From: Escherichia phage RB16 | Sequence record: NC_014467.1 | Direction: 5' to 3' (one strand) | Length of the DNA: 64,000 nucleotides | Shown: in pieces, positions 1 to 64,000 of the stretch | Layout of the letters: the number at the start of each line of letters is the position of its first letter | How positions within the stretch are numbered: position 1 is the stretch's first letter | The notes under the pieces: model-generated | Seen by the model: the letters and a program-made list of their open reading frames with translations, nothing else | Told to the model about the DNA's origin: nothing | Databases searched by the model: none | Translations under genes and position numbers: made by a program

Positions 1-1
1 T

Positions 2-1285
2 TACCGCGCTCGTGATAGCCTTACGATTTTCTGGAAACCAGATAACACATTACTGATTGCGGATCTTATTCAGCAGGAAAGGGAACAACCTTATGTACCG
101 GATTTGTCGCCCGGTTTGATTGATCCTGATTTAAGCCATATGATTACTCGCTTTGCACCACAAAGCTATCTGGATCAGGAATATTTCGAGAAGTTTGGTG
201 AATATTATTTGCAGTTCGTTTCGTTGGGTGAAAACACCTACTATAACAAATTGCTGAACCTTATCAGGAACAAATATCCACGCGAGAAGAACTGTGTTGA
301 ATATTTGTGGTCGGAAGTAAACCGACGCAATATCTATCTGGATAAAACGAAGCGTGATCAAGTTGTGCGATTCTTTGAATCCCGTGCGAGTGATTTTTAC
401 TCCACGAAAGGTATCGAGGCAAGTTATAAATTCCTGTTCAAACTGCTGTACAACGAAGACGTATCCGTAGAAATCGAGAGTTCAAACACTCTGGAATATG
501 ATATACTGGTTTCTTCGACTAACATCAGTCAGGACATTGTAGGGCGCACGATTTATACACCAACAGCAAGAGCAAACGTGACATATATCGAACGTGATTA
601 TGAAGACGGGCAATTGCGATGGTCTATGACTCTGCATAACGTGATCGGTAACTTCCTTGAAGGACAGGTTGTTAAGTCAGAAAAGACTAATTTCACGGGT
701 AGTATTCTGCGTGGTGTTCGTGGTAAGCAAATGGCGAACAACTCGATCGACTATTTCAACCGTGGGCGTTCATACTACGTGATGAAAATCCGTTCAAACC
801 TTCCGGCTTCTCGTTATAAAGATGACGTGTTGCGGTTTGTGCATCCGGTAGGTTTTGGCTTTATCGGGATCACTATGCTGACGGTGTTCATTAACTCCGG
901 TTTGTCGATGACCCATAGTGAAACAATCATTGATATCCTCCGAAACTATCGCTTTGATAGCGGATATCCTAAGTATTGGCCCGATCGTGTTGCACGTCTT
1001 GACGGTAACGGAAACCAGACATTTGACCTTGTAACAGGTGAAGCATTATATGAACCACACCCTAAAGCGGGGCAACCGTTCGATGTTCCACCACAATATG
1101 ACATTGATGAACAACCGTTAAACGGTGTTTTGCCGTCTGCGCGTCGATTCGATCAAAGTCCTCTGTTCGATAGTTCAGCGGTTAAATACTCTCAGTTCCG
1201 TAACTTAGTGGAAAAACGATTGAAAGACGATGCGGGTAATCCTCGTGATCCGAATCCACCGACTCAGAGAAAGGTAGGAAAATAA
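2..1285 (+). CDS. gp7: Baseplate wedge protein gp7-like, C-terminal portion; 5' end lies upstream of the window
   Basis: Frame is open from the first bases of the window; the track ORF at 104 begins on an internal TTG. Assigned by position directly upstream of gp8 (TAATG stop/start overlap at 1283-1287); identity not checked by alignment. Confidence 0.55.
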   Translation, partial: YRARDSLTIFWKPDNTLLIADLIQQEREQPYVPDLSPGLIDPDLSHMITRFAPQSYLDQEYFEKFGEYYLQFVSLGENTYYNKLLNLIRNKYPREKNCVEYLWSEVNRRNIYLDKTKRDQVVRFFESRASDFYSTKGIEASYKFLFKLLYNEDVSVEIESSNTLEYDILVSSTNISQDIVGRTIYTPTARANVTYIERDYEDGQLRWSMTLHNVIGNFLEGQVVKSEKTNFTGSILRGVRGKQMANNSIDYFNRGRSYYVMKIRSNLPASRYKDDVLRFVHPVGFGFIGITMLTVFINSGLSMTHSETIIDILRNYRFDSGYPKYWPDRVARLDGNGNQTFDLVTGEALYEPHPKAGQPFDVPPQYDIDEQPLNGVLPSARRFDQSPLFDSSAVKYSQFRNLVEKRLKDDAGNPRDPNPPTQRKVGK

Positions 1286-2277
1286 TGGCTCAACAAAACA
1301 TCTACCGTGCGGTTGTAACAGGAAAATTCCGCACGGAAAACATGATGAACTTTCGTGATATGATCGGGGATGACCCCGATCACAACTCGATTTATATGTC
1401 AATAGGGAGAACTGAACAATGGGCTGATAACGAATCAGATCCTGAATTCGCTCCCCCGTATCCAAACGATGATACAGATGGTATTGTTGATATGTGGACG
1501 CATATGATCGGGGCGACAAAAGTTCCTGGCGAAATGATTGATGCAATCGTTCCGCGTAAAGATTGGGGCGACACTCGCTATCCAAACCCTAAAATATTCT
1601 ATGTGAATGATATCGTGGTTGTCAACTCCGCACCTTACAACCGTACTGACTACGGGAAAGGATGGATGATTTACCGCGTTGTAGACGTTCCTGATATTGG
1701 TTCTTGTTCTATTTCCAGTATCACAGGTAAAGTCGAATGTGTGCGCATTGGTGGTATCTGGACACCGACCCATGAATCTGTTGAACCTCCACGCGGAGAA
1801 GCAAACGGAATTGATATGGGCGACGGGTACAAGTGGGAATATCTTTATACGATCCCGCCTGATGTCGTTATCAACCGATGCACAAACGAACATATCGTTG
1901 TTCCGTTCCCTGATGAACTGGAAGAAGATCCGGTACGCTGGGGTTATGACAACGTGATCAAATGGTATCCAGATATGTATGATCTGGTGTTCCGTATGAA
2001 AGTTCATTCAATGCGATTCCGTGCGTATATGGATTCTCTATTTTTCCCACAAGCCTCGCTACCTGGCAACCGTGGATTCCGTCAAATCAGCGTGATTGTT
2101 AACCCGCTGTTGAAAAAGGCGCAACCAACAGACCCAGAAGTGAAAGCAACCGGACAATTCTATACAAAGGATCAATTCGAACTGGATTCTGGACAGATGA
2201 TCTATATGGAAAACAGACAACCGATTATTCGATCCCCAGATCAGACCGAAGAAGTCAGTATTATTTTCGAATTCTAA
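1285..2277 (+). CDS. gp8: Baseplate wedge protein gp8
   Basis: 330 aa; long stretches match T4 gp8 as I recall it (IYRAVVT.KFRTE..NF, DMWTHM, RKDWGDTRYP, GDGY.WEYL, PGN.GFRQIS, MIYMENR.PII). Confidence 0.9.
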   Translation: MAQQNIYRAVVTGKFRTENMMNFRDMIGDDPDHNSIYMSIGRTEQWADNESDPEFAPPYPNDDTDGIVDMWTHMIGATKVPGEMIDAIVPRKDWGDTRYPNPKIFYVNDIVVVNSAPYNRTDYGKGWMIYRVVDVPDIGSCSISSITGKVECVRIGGIWTPTHESVEPPRGEANGIDMGDGYKWEYLYTIPPDVVINRCTNEHIVVPFPDELEEDPVRWGYDNVIKWYPDMYDLVFRMKVHSMRFRAYMDSLFFPQASLPGNRGFRQISVIVNPLLKKAQPTDPEVKATGQFYTKDQFELDSGQMIYMENRQPIIRSPDQTEEVSIIFEF

Positions 2278-2287
2278 GGAAACCATA

Positions 2288-3151
2288 ATGGCATATCAAA
2301 CAGGTAAAAAATTAATTGACGTGGGGCAGATCGGCAACCCGTCAACTGGTGACCCGCTGTATGACGGCGGTGTTAAACTTAACGAAATCATCACCAACGT
2401 GTATAATGCGTTCGGTGATGTGCGTTTGCTGACTGCAAATGATGGTGTTGGTACAATGCTGCTTCATGCAACTGGATATTTCCAGAAGTTGCCAAGAACG
2501 TATTATTCAGCAAACCCGATCGAACTGGGTTCATTGCATGATATGGATACAGCAACAGGGCCAATTACGGTTGTTCTTCCGTCTGGTAAGGCTGGCGAAG
2601 GGTGCTATTTCATAAATAGTAACGGTAGTATTTCTGTTGATCGTCCTGTTGTATTTCGTCCTCAAGTTGGCGATAACATCAAAGGGGTTCAGGATCAGCT
2701 TTATATCACTTCTCCTTACACCCAGATTAAATTATGGTGTGTGAAGAAAGAAGGTTCAGTAACCACATGGGATTATTCAGTCGAATCTATGTTCGGATCT
2801 AAAACAATGCCCGTGGATACTACCAAACTAATTTTGAAAGCATCACCGACCGCAATTCCTTTATTCGGTTACAGTGAATTCAGCGGGGCTAAGTTGCTCG
2901 TATATGCTGAAAATATGACAGGTACAGTCAACAAAATGGCTGAACTTCTCCTGTCTGTGGATCGTATCGCAAGGGGCGTATATTCTACGGAATATGCTGT
3001 ACTGAAAAATAGCGATGATGACATGTATTCACTTACTTTCACTGTCGGTGCTGGTGACATTGTATATGCAAACGTCCAATCGGTACTCGAAGATCGAATT
3101 AAGTTCTCGATTAAAGCGGTTGACACCATTAAATCAGGGATCGCAGCATGA
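2288..3151 (+). CDS. gp9: Baseplate wedge protein gp9 (long tail fibre socket)
   Basis: 287 aa against T4 gp9 at 288 aa; recalled motifs KKLID.G.IGN.STGD, YNAFGD, HATGY.QK, ITSPY, SEYAV; correct synteny. Confidence 0.85.
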   Translation: MAYQTGKKLIDVGQIGNPSTGDPLYDGGVKLNEIITNVYNAFGDVRLLTANDGVGTMLLHATGYFQKLPRTYYSANPIELGSLHDMDTATGPITVVLPSGKAGEGCYFINSNGSISVDRPVVFRPQVGDNIKGVQDQLYITSPYTQIKLWCVKKEGSVTTWDYSVESMFGSKTMPVDTTKLILKASPTAIPLFGYSEFSGAKLLVYAENMTGTVNKMAELLLSVDRIARGVYSTEYAVLKNSDDDMYSLTFTVGAGDIVYANVQSVLEDRIKFSIKAVDTIKSGIAA

Positions 3152-4965
3152 AACAAGAAATTATTATTGGTAACGTGGTTGATGATGGCGCTGGCGATTA
3201 CTTACGCCGTGGTGGTCAGAAAACAAACGCTAACTTTACCGAACTATACGAAAAGCTGGGTGATGGGGAGATCCCACACCCAGCGGGTGCATGGAAAACA
3301 CATTCAGCACCGACTCTGAACCCGATTTTCGGTGATTCATGGGCGCTGAATACCAGCAACAACCGTATTACTGTAAACCTCCCTAAAGGCGGCGTAGGCG
3401 ATTATAACAAGGTTATTCGTCTGCGTGACGTATGGAGTAAATGGGCTGTAAACAACGTCCGTATTGTTCCTGCAACTGGTGATACCATCAAAGGATCACC
3501 AACTTACAAAGAACTGTACAAAGATTTCATGGATGTTGAGTTAGTTTATTGTGCGCCTGGTCGTTGGGAATATGTCGAAAACAAACAGGTTGACAAAATC
3601 ACAACTTCCGATCTGGCTACTGTAGCAAAAGAAACATATATTGCTACACAAGGACAGACAGATTTCCCGAATGTGTTTGGCCCTGGTAACTCGTACAACG
3701 TCCGTGCTCTGGAAGTTTACTATCGTGGTAACTTGCTGTACATCGACGACAAAAACGGATTTGTTGAAGCAAACAGCGATTATGGTTCACCTGGTACAAA
3801 CCCTGGAGAATTGATTGACCTTGATGGTACTAACATACGCCTTAAACGTCCGTGTAACGCTGGAGACACGCTTCAATTCGTAACCTATATGGATGGTATA
3901 GCGACATGGCGATCGACGTATGAGGCGCATACTATGCGCGTATACAACACGGGTGATACTGAACTGGTAAGCGTACCTGGTGAAATCTGGGTTGGCAACC
4001 TTGCAACCAAAAAAGAATTTACCACTGCTGAATTCGGGATCAGTTCTCGTGTATTGATTAATCCGAACTCTTTCGAACTGCTGTTGAACGGTCGCCAACT
4101 TGTTAAAGCAGGTGACGCGGATCTTCCTACATTCGTGTGTGAAGGGGCAGAAGGTTATGATGAAGATAGCTGTTTAGCTAACTCCGGTGCGTGGGTTCCT
4201 TCTGGACAGGACTACAGTTTGATCTTTGTTGATTCCATTGTAACAGGTATCAAATTCAGTCAACCTCTTGAAAGTCGCGATGTTGTTACGATCCGTTGGT
4301 TCAATAACGATATCGGAACTGTAATGGAATGGGAAGGTGTTGGCGGTATTAAAGAGCATACCGATAAAATCTATCTGAACAACGAAGAAGAGTTAACCCT
4401 AGTTGGACGGATTGAATATACCGACTATAACAACCCGTCGCAGAAAACGATGCGTAAAATTACGGAACCTTTCAGCGGTCGATTGCTGGATCTGCAAGCG
4501 TTTTTTGATGTGATTCATCCGATCGGGACGATCTACGAAAACGCGCATAACGACGCAAACCCAGGCGAATACATGGGCTTCGGTATCTGGAAACGGTACG
4601 CAGAAGGTCAATTTATCGCTGGTTGGACAACTGATGCAGCAGATAGCGATTTTGGTTTAAACAACAACGATTTGGATGGTTCTGGACAGCCTACACACAC
4701 AGCAGGTGGTTCTGGTGGTGAACGTGGTTATGAAATTCATCCGATCAACGTTCCACAAATTGAATCAACCGATAAAGTTCTGATTAAGGACGACAACGGG
4801 ATCATTATCATTGGTGGCTGTCAGGTTGACCCAGATGCAACAGGGCCAGGATACACTAAATACCGTGAGGATGTATTGAAAGTAAATCAGGGTAACACTA
4901 CCCCAGATAAACTTAAAACGCTCCCTCCGTATATTACTGCACATCGCTGGATAAGGGTAGCATAA
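3148..4965 (+). CDS. gp10: Baseplate wedge protein gp10
   Basis: 605 aa against T4 gp10 at 602 aa; ATGA-type overlap with gp9; position between gp9 and gp11. Confidence 0.8.
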   Translation: MKQEIIIGNVVDDGAGDYLRRGGQKTNANFTELYEKLGDGEIPHPAGAWKTHSAPTLNPIFGDSWALNTSNNRITVNLPKGGVGDYNKVIRLRDVWSKWAVNNVRIVPATGDTIKGSPTYKELYKDFMDVELVYCAPGRWEYVENKQVDKITTSDLATVAKETYIATQGQTDFPNVFGPGNSYNVRALEVYYRGNLLYIDDKNGFVEANSDYGSPGTNPGELIDLDGTNIRLKRPCNAGDTLQFVTYMDGIATWRSTYEAHTMRVYNTGDTELVSVPGEIWVGNLATKKEFTTAEFGISSRVLINPNSFELLLNGRQLVKAGDADLPTFVCEGAEGYDEDSCLANSGAWVPSGQDYSLIFVDSIVTGIKFSQPLESRDVVTIRWFNNDIGTVMEWEGVGGIKEHTDKIYLNNEEELTLVGRIEYTDYNNPSQKTMRKITEPFSGRLLDLQAFFDVIHPIGTIYENAHNDANPGEYMGFGIWKRYAEGQFIAGWTTDAADSDFGLNNNDLDGSGQPTHTAGGSGGERGYEIHPINVPQIESTDKVLIKDDNGIIIIGGCQVDPDATGPGYTKYREDVLKVNQGNTTPDKLKTLPPYITAHRWIRVA

Positions 4966-5627
4966 TGACACAATTTATTTCAAAGACAAGGGAGGGGGCG
5001 AAAGTCCCTTCCCGTGAAGCAGACTTTTTGCAATATGAAATGGGTACTAAAGACCCTCTTATCGGTGGTAAACGTACTATCGGTGGTGCAAACGTCGATC
5101 AGCTTCGTAAAGGGGTAGATTATCCCAACGTGCAATCAGCAATCGATGACCTGTATACTCTGTCTCAACAGATCCCGATCAACGGGGTTATCATGATGAC
5201 AGAAGACAGTCCTCCGACCGCTGTTCAGCAGGTAGAGACTATAACTTTTGATGGTACTGTACAAAACACAGATCCAGACCAGACAAAAGCAACAATTCAT
5301 GTTTATGGATTCCCGTTCGTGTTCGATAACACAACGAACGCATCAACCGTATGCGAAACAGTCTACAACAAGTTTACTGAATTTGTCAATGACGAAAAAT
5401 ATTTCGATCTGGTAACTCGCAAGGGCTTGAACGGTGAAATTCTGGAAGTTCGGTTTATTGATTGTGTTCCGCATCCGGTAACAAATACTACTGAAAACGG
5501 AATATCTATGGTAGGAACAATCGATGTACAGGCACGATCTGGTTACGGTACGTGGTCGAAACTGGGTGAGGTGGATCTTGCTGTAACTCCGGCAGTTCCA
5601 ATTTTCTACTTTAAACGTATTGCGTAA
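4965..5627 (+). CDS. gp11: Baseplate wedge protein gp11 (short tail fibre attachment)
   Basis: 220 aa against T4 gp11 at 219 aa; synteny; start overlaps the gp10 stop. Confidence 0.8.
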   Translation: MTQFISKTREGAKVPSREADFLQYEMGTKDPLIGGKRTIGGANVDQLRKGVDYPNVQSAIDDLYTLSQQIPINGVIMMTEDSPPTAVQQVETITFDGTVQNTDPDQTKATIHVYGFPFVFDNTTNASTVCETVYNKFTEFVNDEKYFDLVTRKGLNGEILEVRFIDCVPHPVTNTTENGISMVGTIDVQARSGYGTWSKLGEVDLAVTPAVPIFYFKRIA

Positions 5628-5636
5628 GGATAACCA

Positions 5637-7028
5637 ATGAGTAACAACACAATTAACCACGTAAGCGATGCGTCCGTTTACGTGACTTTTGATCCGGCAG
5701 GTACGCAATGGCCCTCGACTTTCGTCAACGTACAGCAAGCATTAGCCTCTATAGGCCCGTGGGCGCGTACTGATGTTGGTTTGCCTAACGCGGCTCCTGG
5801 TATGCGTGGTATTGCTGCTATTGCTACCGAGGCGATGATTGACGCAGGGACAGACAACGAAACGATCGTTACTCCTGCATTGCTGGCATATCGTTTACAA
5901 AATCCTCATGCGTCACAAACCGTTTGGGGATATACCAAATACGCAACTGATGCGGAAGCGGTTGATGTCGCAAACGATCTGGTTTCATTAACTCCGCGTT
6001 CGATCAATGTGGTTTTCAATACCAGACACGCATCAGAAACCGTGTGGGGTTCTTCTAAACTGTCAACGACAGCACAGGCAACAGCGGGTACTGATGATAC
6101 AACCTCAATGACACCATTGAAGGTAAAACAAGCAATCTCTGCTCTGGTTCCGGTACAATCCAACGCAACAGAAAGCGCGTTCGGTTTGGTTCAGTTGGCT
6201 ACGGTTTCAGAAGTCCGCGCGGGTACTATTCGCGACGGTTTCGCAATTTCACCGTATACGTTTATTCGTCTGAATGCAACAGAAAGCGATCTGGGTATTG
6301 TTCGCCTAGCAAGTCAGGCAGAAGTAAACGCAGGAACTGATGATACCAAAGCCGTTACCCCGTTAAAACTGGCTAACCTTAAAGGCTCCGGTGGTTCTTT
6401 CGGTTTGGTTAAATTATCAACAGAAGTAAACGCAGGGCTGGCTAACACTGCTCTTTCTGCGGGTGCTAACGTAGTACCGAGCAACCGTGACAGCGCTATC
6501 ACTGGTGGTGCATTGTATCAGGGTTCAGTTGCTGCTGCTAATAAATACCAGACACATAGCGATATCGAAGCATCGTTACCGATTGGCTGTATGATGATGG
6601 CTGCATTTAACTCCGATTACGGAAACCTGTGTATTGCCAACGGTCGCGGGATGTATACATACGAATACCCAGAACTGTTTGCACGTATAGGCTATACGTA
6701 TGGCGGTAGTGGTAACATCTTTAATCTTCCTGATATGCGCGGCGTAGTTGCTCGCGGATTTGATGCGGGACGTGGTTTAGACCCAGGTCGTGGATTTGGT
6801 ACATACCAGCATCACGAAGTACAGTCTCATGAGCATCCATTGCAGATGATCTATCAGTCTGGTGGTAACTTACCATCATGGCAGTGTGTTTATGAACTGC
6901 GTACTGCTGAGAAGAATGACCAGAAATTATACTGGCCTGATCCATCACTCAGTAAAGCAATGGCTGTAGGCGGTAACGAAACGCGAATGAAGAACCTTGC
7001 GGTCAACTATGTAATTCGAGTACGATAA
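5637..7028 (+). CDS. gp12: Short tail fibre protein gp12-like
   Basis: 463 aa; repeated tail-fibre motif (A.TD.G..RLA/LAT..EV.AGTDDT) shared with the gp34-like protein in this window; His-rich C-terminal segment HHEVQSHEH; position between gp11 and wac. Confidence 0.7.
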   Translation: MSNNTINHVSDASVYVTFDPAGTQWPSTFVNVQQALASIGPWARTDVGLPNAAPGMRGIAAIATEAMIDAGTDNETIVTPALLAYRLQNPHASQTVWGYTKYATDAEAVDVANDLVSLTPRSINVVFNTRHASETVWGSSKLSTTAQATAGTDDTTSMTPLKVKQAISALVPVQSNATESAFGLVQLATVSEVRAGTIRDGFAISPYTFIRLNATESDLGIVRLASQAEVNAGTDDTKAVTPLKLANLKGSGGSFGLVKLSTEVNAGLANTALSAGANVVPSNRDSAITGGALYQGSVAAANKYQTHSDIEASLPIGCMMMAAFNSDYGNLCIANGRGMYTYEYPELFARIGYTYGGSGNIFNLPDMRGVVARGFDAGRGLDPGRGFGTYQHHEVQSHEHPLQMIYQSGGNLPSWQCVYELRTAEKNDQKLYWPDPSLSKAMAVGGNETRMKNLAVNYVIRVR

Positions 7029-7040
7029 AGGGGTTAATCC

Positions 7041-9329
7041 ATGATTTCAAAACTTAACCCGTTACCAAAGATCCCGTTTGTTGATGGTGTCCCTTCGGAC
7101 ACCACACAAACCCCGATCAACTGGATAATTAACGGCGAAACTCTCGATGGTGCTAAAACCAAAGTCACTAACGAGGGTTCTTTAAACAGGTGCGGTGTTC
7201 TGGTACAAAAGAACGCGGTGCAATTAGAAACCAACACCATTACACAGACTGCAAAAATCAACGAAGTTATCGATCAGGTTAACCTCATTAGTGAAAACCT
7301 CGCGGCTATTTCTGATGAAAGCGTGATTGACAAACTGGATCAGGTTGTTGCTGATGTAGAAGTGTTGAAAGTTGATATGACTGCGGTTCAAGGTTCTACT
7401 GCAAGCAATACCCTGAAAATCCAGGATCTCGATAAAGAGATCGGGACGTGGGACGCTTCAACAGATCCTAAACACCGTACCATTCGAAAAGATATTATTT
7501 TCCTGAAAGGGGAAATGGGTGCGTACCCTGGGTTTAACGAAAACGGCGACGTAGATCCGACATCAACGGGTTCCGGCATGAAATACAAAATCATGACGAA
7601 CGCGCAAGCGATTTCGATTCATGAAGGACGTATTACGCGCCTTGAAGATGATTGGGCTAACTCAGACGTAGGTCATTTAACTGATGAAGTAACCGATCTG
7701 CGTAACGAAATGGGGCCAAAACATTTAGCGACGTTTGAATCTGTATATGTTCGTCTAAACATTATCGGTACTGAGATCACTGGTATCAATTCCGAACTAA
7801 CCAGCATCAACCAATATATCGGTCGTACTGGCACGGGTGGAACTGGTAGTATTTCTGCGCGTATGACTACAGCAGAATCGAATATCGCAACCCTGCAAAC
7901 ACAGATGAATGATTCTGCTACTGGTGTATTACCTCGCGTAATTTCTTTGGAAAATGCTGTCGGTAACTCTCAGATCCCTGGTAGTATTCGTTACGACATC
8001 AGCGCAATCAAACGTGACATCGGTGATATCAACATGATCGTCGGTGAATCAAGCGATGATGGTCTTCGTGGGGAAATGGCTCAGGTTATGACCGATATCG
8101 GTACTGATTCACAGCCTACGAGCATCAAAGGCCGTTTGCTGAACGTTGAGAACACCCAACGTGACGATCACCAGAAACTGATTGACGTTGAATCTGTTGT
8201 TGGTAATACTTCAAGTGGACTCGTTGCGGCTAATATCGCGATGGGTAAAGCTGTTTACGGTGATGCAACGAGTTCTGATCCATTCCTGAAAGACGGTATT
8301 CAGAAAACAGCGCGTGACAGTAAAGCGGCTATCGGTGTAAACACAACCGGATCGGAAACAGGGATCTATAAACTGATTTCAGATTTGACTGCTCGTGTTG
8401 CTGCACTTGAAAGCGGTACTGGTGGCGAACTTGAACAACGTGTTTCTGATTTGGAAACCAATAAAGCATCGCATCAGGACGTTGCAAACGCATTGGTTCC
8501 GTATATTACCGAAGCGGAAGCAGATGTTAAGTACGAACCGAAGAAAATTCCGTTATCGTTTACGCAAAACCTTGTTAGGCGTGGCGATTATATCGAAGGT
8601 GATGACATTTCTTTCATGGTTACGGTAACAGGTGGTAAACTGCCTTATGTCTACCAGTGGAAGAAAGGAACCGCTGATGTAGGTACTAACGCATCGAGCA
8701 TTCTGATCCAAAGCATTACCTCTGCCGACGCTGGCGTGTATAAAGTTGTTGTTACCGATGCAGACAACACCGTAATTACTTCTGACGAAGTGACGGTTGC
8801 TGTTTATCCGGTTCCTCAGTTTGATACTAACCTGGCTGACAAATCGGTGGTTGACGGTGATCCTCTGACTCTGGAAGTTGTATACAGCGGTGGTAAACCT
8901 CCGTACACTTACGAATGGTTCAAAGATAACTCTGTTATCTCTGGGGAAACATCAGCAACATTTACCAAATCTGCTGTTACAAGCGCTGATGCTGGTGAAT
9001 ACTATGTTTCTGTAACTGACGCAATGAACAACCAAAACGATTCAGTGAAAGCAACCGTGACTGTAACACCTCGTCCGGCTCTTGCATTCACTACGGATCT
9101 GAGTGCTACTAAATCATACAGCACAGGTGCTAACATGGATCTTGCTGTTGTCGTGACTGGTGGTAAAACACCATATACGTATAAATGGTTTAAAGACACT
9201 GCGGAAATTTCCGGTCAGACAGGCGCAAGCCTTACCACTGTAGCAGAAGATGGGGTGTATAAAGTCGAAGTGACGGATGCACTAACGACTAAAATAACAT
9301 CAACTGAATGCACGGTAACTGTGGCATAA
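7041..9329 (+). CDS. wac: Fibritin (wac) homolog with a C-terminal extension of three Ig-like repeats
   Basis: N-terminus LP.IPFVDG...INWIINGE resembles the T4 fibritin N-terminus; long coiled-coil-like middle; three ~90-aa repeats GGK(L/P)PY.Y.W(K/F)K...Y.V.VTDA at the C-terminus. Confidence 0.75.
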   Translation: MISKLNPLPKIPFVDGVPSDTTQTPINWIINGETLDGAKTKVTNEGSLNRCGVLVQKNAVQLETNTITQTAKINEVIDQVNLISENLAAISDESVIDKLDQVVADVEVLKVDMTAVQGSTASNTLKIQDLDKEIGTWDASTDPKHRTIRKDIIFLKGEMGAYPGFNENGDVDPTSTGSGMKYKIMTNAQAISIHEGRITRLEDDWANSDVGHLTDEVTDLRNEMGPKHLATFESVYVRLNIIGTEITGINSELTSINQYIGRTGTGGTGSISARMTTAESNIATLQTQMNDSATGVLPRVISLENAVGNSQIPGSIRYDISAIKRDIGDINMIVGESSDDGLRGEMAQVMTDIGTDSQPTSIKGRLLNVENTQRDDHQKLIDVESVVGNTSSGLVAANIAMGKAVYGDATSSDPFLKDGIQKTARDSKAAIGVNTTGSETGIYKLISDLTARVAALESGTGGELEQRVSDLETNKASHQDVANALVPYITEAEADVKYEPKKIPLSFTQNLVRRGDYIEGDDISFMVTVTGGKLPYVYQWKKGTADVGTNASSILIQSITSADAGVYKVVVTDADNTVITSDEVTVAVYPVPQFDTNLADKSVVDGDPLTLEVVYSGGKPPYTYEWFKDNSVISGETSATFTKSAVTSADAGEYYVSVTDAMNNQNDSVKATVTVTPRPALAFTTDLSATKSYSTGANMDLAVVVTGGKTPYTYKWFKDTAEISGQTGASLTTVAEDGVYKVEVTDALTTKITSTECTVTVA

Positions 9330-9333
9330 TTTA

Positions 9334-9355
9334 ACAAGGGGCGCAAGCCCCTTTT
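9334..9355 (+). terminator. Hairpin plus T-run after wac
   Basis: aaggggcgcaagcccctttt directly after the wac stop. Confidence 0.55.
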
Positions 9356-9364
9356 GAGGATCAT

Positions 9365-10288
9365 ATGATTACGAACAATCCTGAACAATTGAAGGATGAA
9401 ATTCTTCGTCGTCTGGGCGCACCAATCATCAAAATCGAAATCACACAAGACCAGATTTACGATTGCATTCAACGCGCACTGGATCTGTATGCGGAATATC
9501 ACTACAACGGAACAAACAAAAGTTACATTATCCTTACGTTAGGCGAAGACAACCCGCGAAACGTATTTGATTTGAGTAAAGAACATATTTTCGCGGTTAC
9601 AAAAGTATTGCGTACAAATATCGGTTCATTGGTTTCTATGGACGGTACAGCGGTTTATCCGTGGTTTACTGATTTCCTGATGGGGCTTACTGGTGGTTCT
9701 CTGGGCGGTCGCTGTGCATCAAGCGTGTACGGTATGAATGCATATGGCGCGGATCTGGGGTATTTTACACAGATGATGTCATATCAACGTTCAATGCAAG
9801 AGTTGCTGGCTCCATTACCTGATTACTGGTACAACGACGACACTGGTCAGTTTTGTGTATGGGGTAAAGTCAACAACGGTGATATTATTGTCATTGAAGT
9901 GATGGTAAGATCCTTTGTCGATGTTCCTAGTGCCGTAGGAAGCGTTGCAGGATACGCTACAGCGGGTTCTAACGCAGTAGAAGACCAATCCATAGCCGAC
10001 ATCTACGATAACCCGTATAACGCGGTTGTGGGCGGTGTACGAGCGGGACAGGGTACAACTGTTACTGGTGGAACCTCTGCATATAACAACCGTTGGGTAA
10101 AAGACTACTCAACCGCGCTGGTAAAAGAAATCAACGGGCAAATTCTGGCTAAGTTTCAGGGTATGCAATTGCCTGGTGGTGTTGCTCCAGATGGAACACG
10201 ACTGATTCAGGAAGCGGAAACCAAATTACAAGGATTGCGCGACGAACTGATTTCTATGTCTGACGCAGTTCCTATTATTATGGTGTAG
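9365..10288 (+). CDS. gp13: Neck protein gp13
   Basis: 307 aa against T4 gp13 at 309 aa; synteny between wac and gp14. Confidence 0.7.
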   Translation: MITNNPEQLKDEILRRLGAPIIKIEITQDQIYDCIQRALDLYAEYHYNGTNKSYIILTLGEDNPRNVFDLSKEHIFAVTKVLRTNIGSLVSMDGTAVYPWFTDFLMGLTGGSLGGRCASSVYGMNAYGADLGYFTQMMSYQRSMQELLAPLPDYWYNDDTGQFCVWGKVNNGDIIVIEVMVRSFVDVPSAVGSVAGYATAGSNAVEDQSIADIYDNPYNAVVGGVRAGQGTTVTGGTSAYNNRWVKDYSTALVKEINGQILAKFQGMQLPGGVAPDGTRLIQEAETKLQGLRDELISMSDAVPIIMV

Positions 10289-10296
10289 GGGGAATA

Positions 10297-11043
10297 ATGC
10301 AAAACTGGGATGAAAGTTTATTCGCTCAGTTGTCAACGGGGGAGGGAGTCGATCGCAACTTAAAGGATCAAGTCACTAACCCGTATGTAAACTGGTACAA
10401 ATATAACCCAACACAACAGCTACATGATTCACTTACAGCAGAATCAATCCAGATGAAATCACCTGATATGTATTATGTCAGACGTGAATTTGTGAATATA
10501 GATAAAATTCTGGGTGAAGACCGAGAGTCTAAATTCACGAAATCGTGGAAGATCGCTGCATATATTGAATCATATGCTAACTATGAAGGACAGCGGGACT
10601 TCTTTAGAAAATTCGGGTTGAGTTCTAACGACGAAATGACGCTGGTACTAAATCCGCGTTTATTTGCACATCAAACTGATGGTGGTATTCCGGTGCTGGG
10701 GGATTTGGTTTATTTCCCAATGGATAACAGCTTGTTTGAAATTACATGGGTGGAAGCAGATCCGTTCTATCAGTTCGGTGATCGTCCTCAACGTAAAATC
10801 AACCTGGCTAAATTCATCTACACGGGCGAAGAATTGGCTCCTGAATTGCAGCGAAACGAAGGAATCCATATCGAACCTGATGCAGAACTGGATCTTGAAC
10901 CTATTCGAAATCTTGACGGGCTGGCAGATATTAACATTGAACAGTACGAAGAAGACAAAGAATTTGAAAGAGAAGGTGACGAGTTTATCGAATCTTTTGA
11001 TGTTGTCAACGGTCGCGGTTCTCCGTTTGCAAGTCTACCATAA
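10297..11043 (+). CDS. gp14: Neck protein gp14
   Basis: 248 aa against T4 gp14 at 256 aa; synteny. Confidence 0.7.
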   Translation: MQNWDESLFAQLSTGEGVDRNLKDQVTNPYVNWYKYNPTQQLHDSLTAESIQMKSPDMYYVRREFVNIDKILGEDRESKFTKSWKIAAYIESYANYEGQRDFFRKFGLSSNDEMTLVLNPRLFAHQTDGGIPVLGDLVYFPMDNSLFEITWVEADPFYQFGDRPQRKINLAKFIYTGEELAPELQRNEGIHIEPDAELDLEPIRNLDGLADINIEQYEEDKEFEREGDEFIESFDVVNGRGSPFASLP

Positions 11044-11052
11044 ATAAGTTAA

Positions 11053-11826
11053 ATGGGTATAGGCGGAAGTCTATACCCTCTTCAAAGAGGGGTTTATGAT
11101 ATGGTTGCAAAAATCTCTATAGAACAACGAGAACATCAATTAAAAGAACGTTGTGCGGAATTAGAACTATCTTTTGATGGATGGGTAGACCAATCAGCGA
11201 TCACAAAATATTCAAAGTTTTATGTTGTTTGCAGTAAAGGACATAGAACAGAAAAACAGATCAAACCATTTGTCAACAAAAGTCGTCCAAACGGATGTTA
11301 TTTGTGTTCTCCTAAGATGAAAATATCAAAGGAAAACAGAATCGAGGAAATCAAAACTCTTGCAGATTCAATTGGATATACATTCATAGATTTCGTTGGG
11401 GTGTATAAAGATGCTCACACAAAAATATCAATGGTTTGCGATAAAGGCCATAATTGGGATGTAAGTATAGTTGCTTTTCTCAATCAAGGTCATCGCTGTA
11501 AAAAATGCGCAACGTCTGGGTTCAATACGAACAAACCAGCATACGTATACGTACAATCACTATCTGGAAAATTTCTGAAATTTGGGATAACCAACAGAAC
11601 ACCAAAGAAAAGAATGTGTGCGCAATCAAATAAATCCGTTTATAAACACGAACTGGTTTATCAAAAATTATTCGATAAAGGTATTGATGCAATGAGTATT
11701 GAACAGAAGATCAAACAATCTCTTGTTTGTGGCGTAGTTGATAAATCAGATATGATGGATGGATATACAGAAACAACAGATATATCCAATTACGATAAAC
11801 TGTTGAATATTATAGAAGGAGTATAA
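11053..11826 (+). CDS. Endonuclease-like protein with two zinc-ribbon-like motifs and a GIY-YIG/T5orf172-like C-terminal motif; probable selfish insertion between gp14 and gp15
   Basis: Two Cys/His motifs (C.KGH...GC..C and C.KGH...GH.C..C) followed by PAYVYVQSLSGKFLKFGITNRTPKKR, resembling the T5orf172/GIY-YIG core. No gene occupies this position in T4. Start may be 11101 (better SD). Confidence 0.45.
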   Translation: MGIGGSLYPLQRGVYDMVAKISIEQREHQLKERCAELELSFDGWVDQSAITKYSKFYVVCSKGHRTEKQIKPFVNKSRPNGCYLCSPKMKISKENRIEEIKTLADSIGYTFIDFVGVYKDAHTKISMVCDKGHNWDVSIVAFLNQGHRCKKCATSGFNTNKPAYVYVQSLSGKFLKFGITNRTPKKRMCAQSNKSVYKHELVYQKLFDKGIDAMSIEQKIKQSLVCGVVDKSDMMDGYTETTDISNYDKLLNIIEGV

Positions 11827-11828
11827 AA

Positions 11829-12650
11829 TTGTTTGGATACTGGTATAATAGTTCGCTGCGTAACTACATTGTTCTTATGGGACAATTGTTTAACCATGTT
11901 CAGGTTAAAAGAGTACGCGGCGATCAAGAAAAATTTATTAAGGTTCCAATTACCTACGCATCGAAAGAGAAATTTCTTGCTTCCATGAATAAACTCAACT
12001 ATGCGTATAGTCAGGAAAACGTAGCAAAGACGGAAACCATTTTACCGCGAATGAACCTATCACTGGTCGATCTGCAATATAACGCAATTCGTAAAACCAG
12101 CATAGCGGTCAACCAAAAAATGACGCAATTGCAATCACCCCGCAAGACGATCACACAGTTTAACCCTGTGCCTTATCGTTTAATTTTTGAACTGGGTGTG
12201 TATACGCGATATGAAGACGACATGTTTCAGATCGCAGAACAGATTTTACCGTATTTTCAACCACATTTCAACTGCAAGATTACCGAACTGCATAAGAACG
12301 AAATCACAGTTGACCGAGACATCAAAATCAGTCTCCAGTCGGTTGCACCAGATACAACGTTTGAGGGCGAAGCATCACAGCGCCGACATGTTGAATGGTC
12401 TTTCATGTTCGAATTGCAGGGTTATCTGTACCCGCCTGTTACTGACGTTAAGGGCGAAATCAGAACAGTATACACGGATTTCTTTGCCAATATGAACCCA
12501 TTGGATAAAGATAACTTTGAATCCGTTGATAGTCAAGCCGATCCGGTAGATCTGCCTTTGCAGGATTACACGGGCGAAGAATATATTCAGACGTATTCGC
12601 ACGATAAGCCGATCCCGTCTGGTGATGAACCTCCTAAGCCGAGGGAATGA
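11829..12650 (+). CDS. gp15: Tail sheath stabiliser / tail completion protein gp15
   Basis: 273 aa; N-terminus MFGYWYNSSLRNY and internal YEDDMFQI..QILPYFQPHF match T4 gp15 as recalled; initiates on TTG with AGGAG 8 nt upstream. Confidence 0.9.
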   Translation: MFGYWYNSSLRNYIVLMGQLFNHVQVKRVRGDQEKFIKVPITYASKEKFLASMNKLNYAYSQENVAKTETILPRMNLSLVDLQYNAIRKTSIAVNQKMTQLQSPRKTITQFNPVPYRLIFELGVYTRYEDDMFQIAEQILPYFQPHFNCKITELHKNEITVDRDIKISLQSVAPDTTFEGEASQRRHVEWSFMFELQGYLYPPVTDVKGEIRTVYTDFFANMNPLDKDNFESVDSQADPVDLPLQDYTGEEYIQTYSHDKPIPSGDEPPKPRE

Positions 12651-12652
12651 GA

Positions 12653-14990
<2,338 letters not shown>

Positions 14991-15008
14991 ATTAGAGGAA
15001 ATTCTATA

Positions 15009-17000
15009 ATGGCTTTACAATCTCCAGGTATTGAAACAAAAGAAACATCGGTACAATCTACCGTTGTTCGAAATTCAACTGGTCGCGCTGCCATTGTTGG
15101 TAAATTTTCATGGGGGCCAGCTTATCAGATCCGTCAGATTTCTAACGAAGTCGAACTGGTAAACTATTTTGGTTCCCCAGACAACCTAACCGCTGATTAT
15201 TTCATGAGTGCTGTTAACTTCTTGCAGTACGGTAATGATCTCCGTGTGGTTCGTGTTGTCGATAAAGATGCCGCAAAAAACGCAAGCGCAATTTTTAACC
15301 AGATCAAAACAACCATTGCTTCGCAGGGTTCCAACTACACCGTTGGCGACGTAATTAAGGTAAAATATAGCAACAACGTAGTTGAAGAAAATGGTAAAGT
15401 GTCCAAAGTTGACAGTAACGGCAAAATCCTTGCGGTAGTCATCCCAAGCGAAAAAATCGTTGCTCGTGCAAAACAAATCGGGACTTATCCAGATATTTCT
15501 ACTGGCTGGACTACTGAAATCGTTTCTCAGTCTTCCGGTGTGTCTGCGTCAATCACGATCGATGGTATCGAAAGCGATTCTGGTATCACTCTGTTGAACC
15601 TGGATATTGCTAAAGAAACCATTCAAGGAACTGCGTTCCAGACACTGACCCAGAAATACCAGATCCCGTCTGTTGTGGCTCTGTATCCTGGCGAACTGGG
15701 TTCTACTGTACAGGTGGAGATTATCTCCAAAGCTGCTTACGATTCTGGCGCTATGATTTCCGGTTTCCCTTCTGGGATCTCCGTTAAAAACAGCGGTCGC
15801 TCTGTGATGACTTATGGTCCACAGACCGAAAACCAGTACGCTTTTGTTGTGCGTCGTGGTGGTATTGTACAAGAATCTTTCATCGTGTCAACAGAAAAAA
15901 CCGACAAAGATATCTACGGCGTAAACATCTATATGGATGACTTTTTCGCTAACGGTGGTTCACAGTACGTATTCGGTACTTCTATGAACTGGCCTAAAGG
16001 CTTCTCCGGTATTCTAGAATTTGGTGGTGGTTTGTCCTCAAACGACACCGTAGGCGCTGATGAACTGATGACTGGTTGGGATATGTTCGCAGACCGCGAA
16101 GCCCTGCACGTTCCTCTGCTGATTGCTGGTGCTTGCGCTGGTGAAACTGTAGAAGTAATGTCAACCGTTCAGAAACACGTTATCTCGATCGGTGACGAAC
16201 GTCAGGATTGTACTGTGTTTGTATCGCCTCCGCGTTCTCTTCTGGTGAACATTCCTCTTGCTCAGGCAGTGGATAACATCATTGAATGGCGTATGGGATA
16301 TACAATCAGTGGTAACACTCCGGTAGACAACAACCTGAACGTAAGTTCAAGCTATGGCTTCCTGGATGGTAACTATAAATATCAGTATGATAAATACAAT
16401 GACGTGAACCGCTGGGTTCCGCTGGCAGGTGATATCGCTGGCCTGTGTGTTTACACTGATAGCGTTGCGCAACCGTGGATGTCTCCGGCTGGTTACAACC
16501 GTGGTCAGATCCGTAACTGCATTAAACTGGCTATTGAACCGCGTACTGCACACCGTGACGCGATGTATCAAGTTCAGATTAACCCGGTAACAGGTTTTGC
16601 AGGTGGCTCTGGTTTCGTTCTGTTCGGTGATAAAACACTGACTAATGTTCCGAGTCCGTTCGATCGTATCAACGTTCGTCGCTTGTTCAACATGATCAAG
16701 AAAGACATCGGGGATAACGCGAAATACAAACTGTTTGAAAACAACGACGATTTCACCCGTGCTTCGTTCCGTATGGATACTGGTCAGTACATGACGAATA
16801 TTCGTGCGCTGGGTGGTTGCTATGATTACCGTGTAATCTGCGATATCACGAACAACACGCCAGATGTAATCGATCGTAACGAGTTTGTAGCGACTGTTTA
16901 CGTGAAACCGCCACGTTCTATCAACTACATCACTCTGAACTTCGTAGCAACGTCTACAGGCGCAGATTTCGATGAATTGGTAGGGCCACAAGCCGTATAA
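15009..17000 (+). CDS. gp18: Tail sheath protein gp18
   Basis: 663 aa against T4 gp18 at 659 aa; synteny after gp17; sheath-like composition. Confidence 0.85.
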   Translation: MALQSPGIETKETSVQSTVVRNSTGRAAIVGKFSWGPAYQIRQISNEVELVNYFGSPDNLTADYFMSAVNFLQYGNDLRVVRVVDKDAAKNASAIFNQIKTTIASQGSNYTVGDVIKVKYSNNVVEENGKVSKVDSNGKILAVVIPSEKIVARAKQIGTYPDISTGWTTEIVSQSSGVSASITIDGIESDSGITLLNLDIAKETIQGTAFQTLTQKYQIPSVVALYPGELGSTVQVEIISKAAYDSGAMISGFPSGISVKNSGRSVMTYGPQTENQYAFVVRRGGIVQESFIVSTEKTDKDIYGVNIYMDDFFANGGSQYVFGTSMNWPKGFSGILEFGGGLSSNDTVGADELMTGWDMFADREALHVPLLIAGACAGETVEVMSTVQKHVISIGDERQDCTVFVSPPRSLLVNIPLAQAVDNIIEWRMGYTISGNTPVDNNLNVSSSYGFLDGNYKYQYDKYNDVNRWVPLAGDIAGLCVYTDSVAQPWMSPAGYNRGQIRNCIKLAIEPRTAHRDAMYQVQINPVTGFAGGSGFVLFGDKTLTNVPSPFDRINVRRLFNMIKKDIGDNAKYKLFENNDDFTRASFRMDTGQYMTNIRALGGCYDYRVICDITNNTPDVIDRNEFVATVYVKPPRSINYITLNFVATSTGADFDELVGPQAV

Positions 17001-17022
17001 GTCAAAGGGGCTTTTCAGCCCC

Positions 17023-17030
17023 TATAAATA
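17023..17030 (+). promoter_or_regulatory. T4-type late promoter TATAAATA upstream of gp19
   Basis: Exact TATAAATA 15 nt before the gp19 start, overlapping a hairpin after gp18. Confidence 0.6.
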
Positions 17031-17044
17031 ATCCGAGGTTAAAA

Positions 17045-17530
17045 ATGCTTACTGACATTTTACGCGCCTTTGAATCCGGTGATTTCGCACGTCCGAACTT
17101 GTTCGAAGTAGAGATCCCGTATCTGGGCAAAAACTTTAAATTCAAATGTAAAGCGGCAACCATGCCAGCGGCTACAGTTGAAAAAGTTCCTGTAGGCTAC
17201 CAAAACCGCAAAATAAACCTTGCTGGTGACCGTACCTATGATGACTGGACAATCACAATCTATAACGATGACGCGCACAATACGAGAAACGCACTGGTAG
17301 CATGGTCAAATATGCTGCACGGTATGGGTGATCAAATTAGCGGTGATATTCCAGCGAACTACAAAAAAACTGCTACGGTGAAACAGAAAAACCGTAACGA
17401 AGAGATAACCGCAGATCACACCATTCATGGTTTATTCCCAACTAACGTGGGTGAGGTTACTTTAGACTGGGATTCGAATAATGAAGTATCAACTTTCGAG
17501 TGTACCTTTGCGCTGGACTGGTGGGAATAA
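17045..17530 (+). CDS. gp19: Tail tube protein gp19
   Basis: 161 aa against T4 gp19 at 163 aa; synteny. Confidence 0.85.
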   Translation: MLTDILRAFESGDFARPNLFEVEIPYLGKNFKFKCKAATMPAATVEKVPVGYQNRKINLAGDRTYDDWTITIYNDDAHNTRNALVAWSNMLHGMGDQISGDIPANYKKTATVKQKNRNEEITADHTIHGLFPTNVGEVTLDWDSNNEVSTFECTFALDWWE

Positions 17531-17535
17531 AGAGT

Positions 17536-17543
17536 TATAAATA
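17536..17543 (+). promoter_or_regulatory. T4-type late promoter TATAAATA upstream of gp20
   Basis: Exact TATAAATA followed by hairpin caggggtagcaatacccctat and a T-run before the gp20 start. Confidence 0.5.
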
Positions 17544-17584
17544 CAGGGGTAGCAATACCCCTATCATTATTTTTCGGAGTTACT

Positions 17585-19159
17585 ATGAACTTTTTGGGCT
17601 TTGGCAATGTACTTAGCTTTTTCAAGAATTTCGCCCGTGAGGATGAAATTGAACTTGAACAGCAATTAAAAAATGATACAGGTTCGGTCGCGCCTCCTAA
17701 AAATAATGATGGTGCTTACGAGATCGAAACCGACCTGAATAACCAGAAATATGCTGGCGTATTCCAACAATTTTATTCTGGACAAGATCCAGCGATCCAA
17801 AACAAAGAACAATTAATTAATACGTATCGCGGTATTATGTCTTATCCAGAAGTTGAAAACGCAGTGTCGGAAATTATCGACGATGCGATCGTTAACGAAC
17901 AGGGTAAAGATATCATCACCCTGGATCTGGCTAAAACGAATTTTAGTAAGGCTATTCAAGATAAGATCGTTGAAGAGTTCGACAACGTTCTAAATATCTA
18001 TGACTTTGATAACATGGGCGCACGTCTGTTCCGTGATTGGTATGTGGATTCCCGTATATACTTCCATAAAATCATGCACAAAGACGAAACCAAAGGTATC
18101 CGCGAACTGCGTCAACTTGACCCGCGTTGCATGGAACTGATCCGAGAATCTATCACAGAAACCCTTGATGGTGGCGTGAAAGTATTCCGGGGTTATCGCG
18201 AATTTTTCGTGTATAGCGCTCCTAAAGCTGGCTATACATACAACGGACAGATCTACCAGGCAAACCAGAAGATTAAGATCCCGCGCTCCGCTATCGTGTA
18301 CGCTCATTCCGGTCTGGAAGATTGCAGCAACAATATTATCGGATATCTTCACCGCGCTGTCAAGCCTGCAAACCAATTGCGTTTGCTTGAAGATGCGATG
18401 GTGATCTACCGTATTACCCGTGCTCCTGAACGCCGTGTGTTCTATATCGACGTTGGACAGATGGGCGGTAACAAAGCGACTCAGTACGTGAATAACATTG
18501 CACAGGGCTTAAAAAACCGTGTTGTGTATGATGCCCGTACAGGTACTGTTAAAAACCAGCAGAACAACCTGTCAATGACAGAAGATTACTGGTTGATGCG
18601 TCGTGACGGTAAAGCGATTACAGAGGTTTCTACGCTTCCAGGCGGTCAGAACTTCTCTGATATGGATGATATCAAATGGTTTAACCGTAAGCTATATGAA
18701 GCCCTGCGTGTGCCATTAAGCCGTATGCCTCGCGATGACGGGGGTATGCAAATTGGTGGTGGTGGTGAAATCACCCGTGATGAACTCAAATTTAACAAGT
18801 TCATACGCACACTGCAAATTCAGTTCAGTCCTGTTCTGTCAGATCCGTTAAAAACGAACCTGATTGCGAAAAAAGTCATCACCGAAGATGAATGGGACGA
18901 GAACGTTAGCAAAATTTCGTTTATCTTCCAGCAGGATTCATATTATGCGGAAGTAAAAGACATCGAGATCATGGAACGCCGTCTAACGTTGATGTCTCAG
19001 GTCGAGGGTGTAGTTGGGAAATATGTCTCCCATAAATACATCATGAAAGAGATTCTTCGAATGTCCGACGAGGATATTGACGAACAAGCGAAATTGATCG
19101 AAGAAGAATCTAAAGAAGAACGTTTTAAAAATCCAGAAGCGGAAGAGGAAAACTTTTGA
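17585..19159 (+). CDS. gp20: Portal protein gp20
   Basis: 524 aa, identical length to T4 gp20; synteny. Confidence 0.9.
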   Translation: MNFLGFGNVLSFFKNFAREDEIELEQQLKNDTGSVAPPKNNDGAYEIETDLNNQKYAGVFQQFYSGQDPAIQNKEQLINTYRGIMSYPEVENAVSEIIDDAIVNEQGKDIITLDLAKTNFSKAIQDKIVEEFDNVLNIYDFDNMGARLFRDWYVDSRIYFHKIMHKDETKGIRELRQLDPRCMELIRESITETLDGGVKVFRGYREFFVYSAPKAGYTYNGQIYQANQKIKIPRSAIVYAHSGLEDCSNNIIGYLHRAVKPANQLRLLEDAMVIYRITRAPERRVFYIDVGQMGGNKATQYVNNIAQGLKNRVVYDARTGTVKNQQNNLSMTEDYWLMRRDGKAITEVSTLPGGQNFSDMDDIKWFNRKLYEALRVPLSRMPRDDGGMQIGGGGEITRDELKFNKFIRTLQIQFSPVLSDPLKTNLIAKKVITEDEWDENVSKISFIFQQDSYYAEVKDIEIMERRLTLMSQVEGVVGKYVSHKYIMKEILRMSDEDIDEQAKLIEEESKEERFKNPEAEEENF

Positions 19160-19404
19160 TGAAAGAATTTATCGAAGCAATCAAAAGCGGCGATCTGGTG
19201 GAGGCTAAGAAGCAATTCTACTCCATCATGGAAGACCGTACCGAAGCCCTTCGCCAAGAAATGCGCGTTGAAATTGCAGAAGCAGTCCGAATCGAAGGTG
19301 AAACCGACGAAGACGACAGCGACGATGATAAAGACGACAAAGACGGCGAAAAAGGCGAAAAAGACAAAAAGCCGTCTGAAAAAGACGACAAAGCCGACGA
19401 ATAA
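19156..19404 (+). CDS. gp67: Prohead core protein gp67-like (small acidic protein)
   Basis: 82 aa, highly acidic C-terminus (D/E/K-rich); position between portal and gp68; ATGA overlap with gp20. Confidence 0.55.
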   Translation: MMKEFIEAIKSGDLVEAKKQFYSIMEDRTEALRQEMRVEIAEAVRIEGETDEDDSDDDKDDKDGEKGEKDKKPSEKDDKADE

Positions 19405-19416
19405 GAGGTGTAAATA

Positions 19417-19824
19417 ATGCAACTCGAACTCGAAGATATTAGTACCGAACTTATCGAACCCCATTTAACCGAAGCGAAAGCCCGTGTTGATATTCTGGGG
19501 ATTGATGAAGGTACAATTAAAATTATCGAAAATTTGGCGGTCGATGAACCTCATTTAGCCCTGGCGATGATGTCCATTGTTGAGGGTTTGAGTTTAGATG
19601 AAGTCATTGTTAAACACGTCGATTCTCGCGGTAATGTGGAACGTAAAAAGGACCGCAAAACCCGTGAACGTAACGCGTATCAAACAACTGGTCTTACTAA
19701 ATCTCAACGTCGCCAGATCGCGCGTCGTGCGATGAAAACAAAACGTGCGAATCCTTCTATTACAACCCGCGCACAACGCAAGCGCAAAAAAGCGCTCCGT
19801 AAACGCGCCGCATTAGGGCTATAA
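19417..19824 (+). CDS. gp68: Prohead core protein gp68-like
   Basis: 135 aa, basic C-terminus; position between gp67 and gp21. Confidence 0.55.
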   Translation: MQLELEDISTELIEPHLTEAKARVDILGIDEGTIKIIENLAVDEPHLALAMMSIVEGLSLDEVIVKHVDSRGNVERKKDRKTRERNAYQTTGLTKSQRRQIARRAMKTKRANPSITTRAQRKRKKALRKRAALGL

Positions 19825-19827
19825 ATA
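19820..19827 (+). promoter_or_regulatory. Late-promoter motif TATAAATA overlapping the gp21 start
   Basis: Exact TATAAATA whose last base is the A of the gp21 ATG; the function of a promoter in this position is uncertain. Confidence 0.35.
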
Positions 19828-20474
19828 TGAATGAATCCCAACTCAATGAAAACGGCGATATGCTGCTAATCGAGGAATGGGGTTTACCTTGTGCGGATAT
19901 TTCCGATTCGATTTTAGAATCGGTCGGTGCGTCTAAAGACGGTAAACTTCGGATTGAAGGTATTTTCCTACAGGCTGAAAAAGTAAACCATAATAAACGA
20001 CTGTACCCGAAAAAAGTATTAGAAGAAGCAGTAAATGATTATATCAGAACTCAAGTTAATACCCGTCAAGCACTGGGTGAAATGAATCACCCTCCGCGCC
20101 CGAATGTGGACCCGCGAAATGCTTGCATCCTCATTGAAAAAATGTGGTGGAAAGGTAATGACGTTTGGGGCCGTGCGGTTGTTGTCGAAGGTGACAACGC
20201 GGATGGTGATAAACTTGCGGCGTTAATTCGTGCTGGTTGGGTTCCTGGTGTTTCTTCTCGCGGACTAGGTAAACTTGCCGATTCCGGTAAAGGTTACGGT
20301 ATCGTACAAGAAGGGTTTAAATTGGCTGTAGGTGTTGATGTAGTTTGGGGGCCAAGCGCTCCAGATGCTTACGTTAAACCAATAACCGAATCTCAGCAGA
20401 CGAAACCGCTTGTTGAGAATATTAGTGCTGATGACGCTTTCAGAAAATTATCTGAACGTTTGAAAGGTCTATAA
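19827..20474 (+). CDS. gp21: Prohead core scaffold protease gp21
   Basis: 215 aa; matches T4 gp21 as recalled (LYPKKVLEEAV.DYI, ALGEMNHPPR.NVDP, WWKGNDV.GRA, AAL.IRAGW.PGVSSRGLG, EGFKL.VGVD.VWGPSAPDA). Confidence 0.9.
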   Translation: MNESQLNENGDMLLIEEWGLPCADISDSILESVGASKDGKLRIEGIFLQAEKVNHNKRLYPKKVLEEAVNDYIRTQVNTRQALGEMNHPPRPNVDPRNACILIEKMWWKGNDVWGRAVVVEGDNADGDKLAALIRAGWVPGVSSRGLGKLADSGKGYGIVQEGFKLAVGVDVVWGPSAPDAYVKPITESQQTKPLVENISADDAFRKLSERLKGL

Positions 20475-20477
20475 ATA
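20470..20477 (+). promoter_or_regulatory. T4-type late promoter TATAAATA upstream of gp22
   Basis: Exact TATAAATA about 28 nt before the gp22 start. Confidence 0.6.
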
Positions 20478-20504
20478 ATATCATATCAAACAGGAAACTT
20501 AGAA

Positions 20505-21296
20505 ATGCTAAAAGAACAACTGTTGGCAGAAGCCCAGAACCTGGATACTCCAGTTGAGTTAGACAGCATTTTCGAATCAGTTGAACTTTCTGATGAAGTG
20601 AAAGCGAATTTCACCACTGTATTCGAACAAGCTGTAAAAGCTAACGCTGTAAAACTCGCAGAATCCCATATCAATCAGATCGCGGAACGTTCCGATGAAC
20701 TGGTTGAAGCCCAGGTTGCCGAAAAAGCTGGCGCAATCGAAACACAACTGTACGAAGATGCAAATAAATACTTCGACCACATCGCACAAGAATGGCTCTC
20801 AGAAAACAAAGAAGCCGTATCCCGCGATATTAAGGCCGACTTATTCGAATCTCTGGTTGCTGGTATGAAAGAATTGTTCGTTGATCACAACGTAATTATT
20901 CCAGAAGCCCAGGTTGATGTTGTTGCAGAACTCGAAGATGAACTGACCGAAAATCAGCAGGAAGTTAAGCGCCTGTTTGAAGCGAATCAGGCTCAGGCTA
21001 AAGAGATCGCCAACATGAAACGCGATACAATCGTTTCAGAAAAAACCAAAGATTTAACCGAATCCCAGGTTGAGAAAGTTCAGAACCTGATCGAAGGTTT
21101 GGAATATTCCGACAAGTTCGAATCCAAACTGACCGCAATTGTCGAAATGGTAGCGACTAAAGCGGAAAAACAGGTTGACGAGAGTACAAATACTCAGACA
21201 ACCACTAAAGACGATTTTGTTCCGGTAAATGAAAATGCTCCGGCAGAGAAATCGAAGATCAATAAATATGTTGAAGCGGCTAAACGCCTTTCCTAA
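20505..21296 (+). CDS. gp22: Prohead core scaffold protein gp22
   Basis: 263 aa, acidic helical protein; position between gp21 and gp23; T4 gp22 is 269 aa. Confidence 0.8.
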   Translation: MLKEQLLAEAQNLDTPVELDSIFESVELSDEVKANFTTVFEQAVKANAVKLAESHINQIAERSDELVEAQVAEKAGAIETQLYEDANKYFDHIAQEWLSENKEAVSRDIKADLFESLVAGMKELFVDHNVIIPEAQVDVVAELEDELTENQQEVKRLFEANQAQAKEIANMKRDTIVSEKTKDLTESQVEKVQNLIEGLEYSDKFESKLTAIVEMVATKAEKQVDESTNTQTTTKDDFVPVNENAPAEKSKINKYVEAAKRLS

Positions 21297-21317
21297 TCTT
21301 TTATAAGGTAAGAAACA

Positions 21318-22892
21318 ATGTCTAAGAAAAACGAATTGATGGAAAAATGGAACGATCTTCTGGAATCTCAGGAAGGTTTACCGGATATCGCTACCAAATC
21401 CAAAAAACAACTGGTCGCTGCCATTCTGGAAGCACAGGAAAAAGACGCTGAAACCGATCCGGTTTATCGCGACGAAAAAATTGTGGAATCCTTCGGTGGT
21501 TTCCTGGCAGAAGCAGAAATTGCTGGCGATCATAACTATGACCCGACCAACATCGCTTCTGGTAAATCCAGCGGTGCTATCACCAACATCGGTCCTGCTG
21601 TAATCGGTATGGTTCGCCGTGCGATCCCTAACCTGATTGCGTTCGACATTTGCGGTGTTCAGCCTATGACTGGTCCTACTGGTCAGGTGTTCGCTCTCCG
21701 TGCTGTCTACGGTAAAGATCCTCTGGCTGGCGGTACTCCGGCAGATGTTCGTGAAGCATTCCATCCGATGTTTGCCCCGGATACCATGTATTCTGGTGAA
21801 GGTGCTCACACTGCATTCTCGAAAATCACCACTGGTACAGCGATCGCTACTGGCGCTATCGTATACCACATTTTCCAGGAAACTGGTATTGCATACTTCC
21901 AGAACGTTACCTCTGGCAACGTAACTGTAACTGGTGCTGATCCGGCTGCTCTGGATGCTGCTGTAATCGCAGAGAACGAAAAAGGTACTCTGGCTGAAAT
22001 CTCTGTTGGTATGGCTACCAGTGTAGCAGAACTGCAAGAGAACTTCAACGGTTCCAGCTCTAACCCGTGGAACGAAATGGCTTTCCGTATCGACAAACAG
22101 GTTATCGAAGCCCGTAGCCGTCAACTGAAAGCACAGTATTCTGTTGAACTGGCACAGGATCTTCGCGCTGTTCACGGTATGGACGCTGACGCAGAACTGT
22201 CTGCAATTCTGGCAACTGAAATCATGCTGGAAATCAACCGCGAAATCGTTGATCTGATCAACTATACCGCTCAGGTTGGTAAATCTGGTTTCACCCAGAC
22301 CGTAGGCTCTAAAGCTGGCTCCTTCGACTTCCAAGATCCGGTAGATATTCGCGGCGCTCGTTGGGCTGGTGAAAGCTACAAGGCTCTGCTGATTCAGATC
22401 GACAAAGAAGCGAACGAAATCGCACGTCAAACAGGCCGTGGTGCTGGTAACTTCATCATCGCTTCCCGTAACGTGGTTTCCGCTCTGGCTCGTATCGACA
22501 GCGGCATCACTCCGGCAAGTCAAGGTCTCCAGAAGACTCTGAACGTTGATACCACGAAAGCAGTATTCGCTGGTGTTCTGGGTGGCACTTACAAAGTGTA
22601 CATCGACCAGTACGCTCGCCAGGATTACTTCACCGTTGGCTTCAAGGGCGACAACGAAATGGATGCTGGTATCTACTACGCGCCATACGTTGCACTGACC
22701 CCGCTGCGTGGTTCTGATCCGAAGAACTTCCAGCCAGTAATGGGCTTCAAAACTCGTTACGGTATCGGTATCAACCCGTTTGCGAACTCTCGCTCTCAGG
22801 CTCCGGCAGATCGTATCACCTCTGGTATGATCAGCAAAGAAATGTGCGGTAAAAACGCATACTTCCGTAAGGTCTGGGTTAAGGGACTTTGA
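21318..22892 (+). CDS. gp23: Major capsid protein gp23
   Basis: 524 aa; near-collinear identity to T4 gp23 as recalled (GPAVIGMVRRAIPNLIAFDICGVQPM, QVFALRAVYGKDP, DKQVIEA.SRQLKAQYS.ELAQDLRAVHGMDADAELS, YYAPYVALTPLRGSDPKNFQPVMGFKTRYGIGINPFA). Confidence 0.97.
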   Translation: MSKKNELMEKWNDLLESQEGLPDIATKSKKQLVAAILEAQEKDAETDPVYRDEKIVESFGGFLAEAEIAGDHNYDPTNIASGKSSGAITNIGPAVIGMVRRAIPNLIAFDICGVQPMTGPTGQVFALRAVYGKDPLAGGTPADVREAFHPMFAPDTMYSGEGAHTAFSKITTGTAIATGAIVYHIFQETGIAYFQNVTSGNVTVTGADPAALDAAVIAENEKGTLAEISVGMATSVAELQENFNGSSSNPWNEMAFRIDKQVIEARSRQLKAQYSVELAQDLRAVHGMDADAELSAILATEIMLEINREIVDLINYTAQVGKSGFTQTVGSKAGSFDFQDPVDIRGARWAGESYKALLIQIDKEANEIARQTGRGAGNFIIASRNVVSALARIDSGITPASQGLQKTLNVDTTKAVFAGVLGGTYKVYIDQYARQDYFTVGFKGDNEMDAGIYYAPYVALTPLRGSDPKNFQPVMGFKTRYGIGINPFANSRSQAPADRITSGMISKEMCGKNAYFRKVWVKGL

Positions 22893-22922
22893 TCCTAAGC
22901 TGTTGAAAAACAACGACTTTTT

Positions 22923-22950
22923 AAAGGGAACCTTCGGGTTCCCTTTTTGT
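22923..22950 (+). terminator. Rho-independent terminator after gp23
   Basis: aaagggaaccttcgggttccctttttg. Confidence 0.7.
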
Positions 22951-22953
22951 TTA

Positions 22954-22961
22954 TATAAATA
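22954..22961 (+). promoter_or_regulatory. T4-type late promoter TATAAATA upstream of the seg-like gene
   Basis: Exact TATAAATA immediately after the gp23 terminator. Confidence 0.5.
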
Positions 22962-22984
22962 GTGAAAACATTCGAGGCTATATT

Positions 22985-23623
22985 ATGAAACACATCATTT
23001 ATAAAATAACAAACACCATCAATAACAAAATATATGTTGGTGCTCACTCAACCGAAGATATCAACGATTCATACATGGGTTCCGGTATTGCAATCAAAAA
23101 AGCGCAAAAGAAATATGGTATGGAACATTTCACAAAAGAAATACTTCATGTATTTGATACCCGTGAAGAAATGTATGAGAAGGAAAGGGAAATAGTTGAT
23201 ATTGAATTCATAAATCGACCAGATACATATAATGCTGGTATTGGTGGTAAAGGTGCTCCAATGGCGTTGATTGGATGGAGTGATGAACAACGCAAGCTGA
23301 TTTCCGAAAATACTTCGAAAGCTATGCAAACTCCAGAAATGCGCGAACGCCTTTCAAAAATAAAAACAGGGAAGAAGCAATCAGAAGAATCCAACAGGAA
23401 GCGTTCAGAGACTATCAAAGCTATGTACAAGGGTTCTGCATTCGACAGAACCGGATCTAAGCTCACAGACGCGCACAAGGCCAAAATAAGCCGTTCTGTG
23501 TCGATAGATGGAGTTGTTTACGCAAGCGGTTCCGATGCTTCTAAAGCGTTGGGGCTTTCTCGATCTGGCCTTGATTACCGTTTAAAGAGTGACAAATTTC
23601 CTGAATGGAAATTCGTTGCATAA
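22985..23623 (+). CDS. GIY-YIG homing endonuclease (seg-like; same position as T4 segD between genes 23 and 24)
   Basis: N-terminal GIY-YIG motif IIYKITN...KIYVGAHS; basic C-terminal half typical of a DNA-binding domain; inserted between gp23 and gp24. Confidence 0.8.
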   Translation: MKHIIYKITNTINNKIYVGAHSTEDINDSYMGSGIAIKKAQKKYGMEHFTKEILHVFDTREEMYEKEREIVDIEFINRPDTYNAGIGGKGAPMALIGWSDEQRKLISENTSKAMQTPEMRERLSKIKTGKKQSEESNRKRSETIKAMYKGSAFDRTGSKLTDAHKAKISRSVSIDGVVYASGSDASKALGLSRSGLDYRLKSDKFPEWKFVA

Positions 23624-23661
23624 ATAAACAATATACTCCCTCTAATTCAGGAACCAAAGAA

Positions 23662-24960
23662 ATGAGTGATAAACACTACACAATTCACAAGTTGATGCGT
23701 CAGTCTGCGCTTCCGTCTGGTAAACGCGAAAAGGTTATCAACGAAGCAACAGGCACGACCGATATCAACGTACAGAACACGCGCCCAGAACTGGTTTCTT
23801 TGACTCGCGCTGTGAACAACCTGATCTATCATGAACTGGTTGCTGTACAAGAAACGGATTTACCAGTAGCTACCCTTTTCGGTGTTCGTTATCGCAACCC
23901 TAATGGGGACATGACTTTCTCCAGCGCTGCAACCTATTCAGGCCGCATATCTGGACGTACAGACATCGACGATATCGATCTGGCTAAGGCATACGTCAAA
24001 GGCGATTTATTCAAGCACGATGTCACTGACGTTGTGTATGAGGTCATCGAACCTGTAAAGCTAAACGCGCTGGATACTGATAAAGACACCGCAATCATGA
24101 AAGCTGTGTTCCAAAGTAAAATTCGTTTGGTTAGCGAAGCCGCAGACACTTCAAAATATGAAACCAGTGAAGATATCGCATCAACCTCTTTCCAGATGGA
24201 TCGTTGGAACATTCCGGTTCGTTCACGTAAGTTTAAAACTGAAATGACCGTGGAATTGATGCAGGATCTGGAAGCAAACCAGTTTGAAGCCGATGGGGTA
24301 ATTGAAGATATCCTGGGTACGGTTGCAAGCGAAGAAGTCAACAAAGATATTATTCAGACGCTGATCACCGTTTCCAAACGATATAACGTTGATGGTGTAG
24401 TTGTCGATGGTATTTTTGACGGTACAACCACATACACTGCGAAGGATGCTCCAGCATTGGGCCGCATACTCTATCAATTAGCGTGCGAAATGGGCCAAGA
24501 AATGAATAGAACGACTTCATTTGATGCAACCTACGTCCTCGCTAGTGCTCGCGTTGTAGGCGTTCTGGCTGCGTCTGGTTGGATGACCGAAACCGACGAA
24601 CAACACCCGCTGGCAACTGGTAAACTTCAAAACGGTTATTATGTCTATACCGACACGAATACACCGTTTGATTATCTGCTTACCGGATGCAAATACGATC
24701 TGGGTGATATGGATCACGTAGGTTCTCTGTTCTTCACTCCGTACACCGAAGCGGATGATGCAGGTTCAATCAAGGTATCCGTAGATCCTGCATCACTGCA
24801 ACCGAAAGTTGCTATTCTGATGCGTTACGGTTTATCTGTGAACCCATACACAACGGAATCCGACTCTGAACGGTTGACCAAAGGCGATGACTGGTCGAAT
24901 CTGGCTGGTAAATCCAAACTCAGTCAAATCGTAGGTATTAAATTACCTAAGCTGGGTTAA
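23662..24960 (+). CDS. gp24: Capsid vertex protein gp24
   Basis: Similarity to T4 gp24 and gp23 as recalled (LTRA...LIY..V..Q.T..PVA, ASARV.G.LAASGW, NPYT); start placed at the ATG at 23662 (MSDKHY) rather than the track start at 23605, which overlaps the seg-like gene. Confidence 0.9.
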   Translation: MSDKHYTIHKLMRQSALPSGKREKVINEATGTTDINVQNTRPELVSLTRAVNNLIYHELVAVQETDLPVATLFGVRYRNPNGDMTFSSAATYSGRISGRTDIDDIDLAKAYVKGDLFKHDVTDVVYEVIEPVKLNALDTDKDTAIMKAVFQSKIRLVSEAADTSKYETSEDIASTSFQMDRWNIPVRSRKFKTEMTVELMQDLEANQFEADGVIEDILGTVASEEVNKDIIQTLITVSKRYNVDGVVVDGIFDGTTTYTAKDAPALGRILYQLACEMGQEMNRTTSFDATYVLASARVVGVLAASGWMTETDEQHPLATGKLQNGYYVYTDTNTPFDYLLTGCKYDLGDMDHVGSLFFTPYTEADDAGSIKVSVDPASLQPKVAILMRYGLSVNPYTTESDSERLTKGDDWSNLAGKSKLSQIVGIKLPKLG

Positions 24961-25180
24961 TCAAGTTTTGAGAAGACCATTATAATAACAAAGATCAAGA
25001 AGGTCAAACGAGCGAAGCGAGTTTTCACGAACGAAGTGAGTGATGGGTACTACTAACTACATAATTATATTTTTATATTTTATATATAGAGAAAAATGTA
25101 GTTTTTGGTATGTTTTTTAACCAGATGTAAACTAACATTCATTCGCTTCGCTCATTCATGTACTCACTTCGTTCGTAGAT
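24961..25180. repeat. Complex inverted-repeat element with AT-rich core (three inverted-repeat pairs)
   Basis: gatcaagaaggtcaaa (24993-25008) vs tttgacttcttgatc (25180-25194); gagcgaagcga (25010-25020) vs tcgcttcgctc (25143-25153); cgaacgaagtgagt (25029-25042) vs actcacttcgttcg (25163-25176); flanking a ~70-nt AT-rich core. Confidence 0.6.
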
Positions 25181-25208
25181 TTGACTTCTTGATCATGATG
25201 GTTATAAT
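25181..25208 (+). promoter_or_regulatory. Sigma70-like promoter upstream of uvsY (TTGACT-N16-TATAAT)
   Basis: TTGACT at 25181-25186 and TATAAT at 25203-25208; uvsY starts at 25232. Confidence 0.5.
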
Positions 25209-25231
25209 ACTACTTTGTTTTGAGGTGATTC

Positions 25232-25654
25232 ATGGCTGAACTAAAACTTGAAGATTTACAGGCTGAACTCGAAAAGGATATGTTGATCGACCCTCTGAAA
25301 CTACAGAGTGAATCAGCAGACATTCCTAAGATTTGGTCTAAGTGGCTTCGATATCATTCGAATGCTAAGAAAAAACTGATCCAGCTACAGGCCAGGAAAG
25401 AAGCAGAAGTGAAAGAACGTCTTCTGTATTACACTGGACGGCATGAGACTGAAATGACTGATGTCATTTACACAGGTTCAGGTGAAATTAAGATTGCGAT
25501 CAATGGCGATCCGAAAATTGTTGAGGTTAACAAACTGATTCAGTATTTCGAACTGATTGCAGAATTCACCAGTAAGGCGCTGGACATTGTTAAGAACAAA
25601 GGATATTCTATCAAAAATATGTTGGAAATCCGAAAACTTGAGAGTGGTGCATAA
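25232..25654 (+). CDS. uvsY: Recombination mediator protein UvsY
   Basis: 140 aa; matches T4 UvsY as recalled (LEDLQ.EL.KD..ID..KLQ.E.A.....SKWL..HS..KK, RL.YY.GR, K..G..IK). Confidence 0.85.
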   Translation: MAELKLEDLQAELEKDMLIDPLKLQSESADIPKIWSKWLRYHSNAKKKLIQLQARKEAEVKERLLYYTGRHETEMTDVIYTGSGEIKIAINGDPKIVEVNKLIQYFELIAEFTSKALDIVKNKGYSIKNMLEIRKLESGA

Positions 25655-25656
25655 AA

Positions 25657-25835
25657 TGTCAGAACAAGAAGACTGCAAATGTGTGGTTTGTAAAAATCCG
25701 ATTCCTACTGCAACTGGGTTTGTAACTGAATCTGGTCGTGTGTGTGGTGTGATTTGTGCTCAGTATTTGATTGAGCGTAACAAAACCGGATTGAATGAAG
25801 CCGACGATCTGAACGAAGTTCAAATGTTGTTGTAG
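25657..25835 (+). CDS. Small Cys-rich protein (possible zinc ribbon) downstream of uvsY
   Basis: 59 aa from the ATG at 25657 (MSEQEDCKCVVCKNP...CGVIC); the track ORF 25557..25835 is an upstream extension overlapping uvsY. Confidence 0.35.
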
Positions 25836-26134
25836 GTGGAATATGAGCAAAGTTGATTCGGGATGTTTCGAAGACGAACACCCAGATTTTTAGGGTAGGT
25901 AAAAAGTTGCCATAGGCAAGACAAATCAAACTATAGGACAAACTTACGGATAGCCTAACGCCGAGGTGAGAACGTTAACTTTTGTCCGAGGCGGGTTTGA
26001 GTTCGAAACGCAAGGATCGGACGCTCTAAATACTGGTGTACCCCTTGTGGGGCTTGGCTGGCTGATTAATCAGCTTACGCAGTTTAGAATAGCGGTGTCG
26101 TCACCGCGTTAAAAATCAACTATGCTTCAAAATT

Positions 26135-26167
26135 AAAGCCCCTTCCTTTCGGTTGGGGCTTCTTTTT
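26135..26167. terminator. Bidirectional hairpin terminator between the uvsY-side transcript and uvsW.1
   Basis: aagccccttcctttcggttggggcttctttttt; A-rich on the 5' side and T-rich on the 3' side. Confidence 0.6.
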
Positions 26168-26397
26168 TAGAACTTCTCTTCTTCTCCGGTTTCAAGTTCG
26201 GCTTTGAGTTCTTCACGCCGTCCCTTGATCGCGTCACGCATTGAAATGTCATCGGATGCTGCAACTTCAACTTCCTTGACCCGCGTATTGTAATATTTTT
26301 CCAACTCTTTCAAACCGTCCAATGTACGGCACGAAGCAACTTTATTCATGAAATCATCAATTGCGGCTTCGTTAACGAATTCAGTAAAACTTTTCAT
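26167..26397 (-). CDS. uvsW.1: UvsW.1-like small helical protein
   Basis: 76 aa, the same length as T4 UvsW.1, immediately downstream of uvsW; identity not verified by alignment. Confidence 0.55.
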   Translation of the reverse strand: MKSFTEFVNEAAIDDFMNKVASCRTLDGLKELEKYYNTRVKEVEVAASDDISMRDAIKGRREELKAELETGEEEKF

Positions 26398-26406
26398 CTT
26401 AACCTC

Positions 26407-27906
26407 TTAAATTTCTACCTGTTTGATCACGTAGTCGAATCGTTCTTCATTGTAGATCCGCACACGTTCCATAGCATGTTTCATGCCGTAGTTAGTTGCA
26501 CTATATTTATTTTTGGCTGTCTTCGACTTCGCCAGCGTTGCCAGGTTATCGACGATATCCCATACAGTTGCAAGCGCTTTCGAACCATGCTTACGCAACA
26601 CGCGCCCGATCGACTGCTTAACAACAACGGCAGATTTGCAAGGGTGTGCAAAAATGATGTGATGCAGGTTCTTGATTGAAATACCTGTACTCAGTACCCC
26701 GATCGAACCGATTACAATCAAACCCTTTGTTGATTCCGCAATCTTTTTCATTTCGTTGCGGTCGTCAATGTCCGTATCGCCGTTGATCAATACAACGTTG
26801 TCATAAACCTTGCTTAACTTCTCGTACAGCCATTTTCCGTGTTCTTTATACCGGAACATCACGAATGTGTTTTCGTTCTTCTCACGGGCTAATTTAAGCG
26901 CTAATTTTAGAATCCATGCGTTGCGCCGTGTATGGCTTGTAACGTATTTGATTTCAGTCTGGTAGTCTGCACCCTTCAATTTCTTGATCTCTTCTTCTTT
27001 GTACCGAAGGAAGATTGTGTTAATTTTCAGGTTGGTGACTTGTCCATCATCCATCAAACGACGCGTATCAACTGGTTTAAAGACTTTACCGAACGCACCG
27101 ATGTATTGCATCATGTTCGTTTTCCCTTCTTTCAGGGAACCGGATAAACCCAGTTTGAAAATGCACTGATCCATTGTGTCGATAATCTTTTTGATGCTCA
27201 ACCCTGTTGATAGGTGGCATTCATCAACCATCAGGCACATGAACTGCTGGAACCACTCAGCAGGCATTTTAACCGCTGATTGCCAGGTTGAAACATAGAT
27301 TAGCGCGTTGCTGTTCTTAGCAGTACCGGAACGAATACCCAACATTGCCGATTTCGGAAACAGTCGATAGTTTGCGATGTCCTCAATCATTTGGTCAACC
27401 AGCGCCGTAGTTGGAACGATAATCAGCACTTTTCCGCTGTAATGTTCCAGACACCAACGGGAGATAAGACCCTGAATTAGAGATTTACCCGCTGACGTTG
27501 GCAGGTTCAGAACTCCTCGACGGTTTTTGATACCGTGGAATACGGATTCGCGCTGATACCAGTAAGGATCGATCTGTTTGTCACCGTCATAAACTGGATG
27601 CTCGTTAACCCACTTGTCAAAATCTTCTTGCGTGATATCCTCTGTCTCGTGGATCTTCGGATCTACCCAGATTGAATAACCGCGTGATTCTGCGAATTTT
27701 GTTACCAGATAGGCTAACCCATACGGGAGTTTTCCGTTGTAGTCCATCAGGTAAATGTACCCGTTCCATCCACCATATTTGTATTTGGCTTGATACTGAT
27801 AGCCTGGAGGCTGGAATGAAAAATAGTCACGAAGTTCATAGACAATGTTTGCTTCTGCCTGAATCTGTACGTGGCTTGTGTTTAAAAATTTGACTTCAAT
27901 ATCCAC
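26407..27906 (-). CDS. uvsW: UvsW DNA/RNA helicase (SF2)
   Basis: 499 aa; Walker A LPTSAGKS, DECH box; matches T4 UvsW as recalled (ILNLPTSAGKSLIQ, KILIIVPTTAL, GLSGSL.DGKANIMQY.G.FG.IFKPV.T..LM.DGQVT.LKIN.IFLRY, TVWD..D); initiates on GTG. Confidence 0.9.
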   Translation of the reverse strand: MDIEVKFLNTSHVQIQAEANIVYELRDYFSFQPPGYQYQAKYKYGGWNGYIYLMDYNGKLPYGLAYLVTKFAESRGYSIWVDPKIHETEDITQEDFDKWVNEHPVYDGDKQIDPYWYQRESVFHGIKNRRGVLNLPTSAGKSLIQGLISRWCLEHYSGKVLIIVPTTALVDQMIEDIANYRLFPKSAMLGIRSGTAKNSNALIYVSTWQSAVKMPAEWFQQFMCLMVDECHLSTGLSIKKIIDTMDQCIFKLGLSGSLKEGKTNMMQYIGAFGKVFKPVDTRRLMDDGQVTNLKINTIFLRYKEEEIKKLKGADYQTEIKYVTSHTRRNAWILKLALKLAREKNENTFVMFRYKEHGKWLYEKLSKVYDNVVLINGDTDIDDRNEMKKIAESTKGLIVIGSIGVLSTGISIKNLHHIIFAHPCKSAVVVKQSIGRVLRKHGSKALATVWDIVDNLATLAKSKTAKNKYSATNYGMKHAMERVRIYNEERFDYVIKQVEI

Positions 27907-27977
27907 TATGATTACCCTATGTACAAAGTATATAGGTATTTATTGCCTAAATATTGAATAAACACTGGAGATAGACA

Positions 27978-28634
27978 ATGAAAATTGATTACGAATTGGT
28001 AGAAGGGTTCCGTGCTCTGCCTACTAAAGAACAGAAAGGCGCACTGGCTGACTACGCTCAAAGCACCTTCGAAGTAAAACTGAACAAACAAAAATCATTC
28101 GATAACATGCTGGCTGATCTGGAAGCTGCTGTACCAGCGGAAGAAAAACCGGAACTGTTGATTGATTCCCCAGAACCAGAAATAGTTTCGTACACTGGTA
28201 GCTCTATGATGGATGAACCTGTTGTTAACGCTCCGAACATTCCTGATGTGGTTGTCGATGTGTCGCAGGACTTTATGAATTACGTCAAAGAAGTTGCGCC
28301 GGAAGTGGCTGACCAGATTCAATTAGTACCTGATGTTGTAGAAGCTCCTGTAACCGCTTCTGACGAGTCCAAAGCTGATACGGCATGGTTGGATGGTTTT
28401 AGTCCTACCATCGTTCTGATGGGGCGTAGCGCTCGTTCTAACGGCTATTATACGTGTCCCTGGTGGATCTATGATTGGATTAAGAAAAATCCAGATTGGT
28501 ACAAAGATCCTGACCAATGTCCACACTACAGCGCACGGGATACCCTGAAATCGCTGGTGTACTACATCAAGCGTGATGGTCAAGTTACTGTGCGTGAAAC
28601 TCGCAACAGCAGTTTCGACACCTTCAAGTTTTAG
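27978..28634 (+). CDS. Hypothetical protein; C-terminal region shares a PWWIYD motif with the 29689..30192 product
   Basis: 218 aa; acidic, Pro/Val-rich middle; C-terminal CPWWIYDWI. Confidence 0.4.
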   Translation: MKIDYELVEGFRALPTKEQKGALADYAQSTFEVKLNKQKSFDNMLADLEAAVPAEEKPELLIDSPEPEIVSYTGSSMMDEPVVNAPNIPDVVVDVSQDFMNYVKEVAPEVADQIQLVPDVVEAPVTASDESKADTAWLDGFSPTIVLMGRSARSNGYYTCPWWIYDWIKKNPDWYKDPDQCPHYSARDTLKSLVYYIKRDGQVTVRETRNSSFDTFKF

Positions 28635-28654
28635 CACTTTTTGCTAAAATCTGG

Positions 28655-28683
28655 TTGACTCATACCCCGCTTTAAAGTATATT
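28655..28683 (+). promoter_or_regulatory. Sigma70-like early promoter (TTGACT-N17-TATATT)
   Basis: Hexamers at 28655-28660 and 28678-28683 upstream of the 28734 gene. Confidence 0.35.
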
Positions 28684-28733
28684 TGTACTCGAAGGCGGGG
28701 GAAAGGCTCTCGCAGTGAAAGAAGGAAAGCAAA

Positions 28734-29051
28734 ATGAAAAACGAAATGATGAAAAATGCTTATTATCCGGTTCTGTTTGTTTGGGGCGGGGAAAAAGTTA
28801 AAACTATCGTTAATTCACAAGCTCCGTATTACACTGTTGGTGAAGCACTTCGTCATGCCGCCGAAGCTGATTATCCGGTATCATTTGAACCTGGTTATGC
28901 TCGTTGGAATGGTTCTAAATGGGTTGCTGATAGCTGGGACAACTACGAAGAATCAAGAATGGAACATGATCCTGATTATGTTTCTCGCCAGATGGAAGCG
29001 CACATGATTGCAGACCGTCGCCTCGATAACGAAGCTCGCGGGTTCTGGTAA
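28734..29051 (+). CDS. Hypothetical protein
   Basis: 105 aa ORF with GGAAAG SD; followed by a hairpin/T-run. Confidence 0.4.
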   Translation: MKNEMMKNAYYPVLFVWGGEKVKTIVNSQAPYYTVGEALRHAAEADYPVSFEPGYARWNGSKWVADSWDNYEESRMEHDPDYVSRQMEAHMIADRRLDNEARGFW

Positions 29052-29056
29052 AATTT

Positions 29057-29082
29057 AAGGGGGCGAAAGCCTCCTTTTTTAT
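29057..29082 (+). terminator. Hairpin plus T-run
   Basis: aagggggcgaaagcctcctttttt. Confidence 0.5.
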
Positions 29083-29091
29083 AGGTGAAGA

Positions 29092-29661
29092 ATGAACAAA
29101 TTAAACCATGAATGTCTGAAAGATTTGTCAGATGGTAAAGAAATCGAGAACGTTATATTCCTCGATATTGACGGCGTGTTAAATAATATGCGCTCTATGA
29201 AATTCGGTGAACATATGGACATCGAATGTGCGCGACATCTACGCCGGATCGTCAACCATGCAAATTGTGATATCGTTGTTTCTTCAACGTGGCGCATGGG
29301 GAACACGACACACACCCTACGCGAAATCCTGTACCCCTGGGGATTGTATCGCGTTATAGGCCGAACCTGTAGCAACATGGTTGGTAATCGTGTGCGTGGT
29401 GATGAAATAAAGGCGTGGATCGATACGTTCGGATGTAAGAACTATATGATCCTTGATGATGATTGTGATATGTTGCCAGAACAAAAAGATCACTTCGTCA
29501 GAACAGATCCTGAAATCGGGCTTACCGAAGAACAATCAACCTTTGCGATCCGCAATATATTTGGAGTAACAACCCCGTTTTGTCCTGAATGCAACGGCTA
29601 CGGGCGCGTGAACCAATACGATAAATGCGGTAGCTGTAACGGTAAAATATTGCGTCTATAA
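29092..29661 (+). CDS. HAD-superfamily phosphatase-like protein with C-terminal zinc ribbon
   Basis: Motif I FLDIDGVL, motif II VVSSTWR, motif III K...ILDDD; C-terminal CPECNGYGR...CGSCNGK. Confidence 0.55.
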   Translation: MNKLNHECLKDLSDGKEIENVIFLDIDGVLNNMRSMKFGEHMDIECARHLRRIVNHANCDIVVSSTWRMGNTTHTLREILYPWGLYRVIGRTCSNMVGNRVRGDEIKAWIDTFGCKNYMILDDDCDMLPEQKDHFVRTDPEIGLTEEQSTFAIRNIFGVTTPFCPECNGYGRVNQYDKCGSCNGKILRL

Positions 29662-29664
29662 ATA
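29657..29664 (+). promoter_or_regulatory. T4-type late promoter TATAAATA upstream of the 29689 gene
   Basis: Exact TATAAATA, then AAGAGG SD, then ATG at 29689. Confidence 0.55.
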
Positions 29665-29688
29665 CAGAAAAACTAAGAGGTTTCAATA

Positions 29689-30192
29689 ATGGCTACTGAA
29701 AAATGGACTACGGTTCACCCTATCCCGTGGCGTAACACCAGCTTTACCTATCTTCCGTGGTGGATCTATGATATCATTGTTGCTGCTAATACGGCAGGTG
29801 GAGATTGGCGTGATTACGCAGAAGAAAAATATGCGAAAGAATTCGACACGCTGAAACAAGCATATATCGACTATACCGATGTTGATTTCATCGAATCTCG
29901 CAACGGCTACCTGTACAAACTCAGTGATTTTACTCCGGCTGATCCGGTTGTTACTATCACCCCGAAAACTGCCCCTGCTGATTTTAAAGTAGGCGATCCT
30001 GACCTTGCTGCAACCGATCTGTTTACTATCGATCCGAGCGGTACGGCTATGACTCTGACTGTGGATTCCTCTGGTCATGCGTCGATCGTTGGCGGTAAAC
30101 TCCACGCTGTAAGCGCTGGTGATGTTGTTGTAACTGCGACCTCCGGTTCTGTTACTGCAAACCTGACTGTAAATGTTAAAGTTGCTCCATAA
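29689..30192 (+). CDS. Late-expressed protein with C-terminal bacterial Ig-like (Big_2-type) domain; candidate virion decoration protein
   Basis: 167 aa; N-terminal PWWIYD motif; C-terminal TVDSSGHASIVGGKLHAVSAGDVVVTATSGSVTANLTVNV resembles Big_2; late promoter upstream. Confidence 0.45.
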   Translation: MATEKWTTVHPIPWRNTSFTYLPWWIYDIIVAANTAGGDWRDYAEEKYAKEFDTLKQAYIDYTDVDFIESRNGYLYKLSDFTPADPVVTITPKTAPADFKVGDPDLAATDLFTIDPSGTAMTLTVDSSGHASIVGGKLHAVSAGDVVVTATSGSVTANLTVNVKVAP

Positions 30193-30207
30193 CTAAGAAG
30201 GTAAAAC

Positions 30208-30708
30208 ATGCTTCTATTCGAATTCAATGATGTATTCTCGAAGTTTAGTGATGCAATTCAGGCAAAATTCGGCAAACGTCCCGAAAACATGACAGAAACA
30301 GAATACAATACTGCTGTTTCGTCCCTGGTTCGTACAGATTTCTATGAAAAGCTGGCGATCGAGGTTTTGGGCTGGGATATGATGAAATGGGGTATGACTT
30401 ATCGCGATCGCGAAGTCGGTTTTATTCTCGTCAACGAGGTTAAAAGCCCGTTGTGGGTGAATAACCAAAAAATTGCATACATGGATAAAGTGTGTGCGGA
30501 AATGGGTATTGTACGTCTGGATTTCTGGATGTGTAAAGATCTGAATGAACTGAAAGGCCATGCTTATCGATGCCCTCTGATTTCTCGCAACGAGAAACAT
30601 CGTCAAGCATGGGATAGCGCTGGCAAGTATCGCAGTGTATATCTGAATGATGACATGAACATCACTATCCAGGATGTGAACCGCGCCTTTGCGGATTACA
30701 CACCATAA
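30208..30708 (+). CDS. Hypothetical protein
   Basis: 166 aa ORF; ends at a bidirectional terminator. Confidence 0.4.
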   Translation: MLLFEFNDVFSKFSDAIQAKFGKRPENMTETEYNTAVSSLVRTDFYEKLAIEVLGWDMMKWGMTYRDREVGFILVNEVKSPLWVNNQKIAYMDKVCAEMGIVRLDFWMCKDLNELKGHAYRCPLISRNEKHRQAWDSAGKYRSVYLNDDMNITIQDVNRAFADYTP

Positions 30709-30713
30709 ACAAA

Positions 30714-30742
30714 AAAGGGAACCGCAATGGTTCCCTTTCTTT
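30714..30742. terminator. Bidirectional hairpin terminator between convergent genes
   Basis: aagggaaccgcaatggttccctt flanked by A-run and T-run. Confidence 0.6.
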
Positions 30743-31205
30743 TTACAGCTTTCTAACTTCTTTCAACGCTTCTTCTTTGCTACCAACGAAGAGGATCGCT
30801 TTTCCTCCCGCTTTCCTGAAAGGTAATACTGCTTTCGCTCTGTCATCGAACAGTACACCCTGACTTGCATAGGCTGCTTTTTCGCCGCTGCTTTTGGTGT
30901 AGTGGAATTCAGGCAGATACCCAAACAGTTTAACAAGCGCTTTACGTTTTTGTTCTGCAACTTTTTCGGAATTGTATTTACCGACACTGGTCAAGATCGC
31001 AACCTCGCCTAATGTTCTCATATGACAGAACAGCGCAACACCCTCTTCAATCGGTTTTAAATTTTCGTAGAAGTCGGTTTTAGATATTGCCTCTTTTGCC
31101 TTTTTGAGTTCATCCTCTGGCATTCTTGCCGGATCACCATACATCGGTATGAAAGAACCTTCCCAATCGAACAGTACACCATCCATATCAAAGAAAAAAT
31201 TTCAT
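30743..31205 (-). CDS. HAD-superfamily phosphatase (5'(3')-nucleotidase / polynucleotide-phosphatase-like); 5' end shows a one-nucleotide frame offset
   Basis: Track ORF 30743..31186 begins MDGVLFDWEG and therefore lacks the nucleophile Asp of the DxDG motif. An ATG at 31205 with a GAGGA SD sits in the +1 frame and reads MKFFL-stop across a T6 run; removing one T gives MKFFFDMDGVL. Confidence 0.55.
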
Positions 31206-31254
31206 ATCAATTCCTCGCTTTGTGTGTGCATCATATTCATATATGTTCTCATTG

Positions 31255-32088
31255 TCAACCCCATGTGTCTGTTTTAGGTGCGTATGCTGCAACTTTAGCC
31301 ACTAATTCCTTATCAAGCTGATCGATAGATTTCTGTGCTTTGCCTTTTGCCTTAACTTTGATGTAGTTAGACTTGACAACGAACATACCGCCTTTGTCAG
31401 ATTTCTTGATTTCGCTATCGATACCAACTTTGTTAAAGCTGATCCAGATATCACCATCCATGTATTGTTTCAGTGAATCACCCATGTTCAGGATCTTAGC
31501 CATAGTAAGCGCTGCTCCTTCGTGGGTATCCATAAGGATCTCTTTAGGAACCACACGGTCACGTTTCAGGTTCTGCTGCATAGCAATATGAACATCGTTC
31601 ATTACCCAAACGATATGGATGTTTTCTTTATGATATCCCAGCGTTTCAACGTCACGGGCAATGCTTGCCAGCTTGCTCATGCTTTTTAGGGTAACGTCGA
31701 AAATCAGGTTTGGTTTGCGGTCTTCTGGTGCTGCTGCAATACCAGCATAAACACGCGCCTGGTTTTTGTTGGATACGTTGAAAACGTCTGCGATCACATG
31801 ATGCAGGGTTGCCACGTTATCCGGGTTTTTCAAGTTCATGGTTTTAACATCATGACCAGTTTTAGCTTTGATTTCTGCCGCCAGTTTGGTGCTACCCATT
31901 ACCAGCTTTTTCAGTGCGTCAACGTCCAGTGTGATTCCTTCGATACCTAACAGTTTTTCGAGGGTAAAACCTTTACCGGAACCCGCACCGCCAGCCAGGA
32001 TCACAACCTGACCAAATTTAGGATATGCCTTGCCGCCAAACGTAATCAACGCTTCGTCAAGGGATACAAAGTCTTTGAATGATTTCAT
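31255..32088 (-). CDS. P-loop kinase with NMP-kinase-like Walker A; putative nucleotide/polynucleotide kinase
   Basis: 277 aa; LAGGAGSGKGF resembles the adenylate/UMP-CMP kinase P-loop GxPGxGKG; immediately upstream, on the same strand, of the HAD phosphatase. Confidence 0.45.
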   Translation of the reverse strand: MKSFKDFVSLDEALITFGGKAYPKFGQVVILAGGAGSGKGFTLEKLLGIEGITLDVDALKKLVMGSTKLAAEIKAKTGHDVKTMNLKNPDNVATLHHVIADVFNVSNKNQARVYAGIAAAPEDRKPNLIFDVTLKSMSKLASIARDVETLGYHKENIHIVWVMNDVHIAMQQNLKRDRVVPKEILMDTHEGAALTMAKILNMGDSLKQYMDGDIWISFNKVGIDSEIKKSDKGGMFVVKSNYIKVKAKGKAQKSIDQLDKELVAKVAAYAPKTDTWG

Positions 32089-32120
32089 CTTAGAACTCCA
32101 GGGTTATTTTAATATATTTA

Positions 32121-32150
32121 TTGACACCGTTTATTGGTTGGGTTTATAGT
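32121..32150 (+). promoter_or_regulatory. Sigma70-like early promoter (TTGACA-N18-TATAGT)
   Basis: Hexamers at 32121-32126 and 32145-32150 in the divergent intergenic region upstream of the 32201 gene. Confidence 0.35.
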
Positions 32151-32200
32151 GAAGTTGTTCGACGGATAGGCCGGAAGAACTTTAACCATAAGGTAAAATC

Positions 32201-33106
32201 ATGAAAATGCAATTGAATCACTTCATCAAATCCGCTGCTGCTGGCGACCAATCAAAATACAAATCAAACCGCAATCATAGTCTGGATAAAGATTTTGCCG
32301 ACTTCCTGGGGTTCAAACGTTGGCATACTCCGGTTATGCGTCCAGACTGCGATCCCAAATACGATTACCCGCGTTGGGGCATGAGTCGTCACGCTGTCGT
32401 TAAAAACATCCGTGTAATGTCGTTCCGCAATCTGTATGGTAGCTGCATCATCGAAATTGCAAACGAGCGAGACATCATTCTTCCTAATGGATGGAAACTC
32501 GCTGATTTAGTAAAAACCCTGATCCAGATACGTAAAGAATATAAAAACGGGTACATCCGTTCTATGGAATCATTGGGGGCTTATAGCGGTGAAGACTATC
32601 GCGAATGGCAATCAGTTGCGAAATACCTGATCAACAGTGTGTTCGGTATTATTTGTAGCAAAGGATCTGCAATCAATCTTGGTGGTCATGAGGTGATTGC
32701 TCGTGCTCGTGAAAAGGTTGCCGAAGCTATAAACCAGATCATTGCTTCCGGTGGTACGGTTCTTCATGTGAACGTAGATGAAATCGCGTATGTTGGTAAA
32801 CAGGTTGATATTCCTAACGTTCATCACGAACGATTCAACAACGCCGTTTTCACTGGCTTCCGTGGTGCTATGTGGGGAGACCATGCCATTATAAGCGGCC
32901 CTGTTCCTACTCTTCGTTTTGATATGGATGATTGGGAACCTAGCAGACATTATCGCCTTTCTGATGAAGAACAACGCGCCTCTGCTCTGCGTATGATTGA
33001 TAGCCGTCGTGATCGATTGGTAAAAGAACTCAATGAGTACATGAACAAAACGAAAGAAGAAGTTTTACGTGAACTTAACGTTGACTGTGATTCCATTTCG
33101 TTGTAA
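32201..33106 (+). CDS. Hypothetical protein
   Basis: 301 aa ORF with SD; no motif I can assign. Confidence 0.4.
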   Translation: MKMQLNHFIKSAAAGDQSKYKSNRNHSLDKDFADFLGFKRWHTPVMRPDCDPKYDYPRWGMSRHAVVKNIRVMSFRNLYGSCIIEIANERDIILPNGWKLADLVKTLIQIRKEYKNGYIRSMESLGAYSGEDYREWQSVAKYLINSVFGIICSKGSAINLGGHEVIARAREKVAEAINQIIASGGTVLHVNVDEIAYVGKQVDIPNVHHERFNNAVFTGFRGAMWGDHAIISGPVPTLRFDMDDWEPSRHYRLSDEEQRASALRMIDSRRDRLVKELNEYMNKTKEEVLRELNVDCDSISL

Positions 33107-33134
33107 GCTGTAGTCTCTAAACAAGGAGATACAC

Positions 33135-33452
33135 ATGAAAACTATTCACTGTCGCGAAGAACACACTGTTTATTACCACGGATCGTGTACTGCTGCTGGG
33201 ATTGAAAGCATGTTGTTACCTCCTTGTGCGTCTGAAACTCTGTCAGAGAAAGGCAGAAAGAAAAACTTAGACCGTGTTTTCTTCACCGCTGATATAGGTT
33301 TAGCCCGTATCTATGCTGGAAGGGCTGCACGGTCAATAGGTGGCGATCCGGTACTGTATCGGGTTGTGTGTCCGGTTGACGCGGTATGTATGAACGACGA
33401 CAAAGGCGCGAGTGTTTATCATGCTGCATGGGCTTTTTGTGAGGAAATATGA
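33135..33452 (+). CDS. Hypothetical protein
   Basis: 105 aa ORF with GGAGA SD. Confidence 0.3.
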   Translation: MKTIHCREEHTVYYHGSCTAAGIESMLLPPCASETLSEKGRKKNLDRVFFTADIGLARIYAGRAARSIGGDPVLYRVVCPVDAVCMNDDKGASVYHAAWAFCEEI

Positions 33453-33616
33453 ATGATCGTGTTTTAGCAATTCTCGTTTTCCTTCTGGGGTATCGGGTTG
33501 AAGTATTGGGTTGGTATATGGCGCTTAATGGTGATCTGACCGCAATTTGGATGGTTTCATTAGGCATTCTGTTTACTTTCTTATCGTGTGATATCGACAA
33601 TAGGGCTACCCAATGA
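33449..33616 (+). CDS. Small hydrophobic protein (about 55 aa, two predicted membrane-spanning stretches); not in the ORF track
   Basis: ATG at 33449 overlaps the upstream stop (ATGA) and its stop overlaps the next gene's ATG at 33613 (ATGA); translation MNDRVLAILVFLLGYRVEVLGWYMALNGDLTAIWMVSLGILFTFLSCDIDNRATQ. Confidence 0.4.
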   Translation: MNDRVLAILVFLLGYRVEVLGWYMALNGDLTAIWMVSLGILFTFLSCDIDNRATQ

Positions 33617-33939
33617 AACTATTTTATGTAGTGTATAGCGGTATGGTTAATGTTGATGTTCCCTTGCTTTCCGTCGAAACGATTGATACACTCGAAGGGA
33701 AGATCGGAAAACGTTTTAAAACTACCGTATCAGAAATCAGTACGGTGTTTGTTGACCATCCGTCAGATCTGGAAAATTTAATCAACACTCTCGATGATTT
33801 GCAAATCCCGTTTGCTGAAATTTATCATCACCAATCGGGGCTGTATTTGATTGTGACATTTGTTCTAAAAAATGTTGACAGCAGAAATCCAGAAGTGCTA
33901 GATTTTATCCGTAACATTGATTCAAATAAAGGAAAGTGA
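33613..33939 (+). CDS. Hypothetical protein
   Basis: 108 aa ORF, translationally coupled to its neighbours. Confidence 0.3.
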   Translation: MKLFYVVYSGMVNVDVPLLSVETIDTLEGKIGKRFKTTVSEISTVFVDHPSDLENLINTLDDLQIPFAEIYHHQSGLYLIVTFVLKNVDSRNPEVLDFIRNIDSNKGK

Positions 33940-34280
33940 TTATGAAAATCGTTCAGCGTAATATCAGCGAAGTTAGCCAGGAAGAAAAAGTTCAGATCCA
34001 TTTCAAATTCAATGATCTGAAACGTGGTTATGCAGAAATTGCCCGTGTTCATAAGTTGGACAATGGCGACATTTATATGATTGTCCAGGAAATTGAACGA
34101 ATCCGCGCTTTCCGTGCCGAAAACCCGAAAGTAAAACGTGTTCTTCGTCGTGTGTATGTGAATAAACATCGTAAAGCTGCGAAACCAGTTAAACCAAAAC
34201 GCGAACCGCGTCCAGACAACAAACGCAAAGCAATTAACGGCGCTATGGCGTTGGCTTTCCAGGAAGCAGGTTTAGTGTAA
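33936..34280 (+). CDS. Hypothetical protein with basic C-terminal tail
   Basis: 114 aa; C-terminus K/R/P-rich (KPVKPKREPRPDNKRK). Confidence 0.35.
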   Translation: MIMKIVQRNISEVSQEEKVQIHFKFNDLKRGYAEIARVHKLDNGDIYMIVQEIERIRAFRAENPKVKRVLRRVYVNKHRKAAKPVKPKREPRPDNKRKAINGAMALAFQEAGLV

Positions 34281-34289
34281 GGGGTTAAC

Positions 34290-34817
34290 ATGAGTCGTAG
34301 AAATATGGAACGCTGGAATACTATTGTAACCAGCAGTATCAAACCTGTTGCGCCAGCGTTCAAGGAAGTTGTAGAAGAAACTCCGGTTAAAACACAGACT
34401 GTTGTATCTTTGAGTGAAGATGATTTAGAGCACCGTCGCCGTGCGAATCAAATTGAATTCGATCTGCGTATTGCTCGTTCATACAACAGCAAAAACGATG
34501 ATGCGCGTAGTCGTAACCTGCAATTTGCTCTTACGTTGGGCGATTGGACTGTGTTAATGAGTCAAACTACTTGTGCGTATTCCGGCAAGGTGTTTAGCAC
34601 TCGCGGAGACAGCCCGAACTCTCGAACGATGGAACGTATTAACCCTATGTTGGGCTATACCCCAGAAAACACGATCGCAGTGACAAAAGCCGCTAACAGT
34701 GAAAAATCATCACTCGACGCGTTCATGAAGGGTTCTGTAATCCTTCCAGAAGTAAAACTGAAACTGTTACGCAAAGCCGCGTACCAAATTGAAAAACAAC
34801 TGAAAATTAAAGGTTAA
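34290..34817 (+). CDS. Hypothetical protein with HNH-like arrangement (uncertain)
   Basis: CAYSGK ... ERINP ... N...V...N.EK spacing resembles an HNH His-Me finger, but with Glu where the first His would be. Confidence 0.3.
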   Translation: MSRRNMERWNTIVTSSIKPVAPAFKEVVEETPVKTQTVVSLSEDDLEHRRRANQIEFDLRIARSYNSKNDDARSRNLQFALTLGDWTVLMSQTTCAYSGKVFSTRGDSPNSRTMERINPMLGYTPENTIAVTKAANSEKSSLDAFMKGSVILPEVKLKLLRKAAYQIEKQLKIKG

Positions 34818-34821
34818 TATT

Positions 34822-35865
34822 ATGTTTGTGAAATATTCTTCTCTTACGAACCATTATGAAGGTAAATTCATCAATGGTGTGATCATGAATGGTTTGACGG
34901 GCGGTGTGTGGGTTGCTCGTGAAAAGATCCACGGTGCAAACTTTAGTCTGATGACTTCTGACGGAGAAAAGGTTATTCCGGCAAAACGTAGCGGTGAAAT
35001 CCTCCCTACTGAACAGTTTTACGGTTGTGAACCTGTTGTTGCTCGATATGCCCCAGCAATCCGTAAACTGTGGGATGCCCTCAATACTGCACAGCAGGTT
35101 AGCGGGATTTACGATGCGCCGCTGGTAATTCAGGTATACGGAGAATTCGCAGGGCGTGGTGTTCAGAAAGATGTTGACTACGGTGAAAAAGATTTCTACG
35201 TGTTTGATATCCGTGTGAATGGTAATTTCCTACCTGATAACGTTGTTGCGACCTATGCCGTTGCTGTTGGTTTGAAAATGGCCCCGCTGTTAGCATACGG
35301 CACTTTTGACGAGATCCGAGCACTTCCGATCACGTTTGATTCAGTGGTTAACCTGGCGAACTCCGGCGCGATTCCTGCACATAACGGGGTTGAACCTGAA
35401 TTCAAAAACTTCATGACGCTGAAAGATGGTGAAGGTGAGAACATCGCAGAAGGTTTCGTAATGAAGCCCGTACACCCTGCTTTCATGCCGAACGGTGACC
35501 GTGTTGCAATCAAATGCAAAACGACGAAGTTTAGCGAGAAGAAAAACAAACAAGCGAACCGCTTCAATGCTCCGGCTGAACTGTCGGAAAATGATAAAGT
35601 TAAACTGGATGTGTTCACCTGCTACCTGACAGAAAACCGCGTTAAAAACGTCCTGTCTAAAATTGACAGCGCGAACCTTACCGCGAAAGACTTCGGTCGC
35701 GTCATGGGGCTGACTGTACAGGATGCTCTTGAAGAAATCGAACGCAACTACGGACCGTTTATCGAACAGTTTGAAAACCCGACGCTGGCGAAGAAAACTT
35801 TCACCAACGAAGCCTCAAGCCTGATTCGTACAAACTGGGGCGCAATCCTGAACAATGAATTTTAA
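34822..35865 (+). CDS. rnlB: RNA ligase 2 (Rnl2)
   Basis: 347 aa; matches T4 Rnl2 as recalled: MF.KYSSL.NHY..KFI, LTGG.WVAREKIHG.NFSL (lysine nucleophile motif KIHG), VDYGEKDFYVFDI, NGNRVAIKCK..KFSEKK, DFGRVMGLTVQD.LEE. Confidence 0.9.
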   Translation: MFVKYSSLTNHYEGKFINGVIMNGLTGGVWVAREKIHGANFSLMTSDGEKVIPAKRSGEILPTEQFYGCEPVVARYAPAIRKLWDALNTAQQVSGIYDAPLVIQVYGEFAGRGVQKDVDYGEKDFYVFDIRVNGNFLPDNVVATYAVAVGLKMAPLLAYGTFDEIRALPITFDSVVNLANSGAIPAHNGVEPEFKNFMTLKDGEGENIAEGFVMKPVHPAFMPNGDRVAIKCKTTKFSEKKNKQANRFNAPAELSENDKVKLDVFTCYLTENRVKNVLSKIDSANLTAKDFGRVMGLTVQDALEEIERNYGPFIEQFENPTLAKKTFTNEASSLIRTNWGAILNNEF

Positions 35866-36439
35866 AACTGTTCTCGAAAACGCAAAAACGGCTACCCTGA
35901 TCGGTAGCCGTGAACCCCCCGAACGTATAGCAAACATCGCTATCAAGATCGGACGTGCATTAAGTGATCGAGGTATTTTAGCTTATTCTGGTGGTGCTCC
36001 TGGAATGGATAGCCATTTCTTGTTTGACTACGCACCAGAAAGACGGCGCATAATTCTCCCTGAAAACGGTTTTAACGGGCTTTGCTCGAATGGTATGGAT
36101 ATTATCGACTATAACGAGTTAGACACGTACAAAGCCGCTGATGAAGCGAGAAAGGTATCTGGGAACTTCGATTACCAAAACGAATGGACACAAAGGCGTT
36201 ATGCGAGAAATGCAGTTCAGATATTGCGCGAAAATTTAGACAGCCCGACTGACTTCGTGTTATTTTGGGCTATCGAAAAGGATTTTTGTGTCAAGGGCGG
36301 TACGGCTATCGCAACACGCCTTGCACGATTATACGGTGTTCCCAGTTTCAACCTGTGGAAAGAAAACGTATTGAATGATGTTTGTGATACTTTGGGGATT
36401 AATATCAAACCTCCAACTTTGGATTTTCTCTGGTGCTAA
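35855..36439 (+). CDS. DprA/Smf-like Rossmann (SLOG superfamily) protein
   Basis: 194 aa; TATLIGSREPP....IG..LSDRGILAYSGGAPGMD resembles the DprA/SLOG nucleotide-binding core (.GSR....G.....A..G....SG.A.G.D); overlaps the rnlB stop by 11 nt. Confidence 0.45.
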   Translation: MNFKTVLENAKTATLIGSREPPERIANIAIKIGRALSDRGILAYSGGAPGMDSHFLFDYAPERRRIILPENGFNGLCSNGMDIIDYNELDTYKAADEARKVSGNFDYQNEWTQRRYARNAVQILRENLDSPTDFVLFWAIEKDFCVKGGTAIATRLARLYGVPSFNLWKENVLNDVCDTLGINIKPPTLDFLWC

Positions 36440-36460
36440 CTCCCGAACAATCACGTAATT

Positions 36461-36934
36461 ATGAACGCCTCTCAGTTGAAGAGGCACTTAAAAAGGTTAA
36501 GAACAATGGTAGAGATCAACGGAATCGGGGTGAACCCGAACGCGGGAATGACAATTTCAAAGAACGATCCTCGTTGCGGTCGTAGTCCTACGCTGGCAGA
36601 ACGTGCGCGTAAGCTGGTAGAGGAAACAAACGGCAAGATGTTTGAAACATGCCGTGAAGAAATCACCCGCAATATTCTAAGTTTCCCAACAAAACAATCA
36701 TACACGTTTGATATGAAACGTTTTGTTGGTACGACGATGGGGCAAGAATGCACCAAACGTGCGTTTGATATGATCGGGGAATGGCTGACCGAAGAAGGTT
36801 TAACCTATGAAACCCAGGCAGGAAGAACGTCTGTCGCAATACAATACGCAATGAGTAGTCGCCGTATTTCAGGAAGCACTACCGTACCTGAAAGAACTGG
36901 GTATAGTGAATACACGTATTTCATCACCTGGTAA
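36461..36934 (+). CDS. Hypothetical protein
   Basis: ORF; the ATG at 36506 (MVEINGIG) has a better SD than the track start. Confidence 0.35.
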   Translation: MNASQLKRHLKRLRTMVEINGIGVNPNAGMTISKNDPRCGRSPTLAERARKLVEETNGKMFETCREEITRNILSFPTKQSYTFDMKRFVGTTMGQECTKRAFDMIGEWLTEEGLTYETQAGRTSVAIQYAMSSRRISGSTTVPERTGYSEYTYFITW

Positions 36935-36952
36935 AAAAGATTGAAATAGTTG

Positions 36953-36980
36953 TTGACGGGAGTTCTGATTATGATAAGAT
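36953..36980 (+). promoter_or_regulatory. Sigma70-like early promoter (TTGACG-N16-TAAGAT)
   Basis: Hexamers at 36953-36958 and 36975-36980 upstream of the 37022 gene; same -10 hexamer as the 45645 promoter. Confidence 0.35.
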
Positions 36981-37021
36981 AGCTCCCGTAGACAAGACAA
37001 CTAACCCAGAAGGAAAACATC

Positions 37022-37291
37022 ATGGAAATCAAATTAATCCCTACTTGCGCTGGTTACTGCTTGGCACTGAACGGTGTAGCAAACAACGGCAAAGGCTTAC
37101 GGGCTAACGTTGAAGCAATGCTGAATGAACTGGCGTTGCGGAGTGAACCTGGGATGCAGTATGAGTATGATGACGTTGCAACCAGCGTTAAAATCTCTAA
37201 TCTGGTAATGGATGGTGTTGACTGTGCGGGTTGGTGGGATTGCTACATCGACTATGCAGACAATCGGGTTTTCTTACTGACCAGCAACTAA
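37022..37291 (+). CDS. Hypothetical protein
   Basis: 89 aa ORF downstream of a promoter-like element. Confidence 0.35.
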   Translation: MEIKLIPTCAGYCLALNGVANNGKGLRANVEAMLNELALRSEPGMQYEYDDVATSVKISNLVMDGVDCAGWWDCYIDYADNRVFLLTSN

Positions 37292-37299
37292 GGAATGTT

Positions 37300-37710
37300 A
37301 TGAAAGATTATATTTCAGAAGCAGAAGCGCTTGAAGAAAGCGGTTTTCAAGTCACCATTGACGATGAAGAAGATGGTGGCTATGATGGCGGTGTTATGTG
37401 GGGGCTTAAACGTCCACAACGTAAAACTCCTGTTCAATATTCTGATGGTTCGGTAAGATACGAAACGGTTGTTAAAGAAGTAAACGGGCGCGTCATTACG
37501 TCCGAACGGCAGAAGGACATTAAACAGTTGTATGATGTCGCAAAAGCCGCTAAAGTAGGAACCGAGATTGTTTGTCCGGTGTGCAAAGAGAAACACAAGA
37601 AGACGACCTATCATAAGGTGTTCTGCTCTAATGGCAAAAAATCCAGGAAAGACTGTAAGAGTAAATACTGGAACACGATTCATCCTGAACGTTTGGATCG
37701 TATCTTTTAA
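37300..37710 (+). CDS. Hypothetical protein with C-terminal Cys cluster
   Basis: ATG at 37300 with AAGGAA SD (track start 37231 overlaps the upstream gene); CPVCKEKHKK...CSNGKKSRKDC. Confidence 0.35.
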   Translation: MKDYISEAEALEESGFQVTIDDEEDGGYDGGVMWGLKRPQRKTPVQYSDGSVRYETVVKEVNGRVITSERQKDIKQLYDVAKAAKVGTEIVCPVCKEKHKKTTYHKVFCSNGKKSRKDCKSKYWNTIHPERLDRIF

Positions 37711-37732
37711 TCAAAACGTGGAGTACGTTTAA

Positions 37733-39166
37733 ATGAAAACTTTTAATGAACTGAATAGCATCATCACCTCAACCGATTCCTACAAAGTGTCCCACTGGAT
37801 GCAGTATCCGAAAGGCACTGACGCAGCGATGTTCTATATTGAATCTCGCGGTGGTAAATTTGATGAAGTCGTAACCGCTGGCGTTAACTACGTTGCGCGG
37901 GTTCTCGCTGAACCAATTACCATGAAGCAGGTTGAGTTAGCGCGGGTACTTTACCGTAAACACTTCGGAAAAGAGATCTTTAACTACGAAGGGTGGAAAA
38001 AGATTGCTGAACTGGGTTATACCCCTGTAATTTTCCGTGCGATCCCAGAAGGTACGGTTGTTCCGGTGAAAAATGCCGTTGCGACTGTGTACGCCGAAAA
38101 CGAGTTCTCGTGGCTGGCTGGGTGGCTGGAAACAATGACGATTCGCGGTATCTGGTATCCGTCATCTGTAGCAACGCTATCGCGTGAGTGTAAAAAGGTT
38201 CTGGCACACTACCTTGATATGACTTCTGACCTTACTGGTGAAGCATATAACATCACACTGGGTACACGTCTGCATGATTTTGGGGCGCGGGGCGCGACCT
38301 CTGCTGAATCTGCTGGCATTGGTGGGCTGGCACACCTTTATAACTTCATCGGCACTGATACCGTAGAAGGGATGATTATGGCAATCAGCCTCTTTGCGGA
38401 TTATCAAACACTGTTTGATGAAGTTGAAAACGTAGAAGTGGCTGGGGTTTCCATCCCTGCTCGTGAGCATTCAACTACGATTTCCTACGGTAAAGAAAAC
38501 GAAGACGAAGCATATAAAAACAGCATTGAAATGTTCGGTGATGGGTTCTACGCTTGCGTATACGATTCATGGGACTACAAAGCCGCTGTTGACCGGATCG
38601 ATAGTTATAAAGAGAAAATCATTGCATCTGGCGGTGTGTTGGTAGTGCGTCCAGACTCAGGGGATATGATCGACAACATCATGTACACCTTGCGCAAACT
38701 GGGGCAAATCTTCGGATATACTGTCAACTCCAAAGGGTACAAAGTTCTTCATAACTCTGTTCGTATCATCCAGGGTGACGAGATCCACGGGCCTGAAACA
38801 ATCAACCGTGTATTAAGCTGGATGGAAGCGAACAAATGGTCGAGCGAAAACATTGCGTTCGGTATGGGTGGCGGTTTGCTGCAAGAAGTTACCCGCGATA
38901 CCCAGAAATATGCTGAAAAACTTTGCGCTATCCGTATCAACGGTGTGTGGAAAGGCGTTTACAAATGCCCGAAAGGTTCGGAATGGAAAAAGAGCAAGAA
39001 AGGTTTATTGATGACCATCACTAACGGGATGGAATTCAAGACAATCGATTCTCTCGAAGAATCTATTCCTGTTGGGTGGTTTGATGCGATGGTAACTTAT
39101 TACGACAATGGTTATCTGAACAAAACCAACACTTTAGGGGGAATTCGTGAGCGTAGCCGGATTTAA
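37733..39166 (+). CDS. nadV: Nicotinamide phosphoribosyltransferase (NAMPT / NadV)
   Basis: 477 aa; N-terminal signature TDSYKVSHW and GARGATS...GIGG..H typical of the NAMPT family; this length fits NadV. Confidence 0.85.
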   Translation: MKTFNELNSIITSTDSYKVSHWMQYPKGTDAAMFYIESRGGKFDEVVTAGVNYVARVLAEPITMKQVELARVLYRKHFGKEIFNYEGWKKIAELGYTPVIFRAIPEGTVVPVKNAVATVYAENEFSWLAGWLETMTIRGIWYPSSVATLSRECKKVLAHYLDMTSDLTGEAYNITLGTRLHDFGARGATSAESAGIGGLAHLYNFIGTDTVEGMIMAISLFADYQTLFDEVENVEVAGVSIPAREHSTTISYGKENEDEAYKNSIEMFGDGFYACVYDSWDYKAAVDRIDSYKEKIIASGGVLVVRPDSGDMIDNIMYTLRKLGQIFGYTVNSKGYKVLHNSVRIIQGDEIHGPETINRVLSWMEANKWSSENIAFGMGGGLLQEVTRDTQKYAEKLCAIRINGVWKGVYKCPKGSEWKKSKKGLLMTITNGMEFKTIDSLEESIPVGWFDAMVTYYDNGYLNKTNTLGGIRERSRI

Positions 39167-39455
39167 TATCCGCGCCAACGATAACGGATCTGTAATCTTC
39201 TATAACAATCAGCCCCTTGTTGCTCGCAAGGGGCTTTTTTGTAAGTTAGTTGGGTATGGGTTCAAGTTGGAACAGGTGGATAACGCAACACTAAAAGAGA
39301 TCGTGCGTATAGCCTATCTCCTGAAAGATAAGAAAGATGAACATAAGGCGGTTGCAATGCTGGAGAAATTGGGAGAAAATCATTGCTTCATCATAAATCG
39401 TGGATACAAATACGATACAATCGCTTTATTTGAAAAAGGGCTTAGTGAACTATGA
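39147..39455 (+). CDS. Hypothetical protein
   Basis: 102 aa ORF (GTG start) between nadV and dam; ATGA overlap with dam. Confidence 0.3.
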   Translation: MSVAGFNIRANDNGSVIFYNNQPLVARKGLFCKLVGYGFKLEQVDNATLKEIVRIAYLLKDKKDEHKAVAMLEKLGENHCFIINRGYKYDTIALFEKGLSEL

Positions 39456-40303
39456 ATTATTTGGGTGTAATACCTTACACGGGCAACAAGCAGAATTTAT
39501 TGCCTAAGTTGTTTGAACTCTTTCCAGATCGCAGACATTATCATCGATTCGTTGATTGTTTTTGTGGTGGATTGAGTGTGTCGCTAAACGTCCCCAAACC
39601 CGTTCTAAGCAACGATTACGATAAGACGCTGATTGATATGTATGAGCGTCTTAAAACGCTTCCTGACCTGTCTCCGGTGCGAGAATTGATTGCATCAAAG
39701 GGGCTGGGGAAAGACAAGAAAGAAGAGTATTTGAAATTCCGTGATGAATACAACCAGAACAAAGATCCGTTATGGCTCTATGTCCTGATCCTGCATTCAT
39801 TCAGCAACGTTAACCGGACAAACGACAAAGGCGATTTTAACGCTGCTGTAGGAAAACGAACCCTCAACTTTATGACAGAAAAACGTTTCGAACATTTCAA
39901 AAAGAATGTGACAGGAATTGAATTTCGTTCTGGTTCATACTCTGATATTGAAATCAACGATAACGATTTTGTTTATTGCGATCCTCCGTATCTAATCACT
40001 GATGCGGTGTATAACAAATTCTGGAACGCAGATCGCGAACGCGAGTTATATGCTTTCCTTGACTCCCTGCATGAGCGGGGCATTTGGTTTGGTTTGTCTA
40101 ACGTGACTCACCATGCCGGAAAACAAAACGATATCCTGATTGAATGGATGAAGAAATACACCGTTCATAACCTGGATAAAAAGTATCTGTTAGGGCAACA
40201 CACAGAATCCTATGAGCAAAACAAAACACAGGAGGTGTACGTGTGCAACTACCAGAAACGAGAAGTAAATACATTCCCACAAACACTAGATGATTTAATG
40301 TAG
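39452..40303 (+). CDS. dam: DNA adenine methyltransferase (Dam)
   Basis: 283 aa; matches T4 Dam as recalled: YTGNKQ.LLP.L...FP, RFVD.FCGGLSVSLN, DFVY.DPPYLIT...YNKFW, RGI.FGLSNV..H.GK.N. Confidence 0.9.
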   Translation: MNYLGVIPYTGNKQNLLPKLFELFPDRRHYHRFVDCFCGGLSVSLNVPKPVLSNDYDKTLIDMYERLKTLPDLSPVRELIASKGLGKDKKEEYLKFRDEYNQNKDPLWLYVLILHSFSNVNRTNDKGDFNAAVGKRTLNFMTEKRFEHFKKNVTGIEFRSGSYSDIEINDNDFVYCDPPYLITDAVYNKFWNADRERELYAFLDSLHERGIWFGLSNVTHHAGKQNDILIEWMKKYTVHNLDKKYLLGQHTESYEQNKTQEVYVCNYQKREVNTFPQTLDDLM

Positions 40304-40309
40304 GTTAAC

Positions 40310-40582
40310 ATGTTTAAAATTTATGGCTATATCCCTTCCGTATACAATTGCGCTCCGTGCCTGAACTCGAAACGACTGTTGGACGCAAAGAAACATGAAT
40401 ATGAATTCTTATCTGTTGCTGATTCCAAAGGCGAAGACGGCAAACCGATCCTGAATGAATCTGTGATTGATGAACTCGAAGCCCTGACGGGTACGCGCAA
40501 AATGTCAATGCCTCAGATTTTCCACGATGGGAAACACATTGGCGGGTTCGACCAACTTCGTGAGTATGTCCGCACCCTGTGA
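40310..40582 (+). CDS. nrdC: Glutaredoxin/thioredoxin NrdC
   Basis: 90 aa; matches T4 NrdC as recalled: MFK.YGY, C..C redox motif, MPQ.F..G.HIGGFDQLREY. Confidence 0.8.
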   Translation: MFKIYGYIPSVYNCAPCLNSKRLLDAKKHEYEFLSVADSKGEDGKPILNESVIDELEALTGTRKMSMPQIFHDGKHIGGFDQLREYVRTL

Positions 40583-40615
40583 TAAATATCTTTACTTATT
40601 ATTGAGGGGATAATT

Positions 40616-41695
40616 ATGCAAGATTACGGACACTGGAAAACTCTAAAGGATGTTGACATTAGTAATTACTTGGGATTTGTCTACGTAATTACATTTGAAA
40701 ATGGTAAAAAATACGTGGGGGCTAAAAAGATATGGAAACGTATAAAAGTTCCTCCATCTTCGTTTAAGCGCGGCCCCCGAAAGGGTTTTGAAGAATCGGA
40801 CTGGAAAACGTATACATCATCATCGAAAGAAGTTAATGATATGATTTCCAGTGGAATACAACCTAAAGATTATTTGATTGTTGGTTGGTATGATTCATGG
40901 GGTAAAACTTTGTTAGCAGAGGCTGAAATGCAATTCTCTAACGATGTTCTCCGAAATCCTGAATGGTTGAACAAGCAAATCGGTGGTCATTTTAATCCTA
41001 ACTGTTTTGATGATTTGACTTATGAAGACATCGAAAGGTACATGCATTTCGATAAAGGGAATGAACACACATCGTGGCCCGTAATGTATCGAGTTGGTAG
41101 TAAAACGAAATATGTTAACCCTGATGAAGTAGAATCACATTTACAGCAAGGTTGGCAGTTCGGAAGAAGTAGATTAGAAAAGTTGTCTGTTGTCTGTGTT
41201 GTTAGCAAATATAAACTTTATAATACAAAAACTGATGAAGTTGTTGAAGTTGTTAATCAAAATGAATTTGCGCGACAGCATAATATAGAATCGGGACACT
41301 TGACAAATTTGTTGAAAGGTTCTACTGATAGTGTGGGTGATTGGACATTATTGCCAGAAGTCAGAAGAAAGAACTATGTCATCGAAGATGATAAAGGTAA
41401 TAAATTCTCGTCTGTGTCTGAATGTGAAAGAGCTAATGGATTGAAACGAGGTGCTGCTACTTCTCTATGTAAAAAAGGGATCTATAAGAAAATGGTTCCT
41501 GAATCCAGGACTCTTTATAAGAAACGGTTATCAACTATTAACTATGTTGAATCTTGTCGTGTTGAATCTGTTTCTAAGATAACAGAAAACAGTTTTCGTG
41601 GTCTTGTTCCAGATCTTGCTGTATTGCATGATTCGAAAGAATCTGTTATTCTGTGGCTTGAACAATACATATCCTATCTAAAGGCAATGAAATGA
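40616..41695 (+). CDS. GIY-YIG homing endonuclease (seg-like) inserted between nrdC and nrdD
   Basis: 359 aa; N-terminal GFVYVITFENGKKYVGAKK (GIY-YIG); long C-terminal region consistent with DNA-binding modules; ATGA overlap with nrdD. Confidence 0.7.
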   Translation: MQDYGHWKTLKDVDISNYLGFVYVITFENGKKYVGAKKIWKRIKVPPSSFKRGPRKGFEESDWKTYTSSSKEVNDMISSGIQPKDYLIVGWYDSWGKTLLAEAEMQFSNDVLRNPEWLNKQIGGHFNPNCFDDLTYEDIERYMHFDKGNEHTSWPVMYRVGSKTKYVNPDEVESHLQQGWQFGRSRLEKLSVVCVVSKYKLYNTKTDEVVEVVNQNEFARQHNIESGHLTNLLKGSTDSVGDWTLLPEVRRKNYVIEDDKGNKFSSVSECERANGLKRGAATSLCKKGIYKKMVPESRTLYKKRLSTINYVESCRVESVSKITENSFRGLVPDLAVLHDSKESVILWLEQYISYLKAMK

Positions 41696-43821
41696 AAGTA
41701 GAAAAACGCGACGGCAAAACCGTTGATTTTGATAAAGAAAAAATCCGTATTGCTGTAGAAAAAGCTGGCGGAACTATGACGGATGCTGATGCCGCAATCA
41801 TGCTGGTTCAGTACAATCAGATCCGCGATGGTAGCGCAATGAAGATCGCCCGTATCCAGGAACTCGTTGAAGAATCCCTGATGAAAACGAACCCAGCGGT
41901 CGCCCGTGCATACATCGAATATCGCCACGATCGCGATATTGCCCGTGAACAGAAAAGTAAGCTGTTCAAAGATATCTCCGGCATGGTGAATCTGTCCAAC
42001 AAAGAGATCACCAACGAGAACGCAAACAAAGACGCACGGGTATTCCCTACACAGCGTGATTTGCTGGCGGGTATTGTAGCGAAGCATTTCGCCCGTAATC
42101 ATATCCTTCCGAAACATATCGTAGAAGCGCATGACTCCGGCGACATCCATTATCACGATCTGGACTATAGCCCGTTCACCCCTTACACTAACTGCTGTCT
42201 GGTTGACCTGAAAGGTATGCTTGAGAACGGTTTCAAGATGGGTAACGCGGACATTGAACCGCCTAAATCGATCGGTGTTGCTACCGCTCTCATGGCGCAG
42301 ATCACCGCACAGATTGCCTCTCACCAGTACGGCGGGACAACCTTTGCGAACGTTGATAAAGTGCTGGCTCCATACGTAGAAATGACATTCTTCAAACATC
42401 TGCGCGATGCTGAACATTATGGTATCGAACACTATAACGATTATGTGTATGCAATCGAGAAGACCGAAAAAGATGTATTCGATGCGTTCCAGTCCTATGA
42501 GTATGAAGTGAATACCCTGCATACTGCCAACGGGCAAACCCCGTTTGTTACCATCACTTTCGGTACTGGTACAAGCGACTATGAACGCATGATCCAGAAA
42601 GCGATTCTGAAAAATCGTATTCGCGGCCTGGGTAAAGAGGGTATCACTCCGGTATTCCCTAAACTGGTTATGTTCATGGAAAAAGGAATCAACCTTGATC
42701 CAGAGGATCAGAACTATGACATCAAACAACTTGCCCTTGAATGTGCTTCGAAACGCATGTACCCAGATATCATTAGTTCAGCTAATAACCGCGCTATTAC
42801 TGGTTCTAGCGTTCCTGTATCTCCTATGGGTTGTCGCAGTTTCCTTAGCGTGTGGCATGATGATAACGGTAATGAAATTCTGGATGGACGTAATAATCTG
42901 GGTGTGGTGACAATCAACCTCCCACGTATTGCGATCGAAGCCGAAGCACAGGAAGAAGAAGACGCACACGATGCATTTTGGCGTATCCTTGATGAACGTC
43001 TGGATCTTTGTTACGATGCTCTGATGACTCGTATCGAAAGCCTACGCGGTGTTAAAGCCAGTGTAGCCCCGATCCTGTACACAGAAGGTGCGTTTGGTGT
43101 ACGCCTGAAACCGGATGATGAAATTCTGGAACTGTTCAAAAATGGGCGTAGTTCTATCAGTCTGGGCTATATCGGGCTGCATGAAACGCTGTTGATGTTT
43201 GGCTCCGGTCAACATCCATTCGATCGCGTTGGCTCCCAGAACTTCGGTAAACACGTTCTGGAACACCTGAAAAACAAAACTGAACGCTGGAAAGCCGAAA
43301 CTGGGTATGGATTCAGTCTGTATTCAACCCCAGCGGAATCTCTCTGCCATCGCTTCTGTAAGCTGGACTTTGAGAAGTTCGGAAGCATCAAAGGGGTCAC
43401 GGATAAAGGCTGGTATACAAACAGTTTCCATCTGGACGTTGACCGCAAGGTAACACCGTTCGAGAAAATCGACTATGAAGCCGATTATCATTACATCGCT
43501 ACTGCTGGTCATATCAGTTATGTTGAATTCCCTGATATGAAAAACAACCTGCAAGCCCTGGAAAAAGTCTGGGATTATGCGATGGATAAACTGGACTATT
43601 TCGGGACTAACCTTCCGGTCGATAAGTGCTTTGTATGTGGCTCTGATGACGAGTTCACGCCTACAGAAGACGGTTTCCACTGCAAACACTGCGGTAATCA
43701 CGATCCGGCTAAAATGAGCGTCACGCGCCGTACATGCGGTTATCTGGGTGCTCCTGCTGTTCGTGGATTCAACGAAGGTAAGAACAAAGAAATGATGCAC
43801 CGAACTAAGCATCAAAATTAA
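41692..43821 (+). CDS. nrdD: Anaerobic ribonucleoside-triphosphate reductase NrdD (class III)
   Basis: 709 aa; C-terminal Cys cluster C.VCG....C..CG and glycyl-radical motif RRTCGYLG; reads as one continuous ORF with no visible intron. Confidence 0.9.
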   Translation: MKVEKRDGKTVDFDKEKIRIAVEKAGGTMTDADAAIMLVQYNQIRDGSAMKIARIQELVEESLMKTNPAVARAYIEYRHDRDIAREQKSKLFKDISGMVNLSNKEITNENANKDARVFPTQRDLLAGIVAKHFARNHILPKHIVEAHDSGDIHYHDLDYSPFTPYTNCCLVDLKGMLENGFKMGNADIEPPKSIGVATALMAQITAQIASHQYGGTTFANVDKVLAPYVEMTFFKHLRDAEHYGIEHYNDYVYAIEKTEKDVFDAFQSYEYEVNTLHTANGQTPFVTITFGTGTSDYERMIQKAILKNRIRGLGKEGITPVFPKLVMFMEKGINLDPEDQNYDIKQLALECASKRMYPDIISSANNRAITGSSVPVSPMGCRSFLSVWHDDNGNEILDGRNNLGVVTINLPRIAIEAEAQEEEDAHDAFWRILDERLDLCYDALMTRIESLRGVKASVAPILYTEGAFGVRLKPDDEILELFKNGRSSISLGYIGLHETLLMFGSGQHPFDRVGSQNFGKHVLEHLKNKTERWKAETGYGFSLYSTPAESLCHRFCKLDFEKFGSIKGVTDKGWYTNSFHLDVDRKVTPFEKIDYEADYHYIATAGHISYVEFPDMKNNLQALEKVWDYAMDKLDYFGTNLPVDKCFVCGSDDEFTPTEDGFHCKHCGNHDPAKMSVTRRTCGYLGAPAVRGFNEGKNKEMMHRTKHQN

Positions 43822-43825
43822 TCAA

Positions 43826-43858
43826 AAAGCCCCTTGCGAAAGTGAGGGGCTTTTGTTA
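43826..43858 (+). terminator. Rho-independent terminator after nrdD
   Basis: aaaagccccttgcgaaagtgaggggcttttg. Confidence 0.6.
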
Positions 43859-43892
43859 TATTGCACATACCGAAACTATGAGGTATTGAAAA

Positions 43893-44375
43893 ATGATGTA
43901 CTGGACAAAAGACTATTTTGAATTTCGCGATGAAGAAAGTTTTGGGACTGTGTACCGCAATTTAGCTTTGCGTGGTAGTCCTCTATCGCCTAATCAACTT
44001 TCATCTGTTGTGTTTCCAATCAAGGTAACGCACTGCAACCGGAAAGGTGTTAGTGGGATCGTTGATGCCAATGGCACAACCTGGTATTCCGAAGATTCGT
44101 ATCTGTTCGATAACGAGGATCGCGGTTTCTTTAAAAAGTTTGTCGCGCTTAAACCTGCTGTCGAAAAAGCCGACGCACAACAACTACTGGATTGTTCTCA
44201 CCTACTGGGACGAATTTACGTAGATGGTAAGCTGGTGACGAAACCAGGTGATCTGGAAAAATTCTTGCGTAAGGCGCGGGAAACTACCCTGAAAGACACC
44301 GAAAAACGTTACGATACCGCAACCGCCAATCTACAGCGTTTATCTGGTGAACTGAAAGTTCTGCGGGGTGAATGA
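43893..44375 (+). CDS. Hypothetical protein
   Basis: 160 aa ORF. Confidence 0.35.
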   Translation: MMYWTKDYFEFRDEESFGTVYRNLALRGSPLSPNQLSSVVFPIKVTHCNRKGVSGIVDANGTTWYSEDSYLFDNEDRGFFKKFVALKPAVEKADAQQLLDCSHLLGRIYVDGKLVTKPGDLEKFLRKARETTLKDTEKRYDTATANLQRLSGELKVLRGE

Positions 44376-44566
44376 TGTTTCCATTAAAGGCGAGAATTCG
44401 CAACAAAACCGGAACACAAGAATGGATGGAGTGCTTGCGCGAAACTAAGCACTACTACATTTCCCAGGCTGTAGGCTATGACGGAAAGAACATTCGTGCA
44501 AAAAGAACGTGCTGGAGAAGTATGATCCGGCGCTCACATACACCAAAATTGATAAAGATCTGGTAG
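44372..44566 (+). CDS. Hypothetical small protein
   Basis: 64 aa ORF with ATGA coupling to the upstream gene. Confidence 0.25.
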   Translation: MMFPLKARIRNKTGTQEWMECLRETKHYYISQAVGYDGKNIRAKRTCWRSMIRRSHTPKLIKIW

Positions 44567-44573
44567 GTGATTT

Positions 44574-44858
44574 ATGCTGATTAACAAAACGCAGTGCAAA
44601 GCGATTAACTTTCTTCTACATGAACTGATTGAAAGCGGTATTCGTTTTGAATTCGTCGATCCGATTAACAGTGATGATCGTCATCTTCTCCGCTGGGTAT
44701 CTGGTAGCAATCCGCTGGATTCAGTATCCCAGGTGGTAGAGTCTGCACTTAAACATATGCCTTGTCGTGTTCTGTTGGGTAGCGTTAATGCCTCCACATG
44801 GAACGGTTCGGATGCTTATTATGTCGGATTCAAAAAAGAGTTGACGGACGACGAATGA
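44574..44858 (+). CDS. Hypothetical protein
   Basis: 94 aa ORF. Confidence 0.3.
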   Translation: MLINKTQCKAINFLLHELIESGIRFEFVDPINSDDRHLLRWVSGSNPLDSVSQVVESALKHMPCRVLLGSVNASTWNGSDAYYVGFKKELTDDE

Positions 44859-44903
44859 TGTTATAATATGCCCCTGTAGACAACAAACTATAGGGGCTAA
44901 ATC

Positions 44904-45098
44904 ATGAAAATCAAAAATACTGCTACTGAAAATCTTTGTAACGAAATCGCGGTGACTTACTGGAAAGAAGGTCACGTAAAAGCAATGAAGGATTTTCAAC
45001 AGTGGTGTGATACCCAGAAGTTAGCCAACTGGGAATACGCCGTAATCGTGGAACGGATCAAAGAACTGATCCTTGAGAAGAAAGGCACTATAAAATGA
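44904..45098 (+). CDS. Hypothetical small protein
   Basis: 64 aa ORF preceded by a hairpin (gcccctgtag...ctataggggc). Confidence 0.3.
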   Translation: MKIKNTATENLCNEIAVTYWKEGHVKAMKDFQQWCDTQKLANWEYAVIVERIKELILEKKGTIK

Positions 45099-45156
45099 TT
45101 CAACTGAAATTAGACACCCATACGCTGAACAATCTGTTCCCAGAGGCAAAAGGCTG

Positions 45157-45648
45157 ATGAACTTTGACCGCATCTACAACATGGATATGGTCAACGGTAA
45201 AGGAATCCGTGTAGTGTTGTTTGTCACTGGCTGCAATCATAAATGCGAAGGTTGCTATAACCGTAGTACATGGAATCCCCGCAACGGTACACCATACACC
45301 GAAGAGACTGAAAACGAGTTGATTAAACTCCTTTCAAATCCCCATGTGGACGGGTTGACGCTTACAGGCGGCGATCCGTTTTACCGCACCAATCATCCGA
45401 AGCTCTTAAAACTGCTCCAGCGCGTCCGTGCGACGTTCCCTGATAAAGATGTGTGGGTTTGGACGGGTTACACCCTCGAAGCCTTACAGGGCGATACAGA
45501 ACGCTCTAAGCTGCTACCATTCATAGATGTTCTGATCGATGGACGGTACGAAAAGGATCTACCGACTAAGAAACCGTTTCGCGGTTCGGATAATCAGCGA
45601 ATGATTGAGTTCAAAAAGAATTCGATAGAAATTAAAAATATCGCTTGA
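45157..45648 (+). CDS. nrdG: Anaerobic ribonucleotide reductase activating protein NrdG (radical SAM)
   Basis: 163 aa; radical-SAM cluster motif CNHKCEGCYN; GLTLTGGDP. Confidence 0.85.
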   Translation: MNFDRIYNMDMVNGKGIRVVLFVTGCNHKCEGCYNRSTWNPRNGTPYTEETENELIKLLSNPHVDGLTLTGGDPFYRTNHPKLLKLLQRVRATFPDKDVWVWTGYTLEALQGDTERSKLLPFIDVLIDGRYEKDLPTKKPFRGSDNQRMIEFKKNSIEIKNIA

Positions 45649-45672
45649 CCTGGTTTGTGGTTCTGTTAAGAT
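45645..45672 (+). promoter_or_regulatory. Sigma70-like early promoter (TTGACC-N16-TAAGAT)
   Basis: Hexamers at 45645-45650 and 45667-45672 upstream of the 45714 start. Confidence 0.35.
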
Positions 45673-45713
45673 ATCCACGTAGCATAAATTTAACCCAATT
45701 GAGAGATAATATC

Positions 45714-46664
45714 ATGATCCTGAATTTCAAAACCCGTAAAGAAGCCCGTGACTATTGCTGGAAGTGGTCGATCCCGCTGAAAAACATCACCAAAGGAAGC
45801 GGTTCACATCCGTGGACGGTGAGAACCAAAGAAACCCGCTTCGAAACTGGTAAAGATTACAAGCTGGTTGATGTCGAAGGTTTCACTGACAACGGCAAAA
45901 ACATTGCGAACAGTGTTCAATCAAAACAGATCCACCAATTGCTGAACGGTGTTGTAAACATCGCAAGCCGTAACGGTGATCGCTACACCTTCAATGCTCC
46001 GGCAGGTGTTGCTATGAACACCCTTCGTGCATGGGAAGCGAAATACTTCACAGAAGTTGCTCCGGCTAAAGCCCCAGCGCCAAAACGCGCTAAAAAACCA
46101 AAACCAGTAGGCAAACCGTCCGCTGCTCCTGTACCAGCTAAACCGGATCTGGATTCCGAACTTGACGGCGGCGTTAACCTCGCTCAGACAATCGAACCAG
46201 TTGCAAAACCTGCTGCACCACAGCCAGCAACGGTTGAAGCGATGCCTGGTAACTTTGTTGCAAACCGTCCGTATGTTCTGGTAGATGAAGCTGGTTTCCT
46301 GCGCTCGCACACTGCAAACAAACGCATTGTGCAACACATCAAAAACAACAACGGCGTTCTGGTGTTTGTTACTGTTGACGGCGACGGTGACGCAACTATA
46401 TCACAAGATCGTAGCCTCCCGTTTGTAATACATCGTGAGCGTAAGTTCTTCCGTGAACTCGGTACTGGCACAGTTCAGGCAGATACCCCAGCGGTTCAGA
46501 CCGTTGATATTGCCAAACAGCAACGCGACAAAGAGATCATCGAAGCTGCACAGGCAGTAGAAGACGCACTGGCAGAACACCAGAAAGCGATCGAAGTTGT
46601 CACACAGAAAGCTCGCGCAGTTCGCGAAGCCGCTGCAAAACTTGCACTACTGGCAAGTAAGTAA
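45714..46664 (+). CDS. Hypothetical protein with Ala/Pro/Lys-rich central linker
   Basis: ATG at 45714 (MILNFKTRK) downstream of the promoter-like element; low-complexity APAKAPAPKRAKKPKP segment. Confidence 0.4.
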   Translation: MILNFKTRKEARDYCWKWSIPLKNITKGSGSHPWTVRTKETRFETGKDYKLVDVEGFTDNGKNIANSVQSKQIHQLLNGVVNIASRNGDRYTFNAPAGVAMNTLRAWEAKYFTEVAPAKAPAPKRAKKPKPVGKPSAAPVPAKPDLDSELDGGVNLAQTIEPVAKPAAPQPATVEAMPGNFVANRPYVLVDEAGFLRSHTANKRIVQHIKNNNGVLVFVTVDGDGDATISQDRSLPFVIHRERKFFRELGTGTVQADTPAVQTVDIAKQQRDKEIIEAAQAVEDALAEHQKAIEVVTQKARAVREAAAKLALLASK

Positions 46665-46673
46665 TATAATTCG

Positions 46674-46702
46674 GGGGTGCTTGTGAGCATCCCCTTTTTT
46701 AT
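46674..46702 (+). terminator. Rho-independent terminator
   Basis: gggggtgcttgtgagcatcccctttttt. Confidence 0.6.
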
Positions 46703-46713
46703 TTGAGGTAATT

Positions 46714-47448
46714 ATGGAATTATTCGCTGGAAAAACTTACGGTTTAACCGTATCCCCTGAAATCTTTGCAGAGAAAACCTGGAAAACAGGTATCGCAAAC
46801 ATCATTCGTGAAAAAGGTTATGTGACGATTGATCGTACCTCGATCGGTGAGTTCGAAGACCGCGCATTTATCATGGACGGTGGCTACGAATATGAACTCC
46901 CTGCATCATTATGGAAATGGTTCAAGGAAGTAACGCCGGAAGATGGTGAATTCACCCCAGAAGAACCAGAAGAAGTTAATCTGGGTAAAGGTGTAGAGGC
47001 TGAAAACGTTATGCGTATTGCTACGCCGGAAGAGGTTTCCGCTGGTGTTGCCGGATCGGATCTGCGTCTGATGGAGATCCCTAAATTCACGTATCGCCCT
47101 GTACAGGAAAATCCTATGCGCGATCTCCGCATCGATCCATCATTCGGGGCTAACCTGGAAACGTTGAGCATCGCACCGATGCCAGTACGTAAATCTGATG
47201 CAATGCTTCGTTTCGCCTTGCAACATGTTTTCAGTGGTGGTAGCATCTATCAAATCAACATGGAATCAGAACTGAATATACAGGAAGACCAGATCGCAAA
47301 TCTGTTCGATTTGCATACACAGTTAACCGCTGTTGAGAATATCGAAAAACTGTTAGGCAAAGAGAAAAAGCGAATTTTGCAGGATCTCAAACCATACGGG
47401 AAGAAGAATGAAAGTCGAAATATACGGAATCCCCGAAAGTCTTCATAA
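46714..47448 (+). CDS. Hypothetical protein
   Basis: 244 aa ORF; 3' end overlaps the next gene. Confidence 0.4.
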   Translation: MELFAGKTYGLTVSPEIFAEKTWKTGIANIIREKGYVTIDRTSIGEFEDRAFIMDGGYEYELPASLWKWFKEVTPEDGEFTPEEPEEVNLGKGVEAENVMRIATPEEVSAGVAGSDLRLMEIPKFTYRPVQENPMRDLRIDPSFGANLETLSIAPMPVRKSDAMLRFALQHVFSGGSIYQINMESELNIQEDQIANLFDLHTQLTAVENIEKLLGKEKKRILQDLKPYGKKNESRNIRNPRKSS

Positions 47449-47686
47449 CTGTTACGGGTGTATACAAGCACAAAAGCTGTTGACAGAAAAAGGGATAGAA
47501 TATACATTTTATCCCGTTCTGAAAGAAGCGAAAAACGATCTGGGCTTTGAATACGATCGCCCACGTATCGAAGAGTTAGCAAAACGGGTAAGGCAACGTA
47601 GTTTAGCGTTTCAATACCCGCGTATTTTTGTCGATAACAAACTTATCGGCGGTTATCTGCAACTGAAACAACTTATTGGTGATTAA
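47408..47686 (+). CDS. Glutaredoxin-like protein (paralog of NrdC architecture)
   Basis: 92 aa; MKVEIYGIP...NCYGC... with CxxC at the same position as NrdC and a C-terminal P.IF.DN..IGGY.QL. Confidence 0.5.
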   Translation: MKVEIYGIPESLHNCYGCIQAQKLLTEKGIEYTFYPVLKEAKNDLGFEYDRPRIEELAKRVRQRSLAFQYPRIFVDNKLIGGYLQLKQLIGD

Positions 47687-48025
47687 ATGAGCCGTGAAAT
47701 TTTACTCCCTGCTGCAAATGCTGTTCATGCTGAAACGATGGAATATATGGAGAAATTTGTTGAACGTGATAAAACCGCGATCATCACTCCTACTCACCTG
47801 GACGCGCTCGAAGATCGTCTTCACAAGCAGATTAAAGATCAATTCCCTGAAAAGGTTAGCCGCAACTTCATTCGTCAGGAAATCGTTGCAATGATTCTGA
47901 AACATTACGGCGTTGAAATCTTCGGTGTAGAACCACTGAAACCGAAGAAACCGCGTCAAATGCCAACACAGATCACCGACGAAGCAATCAAGAAATACCA
48001 GAAGAAATACGCTAAGAATAAATGA
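47687..48025 (+). CDS. Hypothetical protein
   Basis: 112 aa ORF; ATGA coupling with the downstream gene. Confidence 0.3.
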   Translation: MSREILLPAANAVHAETMEYMEKFVERDKTAIITPTHLDALEDRLHKQIKDQFPEKVSRNFIRQEIVAMILKHYGVEIFGVEPLKPKKPRQMPTQITDEAIKKYQKKYAKNK

Positions 48026-49449
48026 TCTTTAATACGATTGAATGTGTTCCGTCAAGTGGTAAAACAAAGGCGATTCTGAACCATATCAATCAAACGGGCG
48101 AAAAAGCAATCATCGCTTCGATTTCCATGATGTTATCAAAACAGTCTTATGACTATTACATCAACCAGGTAAAAGGGAAACGAGCGGTGATTGTGGACAC
48201 GGATCACCGAACCAAAAGAACCAATAACGATGCGCTGCGTGAAGTAGTCAATGATTACGATGTGATTTTCATCACTCATGCAGCACTGAAAAACATTGAT
48301 GACTTTGATTTGTATAAGGATTTTTCCCTGTACATTGACGAAGTTCCTGATTTGGTTGCGTTCGAAAGTCTGCGATTTAATAGCAATATCAAGCACATAC
48401 GCGAGATTTGCTTGCCGTTTAGTTGCAATGCCGATGATATCGTTGATTTAAAACTTGACGAAGAAAAACGAGAACTGGTTACACGATTAGCCTATGATGG
48501 GCTTCGTAAACGTGATGATATCGCAATGAAGATGTTCCCGCTTTACCGCGCTCTGTTAGGGGCTATTCCGGTGAAGATGCAATGTAGCGATTCGGGATAT
48601 GTCTGTTACTTCGTAGAGGATCATGACGTAAGCCAGTGGAAGTTCAAAAATGTAACCATTGCTTCATCCAACATCAAAGACACGATTACGGGCAAGATCC
48701 TGAAAACGTTTCATGATGTGGAGTTCGAAGAATCACCGCTCCAAAAGCTGGTTGATTTTAAGCAATACAAAAACACGGGACGCATACATATACATGTGCT
48801 CGCAGAGGGGGATTATTCGCGTTATACGGGCGATCTCTCTCAATCTGGGACGACAGTATACACCCAGATTAAAAAACGCGTGGAGGCGCTTCTAGGGGGC
48901 GAACAGTTCATCTACTGCACCAACACGTATCGATCGAAGTTTAGCGAGGGACAAGAAATCCCGTATAACTCGCACGGATTGAACTTCTATTCAAGTTATA
49001 CTAACGTGGTAGCATTATTCAGTTACAACCCGTTACCCTGGCTTCGTCAAATGTTGCGAGCGGTTGCGGTGTCCTCTGGACTCGAAGAGGAAGAATTAGT
49101 TGATGCCTATGTTGTCAGTAAATATTACGAACCAGCCTTTCAGTTATGCGCTCGTTCTGATATCCGACACAACAACAGCAAAAGAAAGATTAATTTATTT
49201 GTGCCTGATATGCGGTTAGCGAAATACATGAAGGAAAAATATTTTCCTGATGCCATTATCGAAACCACAGAAGCAGTTCAAACGAAAAGGCAACGCAAAT
49301 CATTTCAGTCTCTTTTCCAGATGACAGCACAAGAAATTAATGCTTTCAACTGGTACAAGAAGAAACATAAACTTGATTTTGCAGATCCTCTTCATCACGC
49401 GATTGTTAAAGATTGGTTGAACAATTACCGTGAGAAAAAGGCGACTTGA
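48022..49449 (+). CDS. P-loop NTPase of unknown function
   Basis: 475 aa; Walker A-like VPSSGKTKA near the N-terminus and Walker B-like LYIDEVPD; no further family assignment possible by eye. Confidence 0.4.
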   Translation: MIFNTIECVPSSGKTKAILNHINQTGEKAIIASISMMLSKQSYDYYINQVKGKRAVIVDTDHRTKRTNNDALREVVNDYDVIFITHAALKNIDDFDLYKDFSLYIDEVPDLVAFESLRFNSNIKHIREICLPFSCNADDIVDLKLDEEKRELVTRLAYDGLRKRDDIAMKMFPLYRALLGAIPVKMQCSDSGYVCYFVEDHDVSQWKFKNVTIASSNIKDTITGKILKTFHDVEFEESPLQKLVDFKQYKNTGRIHIHVLAEGDYSRYTGDLSQSGTTVYTQIKKRVEALLGGEQFIYCTNTYRSKFSEGQEIPYNSHGLNFYSSYTNVVALFSYNPLPWLRQMLRAVAVSSGLEEEELVDAYVVSKYYEPAFQLCARSDIRHNNSKRKINLFVPDMRLAKYMKEKYFPDAIIETTEAVQTKRQRKSFQSLFQMTAQEINAFNWYKKKHKLDFADPLHHAIVKDWLNNYREKKAT

Positions 49450-49462
49450 GGTCGCCTTTTTT
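49440..49462 (+). terminator. Rho-independent terminator overlapping the stop codon
   Basis: ggcgacttgaggtcgcctttttt. Confidence 0.65.
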
Positions 49463-49465
49463 GTT

Positions 49466-49473
49466 TATAAATA
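49466..49473 (+). promoter_or_regulatory. T4-type late promoter TATAAATA upstream of gp34
   Basis: Exact TATAAATA about 32 nt before the gp34 start. Confidence 0.6.
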
Positions 49474-49504
49474 TCAGTATTGAATAAGATAAAGGAAAAC
49501 GATA

Positions 49505-52500
49505 ATGGTAGCTAAATCATTCCGCGCCACAAGTGGCCTTGATGCTGCTGGCGAAAAAGTTATCAACGTTGGTAAAGCATCCCGCTCTGTGTTGAGCGAC
49601 GGCGTGAACGTTGACTTTTTTAACGAATTTAACACGATCCAACAATACGATTCTACCCGTGGTTATGCTGCGTTTATGGCTATCATGTACGCGCGTCGTA
49701 TTTGGTACGCTCGCGCAGATATTCCATCACCAGCGGGTGCTTTCGATGAAACAAAATGGATCTCAACCCGTAACGATCCAAAATGGGTATATAACAACGT
49801 AACCAGCGCTGACGGTCTCCCTATTGAGTCCGGCACGTACTTAATGGCTGATGGTCGTTTCTCTGAACTGACCTATATTCTGCCAGATTCCCCTGTTGAG
49901 GGTGATATTATCACCATTAAAGACGGTGGCGGTCTTGCAGGTGTAAACAACCTGTTGGTTCGTTCAAACACCCGACAGATCCGTTTGCGTGATATTCAGT
50001 CAAGCTCTTATCGTCTGACTCACCCATACATGACCGTAGCGTTTATCTTTAACGGTAACTTATGGCGTGTTGCTGAAATGCGTGATAACCGCGATTCGCA
50101 GTTTGTGAACGCAACAGGCGCGGGTTCTTTCCAACTACAAGCGGGTATGACAACGTTTCGTAATAGCGGTACTGGTAAAATCACTCTTCAATTGCCGAAA
50201 TATGCAAACGATGGTGACTCTATCACTACCTACGATCTCGATAAACTCAGTTCGGTAAACGTTGCAACTTTACAGGTATATCCTGGTAGCGGTCACACTA
50301 TCACTTATGATAGCATTAACGGCGTAACCTCTGTTGCTTCACAGCGTTCAGGTTATGGTGTGTTTATCTTTGATCAGACTAACAACCGCTGGGTTGTCTA
50401 TGATGGGGATAACCGCGTTCGTCTGCGTCGTATCAGTGACGACCTGAACATGCTCCCGAATGATTATGTTTTCGTTACTCCTATTGCTGGGAACCCTCCT
50501 ACAGTACGTAACGTAACATTAACCCTCCCGCAAGATGTTGCAGAAGGGGATCGCGTGTACATCAGTATGTACATGATGGGTAAAACGCAGAACTGTACGA
50601 TCAAGGTTAAAGATGGTTCCGGTGAAACGATCCGCACCAACAAAAACATGATGCAGTTCCCACAGCGTAAGGATTATCCGCCTAATGATTGGTTCAGTGT
50701 TGACACTCTGACTTTCAACGCCGATACTGACTACCTTCCATACATGGAATTGTCGTATCTGAAAGCTACGAAAGAATGGGTAGTTGCACAATATCGCCCA
50801 ATCATTGAACGTGTCGATCCAACAAACCGTTCTCGTCTGGGTGTGATCGCGCTGGCTACACAAGCAGAAGTAAACAAAAACTTGGAAGATTTACCGTCTG
50901 ATGAACTGGCAGTAACCCCGCGCACACTGGCGAATAAAACCGCTACTGAAACGCGTCGTGGTATTGCTCGACTCGCAACGACAGCAGAAGTTAACCAGAA
51001 CACAACGGCTACTTTCTTGGATGACGTAATCGTAACGCCTAAAAAGCTAAACGAACGTACAGCAACGGAAGATCGTCGCGGTGTGCTGGAAATCGCAACC
51101 CAGGCAGAAACAAACGCGGGTACTGATGACACTACCGCAATAACGCCTAAGAAGCTCGATACGCGTCGTGCAAGCGAAACCTTAGCAGGTATCGGAAAAC
51201 TTGTCACAACGGGTGCTACGACAGCGGAGGGGGCTTTACGTGGGGATGCAGGGACTAACGTCTACAACTTCAACAACGGTGTTGATCTGATCACTCCTAA
51301 ATCGTTGAACGAGAAGACGGCGACCGAAAAATCGAAAGGTTTAGTTGTTCTGGCAACGGAAAACGAAGTTATTACGGGCGCTGCTGCTGGATCTGCTACC
51401 ATGCCGATCGTAGTCACTCCCGAAATGCTTCACCGTAAGACAGCAACAGAAACGCGTATCGGTTTGATTGAAATTGCAACTCAGGCAGAAACGAACACGG
51501 GAACCGATGATTTACGGGCGGTTACTCCGAAGAAACTGAATGATCGCAAAGCAACAGAAGCCCTTGATGGTATTATCGCGCTGGCAAGCACTTCCGAAAT
51601 TGCAGCAGGGACAGTAACCAATAAAGCGGTTGTTCCGGTGAAACTGAAAGAGTTCTTCGATGTTACTGGACATATTGCGGTTGCAACTGATGATGGTTTG
51701 ACTCAATCCGGTACTATCTGGACAACGGTTAACCTGGGGATTGCGTCTGCTACTGAAACACAGCGCGGTACTTTACGTGTTGCGACTCAGGGTGAAACTG
51801 ATGCGGGTACTCTGGATACCGTGTTCATTACGCCTAAAAAACTGCAAGCGAAGAAAGCGACGGATACCGCCGAAGGTATTATTCGTTGTGCGACTAACGC
51901 GGAAGCGGGTGCGGGTACTGCTACTAACTTGGCAATTACTCCGGCTACCATGCAGTTCTTGAACGGTACTGATCCGGCTTGGGGTGCTACAACATTGCGC
52001 CGTGGTGCGGTGTTTATCACTACCAAATCGAATACGTTCATCGGTGATAATCTGGTTGGTTCTACTCAGCCTGTAGATAGCTATCTGGAAGATTTCTACG
52101 CTGTATCGCCTCGCGGTCTGAACTTTGCTCTGCAAAACTTCTTACCGAAAATGGCAACAGCACAGAATAGCTTGAGTCTGGGCGGTGTGGTAGCTGCAAG
52201 CTGGATGCGTCGTGATGCGGATCAAACCGTAACGGGCAACAACACGTTCAACGGTACAAGCAACTTTGTTGGTAATGTAACAACTAACGGGACTCTGACG
52301 GCTAACGCTGCGGTAACTGTTAACAACACCGTAACAACAAACAATAACATTAACCAGTCTGCGAAAGCAAACACGGTTTATGCTAATACTGTTTTGAGTA
52401 CGGCAACCGCTGGAACTAAAAACTTGCTTCGTACCTTCCGTGGCGGTGTGACGGATACTACCTGGCATGAAACTGTTCAGGCAAGCGTGTATCGACTGGC

Positions 52501-53164
52501 AACAGGTACAACGGATCTGGTTGATGTTCTGACTGTAGGTGATATCAGTAACGGTGCTCTGGCGTACTACGGTACGAACATTCGCCTGAATGGTAAAGCC
52601 CTGGCTAACATCAACACTGCTGGTGATCTGTTTGTTGCAAGTGATGCGACTCCTACGGTACAATTACGAACCGCTGCAACTAACGGTTGGAACGGTGTAA
52701 CAATCAGTAACGATAACGGGACAACCACTGCAACCGTGATCAACACCCGAAACTTTACCCAGCATCTTGACAGTACCTATGTCAATACAGCGGGTGATAC
52801 TATGACTGGTGCGCTGTCAGTTAGCGTAAACGGCACGGGTGGACGCTTTACCAGTGTGAGCGGTACGGCACATGTTCAGGCGGGTGATTTCTCTGGTAAC
52901 GTCCAGAAGATGCGCTTAACTGGCATTGACGATAAGGTATTGACTGAATTCAATATCAATATCACCGATTACAACAAAGCGATGATCAACGGAAACCTGA
53001 TCTATCATGCAGGTCGTAAACCAACTCCGGCAGAAATTGGGGCGGTTGCGGTTGCGGGTTCAACTGTAGATACTCTGGTTGTTCGTGATTACATCAAAAT
53101 CGGAAACGTAAAAATCTTCGCAAATCCAACAACTAAGACTTGTGAATTTGTGTGGGAGGAATAA
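49505..53164 (+). CDS. gp34: Long tail fibre proximal subunit gp34
   Basis: 1219 aa; matches T4 gp34 as recalled (RLGVIALATQA, TATETRRGIARLATTAEVNQNT, TPKKLNERTATE, ATQAETNAGTDDTT, C-terminal IRDY..IGNV.I). T4 gp34 is 1289 aa. Confidence 0.9.
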   Translation: MVAKSFRATSGLDAAGEKVINVGKASRSVLSDGVNVDFFNEFNTIQQYDSTRGYAAFMAIMYARRIWYARADIPSPAGAFDETKWISTRNDPKWVYNNVTSADGLPIESGTYLMADGRFSELTYILPDSPVEGDIITIKDGGGLAGVNNLLVRSNTRQIRLRDIQSSSYRLTHPYMTVAFIFNGNLWRVAEMRDNRDSQFVNATGAGSFQLQAGMTTFRNSGTGKITLQLPKYANDGDSITTYDLDKLSSVNVATLQVYPGSGHTITYDSINGVTSVASQRSGYGVFIFDQTNNRWVVYDGDNRVRLRRISDDLNMLPNDYVFVTPIAGNPPTVRNVTLTLPQDVAEGDRVYISMYMMGKTQNCTIKVKDGSGETIRTNKNMMQFPQRKDYPPNDWFSVDTLTFNADTDYLPYMELSYLKATKEWVVAQYRPIIERVDPTNRSRLGVIALATQAEVNKNLEDLPSDELAVTPRTLANKTATETRRGIARLATTAEVNQNTTATFLDDVIVTPKKLNERTATEDRRGVLEIATQAETNAGTDDTTAITPKKLDTRRASETLAGIGKLVTTGATTAEGALRGDAGTNVYNFNNGVDLITPKSLNEKTATEKSKGLVVLATENEVITGAAAGSATMPIVVTPEMLHRKTATETRIGLIEIATQAETNTGTDDLRAVTPKKLNDRKATEALDGIIALASTSEIAAGTVTNKAVVPVKLKEFFDVTGHIAVATDDGLTQSGTIWTTVNLGIASATETQRGTLRVATQGETDAGTLDTVFITPKKLQAKKATDTAEGIIRCATNAEAGAGTATNLAITPATMQFLNGTDPAWGATTLRRGAVFITTKSNTFIGDNLVGSTQPVDSYLEDFYAVSPRGLNFALQNFLPKMATAQNSLSLGGVVAASWMRRDADQTVTGNNTFNGTSNFVGNVTTNGTLTANAAVTVNNTVTTNNNINQSAKANTVYANTVLSTATAGTKNLLRTFRGGVTDTTWHETVQASVYRLATGTTDLVDVLTVGDISNGALAYYGTNIRLNGKALANINTAGDLFVASDATPTVQLRTAATNGWNGVTISNDNGTTTATVINTRNFTQHLDSTYVNTAGDTMTGALSVSVNGTGGRFTSVSGTAHVQAGDFSGNVQKMRLTGIDDKVLTEFNINITDYNKAMINGNLIYHAGRKPTPAEIGAVAVAGSTVDTLVVRDYIKIGNVKIFANPTTKTCEFVWEE

Positions 53165-53169
53165 TTTAA

Positions 53170-54771
53170 ATGGCGAATAACGAATTTATGGCGTTATTCG
53201 GCCCTGATAGTTTCACGGCGAATGTGTTTTCAGAAGCAAACGCCGTGAAATATCGCCTTGTTGTCCGTGGAACGAATAACGATTCTGCGGTCAACTCGGT
53301 TGAGGTATCTATTAACGGGGCTGATATTATAAACAGACGAACACAAGCTGCTCGCGGAATTAACCTGGCTGTCATTGATGGAACAACTTTAGCATTATTG
53401 GATTACAAAGCATTCGATATGTATGGTGATCCTGCTACGAACGGGAATGCGATTAAAGACTACCTGAATTCACTTCCAGCGAACAGAATTGTGTGTTTTT
53501 ATACTTTCGATGCTATCAAAAGTGACGATGACTTTTTAGCAACAATGAGGAAAATAGGTTCTGTTGCGTGGCCTGAAACTCGGTTCTTTAATATCCCGAT
53601 CACCACAACCAATTATTCTCACCGTTCATCCTATTCAGCTATCTATTCATCTACGATGAAAAAGATTTGCATGGAAAACTTTGTCGGTGGTGCTGGTAGC
53701 CTGAAAGACAATACGACGAGTTTTGTTGAAGTTGTGTTTGATGAATTCAGTGATATCGGGGTAACTGGTATTCCAGAAAGAATGGTCGATGATGTCCAGA
53801 CATACCAGACATACCAGAATAGCGGGGATCTTTATGGCTTCCACTCTTACGGGACGTGGATTGTTGGTAGTGATGTTTTTCTGGGCGATATCTTCAAATT
53901 CACGGGTGAACTATATTGTTCGCAAGAACTTCGTGATGCAGGGGGGGAAGTTCACCTGTATATGTGGACTGAAAACAGTACCGGACAATGGATCACATCA
54001 ACCATTCTTCGAACAACTGGATTAGCCCCCGATCAGTGGCATTCATTATCAGGATATTTCACTGTTCCGTCAGATCCAGTAAACACCAAAATGGGTTCGC
54101 AGGTATATCATTATCCGTCTACCGTTAAAGTGAGGCTGGCGCAATGTCGCAACGTCCAGATCACAAAAGTACCTCGCGAAGAAATAAACCGGAATGGTGC
54201 TGCGCTTGGTGTGAACGGTGTTCGAATGCAGACACTTTCCGAAGTGGACGCAAGCGGAAATGAGAACCCGATTGATAAATTGCTTTCTCTACCCGTTTCG
54301 CCTACTGGTGTTGCAAGTGATAAGAAAATCATTTCGCATAACTTTGCTGAACTTGATTATATTGTTTCTGATCCGGTTGAATACACTTCGACAAATACAG
54401 CGGAGTACCAGTTCAAAGAATGGACTGCTACCCAGCAAGCGGCGGTAACGAAAGCATCACTAAGCAGTTATGGCTTAAAAGCTGGTGATACGATTCGTAT
54501 GCAATGCCAAATGAAACGCGATGTGAACGCAATCACTAACGGTAAAAGCGCGTATATCATAATACAGTTCTGGGACGCGAATAATACGTATATCTCAGGG
54601 ATCAACATGCGCGATGTTGGTACGATCCCTAACGTATATTCATTCTACAAAAACGAAGGGGTTATTCCTGCTGGTGCTGTTACGTTTGATTTCGGTTTAT
54701 ACCGTTATCCAAACAACACAAACATCGGTACGGTATCGGCTAAAGACGTTAAACTGTCAATCGTGAGATAA
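53170..54771 (+). CDS. Tail-fibre-locus protein in the gp35 (hinge) position; identity uncertain
   Basis: 533 aa ORF between gp34 and the gp36-like distal fibre genes; no motif recognised. Confidence 0.35.
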   Translation: MANNEFMALFGPDSFTANVFSEANAVKYRLVVRGTNNDSAVNSVEVSINGADIINRRTQAARGINLAVIDGTTLALLDYKAFDMYGDPATNGNAIKDYLNSLPANRIVCFYTFDAIKSDDDFLATMRKIGSVAWPETRFFNIPITTTNYSHRSSYSAIYSSTMKKICMENFVGGAGSLKDNTTSFVEVVFDEFSDIGVTGIPERMVDDVQTYQTYQNSGDLYGFHSYGTWIVGSDVFLGDIFKFTGELYCSQELRDAGGEVHLYMWTENSTGQWITSTILRTTGLAPDQWHSLSGYFTVPSDPVNTKMGSQVYHYPSTVKVRLAQCRNVQITKVPREEINRNGAALGVNGVRMQTLSEVDASGNENPIDKLLSLPVSPTGVASDKKIISHNFAELDYIVSDPVEYTSTNTAEYQFKEWTATQQAAVTKASLSSYGLKAGDTIRMQCQMKRDVNAITNGKSAYIIIQFWDANNTYISGINMRDVGTIPNVYSFYKNEGVIPAGAVTFDFGLYRYPNNTNIGTVSAKDVKLSIVR

Positions 54772-54792
54772 AGGGGCGAAAGCCCCTTTTTC
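54771..54792 (+). terminator. Hairpin plus T-run
   Basis: aaggggcgaaagcccctttttc. Confidence 0.55.
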
Positions 54793-54799
54793 ATAAATA
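54792..54799 (+). promoter_or_regulatory. Late-promoter variant CATAAATA
   Basis: CATAAATA about 24 nt before the 54823 start; one mismatch to TATAAATA. Confidence 0.35.
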
Positions 54800-54822
54800 C
54801 AGTCATTACAGGAGAAATTTTT

Positions 54823-56970
54823 ATGGCTGATTTGAAATTAGGCACAACGCTGGGTGGTGCGGGTATCTGGAGTGCGTCAAACCTCCCTCTGTTGCCCTCT
54901 GGCGACAGATTGACGTATAAAGGGTGGAGAGTATACACCGAAAACGATCGTCCAACAGCGGAGGATATAAACGCCCTCTCGACGATCAACGGCGGTACTG
55001 TTGCGAAGAACACCACGTTCAACCAAAGCGTGACCGTAGGTATTAACTTAACAGCGAACACGCTGTATTCAAAAAGTTATGTCGATATCACCACGGGCGG
55101 GGCTGCTCCGGGTATATTGTTTAAACGTTCTGATGTGACGGGAACACCTTCAACCGAACAGGGCATTATGCAAATCACTGGGGTTAATGCTTCCGGCGTT
55201 GCGCTGGCAACTCTGAATATTAACGCCCGTGCTGACGGTGGTAACAGGATCTATCTGAACGCATACAAAAACGGAACAACAAATACTTCCTTTGTTGTTG
55301 ATTCTGCGAATCAACAGGTATCCGTTGAACTAGGTTCTTTCCGTGTAGCCGGATCATCGACCTTCGCTGCGGTGAGCGCAACCACGTTAAACGTAAGCGG
55401 GGCAATTACTGCTAATACGGTAACTCCTACTGATTGGACAAACCACGATAACCGTTATATCACGGGTATTCCTCGCAGTATGCAGGGAAACAGTTTTGGT
55501 GCTGCTGTTGTAACCGAAAAGAACGATGTTCTGTCAGTTGGTGGTAACGTGATCGATGGGCCTTATGGTAACACTACATATTCTGGTCAGGTTTCGACAT
55601 ATCGACGCACGTTGAATAGTGGTGTATCACTGGTTCAAACTTACTATGACACAAATTCATCATGGATTCGAAGCGGTTCTGGTTCTCCTGGTGCTTGGTC
55701 TTGGTCTGCTGGCGACGCTAATGGTTGGCGACGGATTTATGATACTGCTACTCCGCCAACTCCGGCAGAAGTAGGGGCAGTAAACAAAGCTGGAGATACC
55801 ATGAGTGGTGTTTTAACACTGGCACCTATTTCTCAACCGCTTAAAACGCAAGGCGGTGGTGTTTTTGCGAATGACGGAAACGTGTATATCAATAAAGGAG
55901 GATTTGCTGGATGGATTGATGATTTGTTCTTTAAAAATACAGGAGGTGTTGTAACAGGGACAATCAACCAGGACGGCCTTAATTCTAATGTTTATTGTAC
56001 TTCTGCATTGAGCATAACCGCAACAGGTTCGAAGAATTATCTTCGTCGTTTCCGTGGTGGTAATGGCGACCAGATCTGGCATGAAACTGTTCAGGGCGGC
56101 ACGTATCGTTTAGCAACAGGTGATACAGACTCTGCAAATTTACTTACTATTGAAAGTTCTGGCAACATGATTCTTAACGGTTCTCAAGGTGGTTCATCAA
56201 CCCTATTCCTTGATGCTGACAGTAACAGTGTAGTTTGGTATCGTATGATTAATGGTACGGAAAAGGCAGTAACCTTTGCAAGTAATGACGGTGTATACCA
56301 TATCAGAACAAATAACGTCAGATCAAATACTTGGGATTTTAGAGCGGGTATGATTCTGAACCTGGGCATTTGTTCTGGTTCAGATTATGCATTGATTCGT
56401 GGTACTCCTGATGGTGGCGGTTTGGATCAGTGGCGTGAGCGTTCCTCTGGTTTACAGATCGATATGCCTAACGGTTCTACCTCAGCATATAACATCTGGA
56501 AAGCTACCGTATGGGACGCAACTCATGTTGCTGCTATGGATGTGCATATTCCAAATAATGATGGCGCACAAGCTCGCGTCCGATTGATTCACCAAAGCGG
56601 TGCATATTATCACTTTGATGGTAGCGGTCAATTTACTGCATCTGGTAATGGCAACTTCAACGATGTTTATATTCGTTCTGATGAAAGACTGAAAAGTAAT
56701 CTCAGTAAGATCGAATCTGCATTGGATAAAGTCGATTTGTTGGAAGGTGTGATCTATGATAAAGCGGATCATGTCGGCGGTGAACCTACGTCCCGCGAAG
56801 CTGGTTTGATTGCACAACAACTGCGCGAAGTATTACCGGAAGCGGTTAAAACTGGTGAAGACACCGAAAGGAATGAAATCTTAACGGTTTCTCCGACTGC
56901 GGTTATTGCCTTGCTTGTCAACGCAATTAAAGAACTCCGCGAGGAAATCAGGGAACTTAAATCCCGCTAA
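54823..56970 (+). CDS. Distal long tail fibre protein 1 (gp36-like N-terminus, C-terminal intramolecular chaperone domain)
   Basis: 715 aa; N-terminus MADLKLGTTLGG..IWSASNLPLLPSGD.LTYKGWRVYTENDRPT resembles T4 gp36; C-terminus NDVYIRSDERLKSNL...GLIAQQL resembles the S74 self-cleaving chaperone motif. Confidence 0.7.
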   Translation: MADLKLGTTLGGAGIWSASNLPLLPSGDRLTYKGWRVYTENDRPTAEDINALSTINGGTVAKNTTFNQSVTVGINLTANTLYSKSYVDITTGGAAPGILFKRSDVTGTPSTEQGIMQITGVNASGVALATLNINARADGGNRIYLNAYKNGTTNTSFVVDSANQQVSVELGSFRVAGSSTFAAVSATTLNVSGAITANTVTPTDWTNHDNRYITGIPRSMQGNSFGAAVVTEKNDVLSVGGNVIDGPYGNTTYSGQVSTYRRTLNSGVSLVQTYYDTNSSWIRSGSGSPGAWSWSAGDANGWRRIYDTATPPTPAEVGAVNKAGDTMSGVLTLAPISQPLKTQGGGVFANDGNVYINKGGFAGWIDDLFFKNTGGVVTGTINQDGLNSNVYCTSALSITATGSKNYLRRFRGGNGDQIWHETVQGGTYRLATGDTDSANLLTIESSGNMILNGSQGGSSTLFLDADSNSVVWYRMINGTEKAVTFASNDGVYHIRTNNVRSNTWDFRAGMILNLGICSGSDYALIRGTPDGGGLDQWRERSSGLQIDMPNGSTSAYNIWKATVWDATHVAAMDVHIPNNDGAQARVRLIHQSGAYYHFDGSGQFTASGNGNFNDVYIRSDERLKSNLSKIESALDKVDLLEGVIYDKADHVGGEPTSREAGLIAQQLREVLPEAVKTGEDTERNEILTVSPTAVIALLVNAIKELREEIRELKSR

Positions 56971-56971
56971 T

Positions 56972-56999
56972 TAAAAGCCCTTCGGGGCTTTTTCTTTTT
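56972..56999 (+). terminator. Rho-independent terminator
   Basis: ttaaaagcccttcggggctttttctttt. Confidence 0.65.
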
Positions 57000-57006
57000 A
57001 TAAATA
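56999..57006 (+). promoter_or_regulatory. T4-type late promoter TATAAATA upstream of the second distal fibre gene
   Basis: Exact TATAAATA about 27 nt before the ATG at 57033. Confidence 0.6.
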
Positions 57007-57032
57007 TCATAAAAGCATTTGAGGATCTAATA

Positions 57033-59492
57033 ATGGCAGATTTAAAAGCGGGTACTACCATCGGTGGTAATACTATATGGAGTCAGGCTAACTTGCCTTT
57101 GCTCCCAACTGGAAACACATTAACGTATAAAGGCTTTAAAGTCTATACCGAAAACGACAAACCGACAAAAGCCGAAATCGGTCTGGGTAACGTAACAAAC
57201 GACGCACAGGTCAAAAAGTCCGGCGACGATATGACAGGCGATCTGACGTTAAAGAACAACACACAATTGACTGTTCCGCGTCGTATTAACCTGGTTGCTG
57301 ATACTGCTGCTGTAGCGCCTGTTCTTTTGGTTACTCGTTCAGACAATAACGCGATTACTGATCCGTTTCCTTCTTCTGAAACACGCGTGTATACGTTTTT
57401 GGCAAACACAACGTCGAACACCTCAGATCCGTCTGCGGGTGCTATTTTGACTGCTCACGTTGTCAACCAGAAGCCTAGTGGTGCTGGTGCAATGGAATTT
57501 CAAGTATATGCAGCACCAAATAAGACAACTGGCGCAAGTGGTCGGTTAACATCAAAGTTTAGAATGAGCGGTGATGATGGCGCGGTTTCTCTAACAGGTA
57601 GCTCTTTTACTGTTGGAATGACAACGACAATTAACTATAATTTATACGCGAATGAACTCATTTCGAAAGGGGCAGGAAACCGTAACGTAACTATGCAAGA
57701 CACAAACGGCAACGAACTAGCTATGCTGTTTGCAGATACGGGTAAGAACCTGTATGTTCGTACTGGTGGTTCATATGTATCTCGTTTCGCTGCTGATGGC
57801 ACTCTTATTCTGGCTAACGGCTTGACTGTTCCGCGTCAGGTATTTGTTAACGGTGCTTCACTTCCAGTGAACAATGGTCAAGTTCGACTTGATACAAGCG
57901 CTGATGGAAACGCTGTTGGTGACGGTGCAACGCATCTTGGTATGAAATTAGAAGATGGGAAATATTATCATTATTTCCGTGGTGCTGGTGTGATGTACAT
58001 TGACATGAAAGGTGGAATATCTTCTTCAACCCCGTTGTATATGAATGGAGTTGATCAAGCAATACCTAAAGTTGAAATGCTATCTACTGGTGCTGCTGGT
58101 GCTAAAAACTTTTTGCGGCGGTTCCGTGGTGGTCTTGTTGATACCATATGGCATGAAACTGTTCAGGGTGGTGATTACCGATTAGCAACAGGGGATACCG
58201 ATGCGGATTATCAGTTAAGAATTACTGCTGATGGTGCTAATAGAGGTGGTTATGTATTTGGTGGTACGTTTACGGCTGATCGCGGTAATGATGGATTCAA
58301 GATCCGTTATAAACCTGATACCGAATCAGCAATGTTCCAGATCTGGAACAGGGATACATCAGTATTGAACTCTTATTTCGGATACGGGTCAAGTAATCAG
58401 GCAACAGTTAGCCTGTATAACCGTTTAGGTGATATTGGCGTTTCTACTCCAAACGCGGCGTTCCGTCTGGATAATACTACGTTAACTCTTGGTAACTCTT
58501 CATCTGCGGAAGCCAGTCAACGTGCGTTTACTATCAGGAACTGGGGTGATGGTGAATTTCGTGCTGCGGTTTTTGAAGTCAATGATGGTACTGGTTATCA
58601 TTTCTATAGTCAACGCAGATCCGATAACGTGGTTGAGGCAGCATTCTCCGGCGACCTTTATACCAACGGAACATTACGCGCACAGAACAACATAATTGTT
58701 CGTGGTAGTAATGGCCTAGAAATTCGTTCTGACGGAACCCGTCATGTTTGGTTTAAGGATAACGCGGGAACTGAAAAAGCAGTATTATATGCAGAGAATA
58801 ACGGCAGCGTAAACCTACGTACATCAAACCAACAGTATTCTCTTGCGATTGCTGATGGTATGATCCGAGCAACCGGACAACCAACTACAGGGGATTCACG
58901 AGGTCTTATTCGAGGTGCTGTTACTGGTGGTGCGTTTGCCGCATGGCGCGATCGTCCTGCTGGTTTGTTGCTTGATTGTCCAGATTCATATAATCAGGCA
59001 TACAACATATGGAAAGCGACTCACTGGGGTGTTGCTCACTTAGCATCTATGGATGTGCATAACGGCAGTAACTCCCCTATGGTACTCATGCACGTTGGTG
59101 GTGGAGAATTCAATTTTACCGCTGCTGGTACTCTTACTGTCACTGGTGGAATTTATGCTAGTGTTAACGGTGACTTTAACGATGTGTATATTCGTTCAGA
59201 TATCCGGTTGAAATCTAACCTGGTTGAACTGAAAGATGCACTCAGTAAAGTTGAACAGCTTAAAGGTTATATCTACGATAAGAAACTGAATGTCGAAGAT
59301 GAAGAACCACAGCATCGAGAAGCTGGTATTATTGCTCAGGATCTGCAAAAGGTATTACCAGAAGCAGTAAAAGAGAATGAAGATACTGGCATGTTAACAA
59401 TATCTCCTTCTGGTGTGAATGCACTTTTAGTCAACGCAATCAACGAATTGCGTGAACGTCTGGAAGCAATCGAACGGAAAATAGGGGCGTAA
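57033..59492 (+). CDS. Distal long tail fibre protein 2 (paralog; gp36-like N-terminus, divergent middle, C-terminal intramolecular chaperone domain)
   Basis: 819 aa; N-terminus MADLKAGTTIGGNTIWSQANLPLLPTGNTLTYKGFKVYTENDKPT; C-terminus NDVYIRSDIRLKSNL...GIIAQDL; shares the FRGG..D.IWHETVQGG.YRLATGDTD module with fibre 1 and gp34. Confidence 0.7.
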   Translation: MADLKAGTTIGGNTIWSQANLPLLPTGNTLTYKGFKVYTENDKPTKAEIGLGNVTNDAQVKKSGDDMTGDLTLKNNTQLTVPRRINLVADTAAVAPVLLVTRSDNNAITDPFPSSETRVYTFLANTTSNTSDPSAGAILTAHVVNQKPSGAGAMEFQVYAAPNKTTGASGRLTSKFRMSGDDGAVSLTGSSFTVGMTTTINYNLYANELISKGAGNRNVTMQDTNGNELAMLFADTGKNLYVRTGGSYVSRFAADGTLILANGLTVPRQVFVNGASLPVNNGQVRLDTSADGNAVGDGATHLGMKLEDGKYYHYFRGAGVMYIDMKGGISSSTPLYMNGVDQAIPKVEMLSTGAAGAKNFLRRFRGGLVDTIWHETVQGGDYRLATGDTDADYQLRITADGANRGGYVFGGTFTADRGNDGFKIRYKPDTESAMFQIWNRDTSVLNSYFGYGSSNQATVSLYNRLGDIGVSTPNAAFRLDNTTLTLGNSSSAEASQRAFTIRNWGDGEFRAAVFEVNDGTGYHFYSQRRSDNVVEAAFSGDLYTNGTLRAQNNIIVRGSNGLEIRSDGTRHVWFKDNAGTEKAVLYAENNGSVNLRTSNQQYSLAIADGMIRATGQPTTGDSRGLIRGAVTGGAFAAWRDRPAGLLLDCPDSYNQAYNIWKATHWGVAHLASMDVHNGSNSPMVLMHVGGGEFNFTAAGTLTVTGGIYASVNGDFNDVYIRSDIRLKSNLVELKDALSKVEQLKGYIYDKKLNVEDEEPQHREAGIIAQDLQKVLPEAVKENEDTGMLTISPSGVNALLVNAINELRERLEAIERKIGA

Positions 59493-59517
59493 TGCCCCTT
59501 CTTAAAGAGGTAAAATT

Positions 59518-60042
59518 ATGGCAATTGTTGGAGTACCTGGCTGGATCGGGTCATCTGCTGTAGCTGAAACTGGACAGCGCTGGATGTCTGCTGCGGGTAG
59601 TGCTGTTCGTATCGGTGCGCCTTTCTGGATGTCTCAAATGGCAGGTCAATCGGTATATAACATTTATATTCCAATTTACGATCGATATTATAACGGTATT
59701 CGTTATCGTGGGTGTTGGGGGACGGGTTGGAACTTCCCATATTCTAAACCTGGTTGGAACGCTACTCCTGGTGGTAGTTTTAACGGGCTGGCTTACGGGA
59801 CTTGTGTTGCAGTGCAAAACTATCTCGATGGCGAATATAGCGTATTAACTATTCAAAACGGTCCTGCTGCAAACTTCCGACTCACTACTGATGACGGCGC
59901 GGTGTTCAACTTCGTTGATACCGGAAGATATGATTCAGGTTATAGAAACTACAAAATCGATCCGACTCAACATTTTGTATGGTTCAATTATCTTAACGCT
60001 CGTGTAGGACAAATAAGGCAAGGATTGGTAGCTATAAGATAA
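59518..60042 (+). CDS. Hypothetical Trp/Gly/Tyr-rich protein at the gp38 position (possible fibre-associated protein)
   Basis: 174 aa; between the distal fibre and holin t, where T-even phages carry gp38; no sequence similarity to T4 gp38 recognised. Confidence 0.3.
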   Translation: MAIVGVPGWIGSSAVAETGQRWMSAAGSAVRIGAPFWMSQMAGQSVYNIYIPIYDRYYNGIRYRGCWGTGWNFPYSKPGWNATPGGSFNGLAYGTCVAVQNYLDGEYSVLTIQNGPAANFRLTTDDGAVFNFVDTGRYDSGYRNYKIDPTQHFVWFNYLNARVGQIRQGLVAIR

Positions 60043-60090
60043 ATCTAAATATGATCGGGGGGTTGGGAATCCCCCGAATGAGGGTATAAA

Positions 60091-60732
60091 ATGGCGCTAT
60101 TACAAGATAAATTGGCGGTGCTTGAACGGGTAATATCGTTCATCATGGCAGTCAAAACATGGAAACAACTTTTCATTAAATTGGTTCTTATCGTTACTAT
60201 ATTCATTATGTTTGTTACGTGGTACAAGTGGGATGACTTATTCGCAGTCTGGAAATCATCGAGCGTCATAGACGTTCCGACGATGGAGGTTGAAAAAGCA
60301 AAAAAGTTTGAATCCGCATCCATTGAACAGTTAAACATAGTGCATTTAACTACGGGTGCGGATTTTTCGGCAGTCTTTGGGTTCAGACCTAAGAATGTTA
60401 ATTATTTTGTTGATATAATTGCGTATGAAGGGAAGTTACCACACCAGATAAATCCGAAAAATTTGGGGGGCTATCCTATAGACAAAACATCGGAAGAATA
60501 CAACAGACATATAAACGGGCTGTACTACGTTTCACACGTCGCCAGCCCGTATATTCCGACCAAAGATCTTGTTCCGGTTGCCTATACCTTTAGTTGTCCT
60601 TACTTCAATCTCGAAAACTACTATTCAGGATCAATCTTAATGGAATGGTATAAGCAGAAGCCCGAAGTCACCGATATGAAGTTAATGATCGTGTGCAATC
60701 AGGCCGCTAGAATTTTAGGCAGGATTCGATGA
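60091..60732 (+). CDS. t: Holin T
   Basis: 213 aa; single N-terminal TM segment; matches T4 holin T as recalled (EQL.IVH....ADFSAV..FRPKN.NYFVDIIAYEGKLP, LGGYP.DKT..EY..H.NG, SCPYFNL.N.Y.G.I.M.WY, QAARILGR). Confidence 0.9.
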   Translation: MALLQDKLAVLERVISFIMAVKTWKQLFIKLVLIVTIFIMFVTWYKWDDLFAVWKSSSVIDVPTMEVEKAKKFESASIEQLNIVHLTTGADFSAVFGFRPKNVNYFVDIIAYEGKLPHQINPKNLGGYPIDKTSEEYNRHINGLYYVSHVASPYIPTKDLVPVAYTFSCPYFNLENYYSGSILMEWYKQKPEVTDMKLMIVCNQAARILGRIR

Positions 60733-60987
60733 TAATTTCAGTTTTTTACTCAAAGCCCGACTGATGAAGTTTTTAATCTTCGTCATCGGGCTTTTGTCGT
60801 ATATTTCCCATACCCGCATAAGCTCGTAAGGTGTCGGAACGTATTCATCGTTCCAGTATCCCACGTTCCCTATCGTAATGCGCCGGAAACCAGCCTCTGC
60901 GTTGTAATATACAAAGAACCCAGCCTTGCCTACAGGGGATACCTTAAAACCCCGTGTAGCGGCTTTCATTGCCTCTTCGTGTGTCAT
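60715..60987 (-). CDS. Hypothetical protein
   Basis: 90 aa from the ATG at 60987, which overlaps the upstream gene's stop (ATGA); the track ORF 60715..61059 is a TTG-initiated extension. Confidence 0.35.
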   Translation of the reverse strand: MTHEEAMKAATRGFKVSPVGKAGFFVYYNAEAGFRRITIGNVGYWNDEYVPTPYELMRVWEIYDKSPMTKIKNFISRALSKKLKLSSNPA

Positions 60988-61274
60988 CACGCATCCCCGC
61001 ACCACTGGTTGATATGGAACCGGACACCATATGCTTCCATTTCTATAAAATGTAGACAATGCAACCCGTCATGATGATCCTGTTCTGCAACTATATCCCA
61101 GTCGGTTGCCTTTTGTTCTTCAACACTGGCAATGAATACCTGGTTGATTTCAACTTTGCGATGTGACCGACGAATGATCGTATCTCCTTCACGGAAAACG
61201 ATCATATCTGGAACCGTTGGACGGTACGCGGTTTTACCCGCGCACACTACATTTAACATTTCTTCATAAGTCAT
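60987..61274 (-). CDS. Hypothetical protein
   Basis: 95 aa ORF; ATGA overlaps at both ends. Confidence 0.35.
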   Translation of the reverse strand: MTYEEMLNVVCAGKTAYRPTVPDMIVFREGDTIIRRSHRKVEINQVFIASVEEQKATDWDIVAEQDHHDGLHCLHFIEMEAYGVRFHINQWCGDA

Positions 61275-62071
61275 TCTAATACCTTTACTCGCTGAACGAT
61301 TGTTTGTTTAACTTCTTTGTATTCGTTGTGAAGTTTAGGGGTAGCTTTGAATTTAATCATATCACCCTCTTCAACAATTTTGTTACCGTAGTAGATAACC
61401 ACGTTACCACCTACGTTAATTTTGGTCATGAAACGTTCCACTTCGGTGTAATAAGAAACTTGGGTATATCCGAGAGAAATCACTTTCTCAACAACACCGC
61501 TCATTTCCATACGCTTACCGATTTCCCCGATGTGCTGTGCTGCTGCGATCTTCGCCTGGCGCTCTGCTTCCCATTCTGCGCGGATTTCTTCACGTTTAGC
61601 GATATAATCCTTATCCAGTGCTACACCCATGCAGTAAGAGCAAATAGCCTGAAATACTGGGCTATCGTTGCCGTTTTCTTTGCACTGGTCAGCCCACCAC
61701 AGAATCGTATACATCGGCATATCAGCAATCACTTCACCTTTACGTTTACCGATTGGCATGATGCCCTGTTCCAGCAGTTCCAGGTTTTCGGTATCCTGTA
61801 CGGACAGTTTACCGCGACGTTCAAACAGATCGAAATCTGCGAAGCCCTGGAACACCATCTGGAAAGTATCGGTTTGGTTCAGACGATCCACCATGCGATC
61901 GAAGTATTCACGCGCTTTCGCTTCCGCTTTATCTGGGTCAGTAGACAGGTTGCAGATATAGTTATCAGAAGTGAATTCACCTCCACGACGCTCTACACGC
62001 AGAGTGTACATAGCGTTTTTAGCGCCAGAAGAAATGAAATATGTCGCGGTAACTTTAGTCAGGTTAGTCAT
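61271..62071 (-). CDS. Hypothetical protein
   Basis: ATG at 62071 preceded by AAGGAG SD (track start 62137 is an upstream extension); 266 aa. Confidence 0.4.
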   Translation of the reverse strand: MTNLTKVTATYFISSGAKNAMYTLRVERRGGEFTSDNYICNLSTDPDKAEAKAREYFDRMVDRLNQTDTFQMVFQGFADFDLFERRGKLSVQDTENLELLEQGIMPIGKRKGEVIADMPMYTILWWADQCKENGNDSPVFQAICSYCMGVALDKDYIAKREEIRAEWEAERQAKIAAAQHIGEIGKRMEMSGVVEKVISLGYTQVSYYTEVERFMTKINVGGNVVIYYGNKIVEEGDMIKFKATPKLHNEYKEVKQTIVQRVKVLE

Positions 62072-62150
62072 GGTGAATCTCCTTAGTGGTTTCGTTTCGA
62101 CAAAGCCAATATAACAAAAGCCCTCAACCGAAGTCAAGGGCTTTTTATCA

Positions 62151-62480
62151 TTACAGGAAGAAACCTGTTCGAACTACTAAATCGATCTGTTTTTCCGGTA
62201 TCAGTGGCGCTTTATCGTCAACGTTGCACTGATAATACATCCCGACATACTCATGAGGAACGTTGGATTCGCTCGCCCATGCCAGGTTGTCATCTGTACG
62301 CGGCCCTAACATGAGGTTAACGATATTGACAGCGTGATCCTGTTCTGGGGTATTGTTGCATCCGTTCACATAATGTCCGTGAGCGGTTTTGAGGATTTCA
62401 ATGATATCTTCGTCGGCTTCAACGAGATACAGCCCCGTGTTTTTTGGGATTTCCTCAAGAATAATCAAAGCGGTTTTCAT
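62151..62480 (-). CDS. Hypothetical protein
   Basis: ATG at 62480 preceded by AAGGTAAG SD (track start 62567 is an upstream extension); 109 aa. Confidence 0.35.
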   Translation of the reverse strand: MKTALIILEEIPKNTGLYLVEADEDIIEILKTAHGHYVNGCNNTPEQDHAVNIVNLMLGPRTDDNLAWASESNVPHEYVGMYYQCNVDDKAPLIPEKQIDLVVRTGFFL

Positions 62481-62585
62481 CACACTTACCTTTATGTTTC
62501 TGCTTACGTTTTGCTTCTTTAAGTGCTCGCTTGCGATCGCGGTGAGTAGAAGCGCGGTTGAAATCATGTTTCGCTACCAGGTTGT

Positions 62586-62816
62586 TCATCGAGGATATAA
62601 TGGCACATGATGTTGAATACTGACTTCGCCATACAGTTTTACGATAGTTAAGCTATCAGATCCTTTAACAATTCTGTATTTTTCTGGAACAACGCGGTCG
62701 ATTTCTTTTTTGACAAAGTTAAGCAATCCGAAGTCATCTATATCTTTTGGTGCTTTGGAAATAGAAGACAACGATACTCGTTGACGTGAATCATAGTACG
62801 AAGAAATGATAAACAT
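62586..62816 (-). CDS. Hypothetical protein
   Basis: 76 aa ORF. Confidence 0.3.
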   Translation of the reverse strand: MFIISSYYDSRQRVSLSSISKAPKDIDDFGLLNFVKKEIDRVVPEKYRIVKGSDSLTIVKLYGEVSIQHHVPLYPR

Positions 62817-62854
62817 AAATTTCCTTAATGGGGCTTTTCAGCCCCCAGTTTTAG

Positions 62855-63118
62855 TTAATCCAGCAGTTTGCGGATCTTGTCTGCAATGCGTCCGGCACGG
62901 GTTGCGCTTTCGGTGTGGTCGCTTTCTTTGGTAGCCAGTTCAGCCAGGCGGCGCTGATGTTCTTCTTCCGCTGCTTTGCGGTCTGCTGCAACCTGTGCAA
63001 CCTGATCGTTGTCGTGTTGAATACGCGCTTCCAGTTCGGTCAGAGTTTTGTCGAACGTTGCAACGATTTCATCAACAGAGCGGATTTTAGAAGAAAAAGG
63101 ATTCAGTTTCATATTCAT
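62855..63118 (-). CDS. Hypothetical coiled-coil protein
   Basis: 87 aa, Ala/Glu/Arg-rich helical composition. Confidence 0.3.
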   Translation of the reverse strand: MNMKLNPFSSKIRSVDEIVATFDKTLTELEARIQHDNDQVAQVAADRKAAEEEHQRRLAELATKESDHTESATRAGRIADKIRKLLD

Positions 63119-63126
63119 AGTCTCAA

Positions 63127-63567
63127 TTAGTATGGTTGGAATTCAAAGTCAAACAGATCATTTAAAGCACGGTTGTATTCAGTATAGTTCTCACCATCCC
63201 CGAATCGCATCTGAATCGCGCTTTCCGCTATTGTACCAGTAAGATTTGAGAAACCAAAGAGGTTTTTAATCTTATCGTGTGCAACGAAGTACAGAGAAGC
63301 ACTATCCAGCAAGGCAACCATCGCTGATGGTTCGTGTTCGCGGCGTTTGATACGTAACAGAGTACGGTTAGCGCCAGTCTTGCGGCGTTGATTCGGTGCT
63401 ACGTAGAAACGAAATACTACTTTGCCCGTTTTATCATCAACTACCAGGTAGAAACCGTGTTCTTTCAGGTCAACCCCTTCGAACTTGGTGAACTCACCGC
63501 GTTTCATGTCACCTATCTTAACAGCATATTTGTGGATGTCAAGCCTTGTCAGAATTCTTTTCGTCAT
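63127..63567 (-). CDS. Hypothetical protein
   Basis: 146 aa ORF with ATG start. Confidence 0.35.
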   Translation of the reverse strand: MTKRILTRLDIHKYAVKIGDMKRGEFTKFEGVDLKEHGFYLVVDDKTGKVVFRFYVAPNQRRKTGANRTLLRIKRREHEPSAMVALLDSASLYFVAHDKIKNLFGFSNLTGTIAESAIQMRFGDGENYTEYNRALNDLFDFEFQPY

Positions 63568-63961
63568 TTTCTTTTACCAGTTTATTTCCGAATTTGGTGT
63601 TCACACCAGTTTTTGCATTAACGGTCAGCATAACCAGGACAATTGGTGATGATACCAGCAGGATCACAACACCAAAAAACAGACGTATCAAACGTATGGA
63701 TAACGTACCCAGCCATACAAGAGATTTTTCAACCCAGCGATTAACCGTTCCGAGTACCAGCATAGCATATGCTATGTTAAATGCAAGTGCTACTGCGATA
63801 TATCCGTAAGGTTTTTTGAAATAAGTTTGTTTTCCGTCTTCTGAATGTCCAGCAAGAGGGTTTCCGCCGTTCCAGAGGTCTTTAGAATCTTCCAGCGCAC
63901 GTTTACCACGATCAATGTATTCCCAGTAATCGGGAACGCCTTGCAGTAATTTCATAATCAA
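63539..63961 (-). CDS. Putative membrane protein (two hydrophobic segments)
   Basis: About 140 aa; hydrophobic stretches YIAVALAFNIAYAMLVLG and LFFGVVILLVSSPIVLVML; coordinates approximate because of the printed-sequence discrepancy near 63900. Confidence 0.3.
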   Translation of the reverse strand: MIMKLLQGVPDYWEYIDRGKRALEDSKDLWNGGNPLAGHSEDGKQTYFKKPYGYIAVALAFNIAYAMLVLGTVNRWVEKSLVWLGTLSIRLIRLFFGVVILLVSSPIVLVMLTVNAKTGVNTKFGNKLVKENDEKNSDKA

Positions 63962-64000
63962 ATCCTATGCGCCTGAATCGCTCCAGGCGCTGTTGTTGGG

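Follow-up and report, generated by a model that had tools for sequence, protein, structure and literature searches.

The RB43-type fibritin of Escherichia phage RB16: three C-terminal Ig-like modules and a possible accessory adhesin role

The wac locus and the layout of its product

We analysed a 64,000-nucleotide stretch of the Escherichia phage RB16 genome (NC_014467.1; the window), in which positions 7041–9329 of the plus strand hold the wac gene, encoding a fibritin (neck collar/whisker protein) of 762 aa plus a stop codon. The assignment draws on the open reading frame (ORF) together with PHROG and phmmer searches: PHROG 1056 "fibritin neck whisker" matches the product with E = 2.6e-184, and T4 fibritin (2bsg_A) aligns to it over aa 9–456 (phmmer, E = 8.8e-47). 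The neighbourhood comprises gp11, gp12, gp13, gp14, and gp15, so that the ORF occupies the wac position, and the order gp12 (5637–7028), wac, gp13 (9365–10288; both neighbours identified by ORF and domain searches) is the same as in T4 and RB43. At the nucleotide level, RB16 wac is 99.5–99.7% identical to the wac genes of RB43, CfP1, and Xman. RB43 gpwac (AAX78735/AAP04365), found at the same locus, is likewise 762 aa long and differs from the RB16 protein at two amino acids (99.7% identity). Relative to RB43, the RB16 genome is nevertheless a mosaic, with differences in gp35, gp36, and gp37 as well as in the endonuclease between gp14 and gp15. We regard it as near certain that the ORF encodes gpwac, the fibritin of a T4-like phage of RB43 type (Pseudotevenvirus), with the architecture described here.

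The N-terminal neck-attachment domain (aa 1 to approximately 66; 7041–7238, plus strand) was delimited by alignment to T4 crystal fragments, of which 1ox3 and 2ibl align at aa 9–66 (E ~2e-7). It is the best-conserved region of the fibritins (entropy 0.11 bits, 83% invariant), and in T4 this domain binds domain III of gp13 (PMC12929629). It is followed by the segmented shaft (aa ~67–486; 7239–8498, plus strand), which includes a match to Pfam Fibritin_C (PF07921) at aa 373–489 (E = 5.1e-23, 81.5 bits versus a cut-off of 21) and whose coiled-coil character is predicted from homology to the T4 protein. Both regions are collinear with T4 fibritin (PDB 2bsg, 3j2o, and 1aa0-type fragments), and for RB43 fibritin a trimeric fibre has been reported biochemically (Letarov & Krisch, 2013). 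The proteins part at their C-terminal ends: T4 fibritin ends in a foldon of 27–30 aa, whereas the RB16 protein is 275 aa longer and has, in its place, a further coiled-coil segment followed by a junction motif and three Ig domains. The ORF and this comparison bear out the product lengths given in the first-pass annotation, 762 aa against 487 aa in T4.

A conserved junction motif and three Ig-like modules

Between shaft and Ig domains lies the segment PYITEAEADVKYEPKK (aa 487–502; 8499–8546, plus strand), recognized as a junction motif by its conservation in the family (consensus Y-[IY]-T-x-x-[ED]-[AS]-D-x-x-[YF]-x-x-K). The first-pass annotation had placed this segment correctly before the repeats, but its description as foldon-like does not hold. 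The likeness to the T4 foldon spans eight residues (YITEAEAD/YIPEAPRD; local alignment score 23, equalled by 8.7% of shuffles), and is confined to YI[PT]EAxxD, with the hairpin half absent. When the 56-aa junction region was compared by phmmer with every chain in the PDB, no hit emerged at E ≤ 10, which leads us to conclude that there is no foldon, and AlphaFold2 (AF2) models a short helix with pLDDT 56–70 and no hairpin. We therefore rejected the T4 foldon, a 27-aa C-terminal beta-hairpin, as an identity for this segment, which is internal, aligns insignificantly, and forms no hairpin. In agreement, folding of RB43 fibritin was reported not to proceed through a T4-type foldon (Letarov & Krisch, 2013).

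The last 260 residues (nt 8547–9326, plus strand) comprise three modules in tandem, each about 87 aa long. Module A (aa 503–589; 8547–8807), of I-set/Ig_3 type, is defined by Pfam, the module profile, AF2, and Foldseek; module B (aa 590–677; 8808–9071) by Pfam, module orthology, and AF2; and module C (aa 678–762; 9072–9326), at the distal end of the protein, by the module profile, orthology, and AF2. The three C-terminal repeats described from the sequence at first pass are thus confirmed, and their signature GGK.PY.Y.W.K ... Y.V.VTDA is found in all of them. The interval 8560–9329 first assigned to the array begins too late: position 8560 falls 13 nt inside module A and one base off-frame, the true start being 8547. 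Pairwise, the modules are 36–49% identical with 26 invariant columns, and a profile built from them scores each at 138–145 bits. The core tryptophan of strand C and a tyrosine-corner motif, [DE]-[AD]-G-x-Y, are invariant across the three modules, while both core cysteines are replaced by valine; absence of these cysteines is usual in phage Ig-like domains that fold in the cytoplasm, such as those of Hoc.

Domain searches and structure prediction agree on an Ig fold, and the alternative raised at first pass, that the repeats do not fold as Ig-like domains, can be rejected. Three Pfam families match above their gathering thresholds, namely Ig_3 (three stretches; E = 2.2e-20, 73.4 bits versus 30), I-set (E = 5e-13, 49.5 bits versus 23.7), and Ig_2 (E = 3e-13, 50.4 bits versus 27), each with its top match in module B (aa 592–673). 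The AF2 model, computed for a single chain, shows three all-beta sandwiches with pLDDT >90 across aa 503–762 (pTM 0.71). Its best Foldseek matches are titin I67–I69 (8e-17) and RB49 Hoc (3shs; 7e-14), with a probability of 1.00 for the arrays of titin, sidekick, NCAM, and RB49 Hoc. A repeat search detected no tandem repeat at the DNA level in the Ig region, which we attribute to duplications that are old and visible only in the protein. Scanned in all six frames with the Ig-module HMM, the entire window gave matches in wac alone; thus, it holds no Hoc or other carrier of such modules.

Matches spanning 80% or more of RB16 wac occur in at least 55 phage records. The Ig modules evolve under purifying selection, with dN/dS values of 0.02–0.15 (about 0.1), the lowest being those of module C (0.02–0.05). 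In the comparison with GuL6, dS reaches 2.0 in module A but 0.39 in the shaft, which points to recombination.

Module repertoire of related fibritins and kin outside the family

Our comparison of related fibritins revealed between zero and five Ig modules per protein, belonging to four conserved orthologous types (A–D), with whole units gained, lost, and reordered. The strings A-B, A-B-C, A-B-C-D, A-B-D-C, A-D, and C alone occur; of the 15 typed fibritins, 14 begin their array with type A, and module B of RB16 is orthologous to the module d2 of other fibritins (72–95% identity). KP15/KP27-type (Slopekvirus) and other fibritins of this series have the shaft, the junction motif, and the Ig family in common with RB16 (51–92% identity), but differ from its three modules in number: KP15 and Miro carry one, Kp_GWPR59, KPN-12i, and Yersinia JC221 two, and metagenomic relatives four to five. 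A 571-aa variant (P0038) has a type C module as its sole Ig domain, adjoining the junction, and a 493-aa fibritin (P0050) has none, its C-terminus following directly upon the junction motif. We considered whether the latter might be a truncated or split gene and rejected this, as gp13 starts 46 nt downstream on a 31.6-kb contig with no extra gene. The junction motif is retained in every variant, from zero to five modules. The published literature describes one and three Ig modules (Letarov & Krisch, 2013), and the range of zero to five is an addition to that account.

By entropy, the fibritins vary most within the Ig array. Module A, at 0.63 bits, is among the two most variable modules, and module C has the lowest value of the three in RB16 (0.41 bits). 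Testing entropy by structural position, we found no loop-focused hypervariability in modules A and B, where strands vary as much as loops.

The nearest non-fibritin relatives of the array are other outward-facing decorations of phages. Among PHROGs these are the Hoc-like families 2973 (E = 4e-58) and 4069 and the major tail protein 158; in the PDB, the T5-type decoration protein 5lxk and the tail proteins 9c2d and 9ncf; further matches include the head outer capsid protein of Kosakonia phage Kc283 and BFVD entries. Like the RB16 array, Hoc of T4 and RB49 and Hoc-like decorations are virion-exposed strings of I-set domains without the canonical disulphide, and Hoc has been proposed in the literature to adhere weakly to mucus or to cell surfaces. 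Hoc is, however, a monomer with a C-terminal capsid-binding domain, whereas the RB16 array forms the C-terminus of a trimeric neck fibre. We accordingly rejected a Hoc-like head decoration protein as the identity of the RB16 product, which ends at module C (aa 762) without a capsid-binding domain; PHROG 2973 is matched over its Ig part alone (positions 91–284 of 310), and the N-terminal 500 aa are fibritin.

Two further groups share this Ig subfamily or its motif. The "putative neck whiskers protein gp24" (PDB 9occ) matches aa 671–759 of RB16 with its C-terminal Ig domain (residues 152–237; E = 1.5e-9), and both it and proteins labelled "neck whiskers" in Salmonella phages of ~42 kb end in an Ig domain of the RB16 subfamily. 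In contrast to the RB16 protein, 9occ has 238 aa and one Ig domain, comes from another type of phage, and showed no detectable homology to the fibritin N-terminal domain or shaft. The SprB repeat/CHU_C-type Ig repeats of Bacteroidota surface adhesins (e.g. GhpA) have the GGxxPYxYxW motif in common with RB16 (Pfam SprB, E = 7.5e-11; GhpA, PDB 9flp, E = 1e-29), and SprB-repeat proteins also appear among the sequence matches. These proteins sit on the bacterial cell surface and carry tens of repeats; their kinship to RB16 is at the domain level only.

Candidate roles of the Ig array

The best overall explanation, to which we give a probability of roughly 0.6, is an RB43-type fibritin whose Ig array acts as an accessory, outward-facing adhesin. 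The fibritin trimer would be anchored to the gp13 neck ring by its N-terminal domain, and its shaft would form a segmented triple coiled coil of roughly 50 nm. At the place of the T4 foldon, each chain runs via the junction motif into Ig domains A-B-C, connected through short proline-containing linkers; three chains with three domains each would place nine Ig domains at each fibre end, or some 108 around the neck, if T4's 12 trimers apply. Like the arrays of Hoc and of tail and decoration proteins, this surface-exposed array may serve as a low-affinity adhesion module that binds carbohydrates of mucus or of the cell surface, thereby improving the chance of the long tail fibres reaching their receptor. 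For the adhesin function itself, which is argued by analogy, we put the odds at about even; that the array is a closely fitted partner of another virion protein appears less likely. RB43 fibritin, with its three Ig-like domains, was already proposed to have an accessory adhesin role (Letarov & Krisch, 2013), and fibritin is listed among the Ig-bearing proteins of myoviruses by Fraser et al (2007; as cited in PMC4332376). A literature search on cryo-EM of Ig-bearing neck whiskers yielded nothing directly relevant. Several points count against the adhesin reading: a domain that replaces the T4 C-terminus might inherit kneecap binding and folding nucleation, the marked conservation of module C could indicate a specific partner, and the pattern of ligand-driven loop diversification is not seen in modules A and B.

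Alternatively, the array could have taken on the task of the T4 C-terminus as a docking site for the long tail fibres, holding them at the knee (gp35/gp36) while the phage assembles and when they are retracted ("up"); it would then serve environmental sensing rather than adhesion. T4 fibritin touches the gp35 kneecap with its C-terminal end (PMC3004832; PMC3797505). The position of the best-conserved module, C, at the distal end would suit such a contact. Fibritin C-terminal types reportedly covary with gp36 C-termini. Within the genus, however, the Ig array evolves uncoupled from the knee proteins. RB16 and RB43 wac are 99.7% identical, yet gp35 and gp36 of the two phages show 74% and 55% identity; conversely, RB16 and Klebsiella phage iPHaGe-KPN-12i have gp35 and gp36 that are 99% and 94% identical, yet carry three versus two Ig modules at ~70% identity. 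Moreover, the number of modules runs from zero to five, each Ig module changing the reach of the array by roughly 4 nm, and their order also varies. This uncoupling favours the outward-facing accessory adhesin over a docking site, which we consider unlikely.

Somewhat less probable still is that the Ig array, or module A with the junction, mainly acts as a folding and trimerisation nucleus that replaces the foldon and sets the coiled-coil register from the C-terminal end. The foldon alone folds the T4 and JS98 fibritins only, and RB43 fibritin is reported to require sequences inside its expanded C-terminal domain (Letarov & Krisch, 2013), which also weighs against the adhesin reading. The constancy of type A next to the junction in all but one of the typed fibritins, and of the junction motif itself, would fit a nucleus. 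Against it, however, stand the natural 493-aa fibritin, which lacks Ig modules and is followed by gp13 after a 46-nt gap with no further gene, and the 571-aa form, in which C rather than A adjoins the junction. In addition, I-set Ig domains are typically monomeric, and three modules exceed what a nucleus requires. For a substitute of the foldon, should there be one, the junction motif is a better candidate than the Ig array.

Finally, a sequencing artefact joining wac to an independent Ig-domain gene downstream, a possibility raised at first pass and prompted solely by the unusual length relative to T4, found no support and can be dismissed, because the 2289-nt ORF with a single terminal stop recurs in independently sequenced genomes at 80–99.7% identity (at identical length in RB43, GuL6, and leB), RB43 wac was also sequenced separately (AY266305), substitutions over the junction and the Ig modules are overwhelmingly synonymous in the wac frame, and a motif search found no T4-type late promoter (TATAAATA) for separate expression of the Ig part within 4–13 kb.

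Returning to the accessory adhesin, we tentatively suggest a broader scheme, itself rather doubtful, in which the RB43-type whisker tip, freed from T4-type knee docking, has become a cassette site for Ig types A–D (zero to five copies) that varies independently of gp35 and gp36 and provides a tunable secondary adhesin, with the junction motif as the true foldon-replacing cap. Ig-like domains on RB43-type fibritin are already known rather than new, since the three of RB43 were described by Letarov et al (2005, J Bacteriol 187:1055; as cited in Letarov & Krisch, 2013). The discovery value is little, as the domains and the accessory-adhesin idea have been in the literature of 2005–2013 and public databases already annotate the domains; the series of zero to five modules of four types and the independence of the array from gp35 and gp36 are small additions. 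The RB16 wac locus can now be annotated with confidence. The Ig-less natural variant makes the junction motif a candidate minimal trimerisation cap, of possible interest where the T4 foldon is used in protein engineering. With its naturally occurring deletions and insertions, the module series can serve to probe the function of whisker Ig domains, and their decoupling from gp35 and gp36 provides a testable argument that the array of RB43-type whiskers may face outward, for adhesion, rather than inward, for tail-fibre docking.

Ig-like modules of RB16 fibritin

The window phage is an RB43-type T4-like phage of the genus Pseudotevenvirus. Its fibritin gene wac (7041-9329, + strand) is 99.7, 99.6, and 99.5% identical in nucleotide sequence to its counterparts in Citrobacter phage vB_Cfr_Xman, CfP1, and RB43, respectively, all of which are labelled wac, fibritin, or neck whisker; at the protein level, identity to RB43 Wac is 99.7%. 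The gene follows gp11 and gp12 and precedes gp13, gp14, and gp15, an order shared with T4 and RB43. As the first-pass annotation had noted, and as the ORF and the T4 sequence bear out, the product comprises 762 aa versus 487 aa in T4.

The final 260 residues consist of three tandem repeats, all encoded on the + strand: modules A (aa 503-589, nt 8547-8807), B (aa 590-677, nt 8808-9071), and C (aa 678-762, nt 9072-9326). They share 36-49% pairwise identity and 26 invariant columns, which include the signature GGK.PY.Y.W.K...Y.V.VTDA by which the repeats had initially been recognized. The initially proposed start of the array, 8560, lies 13 nt inside module A and is corrected here to 8547; in all other respects the observation was accurate. 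No tandem repeat was detected at the DNA level in this region, and the duplications are therefore old.

The proposed Ig-like nature of these repeats is supported by profile, model, and structure searches. Pfam Ig_3 matches the protein in three stretches with 73.4 bits (cut-off 30), I-set and Ig_2 likewise exceed their thresholds, and a match to the SprB repeat covers the GGxxPYxYxW motif. An AlphaFold2 model of aa 454-762, based on an alignment of 42 sequences (mean pLDDT 89.8, pTM 0.71), folds aa 503-762 into three all-beta sandwiches with pLDDT >90 throughout. In the PDB, Foldseek retrieves I-set arrays, led by titin I67-I69 (8e-17) and followed by LRIG1, DCC, sidekick, and NCAM; RB49 Hoc, through its three Ig domains, matches at 7e-14, and among viral models the neighbors comprise tail, decoration, and Ig-domain proteins of phages. 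Modules A-C all retain the core Trp and the [DE]-x-G-x-Y motif without variation but lack the canonical cysteine pair. The three Ig-like domains of RB43 fibritin are already known: they were described by Letarov et al (2005), according to Letarov & Krisch (2013); fibritin is among the Ig-bearing myovirus proteins of Fraser et al (2007), as cited in PMC4332376; RB43 wac has its own sequence deposit (AY266305); and public protein clusters carry Pfam Ig annotations.

Junction segment and reading frame

Between the coiled-coil shaft and module A lies a junction motif (aa 487-502, PYITEAEADVKYEPKK), which is real and conserved: the consensus Y-[IY]-T-x-x-[ED]-[AS]-D-x-x-[YF]-x-x-K immediately precedes the first Ig module in every relative. 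Its first-pass description as foldon-like is not supported. Likeness to the T4 foldon is confined to eight residues (YITEAEAD versus YIPEAPRD), with a local score of 23 that is matched by 8.7% of shuffles and is thus insignificant. The segment has no counterpart of the foldon hairpin half (DGEWV[LF]LSTFL), a phmmer search of the region against all PDB chains gave no match at E<=10, and the AlphaFold2 model shows a short low-confidence helix and no hairpin. Foldon-driven folding was described as limited to T4 and JS98 fibritins (Letarov & Krisch, 2013).

A sequencing-derived frame fusion was rejected, since RB43, Buttiauxella phage GuL6, and Cronobacter phage leB each carry a 2289-nt wac ORF with one terminal stop, and dN/dS of the Ig modules in the wac frame is 0.02-0.15 (versus GuL6 and leB). 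At least 80% of wac is covered by 55 phage records, and no T4-type late promoter was found within it. Fold, ORF, and dN/dS thus rule out both possibilities that the first-pass annotation had named as fatal, a lack of Ig fold and a frame fusion. RB16 wac encodes a neck-fibre protein of the RB43 type, predicted to form trimers; three Ig-like domains, kept under purifying selection, close each chain.

Module turnover and window mosaicism

Among 120 cluster representatives, RB43-type fibritins carry one Ig module (571-587 aa; 77 clusters, e.g., KP15 and Miro), two (663-679 aa; Kp_GWPR59, iPHaGe-KPN-12i, Yersinia JC221), three (759-770 aa; RB16, RB43), four (851-853 aa; metagenomic relatives), or five (941 aa; metagenomic relative P0041). 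The 493-aa fibritin of a related T4-like phage (31.6-kb Logan contig from SRR31860671, 4001-5482) has none; it ends just past the junction motif (...DYYTKVESDAKFQPKAV), and gp13 follows after 46 nt with no Ig module or additional gene between. This form is a natural minimal C-terminus for RB43-type fibritin.

Single modules cluster in a tree by type, not by phage, and orthologous modules are 72-95% identical versus 36-49% for modules inside one protein; copy number therefore shifts as entire modules are gained or lost in frame. RB16 has the arrangement A-B-C, and other fibritins show A-B, A-B-C-D, A-B-D-C, A-D, or C alone, D being a fourth type. The modules of an A-B fibritin are 99 and 94% identical to A and B of a three-module relative, and module C was therefore lost recently. 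The array is also the most variable part of fibritin, with entropies of 0.63, 0.67, and 0.41 bits for modules A, B, and C versus 0.19 for the shaft. Relative to GuL6, dS rises from 0.39 in the shaft to 2.0 in module A (about fivefold), a jump that points to recombination at the shaft/array boundary; it is again near the shaft value in module C (0.51), which suggests that a single module was swapped.

Comparison of the tail-fibre genes gp34-gp37 (49505-59492) with wac shows the window to be mosaic. Versus RB43, identity is 99.7% for wac, 74% for gp35, and 55% for gp36 (the latter two encoding knee proteins), whereas versus Klebsiella phage iPHaGe-KPN-12i it is 99.1% for gp35 and 94.4% for gp36, with a two-module fibritin only 80.8% identical. 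In these comparisons, the Ig array varies independently of gp35/gp36. Across gp34, gp35, and gp36, identity to iPHaGe-KPN-12i is 94-99%, but only 58% for gp37. No single phage in the collection matches both the wac and the tail-fibre modules, so the window phage may infect a different range of hosts than RB43 does. The genes at the gp36 (54823-56970, 715 aa) and gp37 (57033-59492, 819 aa) positions are paralogues; the two products align with PHROG 5667 (long tail fiber distal subunit) starting at residue 1 and have C-terminal fibre families in common, making this "gp36" far larger than that of T4.

Endonuclease-like ORFs lie elsewhere in the window. A 257-aa ORF (11053-11826, +) between gp14 (10297-11043) and gp15 (11829-12650), in a low-GC patch (38.9% across 10-12 kb), matches a Pfam CapR homology/zinc-finger domain and PHROG 681 (endonuclease, E 8e-63); its relatives are annotated GIY-YIG. 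It is 98-99% identical in Cronuts, JC03, leE, and Lw1, though wac there is only 80-87% identical. Xman, GuL6, and leB have no insert at this site, where RB43 holds a different gene, mobE; the gap looks like a homing-endonuclease insertion hotspot. A 212-aa homing-endonuclease ORF (22985-23623, +; PHROG 314, E 2e-59) sits between gp23 (21318-22892) and gp24 (23605-24960), overlapping the gp24 start by 19 nt; T4 carries segD at the equivalent position, on the opposite strand.

Possible roles of the Ig array

Each trimeric fibre would display nine Ig domains, and a virion about 108 if, as in T4 (PMC12929629), twelve fibritin trimers sit on the gp13 dodecamer. By analogy with Hoc, the array may act as an accessory, outward-facing, low-affinity adhesin, to which we assign a probability of about 0.5. 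This putative role, a plausible idea already in print (Letarov & Krisch, 2013), fits the variable number and order of modules, the existence of a natural Ig-less fibritin, the nearest relatives (Hoc-like, tail-tube, and decoration proteins), and the independence of the array from gp35 and gp36. T4 fibritin touches the gp35 kneecap with its C-terminal end (PMC3004832), and the array might analogously dock the tail fibres; this fits less well than adhesion and seems unlikely. RB43 fibritin requires sequences within its expanded C-terminal domain to fold (Letarov & Krisch, 2013), yet a folding nucleus in the Ig array is likewise a poorer fit than an adhesin and quite improbable. Adhesion, docking, and folding are putative roles that are not mutually exclusive and could coexist in the Ig array of RB43-type whiskers.

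Follow-up and report, generated by a model that had tools for sequence, protein, structure and literature searches.

Among the described homing endonuclease genes (HEGs) of bacteriophages, those encoding a nuclease domain of the T5orf172 type were surveyed by Barth, Dunham & Seed (2023), and zinc-finger modules (CapR, DUF723, or DUF4397), which are often repeated, were present in 200 of 229 T5orf172 HEGs (PMC10448857). In the typical architecture, the T5orf172 domain is located at the opposite end of the protein from the zinc-finger modules, and the same authors described both the interchangeability of HEGs at a single site and a pattern of "HEG islands" and "boundaries of genetic exchange" (PMC10448857). 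Odn of phage ICP1 is a T5orf172 nuclease that cleaves DNA in vitro and is inactive as an E180A mutant (PMC8263062). MobE of phage T4 has its site of action at the 5' end of nrdB, which lies downstream of mobE, and flanking sequence is co-converted (Wilson & Edgell 2009, PMC2790892); at the corresponding nrdA/nrdB site of T-even phages, mobE is replaced by hef in phage U5 (as cited in PMC2988022). One known way in which T4-type HEGs are controlled is sequestering of the ribosome-binding site, which has been reported for segB, for the intron endonucleases, and for Aeh1 mobE (PMC2988022). In this study, we describe a gene of Escherichia phage RB16 that is very probably a free-standing HEG of the T5orf172 branch of the GIY-YIG superfamily. 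Positions refer to the window, which is the whole stretch of 64,000 nucleotides that was analysed, and residue numbers refer throughout to the 241-aa form of the protein (Table 1).

The stretch belongs to an RB43-like relative of T4 of the genus Pseudotevenvirus, which is closest to phage Lw1. The genes are arranged in the order wac, gp13, gp14, endonuclease ORF, gp15, gp16, and gp17, and the ORF list gives for the fourth of these a plus-strand frame of 257 codons (11053-11826) that is flanked by the Pfam-assigned genes gp14 and gp15. The claim of the sequence-only reading that an endonuclease-like gene is inserted between these two genes was confirmed. The ORF is a genuine gene, as near-identical copies are found in seven sequenced phages and an exhaustive HMMER search yielded 5213 library proteins matching at E ≤ 1e-3. 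In the PHROGs collection, it matches phrog_681 ("endonuclease") at 8e-63, and the near-identical GenBank copies are labelled variously as "hypothetical protein", "endonuclease", or "putative GIY-YIG nuclease family protein". No paralogs of the gene were detected by tblastn within the 64-kb window. An intron- or intein-encoded HEG does not fit the locus: the gene is intergenic, gp14 and gp15 are both intact, and no group I intron or other structured RNA was matched by Rfam in 10800-12100 at E ≤ 1.

The true start codon is most likely ATG 11101, 48 nt downstream of the listed start. It is preceded at a distance of 8 nt by the Shine-Dalgarno sequence AGAGGGG (11086-11092), the 241-aa form is annotated in Lw1, JC03, leE, and Cronuts, and the nearest database homologs of the RB16 endonuclease likewise have 241 aa. 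A start at ATG 11053 was rejected on these grounds and because this codon is located within an intergenic hairpin, ATG and hairpin both being found also in relatives that do not carry the gene. The ORF proposed from the sequence alone thus stands as a gene, but its extent of 257 aa from 11053 should probably be reduced to 241 aa.

Table 1 Features of the gp14/gp15 region of phage RB16, with their positions in the window
Feature	Position	Strand	Basis or remark
wac	7041-9329		
gp13	9365-10288		
gp14, neck protein, left flank	10297-11043	+	Pfam T4_neck-protein, 8.5e-86
In-frame upstream extension of 16 codons, probably untranslated leader	11053-11100	+	ATG 11053 also in empty-site GAP161 and Margaery
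Hairpin GGGTATAGgcggaagtCTATACCC 3' of gp14; its 3' end is the left insertion junction	11055-11078	+	Sequenced GAP161/Lw1-type junctions
Small hairpin whose 3' arm contains the Shine-Dalgarno sequence	11078-11092	+	Part of the leader common to mobE alleles
Segment missing from empty-site relatives; replaces 23 nt (AACAACCCATACAGGAAAATAAA) of the empty intergenic region	11079-11828	+	Junction alignment of 13 genomes
Block 99-100% identical to Lw1, starting at the left edge of the gene	11100-21750		Sliding-window identity
Endonuclease gene, most likely true coding sequence	11101-11826	+	241 aa and TAA stop
CapR-type zinc-finger module 1, aa 7-72, ligands C44, H48, C66, C69	11119-11316	+	PF21817, 3.8e-6 on the fragment
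CapR-type zinc-finger module 2, aa 77-139, ligands C113, H117, C133, C136	11329-11517	+	PF21817, 2.2e-12 on the fragment
GIY-YIG-superfamily (T5orf172-like) nuclease domain, aa 145-241	11533-11823	+	Invariant Y150, K160, G162, R171, E201, G221, E224
gp15, tail sheath stabiliser, right flank	11829-12650	+	Pfam T4-gp15_tss, 1.7e-97
gp15 co-conversion tract with TTG start, first ~105 nt	11829-11934	+	0 mismatches to JC03, leE, and phi1_146015; 1 to Cronuts

The identity of the gene, its domain make-up, and its conserved residues are matters of direct observation. The N-terminal part of the protein consists of two CapR homology domains (Pfam PF21817), which were recognized in two stretches with 65 bits against a cut-off of 24.2. 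The two zinc-ribbon-like Cys/His motifs that had been noticed in the sequence are real and each lies within one of these domains, the ligand pattern per module being Cys-x3-His ... Cys-x2-Cys. Six cysteine residues are conserved to at least 90% in an alignment of 54 homologs. In the AlphaFold model, module 1 is composed of a helix and three strands with high pLDDT, and module 2 shows the same fold elements. The protein therefore has the architecture described by Barth et al. (2023), in which CapR, DUF723, or DUF4397 zinc-finger modules are located N-terminal to the nuclease domain. The sequence-only reading had called this order unusual, which is not the case: it is the common architecture of T5orf172 HEGs (PMC10448857) and is found likewise in ICP1 gp130. 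As the zinc-first order is published as typical of these HEGs, it represents the norm of the family and is reversed only with respect to the I-TevI/Seg type.

Assignment of the C-terminal domain is less direct. When residues 135-241 were searched alone, no Pfam or NCBIfam family was matched even at E ≤ 10, and this includes PF10544 (T5orf172), PF13455 (MUG113), and PF01541 (GIY-YIG); a search of the family profile against PDB chain sequences detected no relative of solved structure, the only matches being spurious Cys-rich ones. Homologous proteins do match these families. Among 54 full-length homologs, the C-terminal region is matched by MUG113 in 20 and by T5orf172 in 10 (Pfam), and the ICP1 protein gp130 (tcgB), which aligns with the RB16 protein over its full length (BLASTP 2e-14, 25% identity), has a T5orf172 match at aa 295-387 (21.2 bits, cut-off 20) that corresponds to aa 146-239 of RB16. 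In the alignment of the 54 homologs, Y150, K160, G162, R171, E201, G221, and E224 are invariant; the segment YVYVQSLSGKFLKFGITNRTPKKR (aa 148-171, nt 11542-11613) contains Y150, K160-F-G162, and R171 of these. The resulting pattern (Tyr ... x-x-Gly ... Arg ... Glu) has a GIY-YIG-like spacing, with the tyrosine in strand 1, the x-x-Gly motif in strand 2, the arginine in helix 1, and the glutamate in a later helix. The AlphaFold2 model (pLDDT 93) predicts a GIY-YIG fold with a three-stranded sheet flanked by helices. E201 is placed by this model in the helix after the third strand and is likely to be the counterpart of I-TevI E75 and Odn E180, as judged from the order of the secondary structure elements rather than from structural superposition. 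Homologs, predicted fold, and conserved residues thus support placing the domain in the T5orf172/GIY-YIG group; the likeness to this group claimed earlier was well founded, although it is not reflected in a direct match to a Pfam model.

Over positions 10297-12650, RB16 is 97.3% identical to Lw1, and its identity to some 60 further phages, which infect Escherichia, Cronobacter, Klebsiella, Enterobacter, and Citrobacter, is 88-94%. Megablast matches were classed by the span between gp14 and gp15, which gave about 46 genomes with a resolvable junction; in 12 relatives, the state was verified by sequence, and in the remaining ones, it was deduced from span and annotation. About 27 genomes, e.g., GAP161, Margaery, and CfP1, have an empty junction with 58-80 nt of intergenic sequence. 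The RB16-type endonuclease gene is present in seven (Lw1, UPEC03, JC03, leE, Cronuts, phi1_146010, and phi1_146015), an unrelated mobE gene of 204 aa in about ten (e.g., RB43, Miller, and HMGUkp1), and mobE remnants with internal deletions in two (Fraggle_ER53 and phi1_146002). Comparison of the junction in related phages thus revealed that the gene is not universal, about 27 of about 46 genomes being empty, and its product has a predicted nuclease fold. As is characteristic of homing genes, relatives that are collinear in other respects differ at this one site in having or lacking it. Its left insertion junction follows directly on the conserved hairpin, at window position 11078. In a more distant T4-like contig, in which gp13 to gp17 are 62-80% identical to RB16 (flanking genes 73-80%), a 73%-identical ortholog with the full architecture is located in the same junction, which demonstrates a long-standing fidelity to this site.

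Site polymorphism, horizontal spread, and co-conversion of a flanking tract are established directly by these comparisons and the following ones. At the nucleotide level, the endonuclease gene of RB16 is 99.0-99.7% identical to those of JC03, leE, Cronuts, and phi1_146015, compared with 90.4-90.9% for gp14 and 90.0-90.4% for gp15 of the same phages, so that the element is far more similar between genomes than its flanks; the near-identical gene is carried by phages of Escherichia, Cronobacter, and Klebsiella. The tract of near-identity extends from just upstream of the start codon to about 105 nt into gp15 and is followed by sequence with about 10% divergence. Phages JC03, which carries the gene, and GAP161, which lacks it, belong to the same species and allow the tract to be delimited: they differ at 19 of 2247 positions (0.85%) on the left side, at 16 of the first 69 positions of gp15 (23%), and at 38 positions (1.7%) within the next 2253 nt. 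The differences at the start of gp15 comprise the change of the start codon from ATG to TTG and the codon change A19Q, which is the only amino acid change, the others being silent. Flanking sequence has thus been co-converted with the gene. The earlier view of the gene as a selfish homing element is upheld by its presence or absence in collinear relatives, a conservation above that of its flanks, and the co-converted gp15 tract. Two observations bear on how the tract is to be read. Four GAP161-like carriers have an identical right-hand endpoint, which one transfer event, instead of several rounds of homing, may explain. Moreover, the gp15 allele that goes with the gene (Q19) is not confined to carriers: RB43, Fraggle_ER53, and phi1_146002 have it next to mobE or to what is left of mobE, and therefore the silent changes may be polymorphisms of the donor lineage rather than immunity mutations.

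Sequence exchange on a larger scale is apparent from the comparison with Lw1. From position 1 to about 11100, RB16 and Lw1 are about 80-96% identical, with a mean near 89%; the block of near-identity that follows spans 10.6 kb from gp15 to gp22 and ends at about 21750 inside gp23, where identity drops again. The jump in identity at the left edge of the gene indicates that the gene marks one end of a recently exchanged block. Just past the right end, at 22985-23623, a second free-standing endonuclease gene is located, which encodes a GIY-YIG domain and an I-TevI-type DNA-binding domain and which is missing in Lw1 and found in many relatives. The block and the second endonuclease gene match the published pattern of HEG islands and exchange boundaries.

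The RB16-type gene and mobE share not only the left junction but also a leader of about 24 nt (TCTTCRAAGAGGrtTTTATGATAT), which includes the ribosome-binding site, and only 4 nt separate their start codons. The hairpin preceding the insertion occurs in GAP161/Lw1-type junctions of all states, i.e., empty, with the RB16-type gene, and with mobE, and is predicted in every fold of leaders of this type; RB43 and CfP1 have a different hairpin in its place. On the other side of the insertion, gp15 starts with TTG in all six RB16-type carriers examined, with ATT in mobE alleles, and with ATG in three of three empty alleles, and the TTG codon is preceded by GAAGGAG, which is located inside the 3' end of the endonuclease gene. 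Both mobE remnants precede a gp15 tract and a downstream switch point that are identical to those of RB16-type carriers. These sequence relationships are most simply explained by a replacement of one endonuclease gene with the other via recombination between the shared leader and the 5' end of gp15.

An exact T4-type late promoter (TATAAATA) is absent within several kilobases of the gene, the nearest one being located at 16374; in the window as a whole, the motif is enriched (nine found, 2.7 expected). Sigma-70-like sites were not found on the plus strand. As no promoter was found near the endonuclease gene, it is treated as a promoter-less cassette. For the small hairpin at the Shine-Dalgarno sequence, a stem of 5-6 bp is predicted in all occupied alleles, and an additional outer stem pairing with the start codon is absent from the prediction for Lw1. 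That this hairpin damps translation of the endonuclease is kept as a mere possibility, since the stem is short, and a function of the leader hairpin as a strong regulator was rejected for the same reason and because of the missing outer stem in Lw1.

Based on these data, the following course of events is proposed for the RB16 gene as a homing element. It would be transcribed together with the late gp13-gp17 morphogenesis operon, as it appears to have no promoter of its own, and would be translated from ATG 11101, possibly at a level damped by the small hairpin that holds the ribosome-binding site. By analogy with the family, the two CapR-type zinc-finger modules would bind a specific DNA sequence and the nuclease domain would nick or cut nearby, with R171 and E201 as predicted catalytic residues and with Y150 and K160-F-G162 in place of the GIY and YIG motifs. 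Cleavage activity, position of the target, and self-immunity of the RB16 endonuclease are features that we infer. When a phage without the gene infects the same cell, its gp14/gp15 junction would be cut by the enzyme, and the pattern of polymorphism suggests that the most likely target is either the 23-nt segment of the empty intergenic region or codons 1-23 of gp15. Recombinational repair off the genome of the carrier would then, by analogy with the family, copy both the gene and the adjacent first part of gp15, and the many silent differences between carriers and empty alleles in this part of gp15 may guard carriers against self-cleavage.

Other explanations have to account for the same set of observations. 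The gene might be a passenger that has ceased to drive its own spread and is carried along by normal recombination between phages, or is mobilised in trans by a different endonuclease of the hotspot, for example, one of the mobE type. Trans-homing is documented in T4, where the defunct I-TevIII is mobilised by MobE (PMC2790892), and at the RB16 locus, two unrelated endonuclease genes share exactly the same site and leader, four GAP161-like carriers have one common tract endpoint, and the 10.6-kb block in common with Lw1 is evidence of large recombinational exchanges. We nevertheless consider a passenger improbable: every copy of the gene has kept all invariant nuclease residues and zinc ligands and is free of frameshifts, in contrast to mobE at the same site, which has already decayed in two phages, and the preservation of the full architecture in the 73%-identical ortholog at the same junction points to selection on the protein.

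The gene might also have a role other than homing. Odn is a T5orf172 nuclease that has been re-purposed against PLE satellites (PMC8263062), and conflicts between phages and satellites have repeatedly recruited HEG-derived domains (PMC10448857), so that a domesticated nuclease could be envisaged which cuts satellites or co-infecting phages elsewhere in their DNA. Such a weapon against competitors is very unlikely here, because the N-terminal domain of Odn is RepA-like whereas the RB16 protein has CapR modules typical of homing-type members, most relatives manage without the gene, and presence or absence at one site combined with a co-converted flank is the signature of homing. Hardly to be credited is a function mainly as a DNA-binding regulator, comparable to CapR or the autorepressor I-TevI, that tunes late genes such as gp15 and for which the nuclease domain would be irrelevant. 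The CapR repressor lacks a nuclease domain, that of the RB16 protein is complete and conserved, and about 60% of the relatives dispense with the gene; the idea draws on the repression of capsid genes by CapR, a domesticated relative (PMC8096241, as cited in PMC10448857), and on the fact that the endonuclease gene provides both the Shine-Dalgarno sequence and the TTG start codon of gp15.

With the gene regarded as a free-standing HEG, we tentatively suggest, with somewhat more doubt than confidence, that the gp14/gp15 junction is a common landing pad at which unrelated endonuclease genes displace one another. If so, one of the two endonuclease genes invaded a site that was already occupied by the other, the leader of the resident and the 5' end of gp15 served as short homology arms, and larger exchanges of the morphogenesis module, among them the 10.6-kb Lw1 block, have the gene as their fixed left boundary. 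Family, architecture, and genomic behaviour of such elements have been published, and the RB16 gene is an uncharacterised member and an ordinary example; existing knowledge is left unchanged, and a specialist will not be surprised. The benefit is of a more practical kind. The variously labelled public copies gain a firm and specific annotation, and a single junction displays the full life cycle of HEGs, being empty, invaded by two unrelated families, or occupied by decaying copies. Pairs of the same species with and without the gene permit recombination endpoints to be pinned to a few nucleotides. The locus also lends itself to measurements of target specificity in T5orf172/CapR endonucleases, which are poorly characterised, and to testing whether genes of this kind determine where module exchange in T4-like phages begins and ends.

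In comparison with known systems, the I-TevI/Seg-type endonucleases resemble the RB16 endonuclease in the catalytic fold of the GIY-YIG superfamily, the modular "beads on a string" construction, and homing in T4-like phages. They differ by an N-terminal nuclease domain, i.e., the opposite order, and by other DNA-binding modules, and the RB16 protein is set apart from them further by having no GIY-YIG, NUMOD, or I-TevI_DNA-bd match in Pfam. The CapR repressors of satellites are distinguished from it by its complete and conserved nuclease domain and by the location of its gene in a phage structural operon. T4 mobE at nrdA/nrdB is likewise free-standing, intergenic, and swapped for an unrelated endonuclease gene in relatives, and its target at the beginning of nrdB parallels the one predicted for the RB16 endonuclease; the locus of mobE and of hef in U5 is nrdA/nrdB, that of the RB16 gene gp14/gp15. 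A structural match of the RB16 endonuclease in BFVD is annotated as "Hef-like"; literature connecting Hef with T5orf172 was not found. mobE of RB43 (RB43ORF216w) has the same insertion point and start-codon region as the RB16 gene and also goes along with a replaced ATG of gp15, the leader being identical to the RB16 type in HMGUkp1-type mobE alleles and altered by a few base changes in RB43. It encodes, however, an unrelated protein of 204 aa in which Pfam finds only a NUMOD3 motif and which is recorded as a MobE/HNH-type homing endonuclease.

Odn of ICP1 (gp88) has a nuclease domain of the same family with the conserved catalytic Arg and Glu residues, and by analogy, the biochemical proof available for this domain supports DNA cutting by the RB16 nuclease domain; Odn differs in possessing a RepA_N-like targeting domain and in that it serves as a weapon against satellites and is not a homing element. 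The closest homologs from characterised genomes outside Pseudotevenvirus are T5.141 of phage T5, with 36.6% identity over 94% of the length, and those of RB49/JSE/Phi1. T5.141 also has two CapR domains, is also without a direct T5orf172 match in Pfam, and is also encoded inside a structural operon, but it belongs to another phage family and occupies another site, between the tail assembly chaperone and tape measure genes. The RB43-like lineage of RB16 lies outside those highlighted in the survey of T5orf172 HEGs (PMC10448857), and the RB16 protein differs from ICP1 gp130 by an identity of only 25% and by remaining below the Pfam T5orf172 threshold. ICP1 gp130 (tcgB) and its relatives nonetheless have the same arrangement of repeated N-terminal CapR modules and a C-terminal T5orf172 nuclease domain, and, like the RB16 gene, the CapR-type T5orf172 HEGs (PMC10448857) are free-standing, located beside essential morphogenesis or terminase genes and at a boundary of genetic exchange, and interchangeable with unrelated HEGs at one site.

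To the left of the endonuclease gene, the window is about 89% identical to phage Lw1; where the gene begins, the identity leaps to 99-100%, a level kept over 10.6 kb from gp15 to gp22 (11100-21750) before it falls again within gp23. The segment is a morphogenesis block of recent exchange with endonuclease genes at its bounds. The second of these, a free-standing homing endonuclease gene, encodes a 212-residue protein composed of a GIY-YIG catalytic domain and an I-TevI-type DNA-binding domain (1.7e-27); it is present in many Pseudotevenvirus genomes (46 records with at least 80% coverage of the region) and missing from Lw1. In T4, the corresponding position is occupied by segD.

At the left bound, the start codon of gp15 follows the state of the gp14/gp15 junction: it is TTG in all six carriers of the T5orf172-type gene and ATG in all three empty-site phages, and alleles carrying mobE, an unrelated endonuclease gene, have ATT at the matching codon; annotators then choose a downstream ATG, and the gp15 so annotated lacks at least 16 residues. 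In two relatives mobE is decayed, and 3' of both remnants lies the gp15 5' tract that also travels with the T5orf172-type gene. An ortholog of the latter, on a metagenomic contig of a more distant phage, starts with GTG, and gp15 of this phage has retained ATG.

Features of the window and of related sequences (L-handles, retrieved relatives)
Feature	Sequence	Position	Strand	Remarks
Fibritin gene wac	window	7041-9329	+	762 aa
gp15 start codon	window	11829-11831		TTG
gp15 start codon	L001	2938
gp15 start codon	L003	2918
gp15 start codon	L002	2306
Late-promoter motif, examples	window	16374, 17023, 17536, 19820, 20470, 22954	+
Antisense ORF	window	21378-22913	-	511 codons; opposite major capsid gene gp23
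Second free-standing homing endonuclease gene	window	22985-23623	+	between gp23 and gp24
Decayed mobE	L004 (Fraggle_ER53)	2300-2473		gp14/gp15 junction; internal deletion of ~440 nt
Decayed mobE	L005 (phi1_146002)	2300-2607		gp14/gp15 junction; internal deletion of ~380 nt
Endonuclease ortholog	L015 (contig SRR23468733_6149)	4001-4726		73% identical; gp14/gp15 junction of a more distant T4-like phage

Nine copies of the T4 late-promoter motif TATAAATA are present in the whole window (2.7 expected), exclusively on the + strand. None of the nine sites is located between gp13 and gp17, and these genes are therefore probably transcribed by read-through from farther upstream. Nothing indicates that the long ORF antisense to gp23 is a gene; most likely it is a by-product of gp23 codon usage.

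The length of wac varies among relatives (2040-2295 nt in annotated records), and in the L015 phage a pectate-lyase-like protein is encoded at this place upstream of gp13. In the window protein, the Pfam Fibritin_C region is located in the middle (residues 373-489), and Ig-like, Hoc-like repeats come after it; unlike a fibritin that ends at its C-terminal region, the protein thus continues past it.

Follow-up and report, generated by a model that had tools for sequence, protein, structure and literature searches.

The origins of replication of T4-type phages are a long-standing puzzle. Phage T4 has five of them, which share no sequence motif and for only two of which a mechanism has been defined; oriF and oriG each combine a MotA-dependent middle promoter (a MotA box at -30 and no -35 hexamer) with a downstream AT-rich unwinding element, and work through an R-loop (PMC3016281). 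In the review of Kreuzer and Brister, oriE, oriF and oriG are the T4 origins that lie at transcriptional divergence and shifts of skew (PMC3016281). In the T4 record, oriF is at 115,321, six bases from the start of uvsY at 115,327, oriG is inside gene 34 at 152,947, with the start of the neighbouring, divergent rnh 2.2 kb away, and oriE is at 79,355 in gene 5, inside the cluster formed by 3-2-4 and 53-5. T4-type phages are also the setting of the PeSLs, which Arbiol et al. (in 2010) and Comeau et al. (in 2014) are said to have described as non-coding cassettes of a strong sigma-70-like early promoter plus stem-loops, repeated and recombinationally exchanged. PeSLs are terminator-plus-promoter units, many per genome, found in hyperplastic regions between accessory genes. 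At the level of single hairpins, the sequence GCGNAGC forms an extraordinarily stable DNA mini-hairpin with a sheared G·A pair (Tm 70-76 °C), much more stable than its RNA counterpart, and the motif has been reported at the G4 complementary-strand origin and in ssiA of RSF1010 (PMC13037366). Specifically, ssiA contains CCGAAGG and G4 hairpin I contains GCGAAAGC (PMC13037366).

The region considered here is the 271-bp spacer that separates the gene 24 stop codon (24958-24960) from the uvsY ATG (25232; open reading frame 25232-25654) in the window, a stretch of 64,000 nucleotides (64 kb) from Escherichia phage RB16, a Pseudotevenvirus of the RB43 group of T4-like phages. It is 98.7% identical to the corresponding region of Escherichia phage Lw1, where uvsY is annotated, and its left neighbour, gene 24, is the capsid vertex gene. 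A cis-acting DNA module is present here in one of its three copies, and with a probability of about 0.5 it marks a replication-initiation site in Pseudotevenvirus phages.

The initial annotation described three inverted-repeat pairs, an AT-rich core and a promoter of the form TTGACT-N16-TATAAT, and all of these are present. Pair A (24979-25002 and 25185-25208, 24 nt) is 79% complementary, pair B (25007-25020 and 25143-25156, 14 nt) 93%, and pair C (25027-25041 and 25162-25176, 15 nt) 100%. The core (25043-25140) is 78.6% A+T, compared with 56% for the window, and its A/T tracts are spaced about 10 nt apart. The sigma-70-type uvsY promoter is found at 25181-25208 on the plus strand, matches the consensus at 11 of 12 positions and is kept in all relatives. 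Folding, which had been proposed as a check, gives structure far beyond that of shuffled sequences (z = -5.0 as DNA and -6.2 as RNA for the 271 nt), with none of 200 shuffles as good. The order of the repeats had been described as other than a simple palindrome. This holds for the window, where it is A-B-C ... B'-C'-A', so that B and C are not nested, and among the aligned relatives it holds otherwise only for Lw1; RB43, Miller, CfP1, IME-CF2, GuL6, KPN-11i, EC-W2, EcRAM-01, leB and GAP161 have the nested order C'-B', a plain palindrome. Pairs B and C represent one 13-nt unit, GARCGAAGYGAGT, in two variants and four copies: it has four matches at ≤1 mismatch in the region, two on each strand, and none elsewhere in the 64 kb. 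Local BLAST and a motif search found no further copy of the module in the window. A long-range pseudoknot pairing B with B' and C with C' was considered and rejected as lineage-specific, the relatives being nested and the local outer stems covarying independently of the other arm. A small open reading frame at 25105-25239 was also set aside, its frame being broken by indels in relatives and hence unconserved.

A second promoter, overlooked in the earlier reading and equal in strength to the uvsY promoter, lies at the left end of the region. It runs leftward on the minus strand (25007-24979) as TTGACC (25007-25002)-N17-TATAAT (24984-24979), is again of sigma-70 type and likewise matches the consensus at 11 of 12 positions. 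It has no gene to express and would run antisense to the 3' end of gene 24; its hexamers are kept in all relatives, including JC221 and the metagenomic phages L023/L024, as TTGAYY-N17-TAYAAT. The presence of this promoter on the minus strand means that repeat pair A consists of two promoter copies, both facing outward, and that the region sits between them. The leftward promoter is an inverted paralogue of the uvsY promoter, and the spacers of both contain CTTCTTGATC. Other transcription signals were looked for and discarded. The sole candidate for an inward-facing promoter in the core is a weak match (8 of 12 positions, by eye) that is removed by an 11-nt deletion in leB and GAP161; a late promoter in the core, with an exact TATAAATA, occurs only in CfP1, by way of a 1-nt deletion; and a scan for a gene 24 terminator was negative in the intergenic region, the T-run that follows the core stem being unconserved.

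The four units fold on whichever strand is purine-rich, which is the top strand to the left of the core and the bottom strand to the right, giving the region a mirror symmetry. On the top strand, unit B (25006-25024) reads AAAC-GA-GC-GAA-GC-GA-GTTT and unit C (25025-25043) TCAC-GA-AC-GAA-GT-GA-GTGA, while on the bottom strand the right-inner unit B' (25141-25155) reads AT-GA-GC-GAA-GC-GA-AT and the right-outer unit C' (25161-25177) TAC-GA-AC-GAA-GT-GA-GTA. Unit C' is the exact complement of unit C across 15 nt, and the 20-nt core of unit C, TTCACGAACGAAGTGAGTGA, is invariant in 13 aligned phage sequences. The common layout (outer stem of 2-5 bp, GA, R-C, G-N-A, G-Y, GA, outer stem) corresponds to a hairpin in which a GNA triloop is closed by C-G and followed by an R-Y pair, tandem G·A pairs and the outer stem.

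This pairing was assessed on 51 distinct units, read on the purine-rich strand, from phages, islands (see below) and different genomic copies. The outer stems vary yet remain complementary (AC/GT, AT/AT, CC/GG, TC/GA, GT/AC, AG/CT), the inner pair alternates among G-C, A-T and C-G, and the loop is always GNA, as GAA, GTA or GCA. The outer stem of unit B, for example, is AAAT/ATTT in RB43, CC/GG in the islands and GT/AC in L033, and that of unit C is GACAC/GTGTC in the islands and TC/GA in L023; the inner A-T pair of unit C becomes C-G in Phynn, and the B' position is held by a C'-type unit in most relatives. Even the tandem G·A pairs can turn into Watson-Crick pairs, through changes on the 5' side (L028/L053 and JC221) or on the 3' side (copy 2 of JC221). 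Over the 51 units, 80.7% of the pair cells are paired, compared with 63.7 ± 1.8% in shuffles, none of 500 of which reach this value; the covariation score is 0.534 against 0.212 in shuffles, and controls with a slid register pair at 16-43%. The unit hairpins are thus under selection. Nearest-neighbour DNA energies for single units are low (0 to -1.5 kcal/mol) and uninformative, since the model has no terms for mini-hairpins and sheared G·A pairs, so the case for the hairpins depends on the covariation and the published properties of the motif. The same covariation bears on the proposal that the region is an architectural or regulatory element for its flanking promoters, a shared upstream element or insulator acting through a DNA-binding protein of phage or host or the intrinsic curvature of phased A/T tracts, and having no role in replication. 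The roughly 10-nt spacing of the tracts in the core would suit such an element, but positions that covary as complements in many sequences point to pairing within a strand, not to recognition of the duplex.

The core holds a larger stem-loop (25055-25103), with arms AACTACAT at 25055-25062 and ATGTAGTT at 25096-25103, in which stem changes in relatives are compensatory. Four to five complementary types of stem occur among relatives, and arms from the same genome pair with a mean of -9.4 kcal/mol, against -5.3 kcal/mol for arms of different types; some pairs on the top strand are G·T. Two blocks are almost invariant in the alignments: TATATTTTATATATAGAGAAAA (25074-25095), within the AT-rich loop, and TTTTTAACCA (25114-25123), to the right of the hairpin, the latter occurring in all three Lw1 copies. 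Purifying selection acts on the structure of the module and, within the loop, also on the sequence. The stem type is uniform within a genome (type 1 in all three copies of Lw1, type 3 in all three of leB, a type of its own in all three of JC221, and type 2 in both copies checked in EC-W2), and it can differ between genomes that are otherwise almost identical in the flanks. Uniformity of this kind would also suit a sequence-specific binding protein, and so counts towards the regulatory proposal.

A scan of the complete Lw1 genome located the three copies, in which an inner module of about 170 bp lies upstream of rnh, gene 3 and uvsY. Copy 1 (~31.7 kb) has the leftward rnh on one side and the rightward gene 55 on the other, copy 2 (~100.8 kb) is flanked in the same way by the leftward gene 3 and the rightward Lw1_gp190, and copy 3 (~135.8 kb) is the gene 24-uvsY spacer described above. 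BLAST searches with the intergenic regions of copies 1 and 2 found copies at these syntenic places in about 60 Pseudotevenvirus records, most often at three per record and at two in some. The three places are also occupied in Yersinia phage JC221 and Pantoea phage Phynn, whereas the more distant L023 and L024 keep copy 3 with both outward promoters, and L033, a distantly related T4-like phage found in freshwater sediment, carries the left pair of units upstream of gene 55. The module is thus stable in position over the whole genus and beyond. The initial annotation had named, as part of what would refute it, relatives that retain the promoter and lack the repeats; on the contrary, the module is kept in every relative that retains the promoter. 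Copy 1 lies under a feature annotated 'promoter' in the CfP1 record, and JC221 has, in place of the right-outer unit, a C(UUCG)G-type hairpin with T-rich sequence after it. Copy 3 of Lw1 matches copy 2 exactly in its right-inner unit and the flank of that unit, and gene conversion between copies would explain the odd repeat order that Lw1 has in common with the window.

At all three copies transcription departs from the module in both directions: copies 1 and 2 sit in spacers between diverging genes, and at copy 3 the orphan leftward promoter provides the second direction. The cumulative GC skew of Lw1 has two global minima, at 31-32 kb and 100-101 kb, which are the positions of copies 1 and 2. 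This placement, taken together with the presence of the module in anti-phage islands, makes a replication start site, copied by the islands, the most likely reading of the sequences. A regulatory element would likewise be expected between diverging units, and strong sigma-70 promoters directly adjoin copies 1 and 3, the former being the copy labelled as a promoter in CfP1. Against this, the gene to the left of copy 2 is a late one whose sole promoter is late-type, the module is missing from other divergence points in the genome, and the island copies are without both phage promoters; a purely regulatory role is accordingly considered unlikely.

The strong RNA fold of the whole region (-80 kcal/mol, with the z of -6.2 given above) raises the question of whether the module works instead as an RNA, be it a structured 3'-UTR, a terminator of late gene 24 transcripts or a small RNA. 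Late gene 24 transcripts would enter copy 3, and the replacement hairpin of JC221 with its T-rich sequence and the top-strand G·T pairs of the core stem count in favour of this. Copies 1 and 2, however, are flanked by promoters that diverge, and transcripts should not run into them, the units are on opposite strands on the two sides of the core, and the hairpins are not followed by a conserved U-tract. A search of Rfam with the region gave a best match of 22 bits against a threshold of 90, and GNA triloop hairpins are far stronger as DNA. An RNA element is therefore highly improbable. With two of the three copies in untranscribed spacers, units on opposite strands, loops that are a speciality of DNA and no matching RNA family, the module appears to act as DNA.

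Outside the phages, the module turned up when metagenomes were scanned for its pattern, in a scan of genomes and in BLAST searches. A scan of the genome collection with the 21-mer of the AT-rich loop gave mostly chance matches in AT-rich genomes, the only relevant one being in Enterobacter. The carriers are metagenome contigs (L028; L029/L032, from human gut; L030/L034), the chromosome of Enterobacter quasiroggenkampii (L053), an IS-truncated island that sits in malX of E. coli CX12 and CX08, the Citrobacter freundii plasmid p6_C, and pTR_1_35, a circular element of 10.8 kb. These copies are 85-93% identical to those of Lw1, resemble copy 1 in the left half and copy 2 in the right, and come without phage genes and without the two phage promoters. 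Their cores are either of type 1, which the RB43/Lw1 group has, or of type 3, the type of the GAP161/leB group. In every carrier with enough flank, the module is about 140 nt downstream of an 'inovirus-type Gp2' gene, the product of which matches PF11726 (YagK_YfjJ_C) and, weakly, PF23343 (REP_ORF2-G2P). The islands encode a large serine recombinase. The cargo on the right-hand side of the module is variable and includes defence genes, for example a full-length Ppl in pTR_1_35, a CBASS-type cyclase in p6_C and an HNH protein in L029. The module sits at the border between this variable defence cargo and a conserved island backbone.

A footprint of a mobile element had been offered in the initial annotation as an alternative. 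The module has indeed moved between phages and islands, but in the phages it is stably syntenic. In its fullest form this alternative treats the module as a selfish palindrome like REP/BIME or MITE repeats, which recombination would spread and homogenise, which the HUH-type Gp2-like protein of the islands might mobilise, and which the intergenic regions of the phages would simply tolerate. Such a repeat would be multi-copy, palindromic, common to unrelated replicons and, in the islands, adjacent to an HUH-related gene, as the module is; islands L028, L034 and L067 have additional unit clusters and local duplications, a unit pair is found inside a REP-like array on a bacterial chromosome (L036), and there is evidence for gene conversion between copies. 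The phages tell against it. Some 60 genomes and the distant phages have typically three syntenic copies without presence/absence polymorphism, compensatory changes and the almost invariant long loop block imply purifying selection there, and no phage encodes a Gp2 homologue (tblastn against 50,697 phage records found none). A selfish repeat is thus quite unlikely.

Exchange within the module, where patches have been swapped between copies and between phages and islands, could also mark a hot spot of breakage or recombination, that is, a target of a structure-specific or site-specific nuclease that seeds recombination-dependent replication or cassette exchange, or else a packaging signal. The phages of this group encode endonuclease VII, the islands have the module at the edge of their cargo, and Kreuzer and Alberts reportedly found in 1985 that recombination hot spots and origins coincide in T4. 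Neither a nuclease nor a recombinase with specificity for the module was identified, though, and packaging of the T4 type is thought to be independent of sequence; this explanation, which overlaps with that of an origin rather than excluding it, is decidedly unlikely.

If the module is a replication start site, divergent transcription would drive negative supercoils into the untranscribed spacer, and the 79%-AT core would open. On each exposed strand the mini-hairpins could then fold and stand as landmarks left uncovered by single-strand-binding protein, akin to ssiA/ssiB of RSF1010 or hairpin I of the G4 origin. These landmarks might guide the loading of helicase and primase, so that forks would leave in both directions. 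No initiator or hairpin-binding protein was identified for the module.

The resemblance of the island module to the phage copies suggests that an infection could amplify or transduce the islands. The cytosine of RB43-group phages is unmodified; these phages are generalized transducers, able to transduce plasmids, and with their unmodified DNA and headful packaging an island could spread as a transducing particle. In Pseudomonas, defence islands bearing a Gp2-like gene have been shown to move by jumbo-phage transduction. It is possible, if somewhat doubtful, that small integrative defence islands of Enterobacter, Citrobacter, Klebsiella-type hosts and E. coli have captured the origin module of T4-like phages infecting these hosts, in core variants that correspond to particular phage clades, in which case an infecting phage would amplify the island as a satellite-like hitchhiker. 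Such capture would raise the dosage of defence genes or titrate the initiation factors of the phage, and would amount to a new class of satellite-like hitchhiker on a virulent T4-type phage.

No earlier description of the module, of its three-copy distribution or of its presence in islands was found in the searchable literature, in which subscription journals are incompletely covered, and the literature on origins or repeats of RB43 and Pseudotevenvirus, on YfjJ/YagK function and on plasmid pTR_1_35 likewise gave no description of it. The link to the islands is the newest part of the finding. It suggests a traffic of cis-acting replication signals between virulent phages and the islands of their hosts, and has a bearing on how defence islands sense infection, amplify and spread. 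Because these phages are generalized transducers, it also bears on the safety of Pseudotevenvirus in therapy. For the phages themselves, a genus with one compact, structurally defined module at three syntenic candidate origins would make several questions testable, among them what makes an origin, whether initiation can be free of R-loops, and whether origin positions are kept while their sequences are replaced.

Among known systems, the REP/BIME-RAYT elements are comparable in that they too are imperfect palindromes in inverted pairs that fold in single-stranded DNA, and the island module, like them, is beside an HUH-related gene. A copy number of three rather than hundreds sets the module apart from REP/BIME or MITE repeats, and it does not have their high or variable copy number and presence/absence differences. 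The conserved loop in a hairpin flanked by repeats recalls the nick and bind loci of rolling-circle origins; unlike origins served by an HUH Rep of the inovirus gpII type, however, the phage copies have no cognate Rep gene, which is confined to the islands, and no nick-site consensus was recognised in the module. PeSLs are similar as short non-coding cassettes with a promoter and stem-loops, repeated in the genome and subject to recombinational exchange. The present module differs from them in having three copies at fixed core-gene junctions, promoters that are outside the shared part and absent in the islands, and hairpins that are not G+C-rich terminators with a U-tract, in keeping with the negative terminator scan.

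Comparison with T4 is closest in position. Copy 3 is directly upstream of uvsY, its module ending 55 nt before the ATG, which is an exact positional match to oriF, while copies 1 (rnh) and 2 (gene 3) are in the neighbourhoods of oriG and oriE, a match that is not exact but to within 2-3.5 kb. As at the T4 origins, an AT-rich segment is beside a promoter, at a divergence of transcription and skew. This match is suggestive of an origin but is confounded with transcription polarity: the GC-skew minima and the T4-origin neighbourhoods are both at switches of transcription direction, and are independent neither of each other nor of a purely transcriptional role. The promoters differ from those of oriF and oriG in having a -35 hexamer (TTGACT/TTGACC) with spacers of 16-17 nt, and the 79%-AT core is upstream of both of them, as they fire outward. 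Being of sigma-70 type and pointing away from the AT-rich core, the two promoters do not reproduce the design of T4 ori(uvsY), the analogy drawn in the initial annotation. A TGCTT-type box is absent from the gene 24-uvsY intergenic sequence, and motA and asiA are not annotated in Lw1. There is no sequence similarity to the T4 origin regions, nor are there units of the module type near the T4 origins; and whereas the T4 origins share no motif, in Pseudotevenvirus one module is repeated three times. The origin reading in general is supported by position, the three copies at divergence points, conservation, hairpin anatomy and the Rep-like neighbour in the islands; the specific analogy to ori(uvsY) fails for promoter type and direction and for sequence similarity.

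In anatomy, the nearer counterparts are the IncQ plasmid RSF1010, at its oriV, and G4, in both of which small stable mini-hairpins with GNA or GNNA loops are priming signals in single-stranded DNA. Honda et al. are said to have found in 1991 that the RSF1010 signals are on opposite strands, inverted, beside an AT-rich region. The RB16 module resembles this ssi pair, with two top-strand units to the left and two bottom-strand units to the right of its AT-rich core, all with GNA loops and supported by covariation. It has four units instead of two, with tandem G·A pairs. Iterons, a RepC-like initiator and a RepB'-type primase were not found for the module (the RepB'-like gene having been sought in annotation only). 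Hairpin and AT-core anatomy of this kind, familiar from other origins, supports the reading of the region as a replication start site.

Outside the window, the module, a hairpin-forming DNA element of about 170 bp and a candidate replication origin, is present in two further copies in Lw1 (KC801932.2), the closest relative of RB16. Copy 1, at about 31,673–31,838, is located upstream of rnh/gene 55, and copy 2, at about 100,699–100,861, upstream of gene 3/gp190. Both are kept in about 60 genomes, and the two minima of the cumulative GC skew in Lw1 coincide with them. The ends or starts of two GenBank records, PP337149.1 (HK6) and OP970827.1 (Kp_GWPR59), fall within a module copy; these probably represent assembly breaks at a three-copy repeat rather than real termini. 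A local rearrangement of the module is seen in a metagenomic phage contig (L031), where the conserved loop has an internal deletion of about 13 nt. In the related phage lineage L020/L021 (a 174,436-bp contig), the module is absent from the gene 24–uvsY spacer, the position of the RB16 window copy (copy 3). The spacer there is 300 bp long and AT-rich, with repeated promoter-like sequences containing TAGATCA.

The two outward promoters that enclose the window copy each have one GATC (Dam) site in their spacer (24993–24996 and 25191–25194). The leftward promoter of copy 1 also has a GATC in its spacer, in Lw1, leB, EC-W2, Phynn and JC221, and Lw1 encodes a Dam methylase. Nearby, the interval between genes 23 and 24 of the window is occupied by a free-standing GIY-YIG homing endonuclease gene (22985–23623, plus strand), the product of which matches the I-TevI DNA-binding domain (E = 1.7e-27). 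Lw1 has no GIY-YIG gene at this position, where 92 bp separate the two genes.

The phage module is also carried by a family of small integrative elements, found in islands and plasmids (L029, L053, L066, L067 and L068). Along these elements, genes for a large serine recombinase, a YkgJ-like protein and an inovirus-type Gp2-like protein precede the module, and variable defence cargo (Ppl, a CBASS cyclase or an HNH protein) lies beyond it. In E. coli CX12 the insertion site of the element is malX, and ISSen4 cuts the module. Some carriers show additional units, the small hairpins with a GNA loop and tandem G·A pairs that flank the AT-rich core of the module. Two islands are locally rearranged in this way: the right-outer unit is tandemly duplicated in L034, and pTR_1_35 (L067) has an additional left-type unit downstream of the module. 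In the island contig L028, five or six such hairpins form a second cluster at about 1559–1760 (in our orientation of the contig), upstream of the Gp2-like gene, so that this gene has a unit cluster on either side.

A bacterial chromosome (L036, JABUBO010001044.1, about 5900–6130) contains a pair of units, GCGAGCGAAGCGAGC and then CACGAACGAAGTGAGTG, within a REP-like intergenic array between the genes for a polyprenyl synthetase and an outer-membrane protein. This pair could belong to the same family as the module units, or could be convergent. The module's own pair of B and C units is found at 4746–4775 of L033 (Ga0315284_10020813), a freshwater-sediment phage distantly related within the T4-like group, just upstream of gene 55. 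There the B unit has yet another outer stem, GT/AC, and the C unit has a core identical to that of the module's C unit.

Follow-up and report, generated by a model that had tools for sequence, protein, structure and literature searches.

An apparently uncatalogued structured RNA between uvsY.-2 and the uvsW.1 terminator of an RB43-group phage

The gap at 25836-26134 of a 64-kb stretch of phage DNA (the window, in which all positions are given) is best read as the untranslated 3' end of the transcription unit made up of uvsY, uvsY.-2 and the mini-ORF, with a structured RNA of an uncatalogued family at its core. This reading is given a rough probability of 0.55, a joint figure that covers both the structure and strand of the RNA and the aptamer-like accessory mechanism proposed for it. 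Taken by itself, the first part, that the core (module A) is structured and lies on the + strand, is very probable. Taken as a whole, the region combines four parts: the remnant of an ORF, the RNA, a box resembling a late promoter together with hairpins, and a terminator. A sequence-only reading of the same DNA had proposed a structured non-coding RNA here and named covariation in relatives as a check; that check is positive, with helices kept through compensatory changes in five lineages. These are the Miller/Lw1/CfP1/Invicta phages, Yersinia phage JC221, the Klebsiella Slopekvirus phages, one metagenomic T4-like contig and one bacterium of 27% G+C. Module A would be a new RNA family of riboswitch-grade conservation, common to enterobacterial phages and a distant AT-rich bacterium.

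Locus and coding content

In sequence, the window closely follows Citrobacter phage Miller (Straboviridae, Pseudotevenvirus, RB43 group), with about 98% identity, and the gap under study separates two convergent transcription units with the following features.

24960: end of gp24, upstream of a 271-nt gap
25181-25208: sigma-70-like promoter TTGACT-16-TATAAT, ahead of uvsY
25232-25654, + strand: uvsY
25656-25835, + strand: uvsY.-2, a small Cys-rich gene and the final full gene of the uvsY operon
25836-26134: gap under study, between uvsY.-2 and the hairpin terminator
25843-25893, + strand: mini-ORF of 16 codons, MSKVDSGCFEDEHPDF followed by a stop, with the RBS AGGTGGA at 25834-25840
26135-26168, both strands: bidirectional intrinsic terminator, common to the uvsY operon (+) and uvsW.1/uvsW (-)
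26167-26397, - strand: uvsW.1, convergent to the uvsY side
26407-27906, - strand: uvsW

The small Cys-rich product matches phrog_1043 (E 3.9e-21) and carries the name UvsY.-2 in RB43 and Lw1. Beyond it, the gap is genuinely non-coding except for a 16-codon ORF remnant. The sequence-only reading had called the whole gap ORF-free; this stands for the larger part and fails for the first 58 nt, where the mini-ORF follows its RBS. Its further statement that no other long stretch lacks an ORF does not survive a count: with ORFs of at least 60 aa masked and gaps of at least 150 nt kept, the window contains two, the second being the similarly sized interval between gp24 and uvsY (24961-25231, 271 nt). 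The mini-ORF is a shortened homologue of a 45-aa phage ORF, phrog_12503, which the full-length homologues Lw1_gp221, GAP161_215 and INVICTA_282 match with E 1.8e-32. Its C-terminal motif DE[HR]PD[FL] recurs in relatives with synonymous codon changes. The stop codon falls within helix P1 of the RNA described below, so a terminating ribosome and the fold are mutually exclusive on one molecule; this competition with folding counts against the preferred reading.

Reading the architecture of the gap in 9 relatives, later in 20 and then in 56 IMG/VR loci places this arrangement in context. From the uvsY.-2 stop to the uvsW.1 stop, 46 T-even-type loci have 15-63 nt containing a terminator only, compared with 274-506 nt in 10 Pseudotevenvirus/Slopekvirus loci; the expanded gap is therefore lineage-specific. 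The gap is closed, as first read, by a bidirectional terminator: the hairpin GCCCCTTCC-TTTC-GGTTGGGGC at 26138-26159 stands between an A-run (AAAATTAAA) and a T-run (TTCTTTTTT) and is 97-100% identical in relatives. Such a terminator downstream of uvsW.1 is conserved in T4 and five T4-like genomes (Nolan et al. 2006, PMC1524935), and the element here is the same one in the same convergent position. In the T4-type phages it fills the whole 15-63-nt gap, whereas here about 300 nt of RNA-coding sequence precede it. No terminator occurs before 26138, so the RNA is probably made by read-through from the promoter at 25181-25208. From 25836 to 26170 the sequence folds more stably than its shuffles (z = -3.47).

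Architecture of the four-way junction

Minimum free energy folds, covariation and a covariance model define module A and its parts, all on the + strand.

25889-26030, + strand: module A, four-way-junction RNA (142 nt, about 145)
25889-25896 with 26023-26030, + strand: P1, closing helix
25897-25906, + strand: J1/2, a 10-nt strand, AGGUAAAAAG
25907-25919, + strand: P2, UUGCC-AUA-GGCAA, 5 bp and a 3-nt loop
25920-25925, + strand: J2/3, GACAAA
25926-26000, + strand: P3, a long arm
25926-32 with 25994-26000, 25936-42 with 25981-87, and 25953-56 with 25964-67, + strand: P3 sub-helices
26001-26006 with 26017-26022, + strand: P4, capped by a GCAA tetraloop at 26010-26013
25959-62 (CGCC) with 25990-93 (GGCG), + strand: candidate pseudoknot, found by eye

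P3, P4 and the 3' strand of P1 adjoin directly without linkers, giving junction strand lengths of 10, 6, 0 and 0 nt. Four divergent copies, from the window, Yersinia phage JC221, Slopekvirus KLB25 and the metagenomic contig L055, separately fold into the same P1-P2-P3-P4 arrangement. The P3 sub-helices are common to the window and L055 and differ by compensatory changes (GGACAAA/UUUGUCC versus ACAUU/AAUGU). Because the P3 of another copy, L019, is shorter and different, the distal P3 arm lies outside the core. The candidate pseudoknot, judged by eye, would pair a loop with an internal loop; it reads CGCC/GGCG in the window, AGCC/GGCU in JC221 and UGCC/GGCA in KLB25, and is mismatched in L055.

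Covariation and strand

A full-length MAFFT alignment misaligned P3, so the variable interior of this arm was swapped for a GAAA loop. In the resulting alignment A3 of 6 sequences, with pairs counted for the named structure, 93.9% of cells are standard pairs, versus 31-44% after shifting the 3' partners by 1-3 columns. Changes on both sides of a pair occur in 17/25 pairs, and 0/500 column shuffles match the observed values on any of five measures, statistics that rest on few events because there are five independent lineages, three of them related T4-like phages. P1, P3 and P4 covary. P1 occurs as UUUAGGGU/GCUCUAAA, UUUAGGAU/GUCCUAAA, GCGGU/GCCGC, GAGAGU/GCUCUC and GCUGGU/GCCAGC, and P4 as GUUCGA/UCGGAC, GUUUCC/GGAAAC, GCGAU/AUCGC, GAACC/GGUUC and GUUCUC/GAGAGC.

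Around these variable helices, the joining strands, P2 and the GCAA of P4 are near-invariant. The conserved strands are GU-AGGUAAUAAG, which includes AGG(U/G)AA(A/U/G)A, and GACAAA; P2 keeps the form UGCC-AYA-GGCA with a single A-U/U-A swap at its base; and the last P1 pair, at the junction end, is an invariant U-G. The pair closing GCAA is C-G in the window, A-U in JC221, L055 and L019, and G-C in Slopekvirus, and this covariation suggests that GCAA is a GNRA tetraloop capping a stem that slightly extends P4. With helices that covary about an invariant junction, module A shows the pattern of a conserved aptamer of the riboswitch type.

The same features favour the + strand, because on the - strand C-A mismatches would replace the invariant U-G and the remaining G-U pairs. 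C-to-U changes in P3 of CfP1 and Invicta likewise turn C-G/G-C pairs into U-G/G-U wobbles. Fold energies of the core are -39.2 kcal/mol on the + strand (z = -2.32) and -25.2 on the - strand (z = +0.42).

Coding potential and tRNA-like features

A different account would make the region a small protein gene, with either a 48-aa GTG ORF or one on the antisense strand as its frame, or else the degenerate form of a tRNA or tRNA-like gene; it is extremely unlikely. The GTG ORF (25966-26112, 48 codons) is the sole sizeable ORF within the RNA, and some records carry short "hypothetical protein" annotations over the region. These annotated ORFs differ between close relatives, however, and the GTG ORF is interrupted by in-frame stops at codon 8 in CfP1 and at codon 17 in JC221 and has no equivalent in L055. 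P4 loop lengths of 10, 11 and 12 nt would moreover break any reading frame.

The tRNA side of this account draws on the sequence GTTCGAAAC (26001-26009), which the sequence-only reading described as T-loop-like. This resemblance dissolves in the fold, where GTTCGAAAC supplies the 5' strand of P4: GTTCGA pairs with TCGGAC, and unrelated stems take its place in relatives. The junction strand lengths are also unlike those of a tRNA. The earlier failure to fold the region into a tRNA agrees with ARAGORN, which returned 0 tRNA or tmRNA genes in the whole window, and with Rfam, which gave no tRNA or tRNA-like match even at E<=10.

Searches for known classes and further members

Module A appears to be a real RNA family that had not been catalogued, judging from searches at several depths. 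The Infernal/Rfam scan that the first reading suggested was run with Rfam 15 (4227 families): the window gave no match at gathering thresholds. At E<=10, the best hits in 25500-26500 scored 13-20 bits against thresholds of 43-70 and lay on the terminator or on coding DNA. A scan of five relatives at E<=1 was also without a match, including group I introns, known riboswitches and ribozymes. No relevant literature was found on an RNA at this locus or on a Nudix-associated orphan motif.

A covariance model built from A3 (R1) recovers 25885-26033 of the window with 80.8 bits, compared with 13-21 bits for chance pattern matches. It detects no second copy elsewhere in the window and none in Miller 1-50000, and the 56 T4-like uvsW.1 loci contain no module A beyond the known members. 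Searches of metagenome and genome contigs used exact patterns. With the core pattern, metagenome contigs yielded L055 as the only new member, besides known phages and chance coding matches, and genome contigs yielded chance matches only, at 13-21 bits. A relaxed pattern leaving P2 free gave only chance hits among the matches listed, a P3-arm pattern gave only chance matches in coding regions, and BLAST against plasmids and E. coli genomes returned nothing.

Modular exchange at the locus

Downstream of module A, the gap continues with a series of short elements that recur in other phages.

26025-26032, + strand: late-promoter-like box TCTAAATA, 7/8 match to the T4 late promoter TATAAATA
26041-26052, + strand: hairpin CCCC-UUGU-GGGG (ccccttgtgggg) with GUA before it, kept as an inter-module junction in relatives
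26057-26083, + strand: 27-nt segment, from alignment, with the perfect palindrome GCTGATTAATCAGC at 26061-26074
26084-26134, + strand: module D, from alignment, comprising UUAGAAUAG, a hairpin, CGUUAA and an A/U-rich stretch into the terminator
26092-26107, + strand: module D hairpin, GCGGUG-UCGU-CACCGC

Every hairpin and palindrome that the sequence-only reading listed is present in the sequence. Its ccccttgtgggg is the hairpin at 26041-26052, its gctgattaatcagc lies at 26061-26074, and its gcggtg-tcg-tcaccgc is the GCGGTG-TCGT-CACCGC of module D at 26092-26107. The two halves of its ggacaaa...tttgtcc (25936-25942 and 25981-25987) form a P3 sub-helix.

The late-promoter-like box overlaps the 3' strand of P1. 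Perfect TATAAATA copies occupy the equivalent place in KP15-like phages and, in L019, a position 6 nt ahead of the P1 of module A. The window holds 9 perfect TATAAATA boxes, all on the + strand, which indicates that this phage uses the late-promoter type. Throughout, 6 nt (8 in JC221) separate the box from the module that follows, and GTAC or GTAG comes after the box at this distance. The hairpin at 26041-26052 has no U-tract after it. Miller- and GAP161-type phages have the 27-nt segment, which CfP1, Invicta and KLB25 lack; its palindrome is unique within the window. Module D is 97% identical to GAP161, and in L019 and L020 its hairpin has a different stem (UGUG/CACA) between conserved flanking motifs. 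In layout, module D resembles the 3' tail of an sRNA. The longer tail at 26036-26170 has a fold z of -3.5 and may resemble a short terminator-ending sRNA in its arrangement. In L019, a textbook + strand terminator lies downstream of the modules.

A BLAST comparison of the 299 nt with 50,697 phage records revealed a mosaic. Lw1, CfP1, Xman, Invicta and KPN-11i agree with gap positions 26-221 at 97-99% identity; over positions 203-299, the matches, at 96-98%, come from other phages (GAP161, PF-CE2, EC-F2 and others); and about 60 Klebsiella Slopekvirus genomes share positions 38-90 at about 87%. The gap therefore reads as a row of interchangeable modules: the small ORF, A, the TAAATA box, B/C/E in other phages, D and the terminator. 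RB43, GAP161 and the KP15-type phages lack module A, and their small-ORF stop directly precedes the TAAATA box; other structured modules occupy the same spot in them. Module B has 7 covarying pairs of its own. This patchiness among close relatives, together with the alternative structured modules at the site and the near-identity of module A in diverged phages, suggests an accessory rather than an essential element, the mark of an exchangeable cassette and not of core machinery. The locus would thus be a lineage-specific hotspot, where different structured RNA modules replace the terminator-only gap of the classical T-evens.

Identity to three relatives shows module A to be the best-conserved segment of its neighbourhood.

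Lw1: module A 100%, uvsY 96%, uvsY.-2 83%, uvsW.1 89%
Invicta: module A 99%, uvsY 83%, uvsY.-2 70%, uvsW.1 89%
JC221: module A 88%, uvsY 73%, uvsY.-2 70%, uvsW.1 75%

The flanks in JC221 are 70-77% identical. The high identity of module A may come from strong selection over the whole element, from recent phage-to-phage transfer or from both; recombination in the recent past could, without selection, leave phages with near-identical copies.

Mosaicism of this kind also raises the prospect that the element is a selfish or neutral mobile cassette, functionless hairpin-rich DNA that recombines at short boxes (the ...GATTTTTAG stop-codon region, TAAATA, GTAC and the terminator). The boundary between presence and absence falls exactly at the base of P1, and the left and right parts of the locus have different closest relatives. 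There is also an analogue in the modular shuffling mediated by PeSLs in T4-type phages, in which sigma-70-like early promoters and terminator stem-loops form many repeats in hyperplastic regions (Arbiol et al. 2010, PMC2839356). In both systems, short conserved boxes flank interchangeable modules, so that genomes differ by insertion, deletion and replacement. Here, by contrast, the late-promoter-like TAAATA, GTAC and the terminator serve as boxes, structured RNA forms the cargo, and a single site is involved. A PeSL cassette proper was rejected, as 25836-26134 contains no sigma-70-like promoter and neither the window nor Miller 1-50000 contains repeated copies of the element. Shuffling alone leaves unexplained both the compensatory changes in three helices and an invariant core shared across phage genera and a bacterium; the element moreover occurs once per genome, and P1 covaries instead of forming a fixed terminal repeat. 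A purely mobile, functionless cassette accordingly has a low probability.

A bacterial copy upstream of a Nudix gene

The most distant member lies on the AT-rich metagenome contig L055, where the covariance model scores module A at 76.6 bits. The RNA is on the same strand as, and directly 5' of, a gene for a 211-aa Nudix protein (PF00293), which overlaps an ankyrin-repeat protein gene by 4 nt. A candidate promoter recognized by eye, TTGTTT-17-TATAAC, ends about 7 nt before P1. Looking up homologues of the Nudix protein added two more assemblies, in which the RNA is unchanged and the protein is 86% identical; one of the two is a 54-kb contig with a histidyl-tRNA synthetase gene and 27% G+C. Close Nudix homologues (86-98% identical) carry an identical RNA, and those at 50-55% identity lack module A. 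The bacterial and phage cores are 97-100% identical over their first 32-35 nt, and their P1 and P4 share no sequence.

The G+C content of the bacterial RNA is 46% versus 27% for the genome. The bacterium could have gained its copy recently by horizontal transfer, and the adjacency to the Nudix gene would then be accidental. Neither the phage collection nor the window holds a homologue of the bacterial Nudix protein. Inspection of L055, L064 and the window revealed no terminator or convincing SD-sequestering pairing linked to the RNA. The 5' leader position occurs in a single bacterial lineage, and no gene lies downstream of any phage copy. A riboswitch class is therefore not claimed, since neither a ligand nor an expression platform was found and the leader context comes from one bacterial lineage.

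Possible functions of module A

The leading guess, tentative and held at somewhat less than even odds, is that module A acts as an accessory RNA of aptamer-like character, with a ligand or a universal factor as its partner. Like those of a riboswitch aptamer, its invariant single strands would offer a surface to which a small molecule or some universally present factor could bind. Since enterobacterial phages and a bacterium of 27% G+C have an identical core, this partner is probably a small molecule or a universal cell component. The GCAA tetraloop may dock on the invariant P2 and clamp the junction in a compact form; such docking would explain why the P2 helix is invariant in sequence. In some relatives, the RNA would be transcribed from a T4-type late promoter placed directly before P1. 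In the bacterium, its place between a promoter-like site and the Nudix-ankyrin operon means that it could act in cis. Downstream of the phage RNA there are only short RNA modules and the terminator, with nothing to regulate, so it would more probably act in trans (as a decoy, sponge or scaffold), be an RNA product for its own sake, or serve as a 3'-UTR element.

A more specific and distinctly improbable form of this idea holds that module A is a new aptamer class for a nucleotide-derived molecule, that it serves as the sensor of a riboswitch for the bacterial Nudix gene, and that phages captured the bare aptamer as a trans-acting sponge or decoy. If so, the RNA might be a decoy against, for example, a nucleotide-based host signal, and thus an RNA counterpart of the phage protein sponges for immune second messengers.

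The main rival to the aptamer-like mechanism, an unlikely but substantial one, is a cis-acting 3'-UTR element of the uvsY operon that, lacking a partner, protects the 3' end, offers an entry for processing or decay, or insulates the operon from the late unit starting at 26025-26032. Its placement suits this role: the RNA directly follows the last ORF without an intervening terminator, the stop codon and the late-promoter-like box each overlap P1, and the phage copies are always at this one locus. A simple terminator hairpin nevertheless suffices in 46 T-even-type phages with gaps of 15-63 nt, and close relatives do without the RNA. The L019 copy follows a late promoter and is detached from the ORF, and a 32-nt invariant junction core shared with a bacterial 5' leader is unexpected for a stability element.

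A true riboswitch in the phage as well, in which the ligand governs either whether transcription continues into module D and the terminator or whether the mini-ORF is translated, seems a rather remote prospect. The aptamer-like conservation pattern, the 5' leader position of the bacterial copy and the overlap of P1 with the mini-ORF stop codon are what would be expected from it. It is opposed by the lack of a downstream protein gene in any phage copy, by a hairpin after P1 (26041-26052) that has no U-tract, by the failure to identify an alternative antiterminator pairing and by the lack of a match to known riboswitch families.

For the preferred aptamer-like reading, the question raised is how a phage benefits from a free-standing aptamer-like RNA. 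If module A binds a metabolite or a host factor, it would add an RNA-based layer to phage accessory functions and a new ligand-binding fold. If it is only a 3'-UTR element, it would still be an annotation missing from dozens of therapeutic-candidate Klebsiella, Citrobacter, Cronobacter and Enterobacter phages.

Relation to known phage RNAs

T4-family phages rank with the most thoroughly studied viruses, yet to our knowledge almost no structured RNAs have been assigned in them besides tRNAs, introns and rnaC/rnaD. The nearest category for module A is that of the orphan riboswitch-like motifs which comparative genomics has revealed in phages and bacteria, such as manA and wcaG, which Weinberg et al. 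reportedly described in 2010 from marine T4-like cyanophages. Compared through the Rfam scan alone, module A resembles such motifs in its multi-stem junction, covarying helices and invariant joining strands. It is also like them in occurring in T4-type phages and bacteria, in its bacterial 5' leader position and in having no known ligand. It differs in that it has no Rfam match and its phage copies do not lie upstream of genes.

The T4 RNAs rnaC (species 1) and rnaD (species 2) are likewise small structured non-tRNA RNAs of the T4 family whose function is unexplained. They sit in a tRNA cluster and have a tRNA-like T-arm and acceptor end, so module A differs from them in both locus and architecture. 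Homology was rejected, the covariance model scoring at most 10 bits on the T4 tRNA/rnaC/rnaD region. A short UAAGCCGAG string is common to rnaC and the P3 arm of module A.

Structured RNA modules between uvsY.-2 and uvsW.1

Counting modules A, B, C, D and E together, the expanded uvsY.-2/uvsW.1 gap is a hotspot for RNA cassettes. Module B, its second structured element, lies in the same gap as module A (the four-way-junction RNA) and is carried by RB43, Lw1, JC221 and KP15/Roth22-type phages. It spans about 150 nt, its ends pair as GUAC...GUAC, and a hairpin loop is conserved as AAUAGUAC(A/C)(G/U)CA. RNAalifold reveals compensatory changes in seven base pairs, and an Rfam scan of the relatives returned no match to this module. 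Modules C and E also look structured.

Locations of modules B, C and E
~1755-1960 (RB43), ~1990-2150 (Lw1), ~2000-2150 (JC221): module B, also in loci L016 and L008
~990-1190 (GAP161), ~1650-1990 (JC221): module C, GUAGGGCAAGGGCAUGUUUACCGAUGG..., ~200 nt
Loci L019 and L020, Pantoea phage Phynn: module E, GGAUUUGCUAACGUAACGCGCUAUAUGCGCAGG...

The T4 species 1 RNA, rnaC (1409-1547, minus strand, in the T4 locus), contains UAAGCCGAG, which recurs in the P3 hairpin, the long arm of module A, of the bacterial contig L055; the close variants UAAAGCCGAG and UAACGCCGAG occur in JC221 and the window. Because the covariance model of module A detects no similarity to rnaC beyond this short string, the shared sequence is possibly due to chance.

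Module A in a bacterial genome

The bacterial copy of module A lies 5' of a Nudix-ankyrin operon, with a histidyl-tRNA synthetase gene close by, and forms a 46%-GC island in a 27%-GC genome. The ankyrin repeats and low GC content suggest that the bacterium may be host-associated.

Bacterial copies of module A
2781-2931, minus strand (contig L055)
3827-3977, plus strand (contig L064)

Flanking ORF, terminator and uvsW

A small ORF of family phrog_12503 is found 3' of uvsY.-2.

Copies of the phrog_12503 ORF
25843-25893 (window)
1698-1835 (Lw1)
1668-1754 (RB43)
~1440-1520 (locus L008)

These ORFs have an acidic motif, DE[HR]PD[FL], at the C-terminal end, in some cases repeated, as in RB43 (FFDERPDLIDSGCFEDEHPDF) and Roth22 (DRDERPDLLESDEHPDF). 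Its codons differ synonymously, which suggests that the ORF is translated. The C-terminal tail of SSB is DDDIPF, and we take the acidic-Pro-Phe ending to be reminiscent of it; such a likeness, if true, would be intriguing inside the operon of a recombination mediator.

The window's bidirectional terminator (26138-26159) keeps an internal UU/UU mismatch in its hairpin. Its counterpart in L019 and L020, GCCCCAACC-AAAA-GGAAGGGGC, is in effect the reverse complement, its mismatch being AA/AA. Apparently, either an inversion has turned the hairpin round or its evolution is symmetrical with respect to the two strands. In Klebsiella phage KLB25, a Slopekvirus, the depositors remark that the coding span and intron boundaries of uvsW (1474-2638) could not be set, which hints at an intron or disruption.

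The gap between gp24 and uvsY

In T4, the region upstream of uvsY is a replication origin, ori(uvsY). The window has a second ORF-free gap between gp24 and uvsY (24961-25231, 271 nt), and within it a near-consensus sigma-70-type promoter, TTGACT-16-TATAAT (25181-25208).
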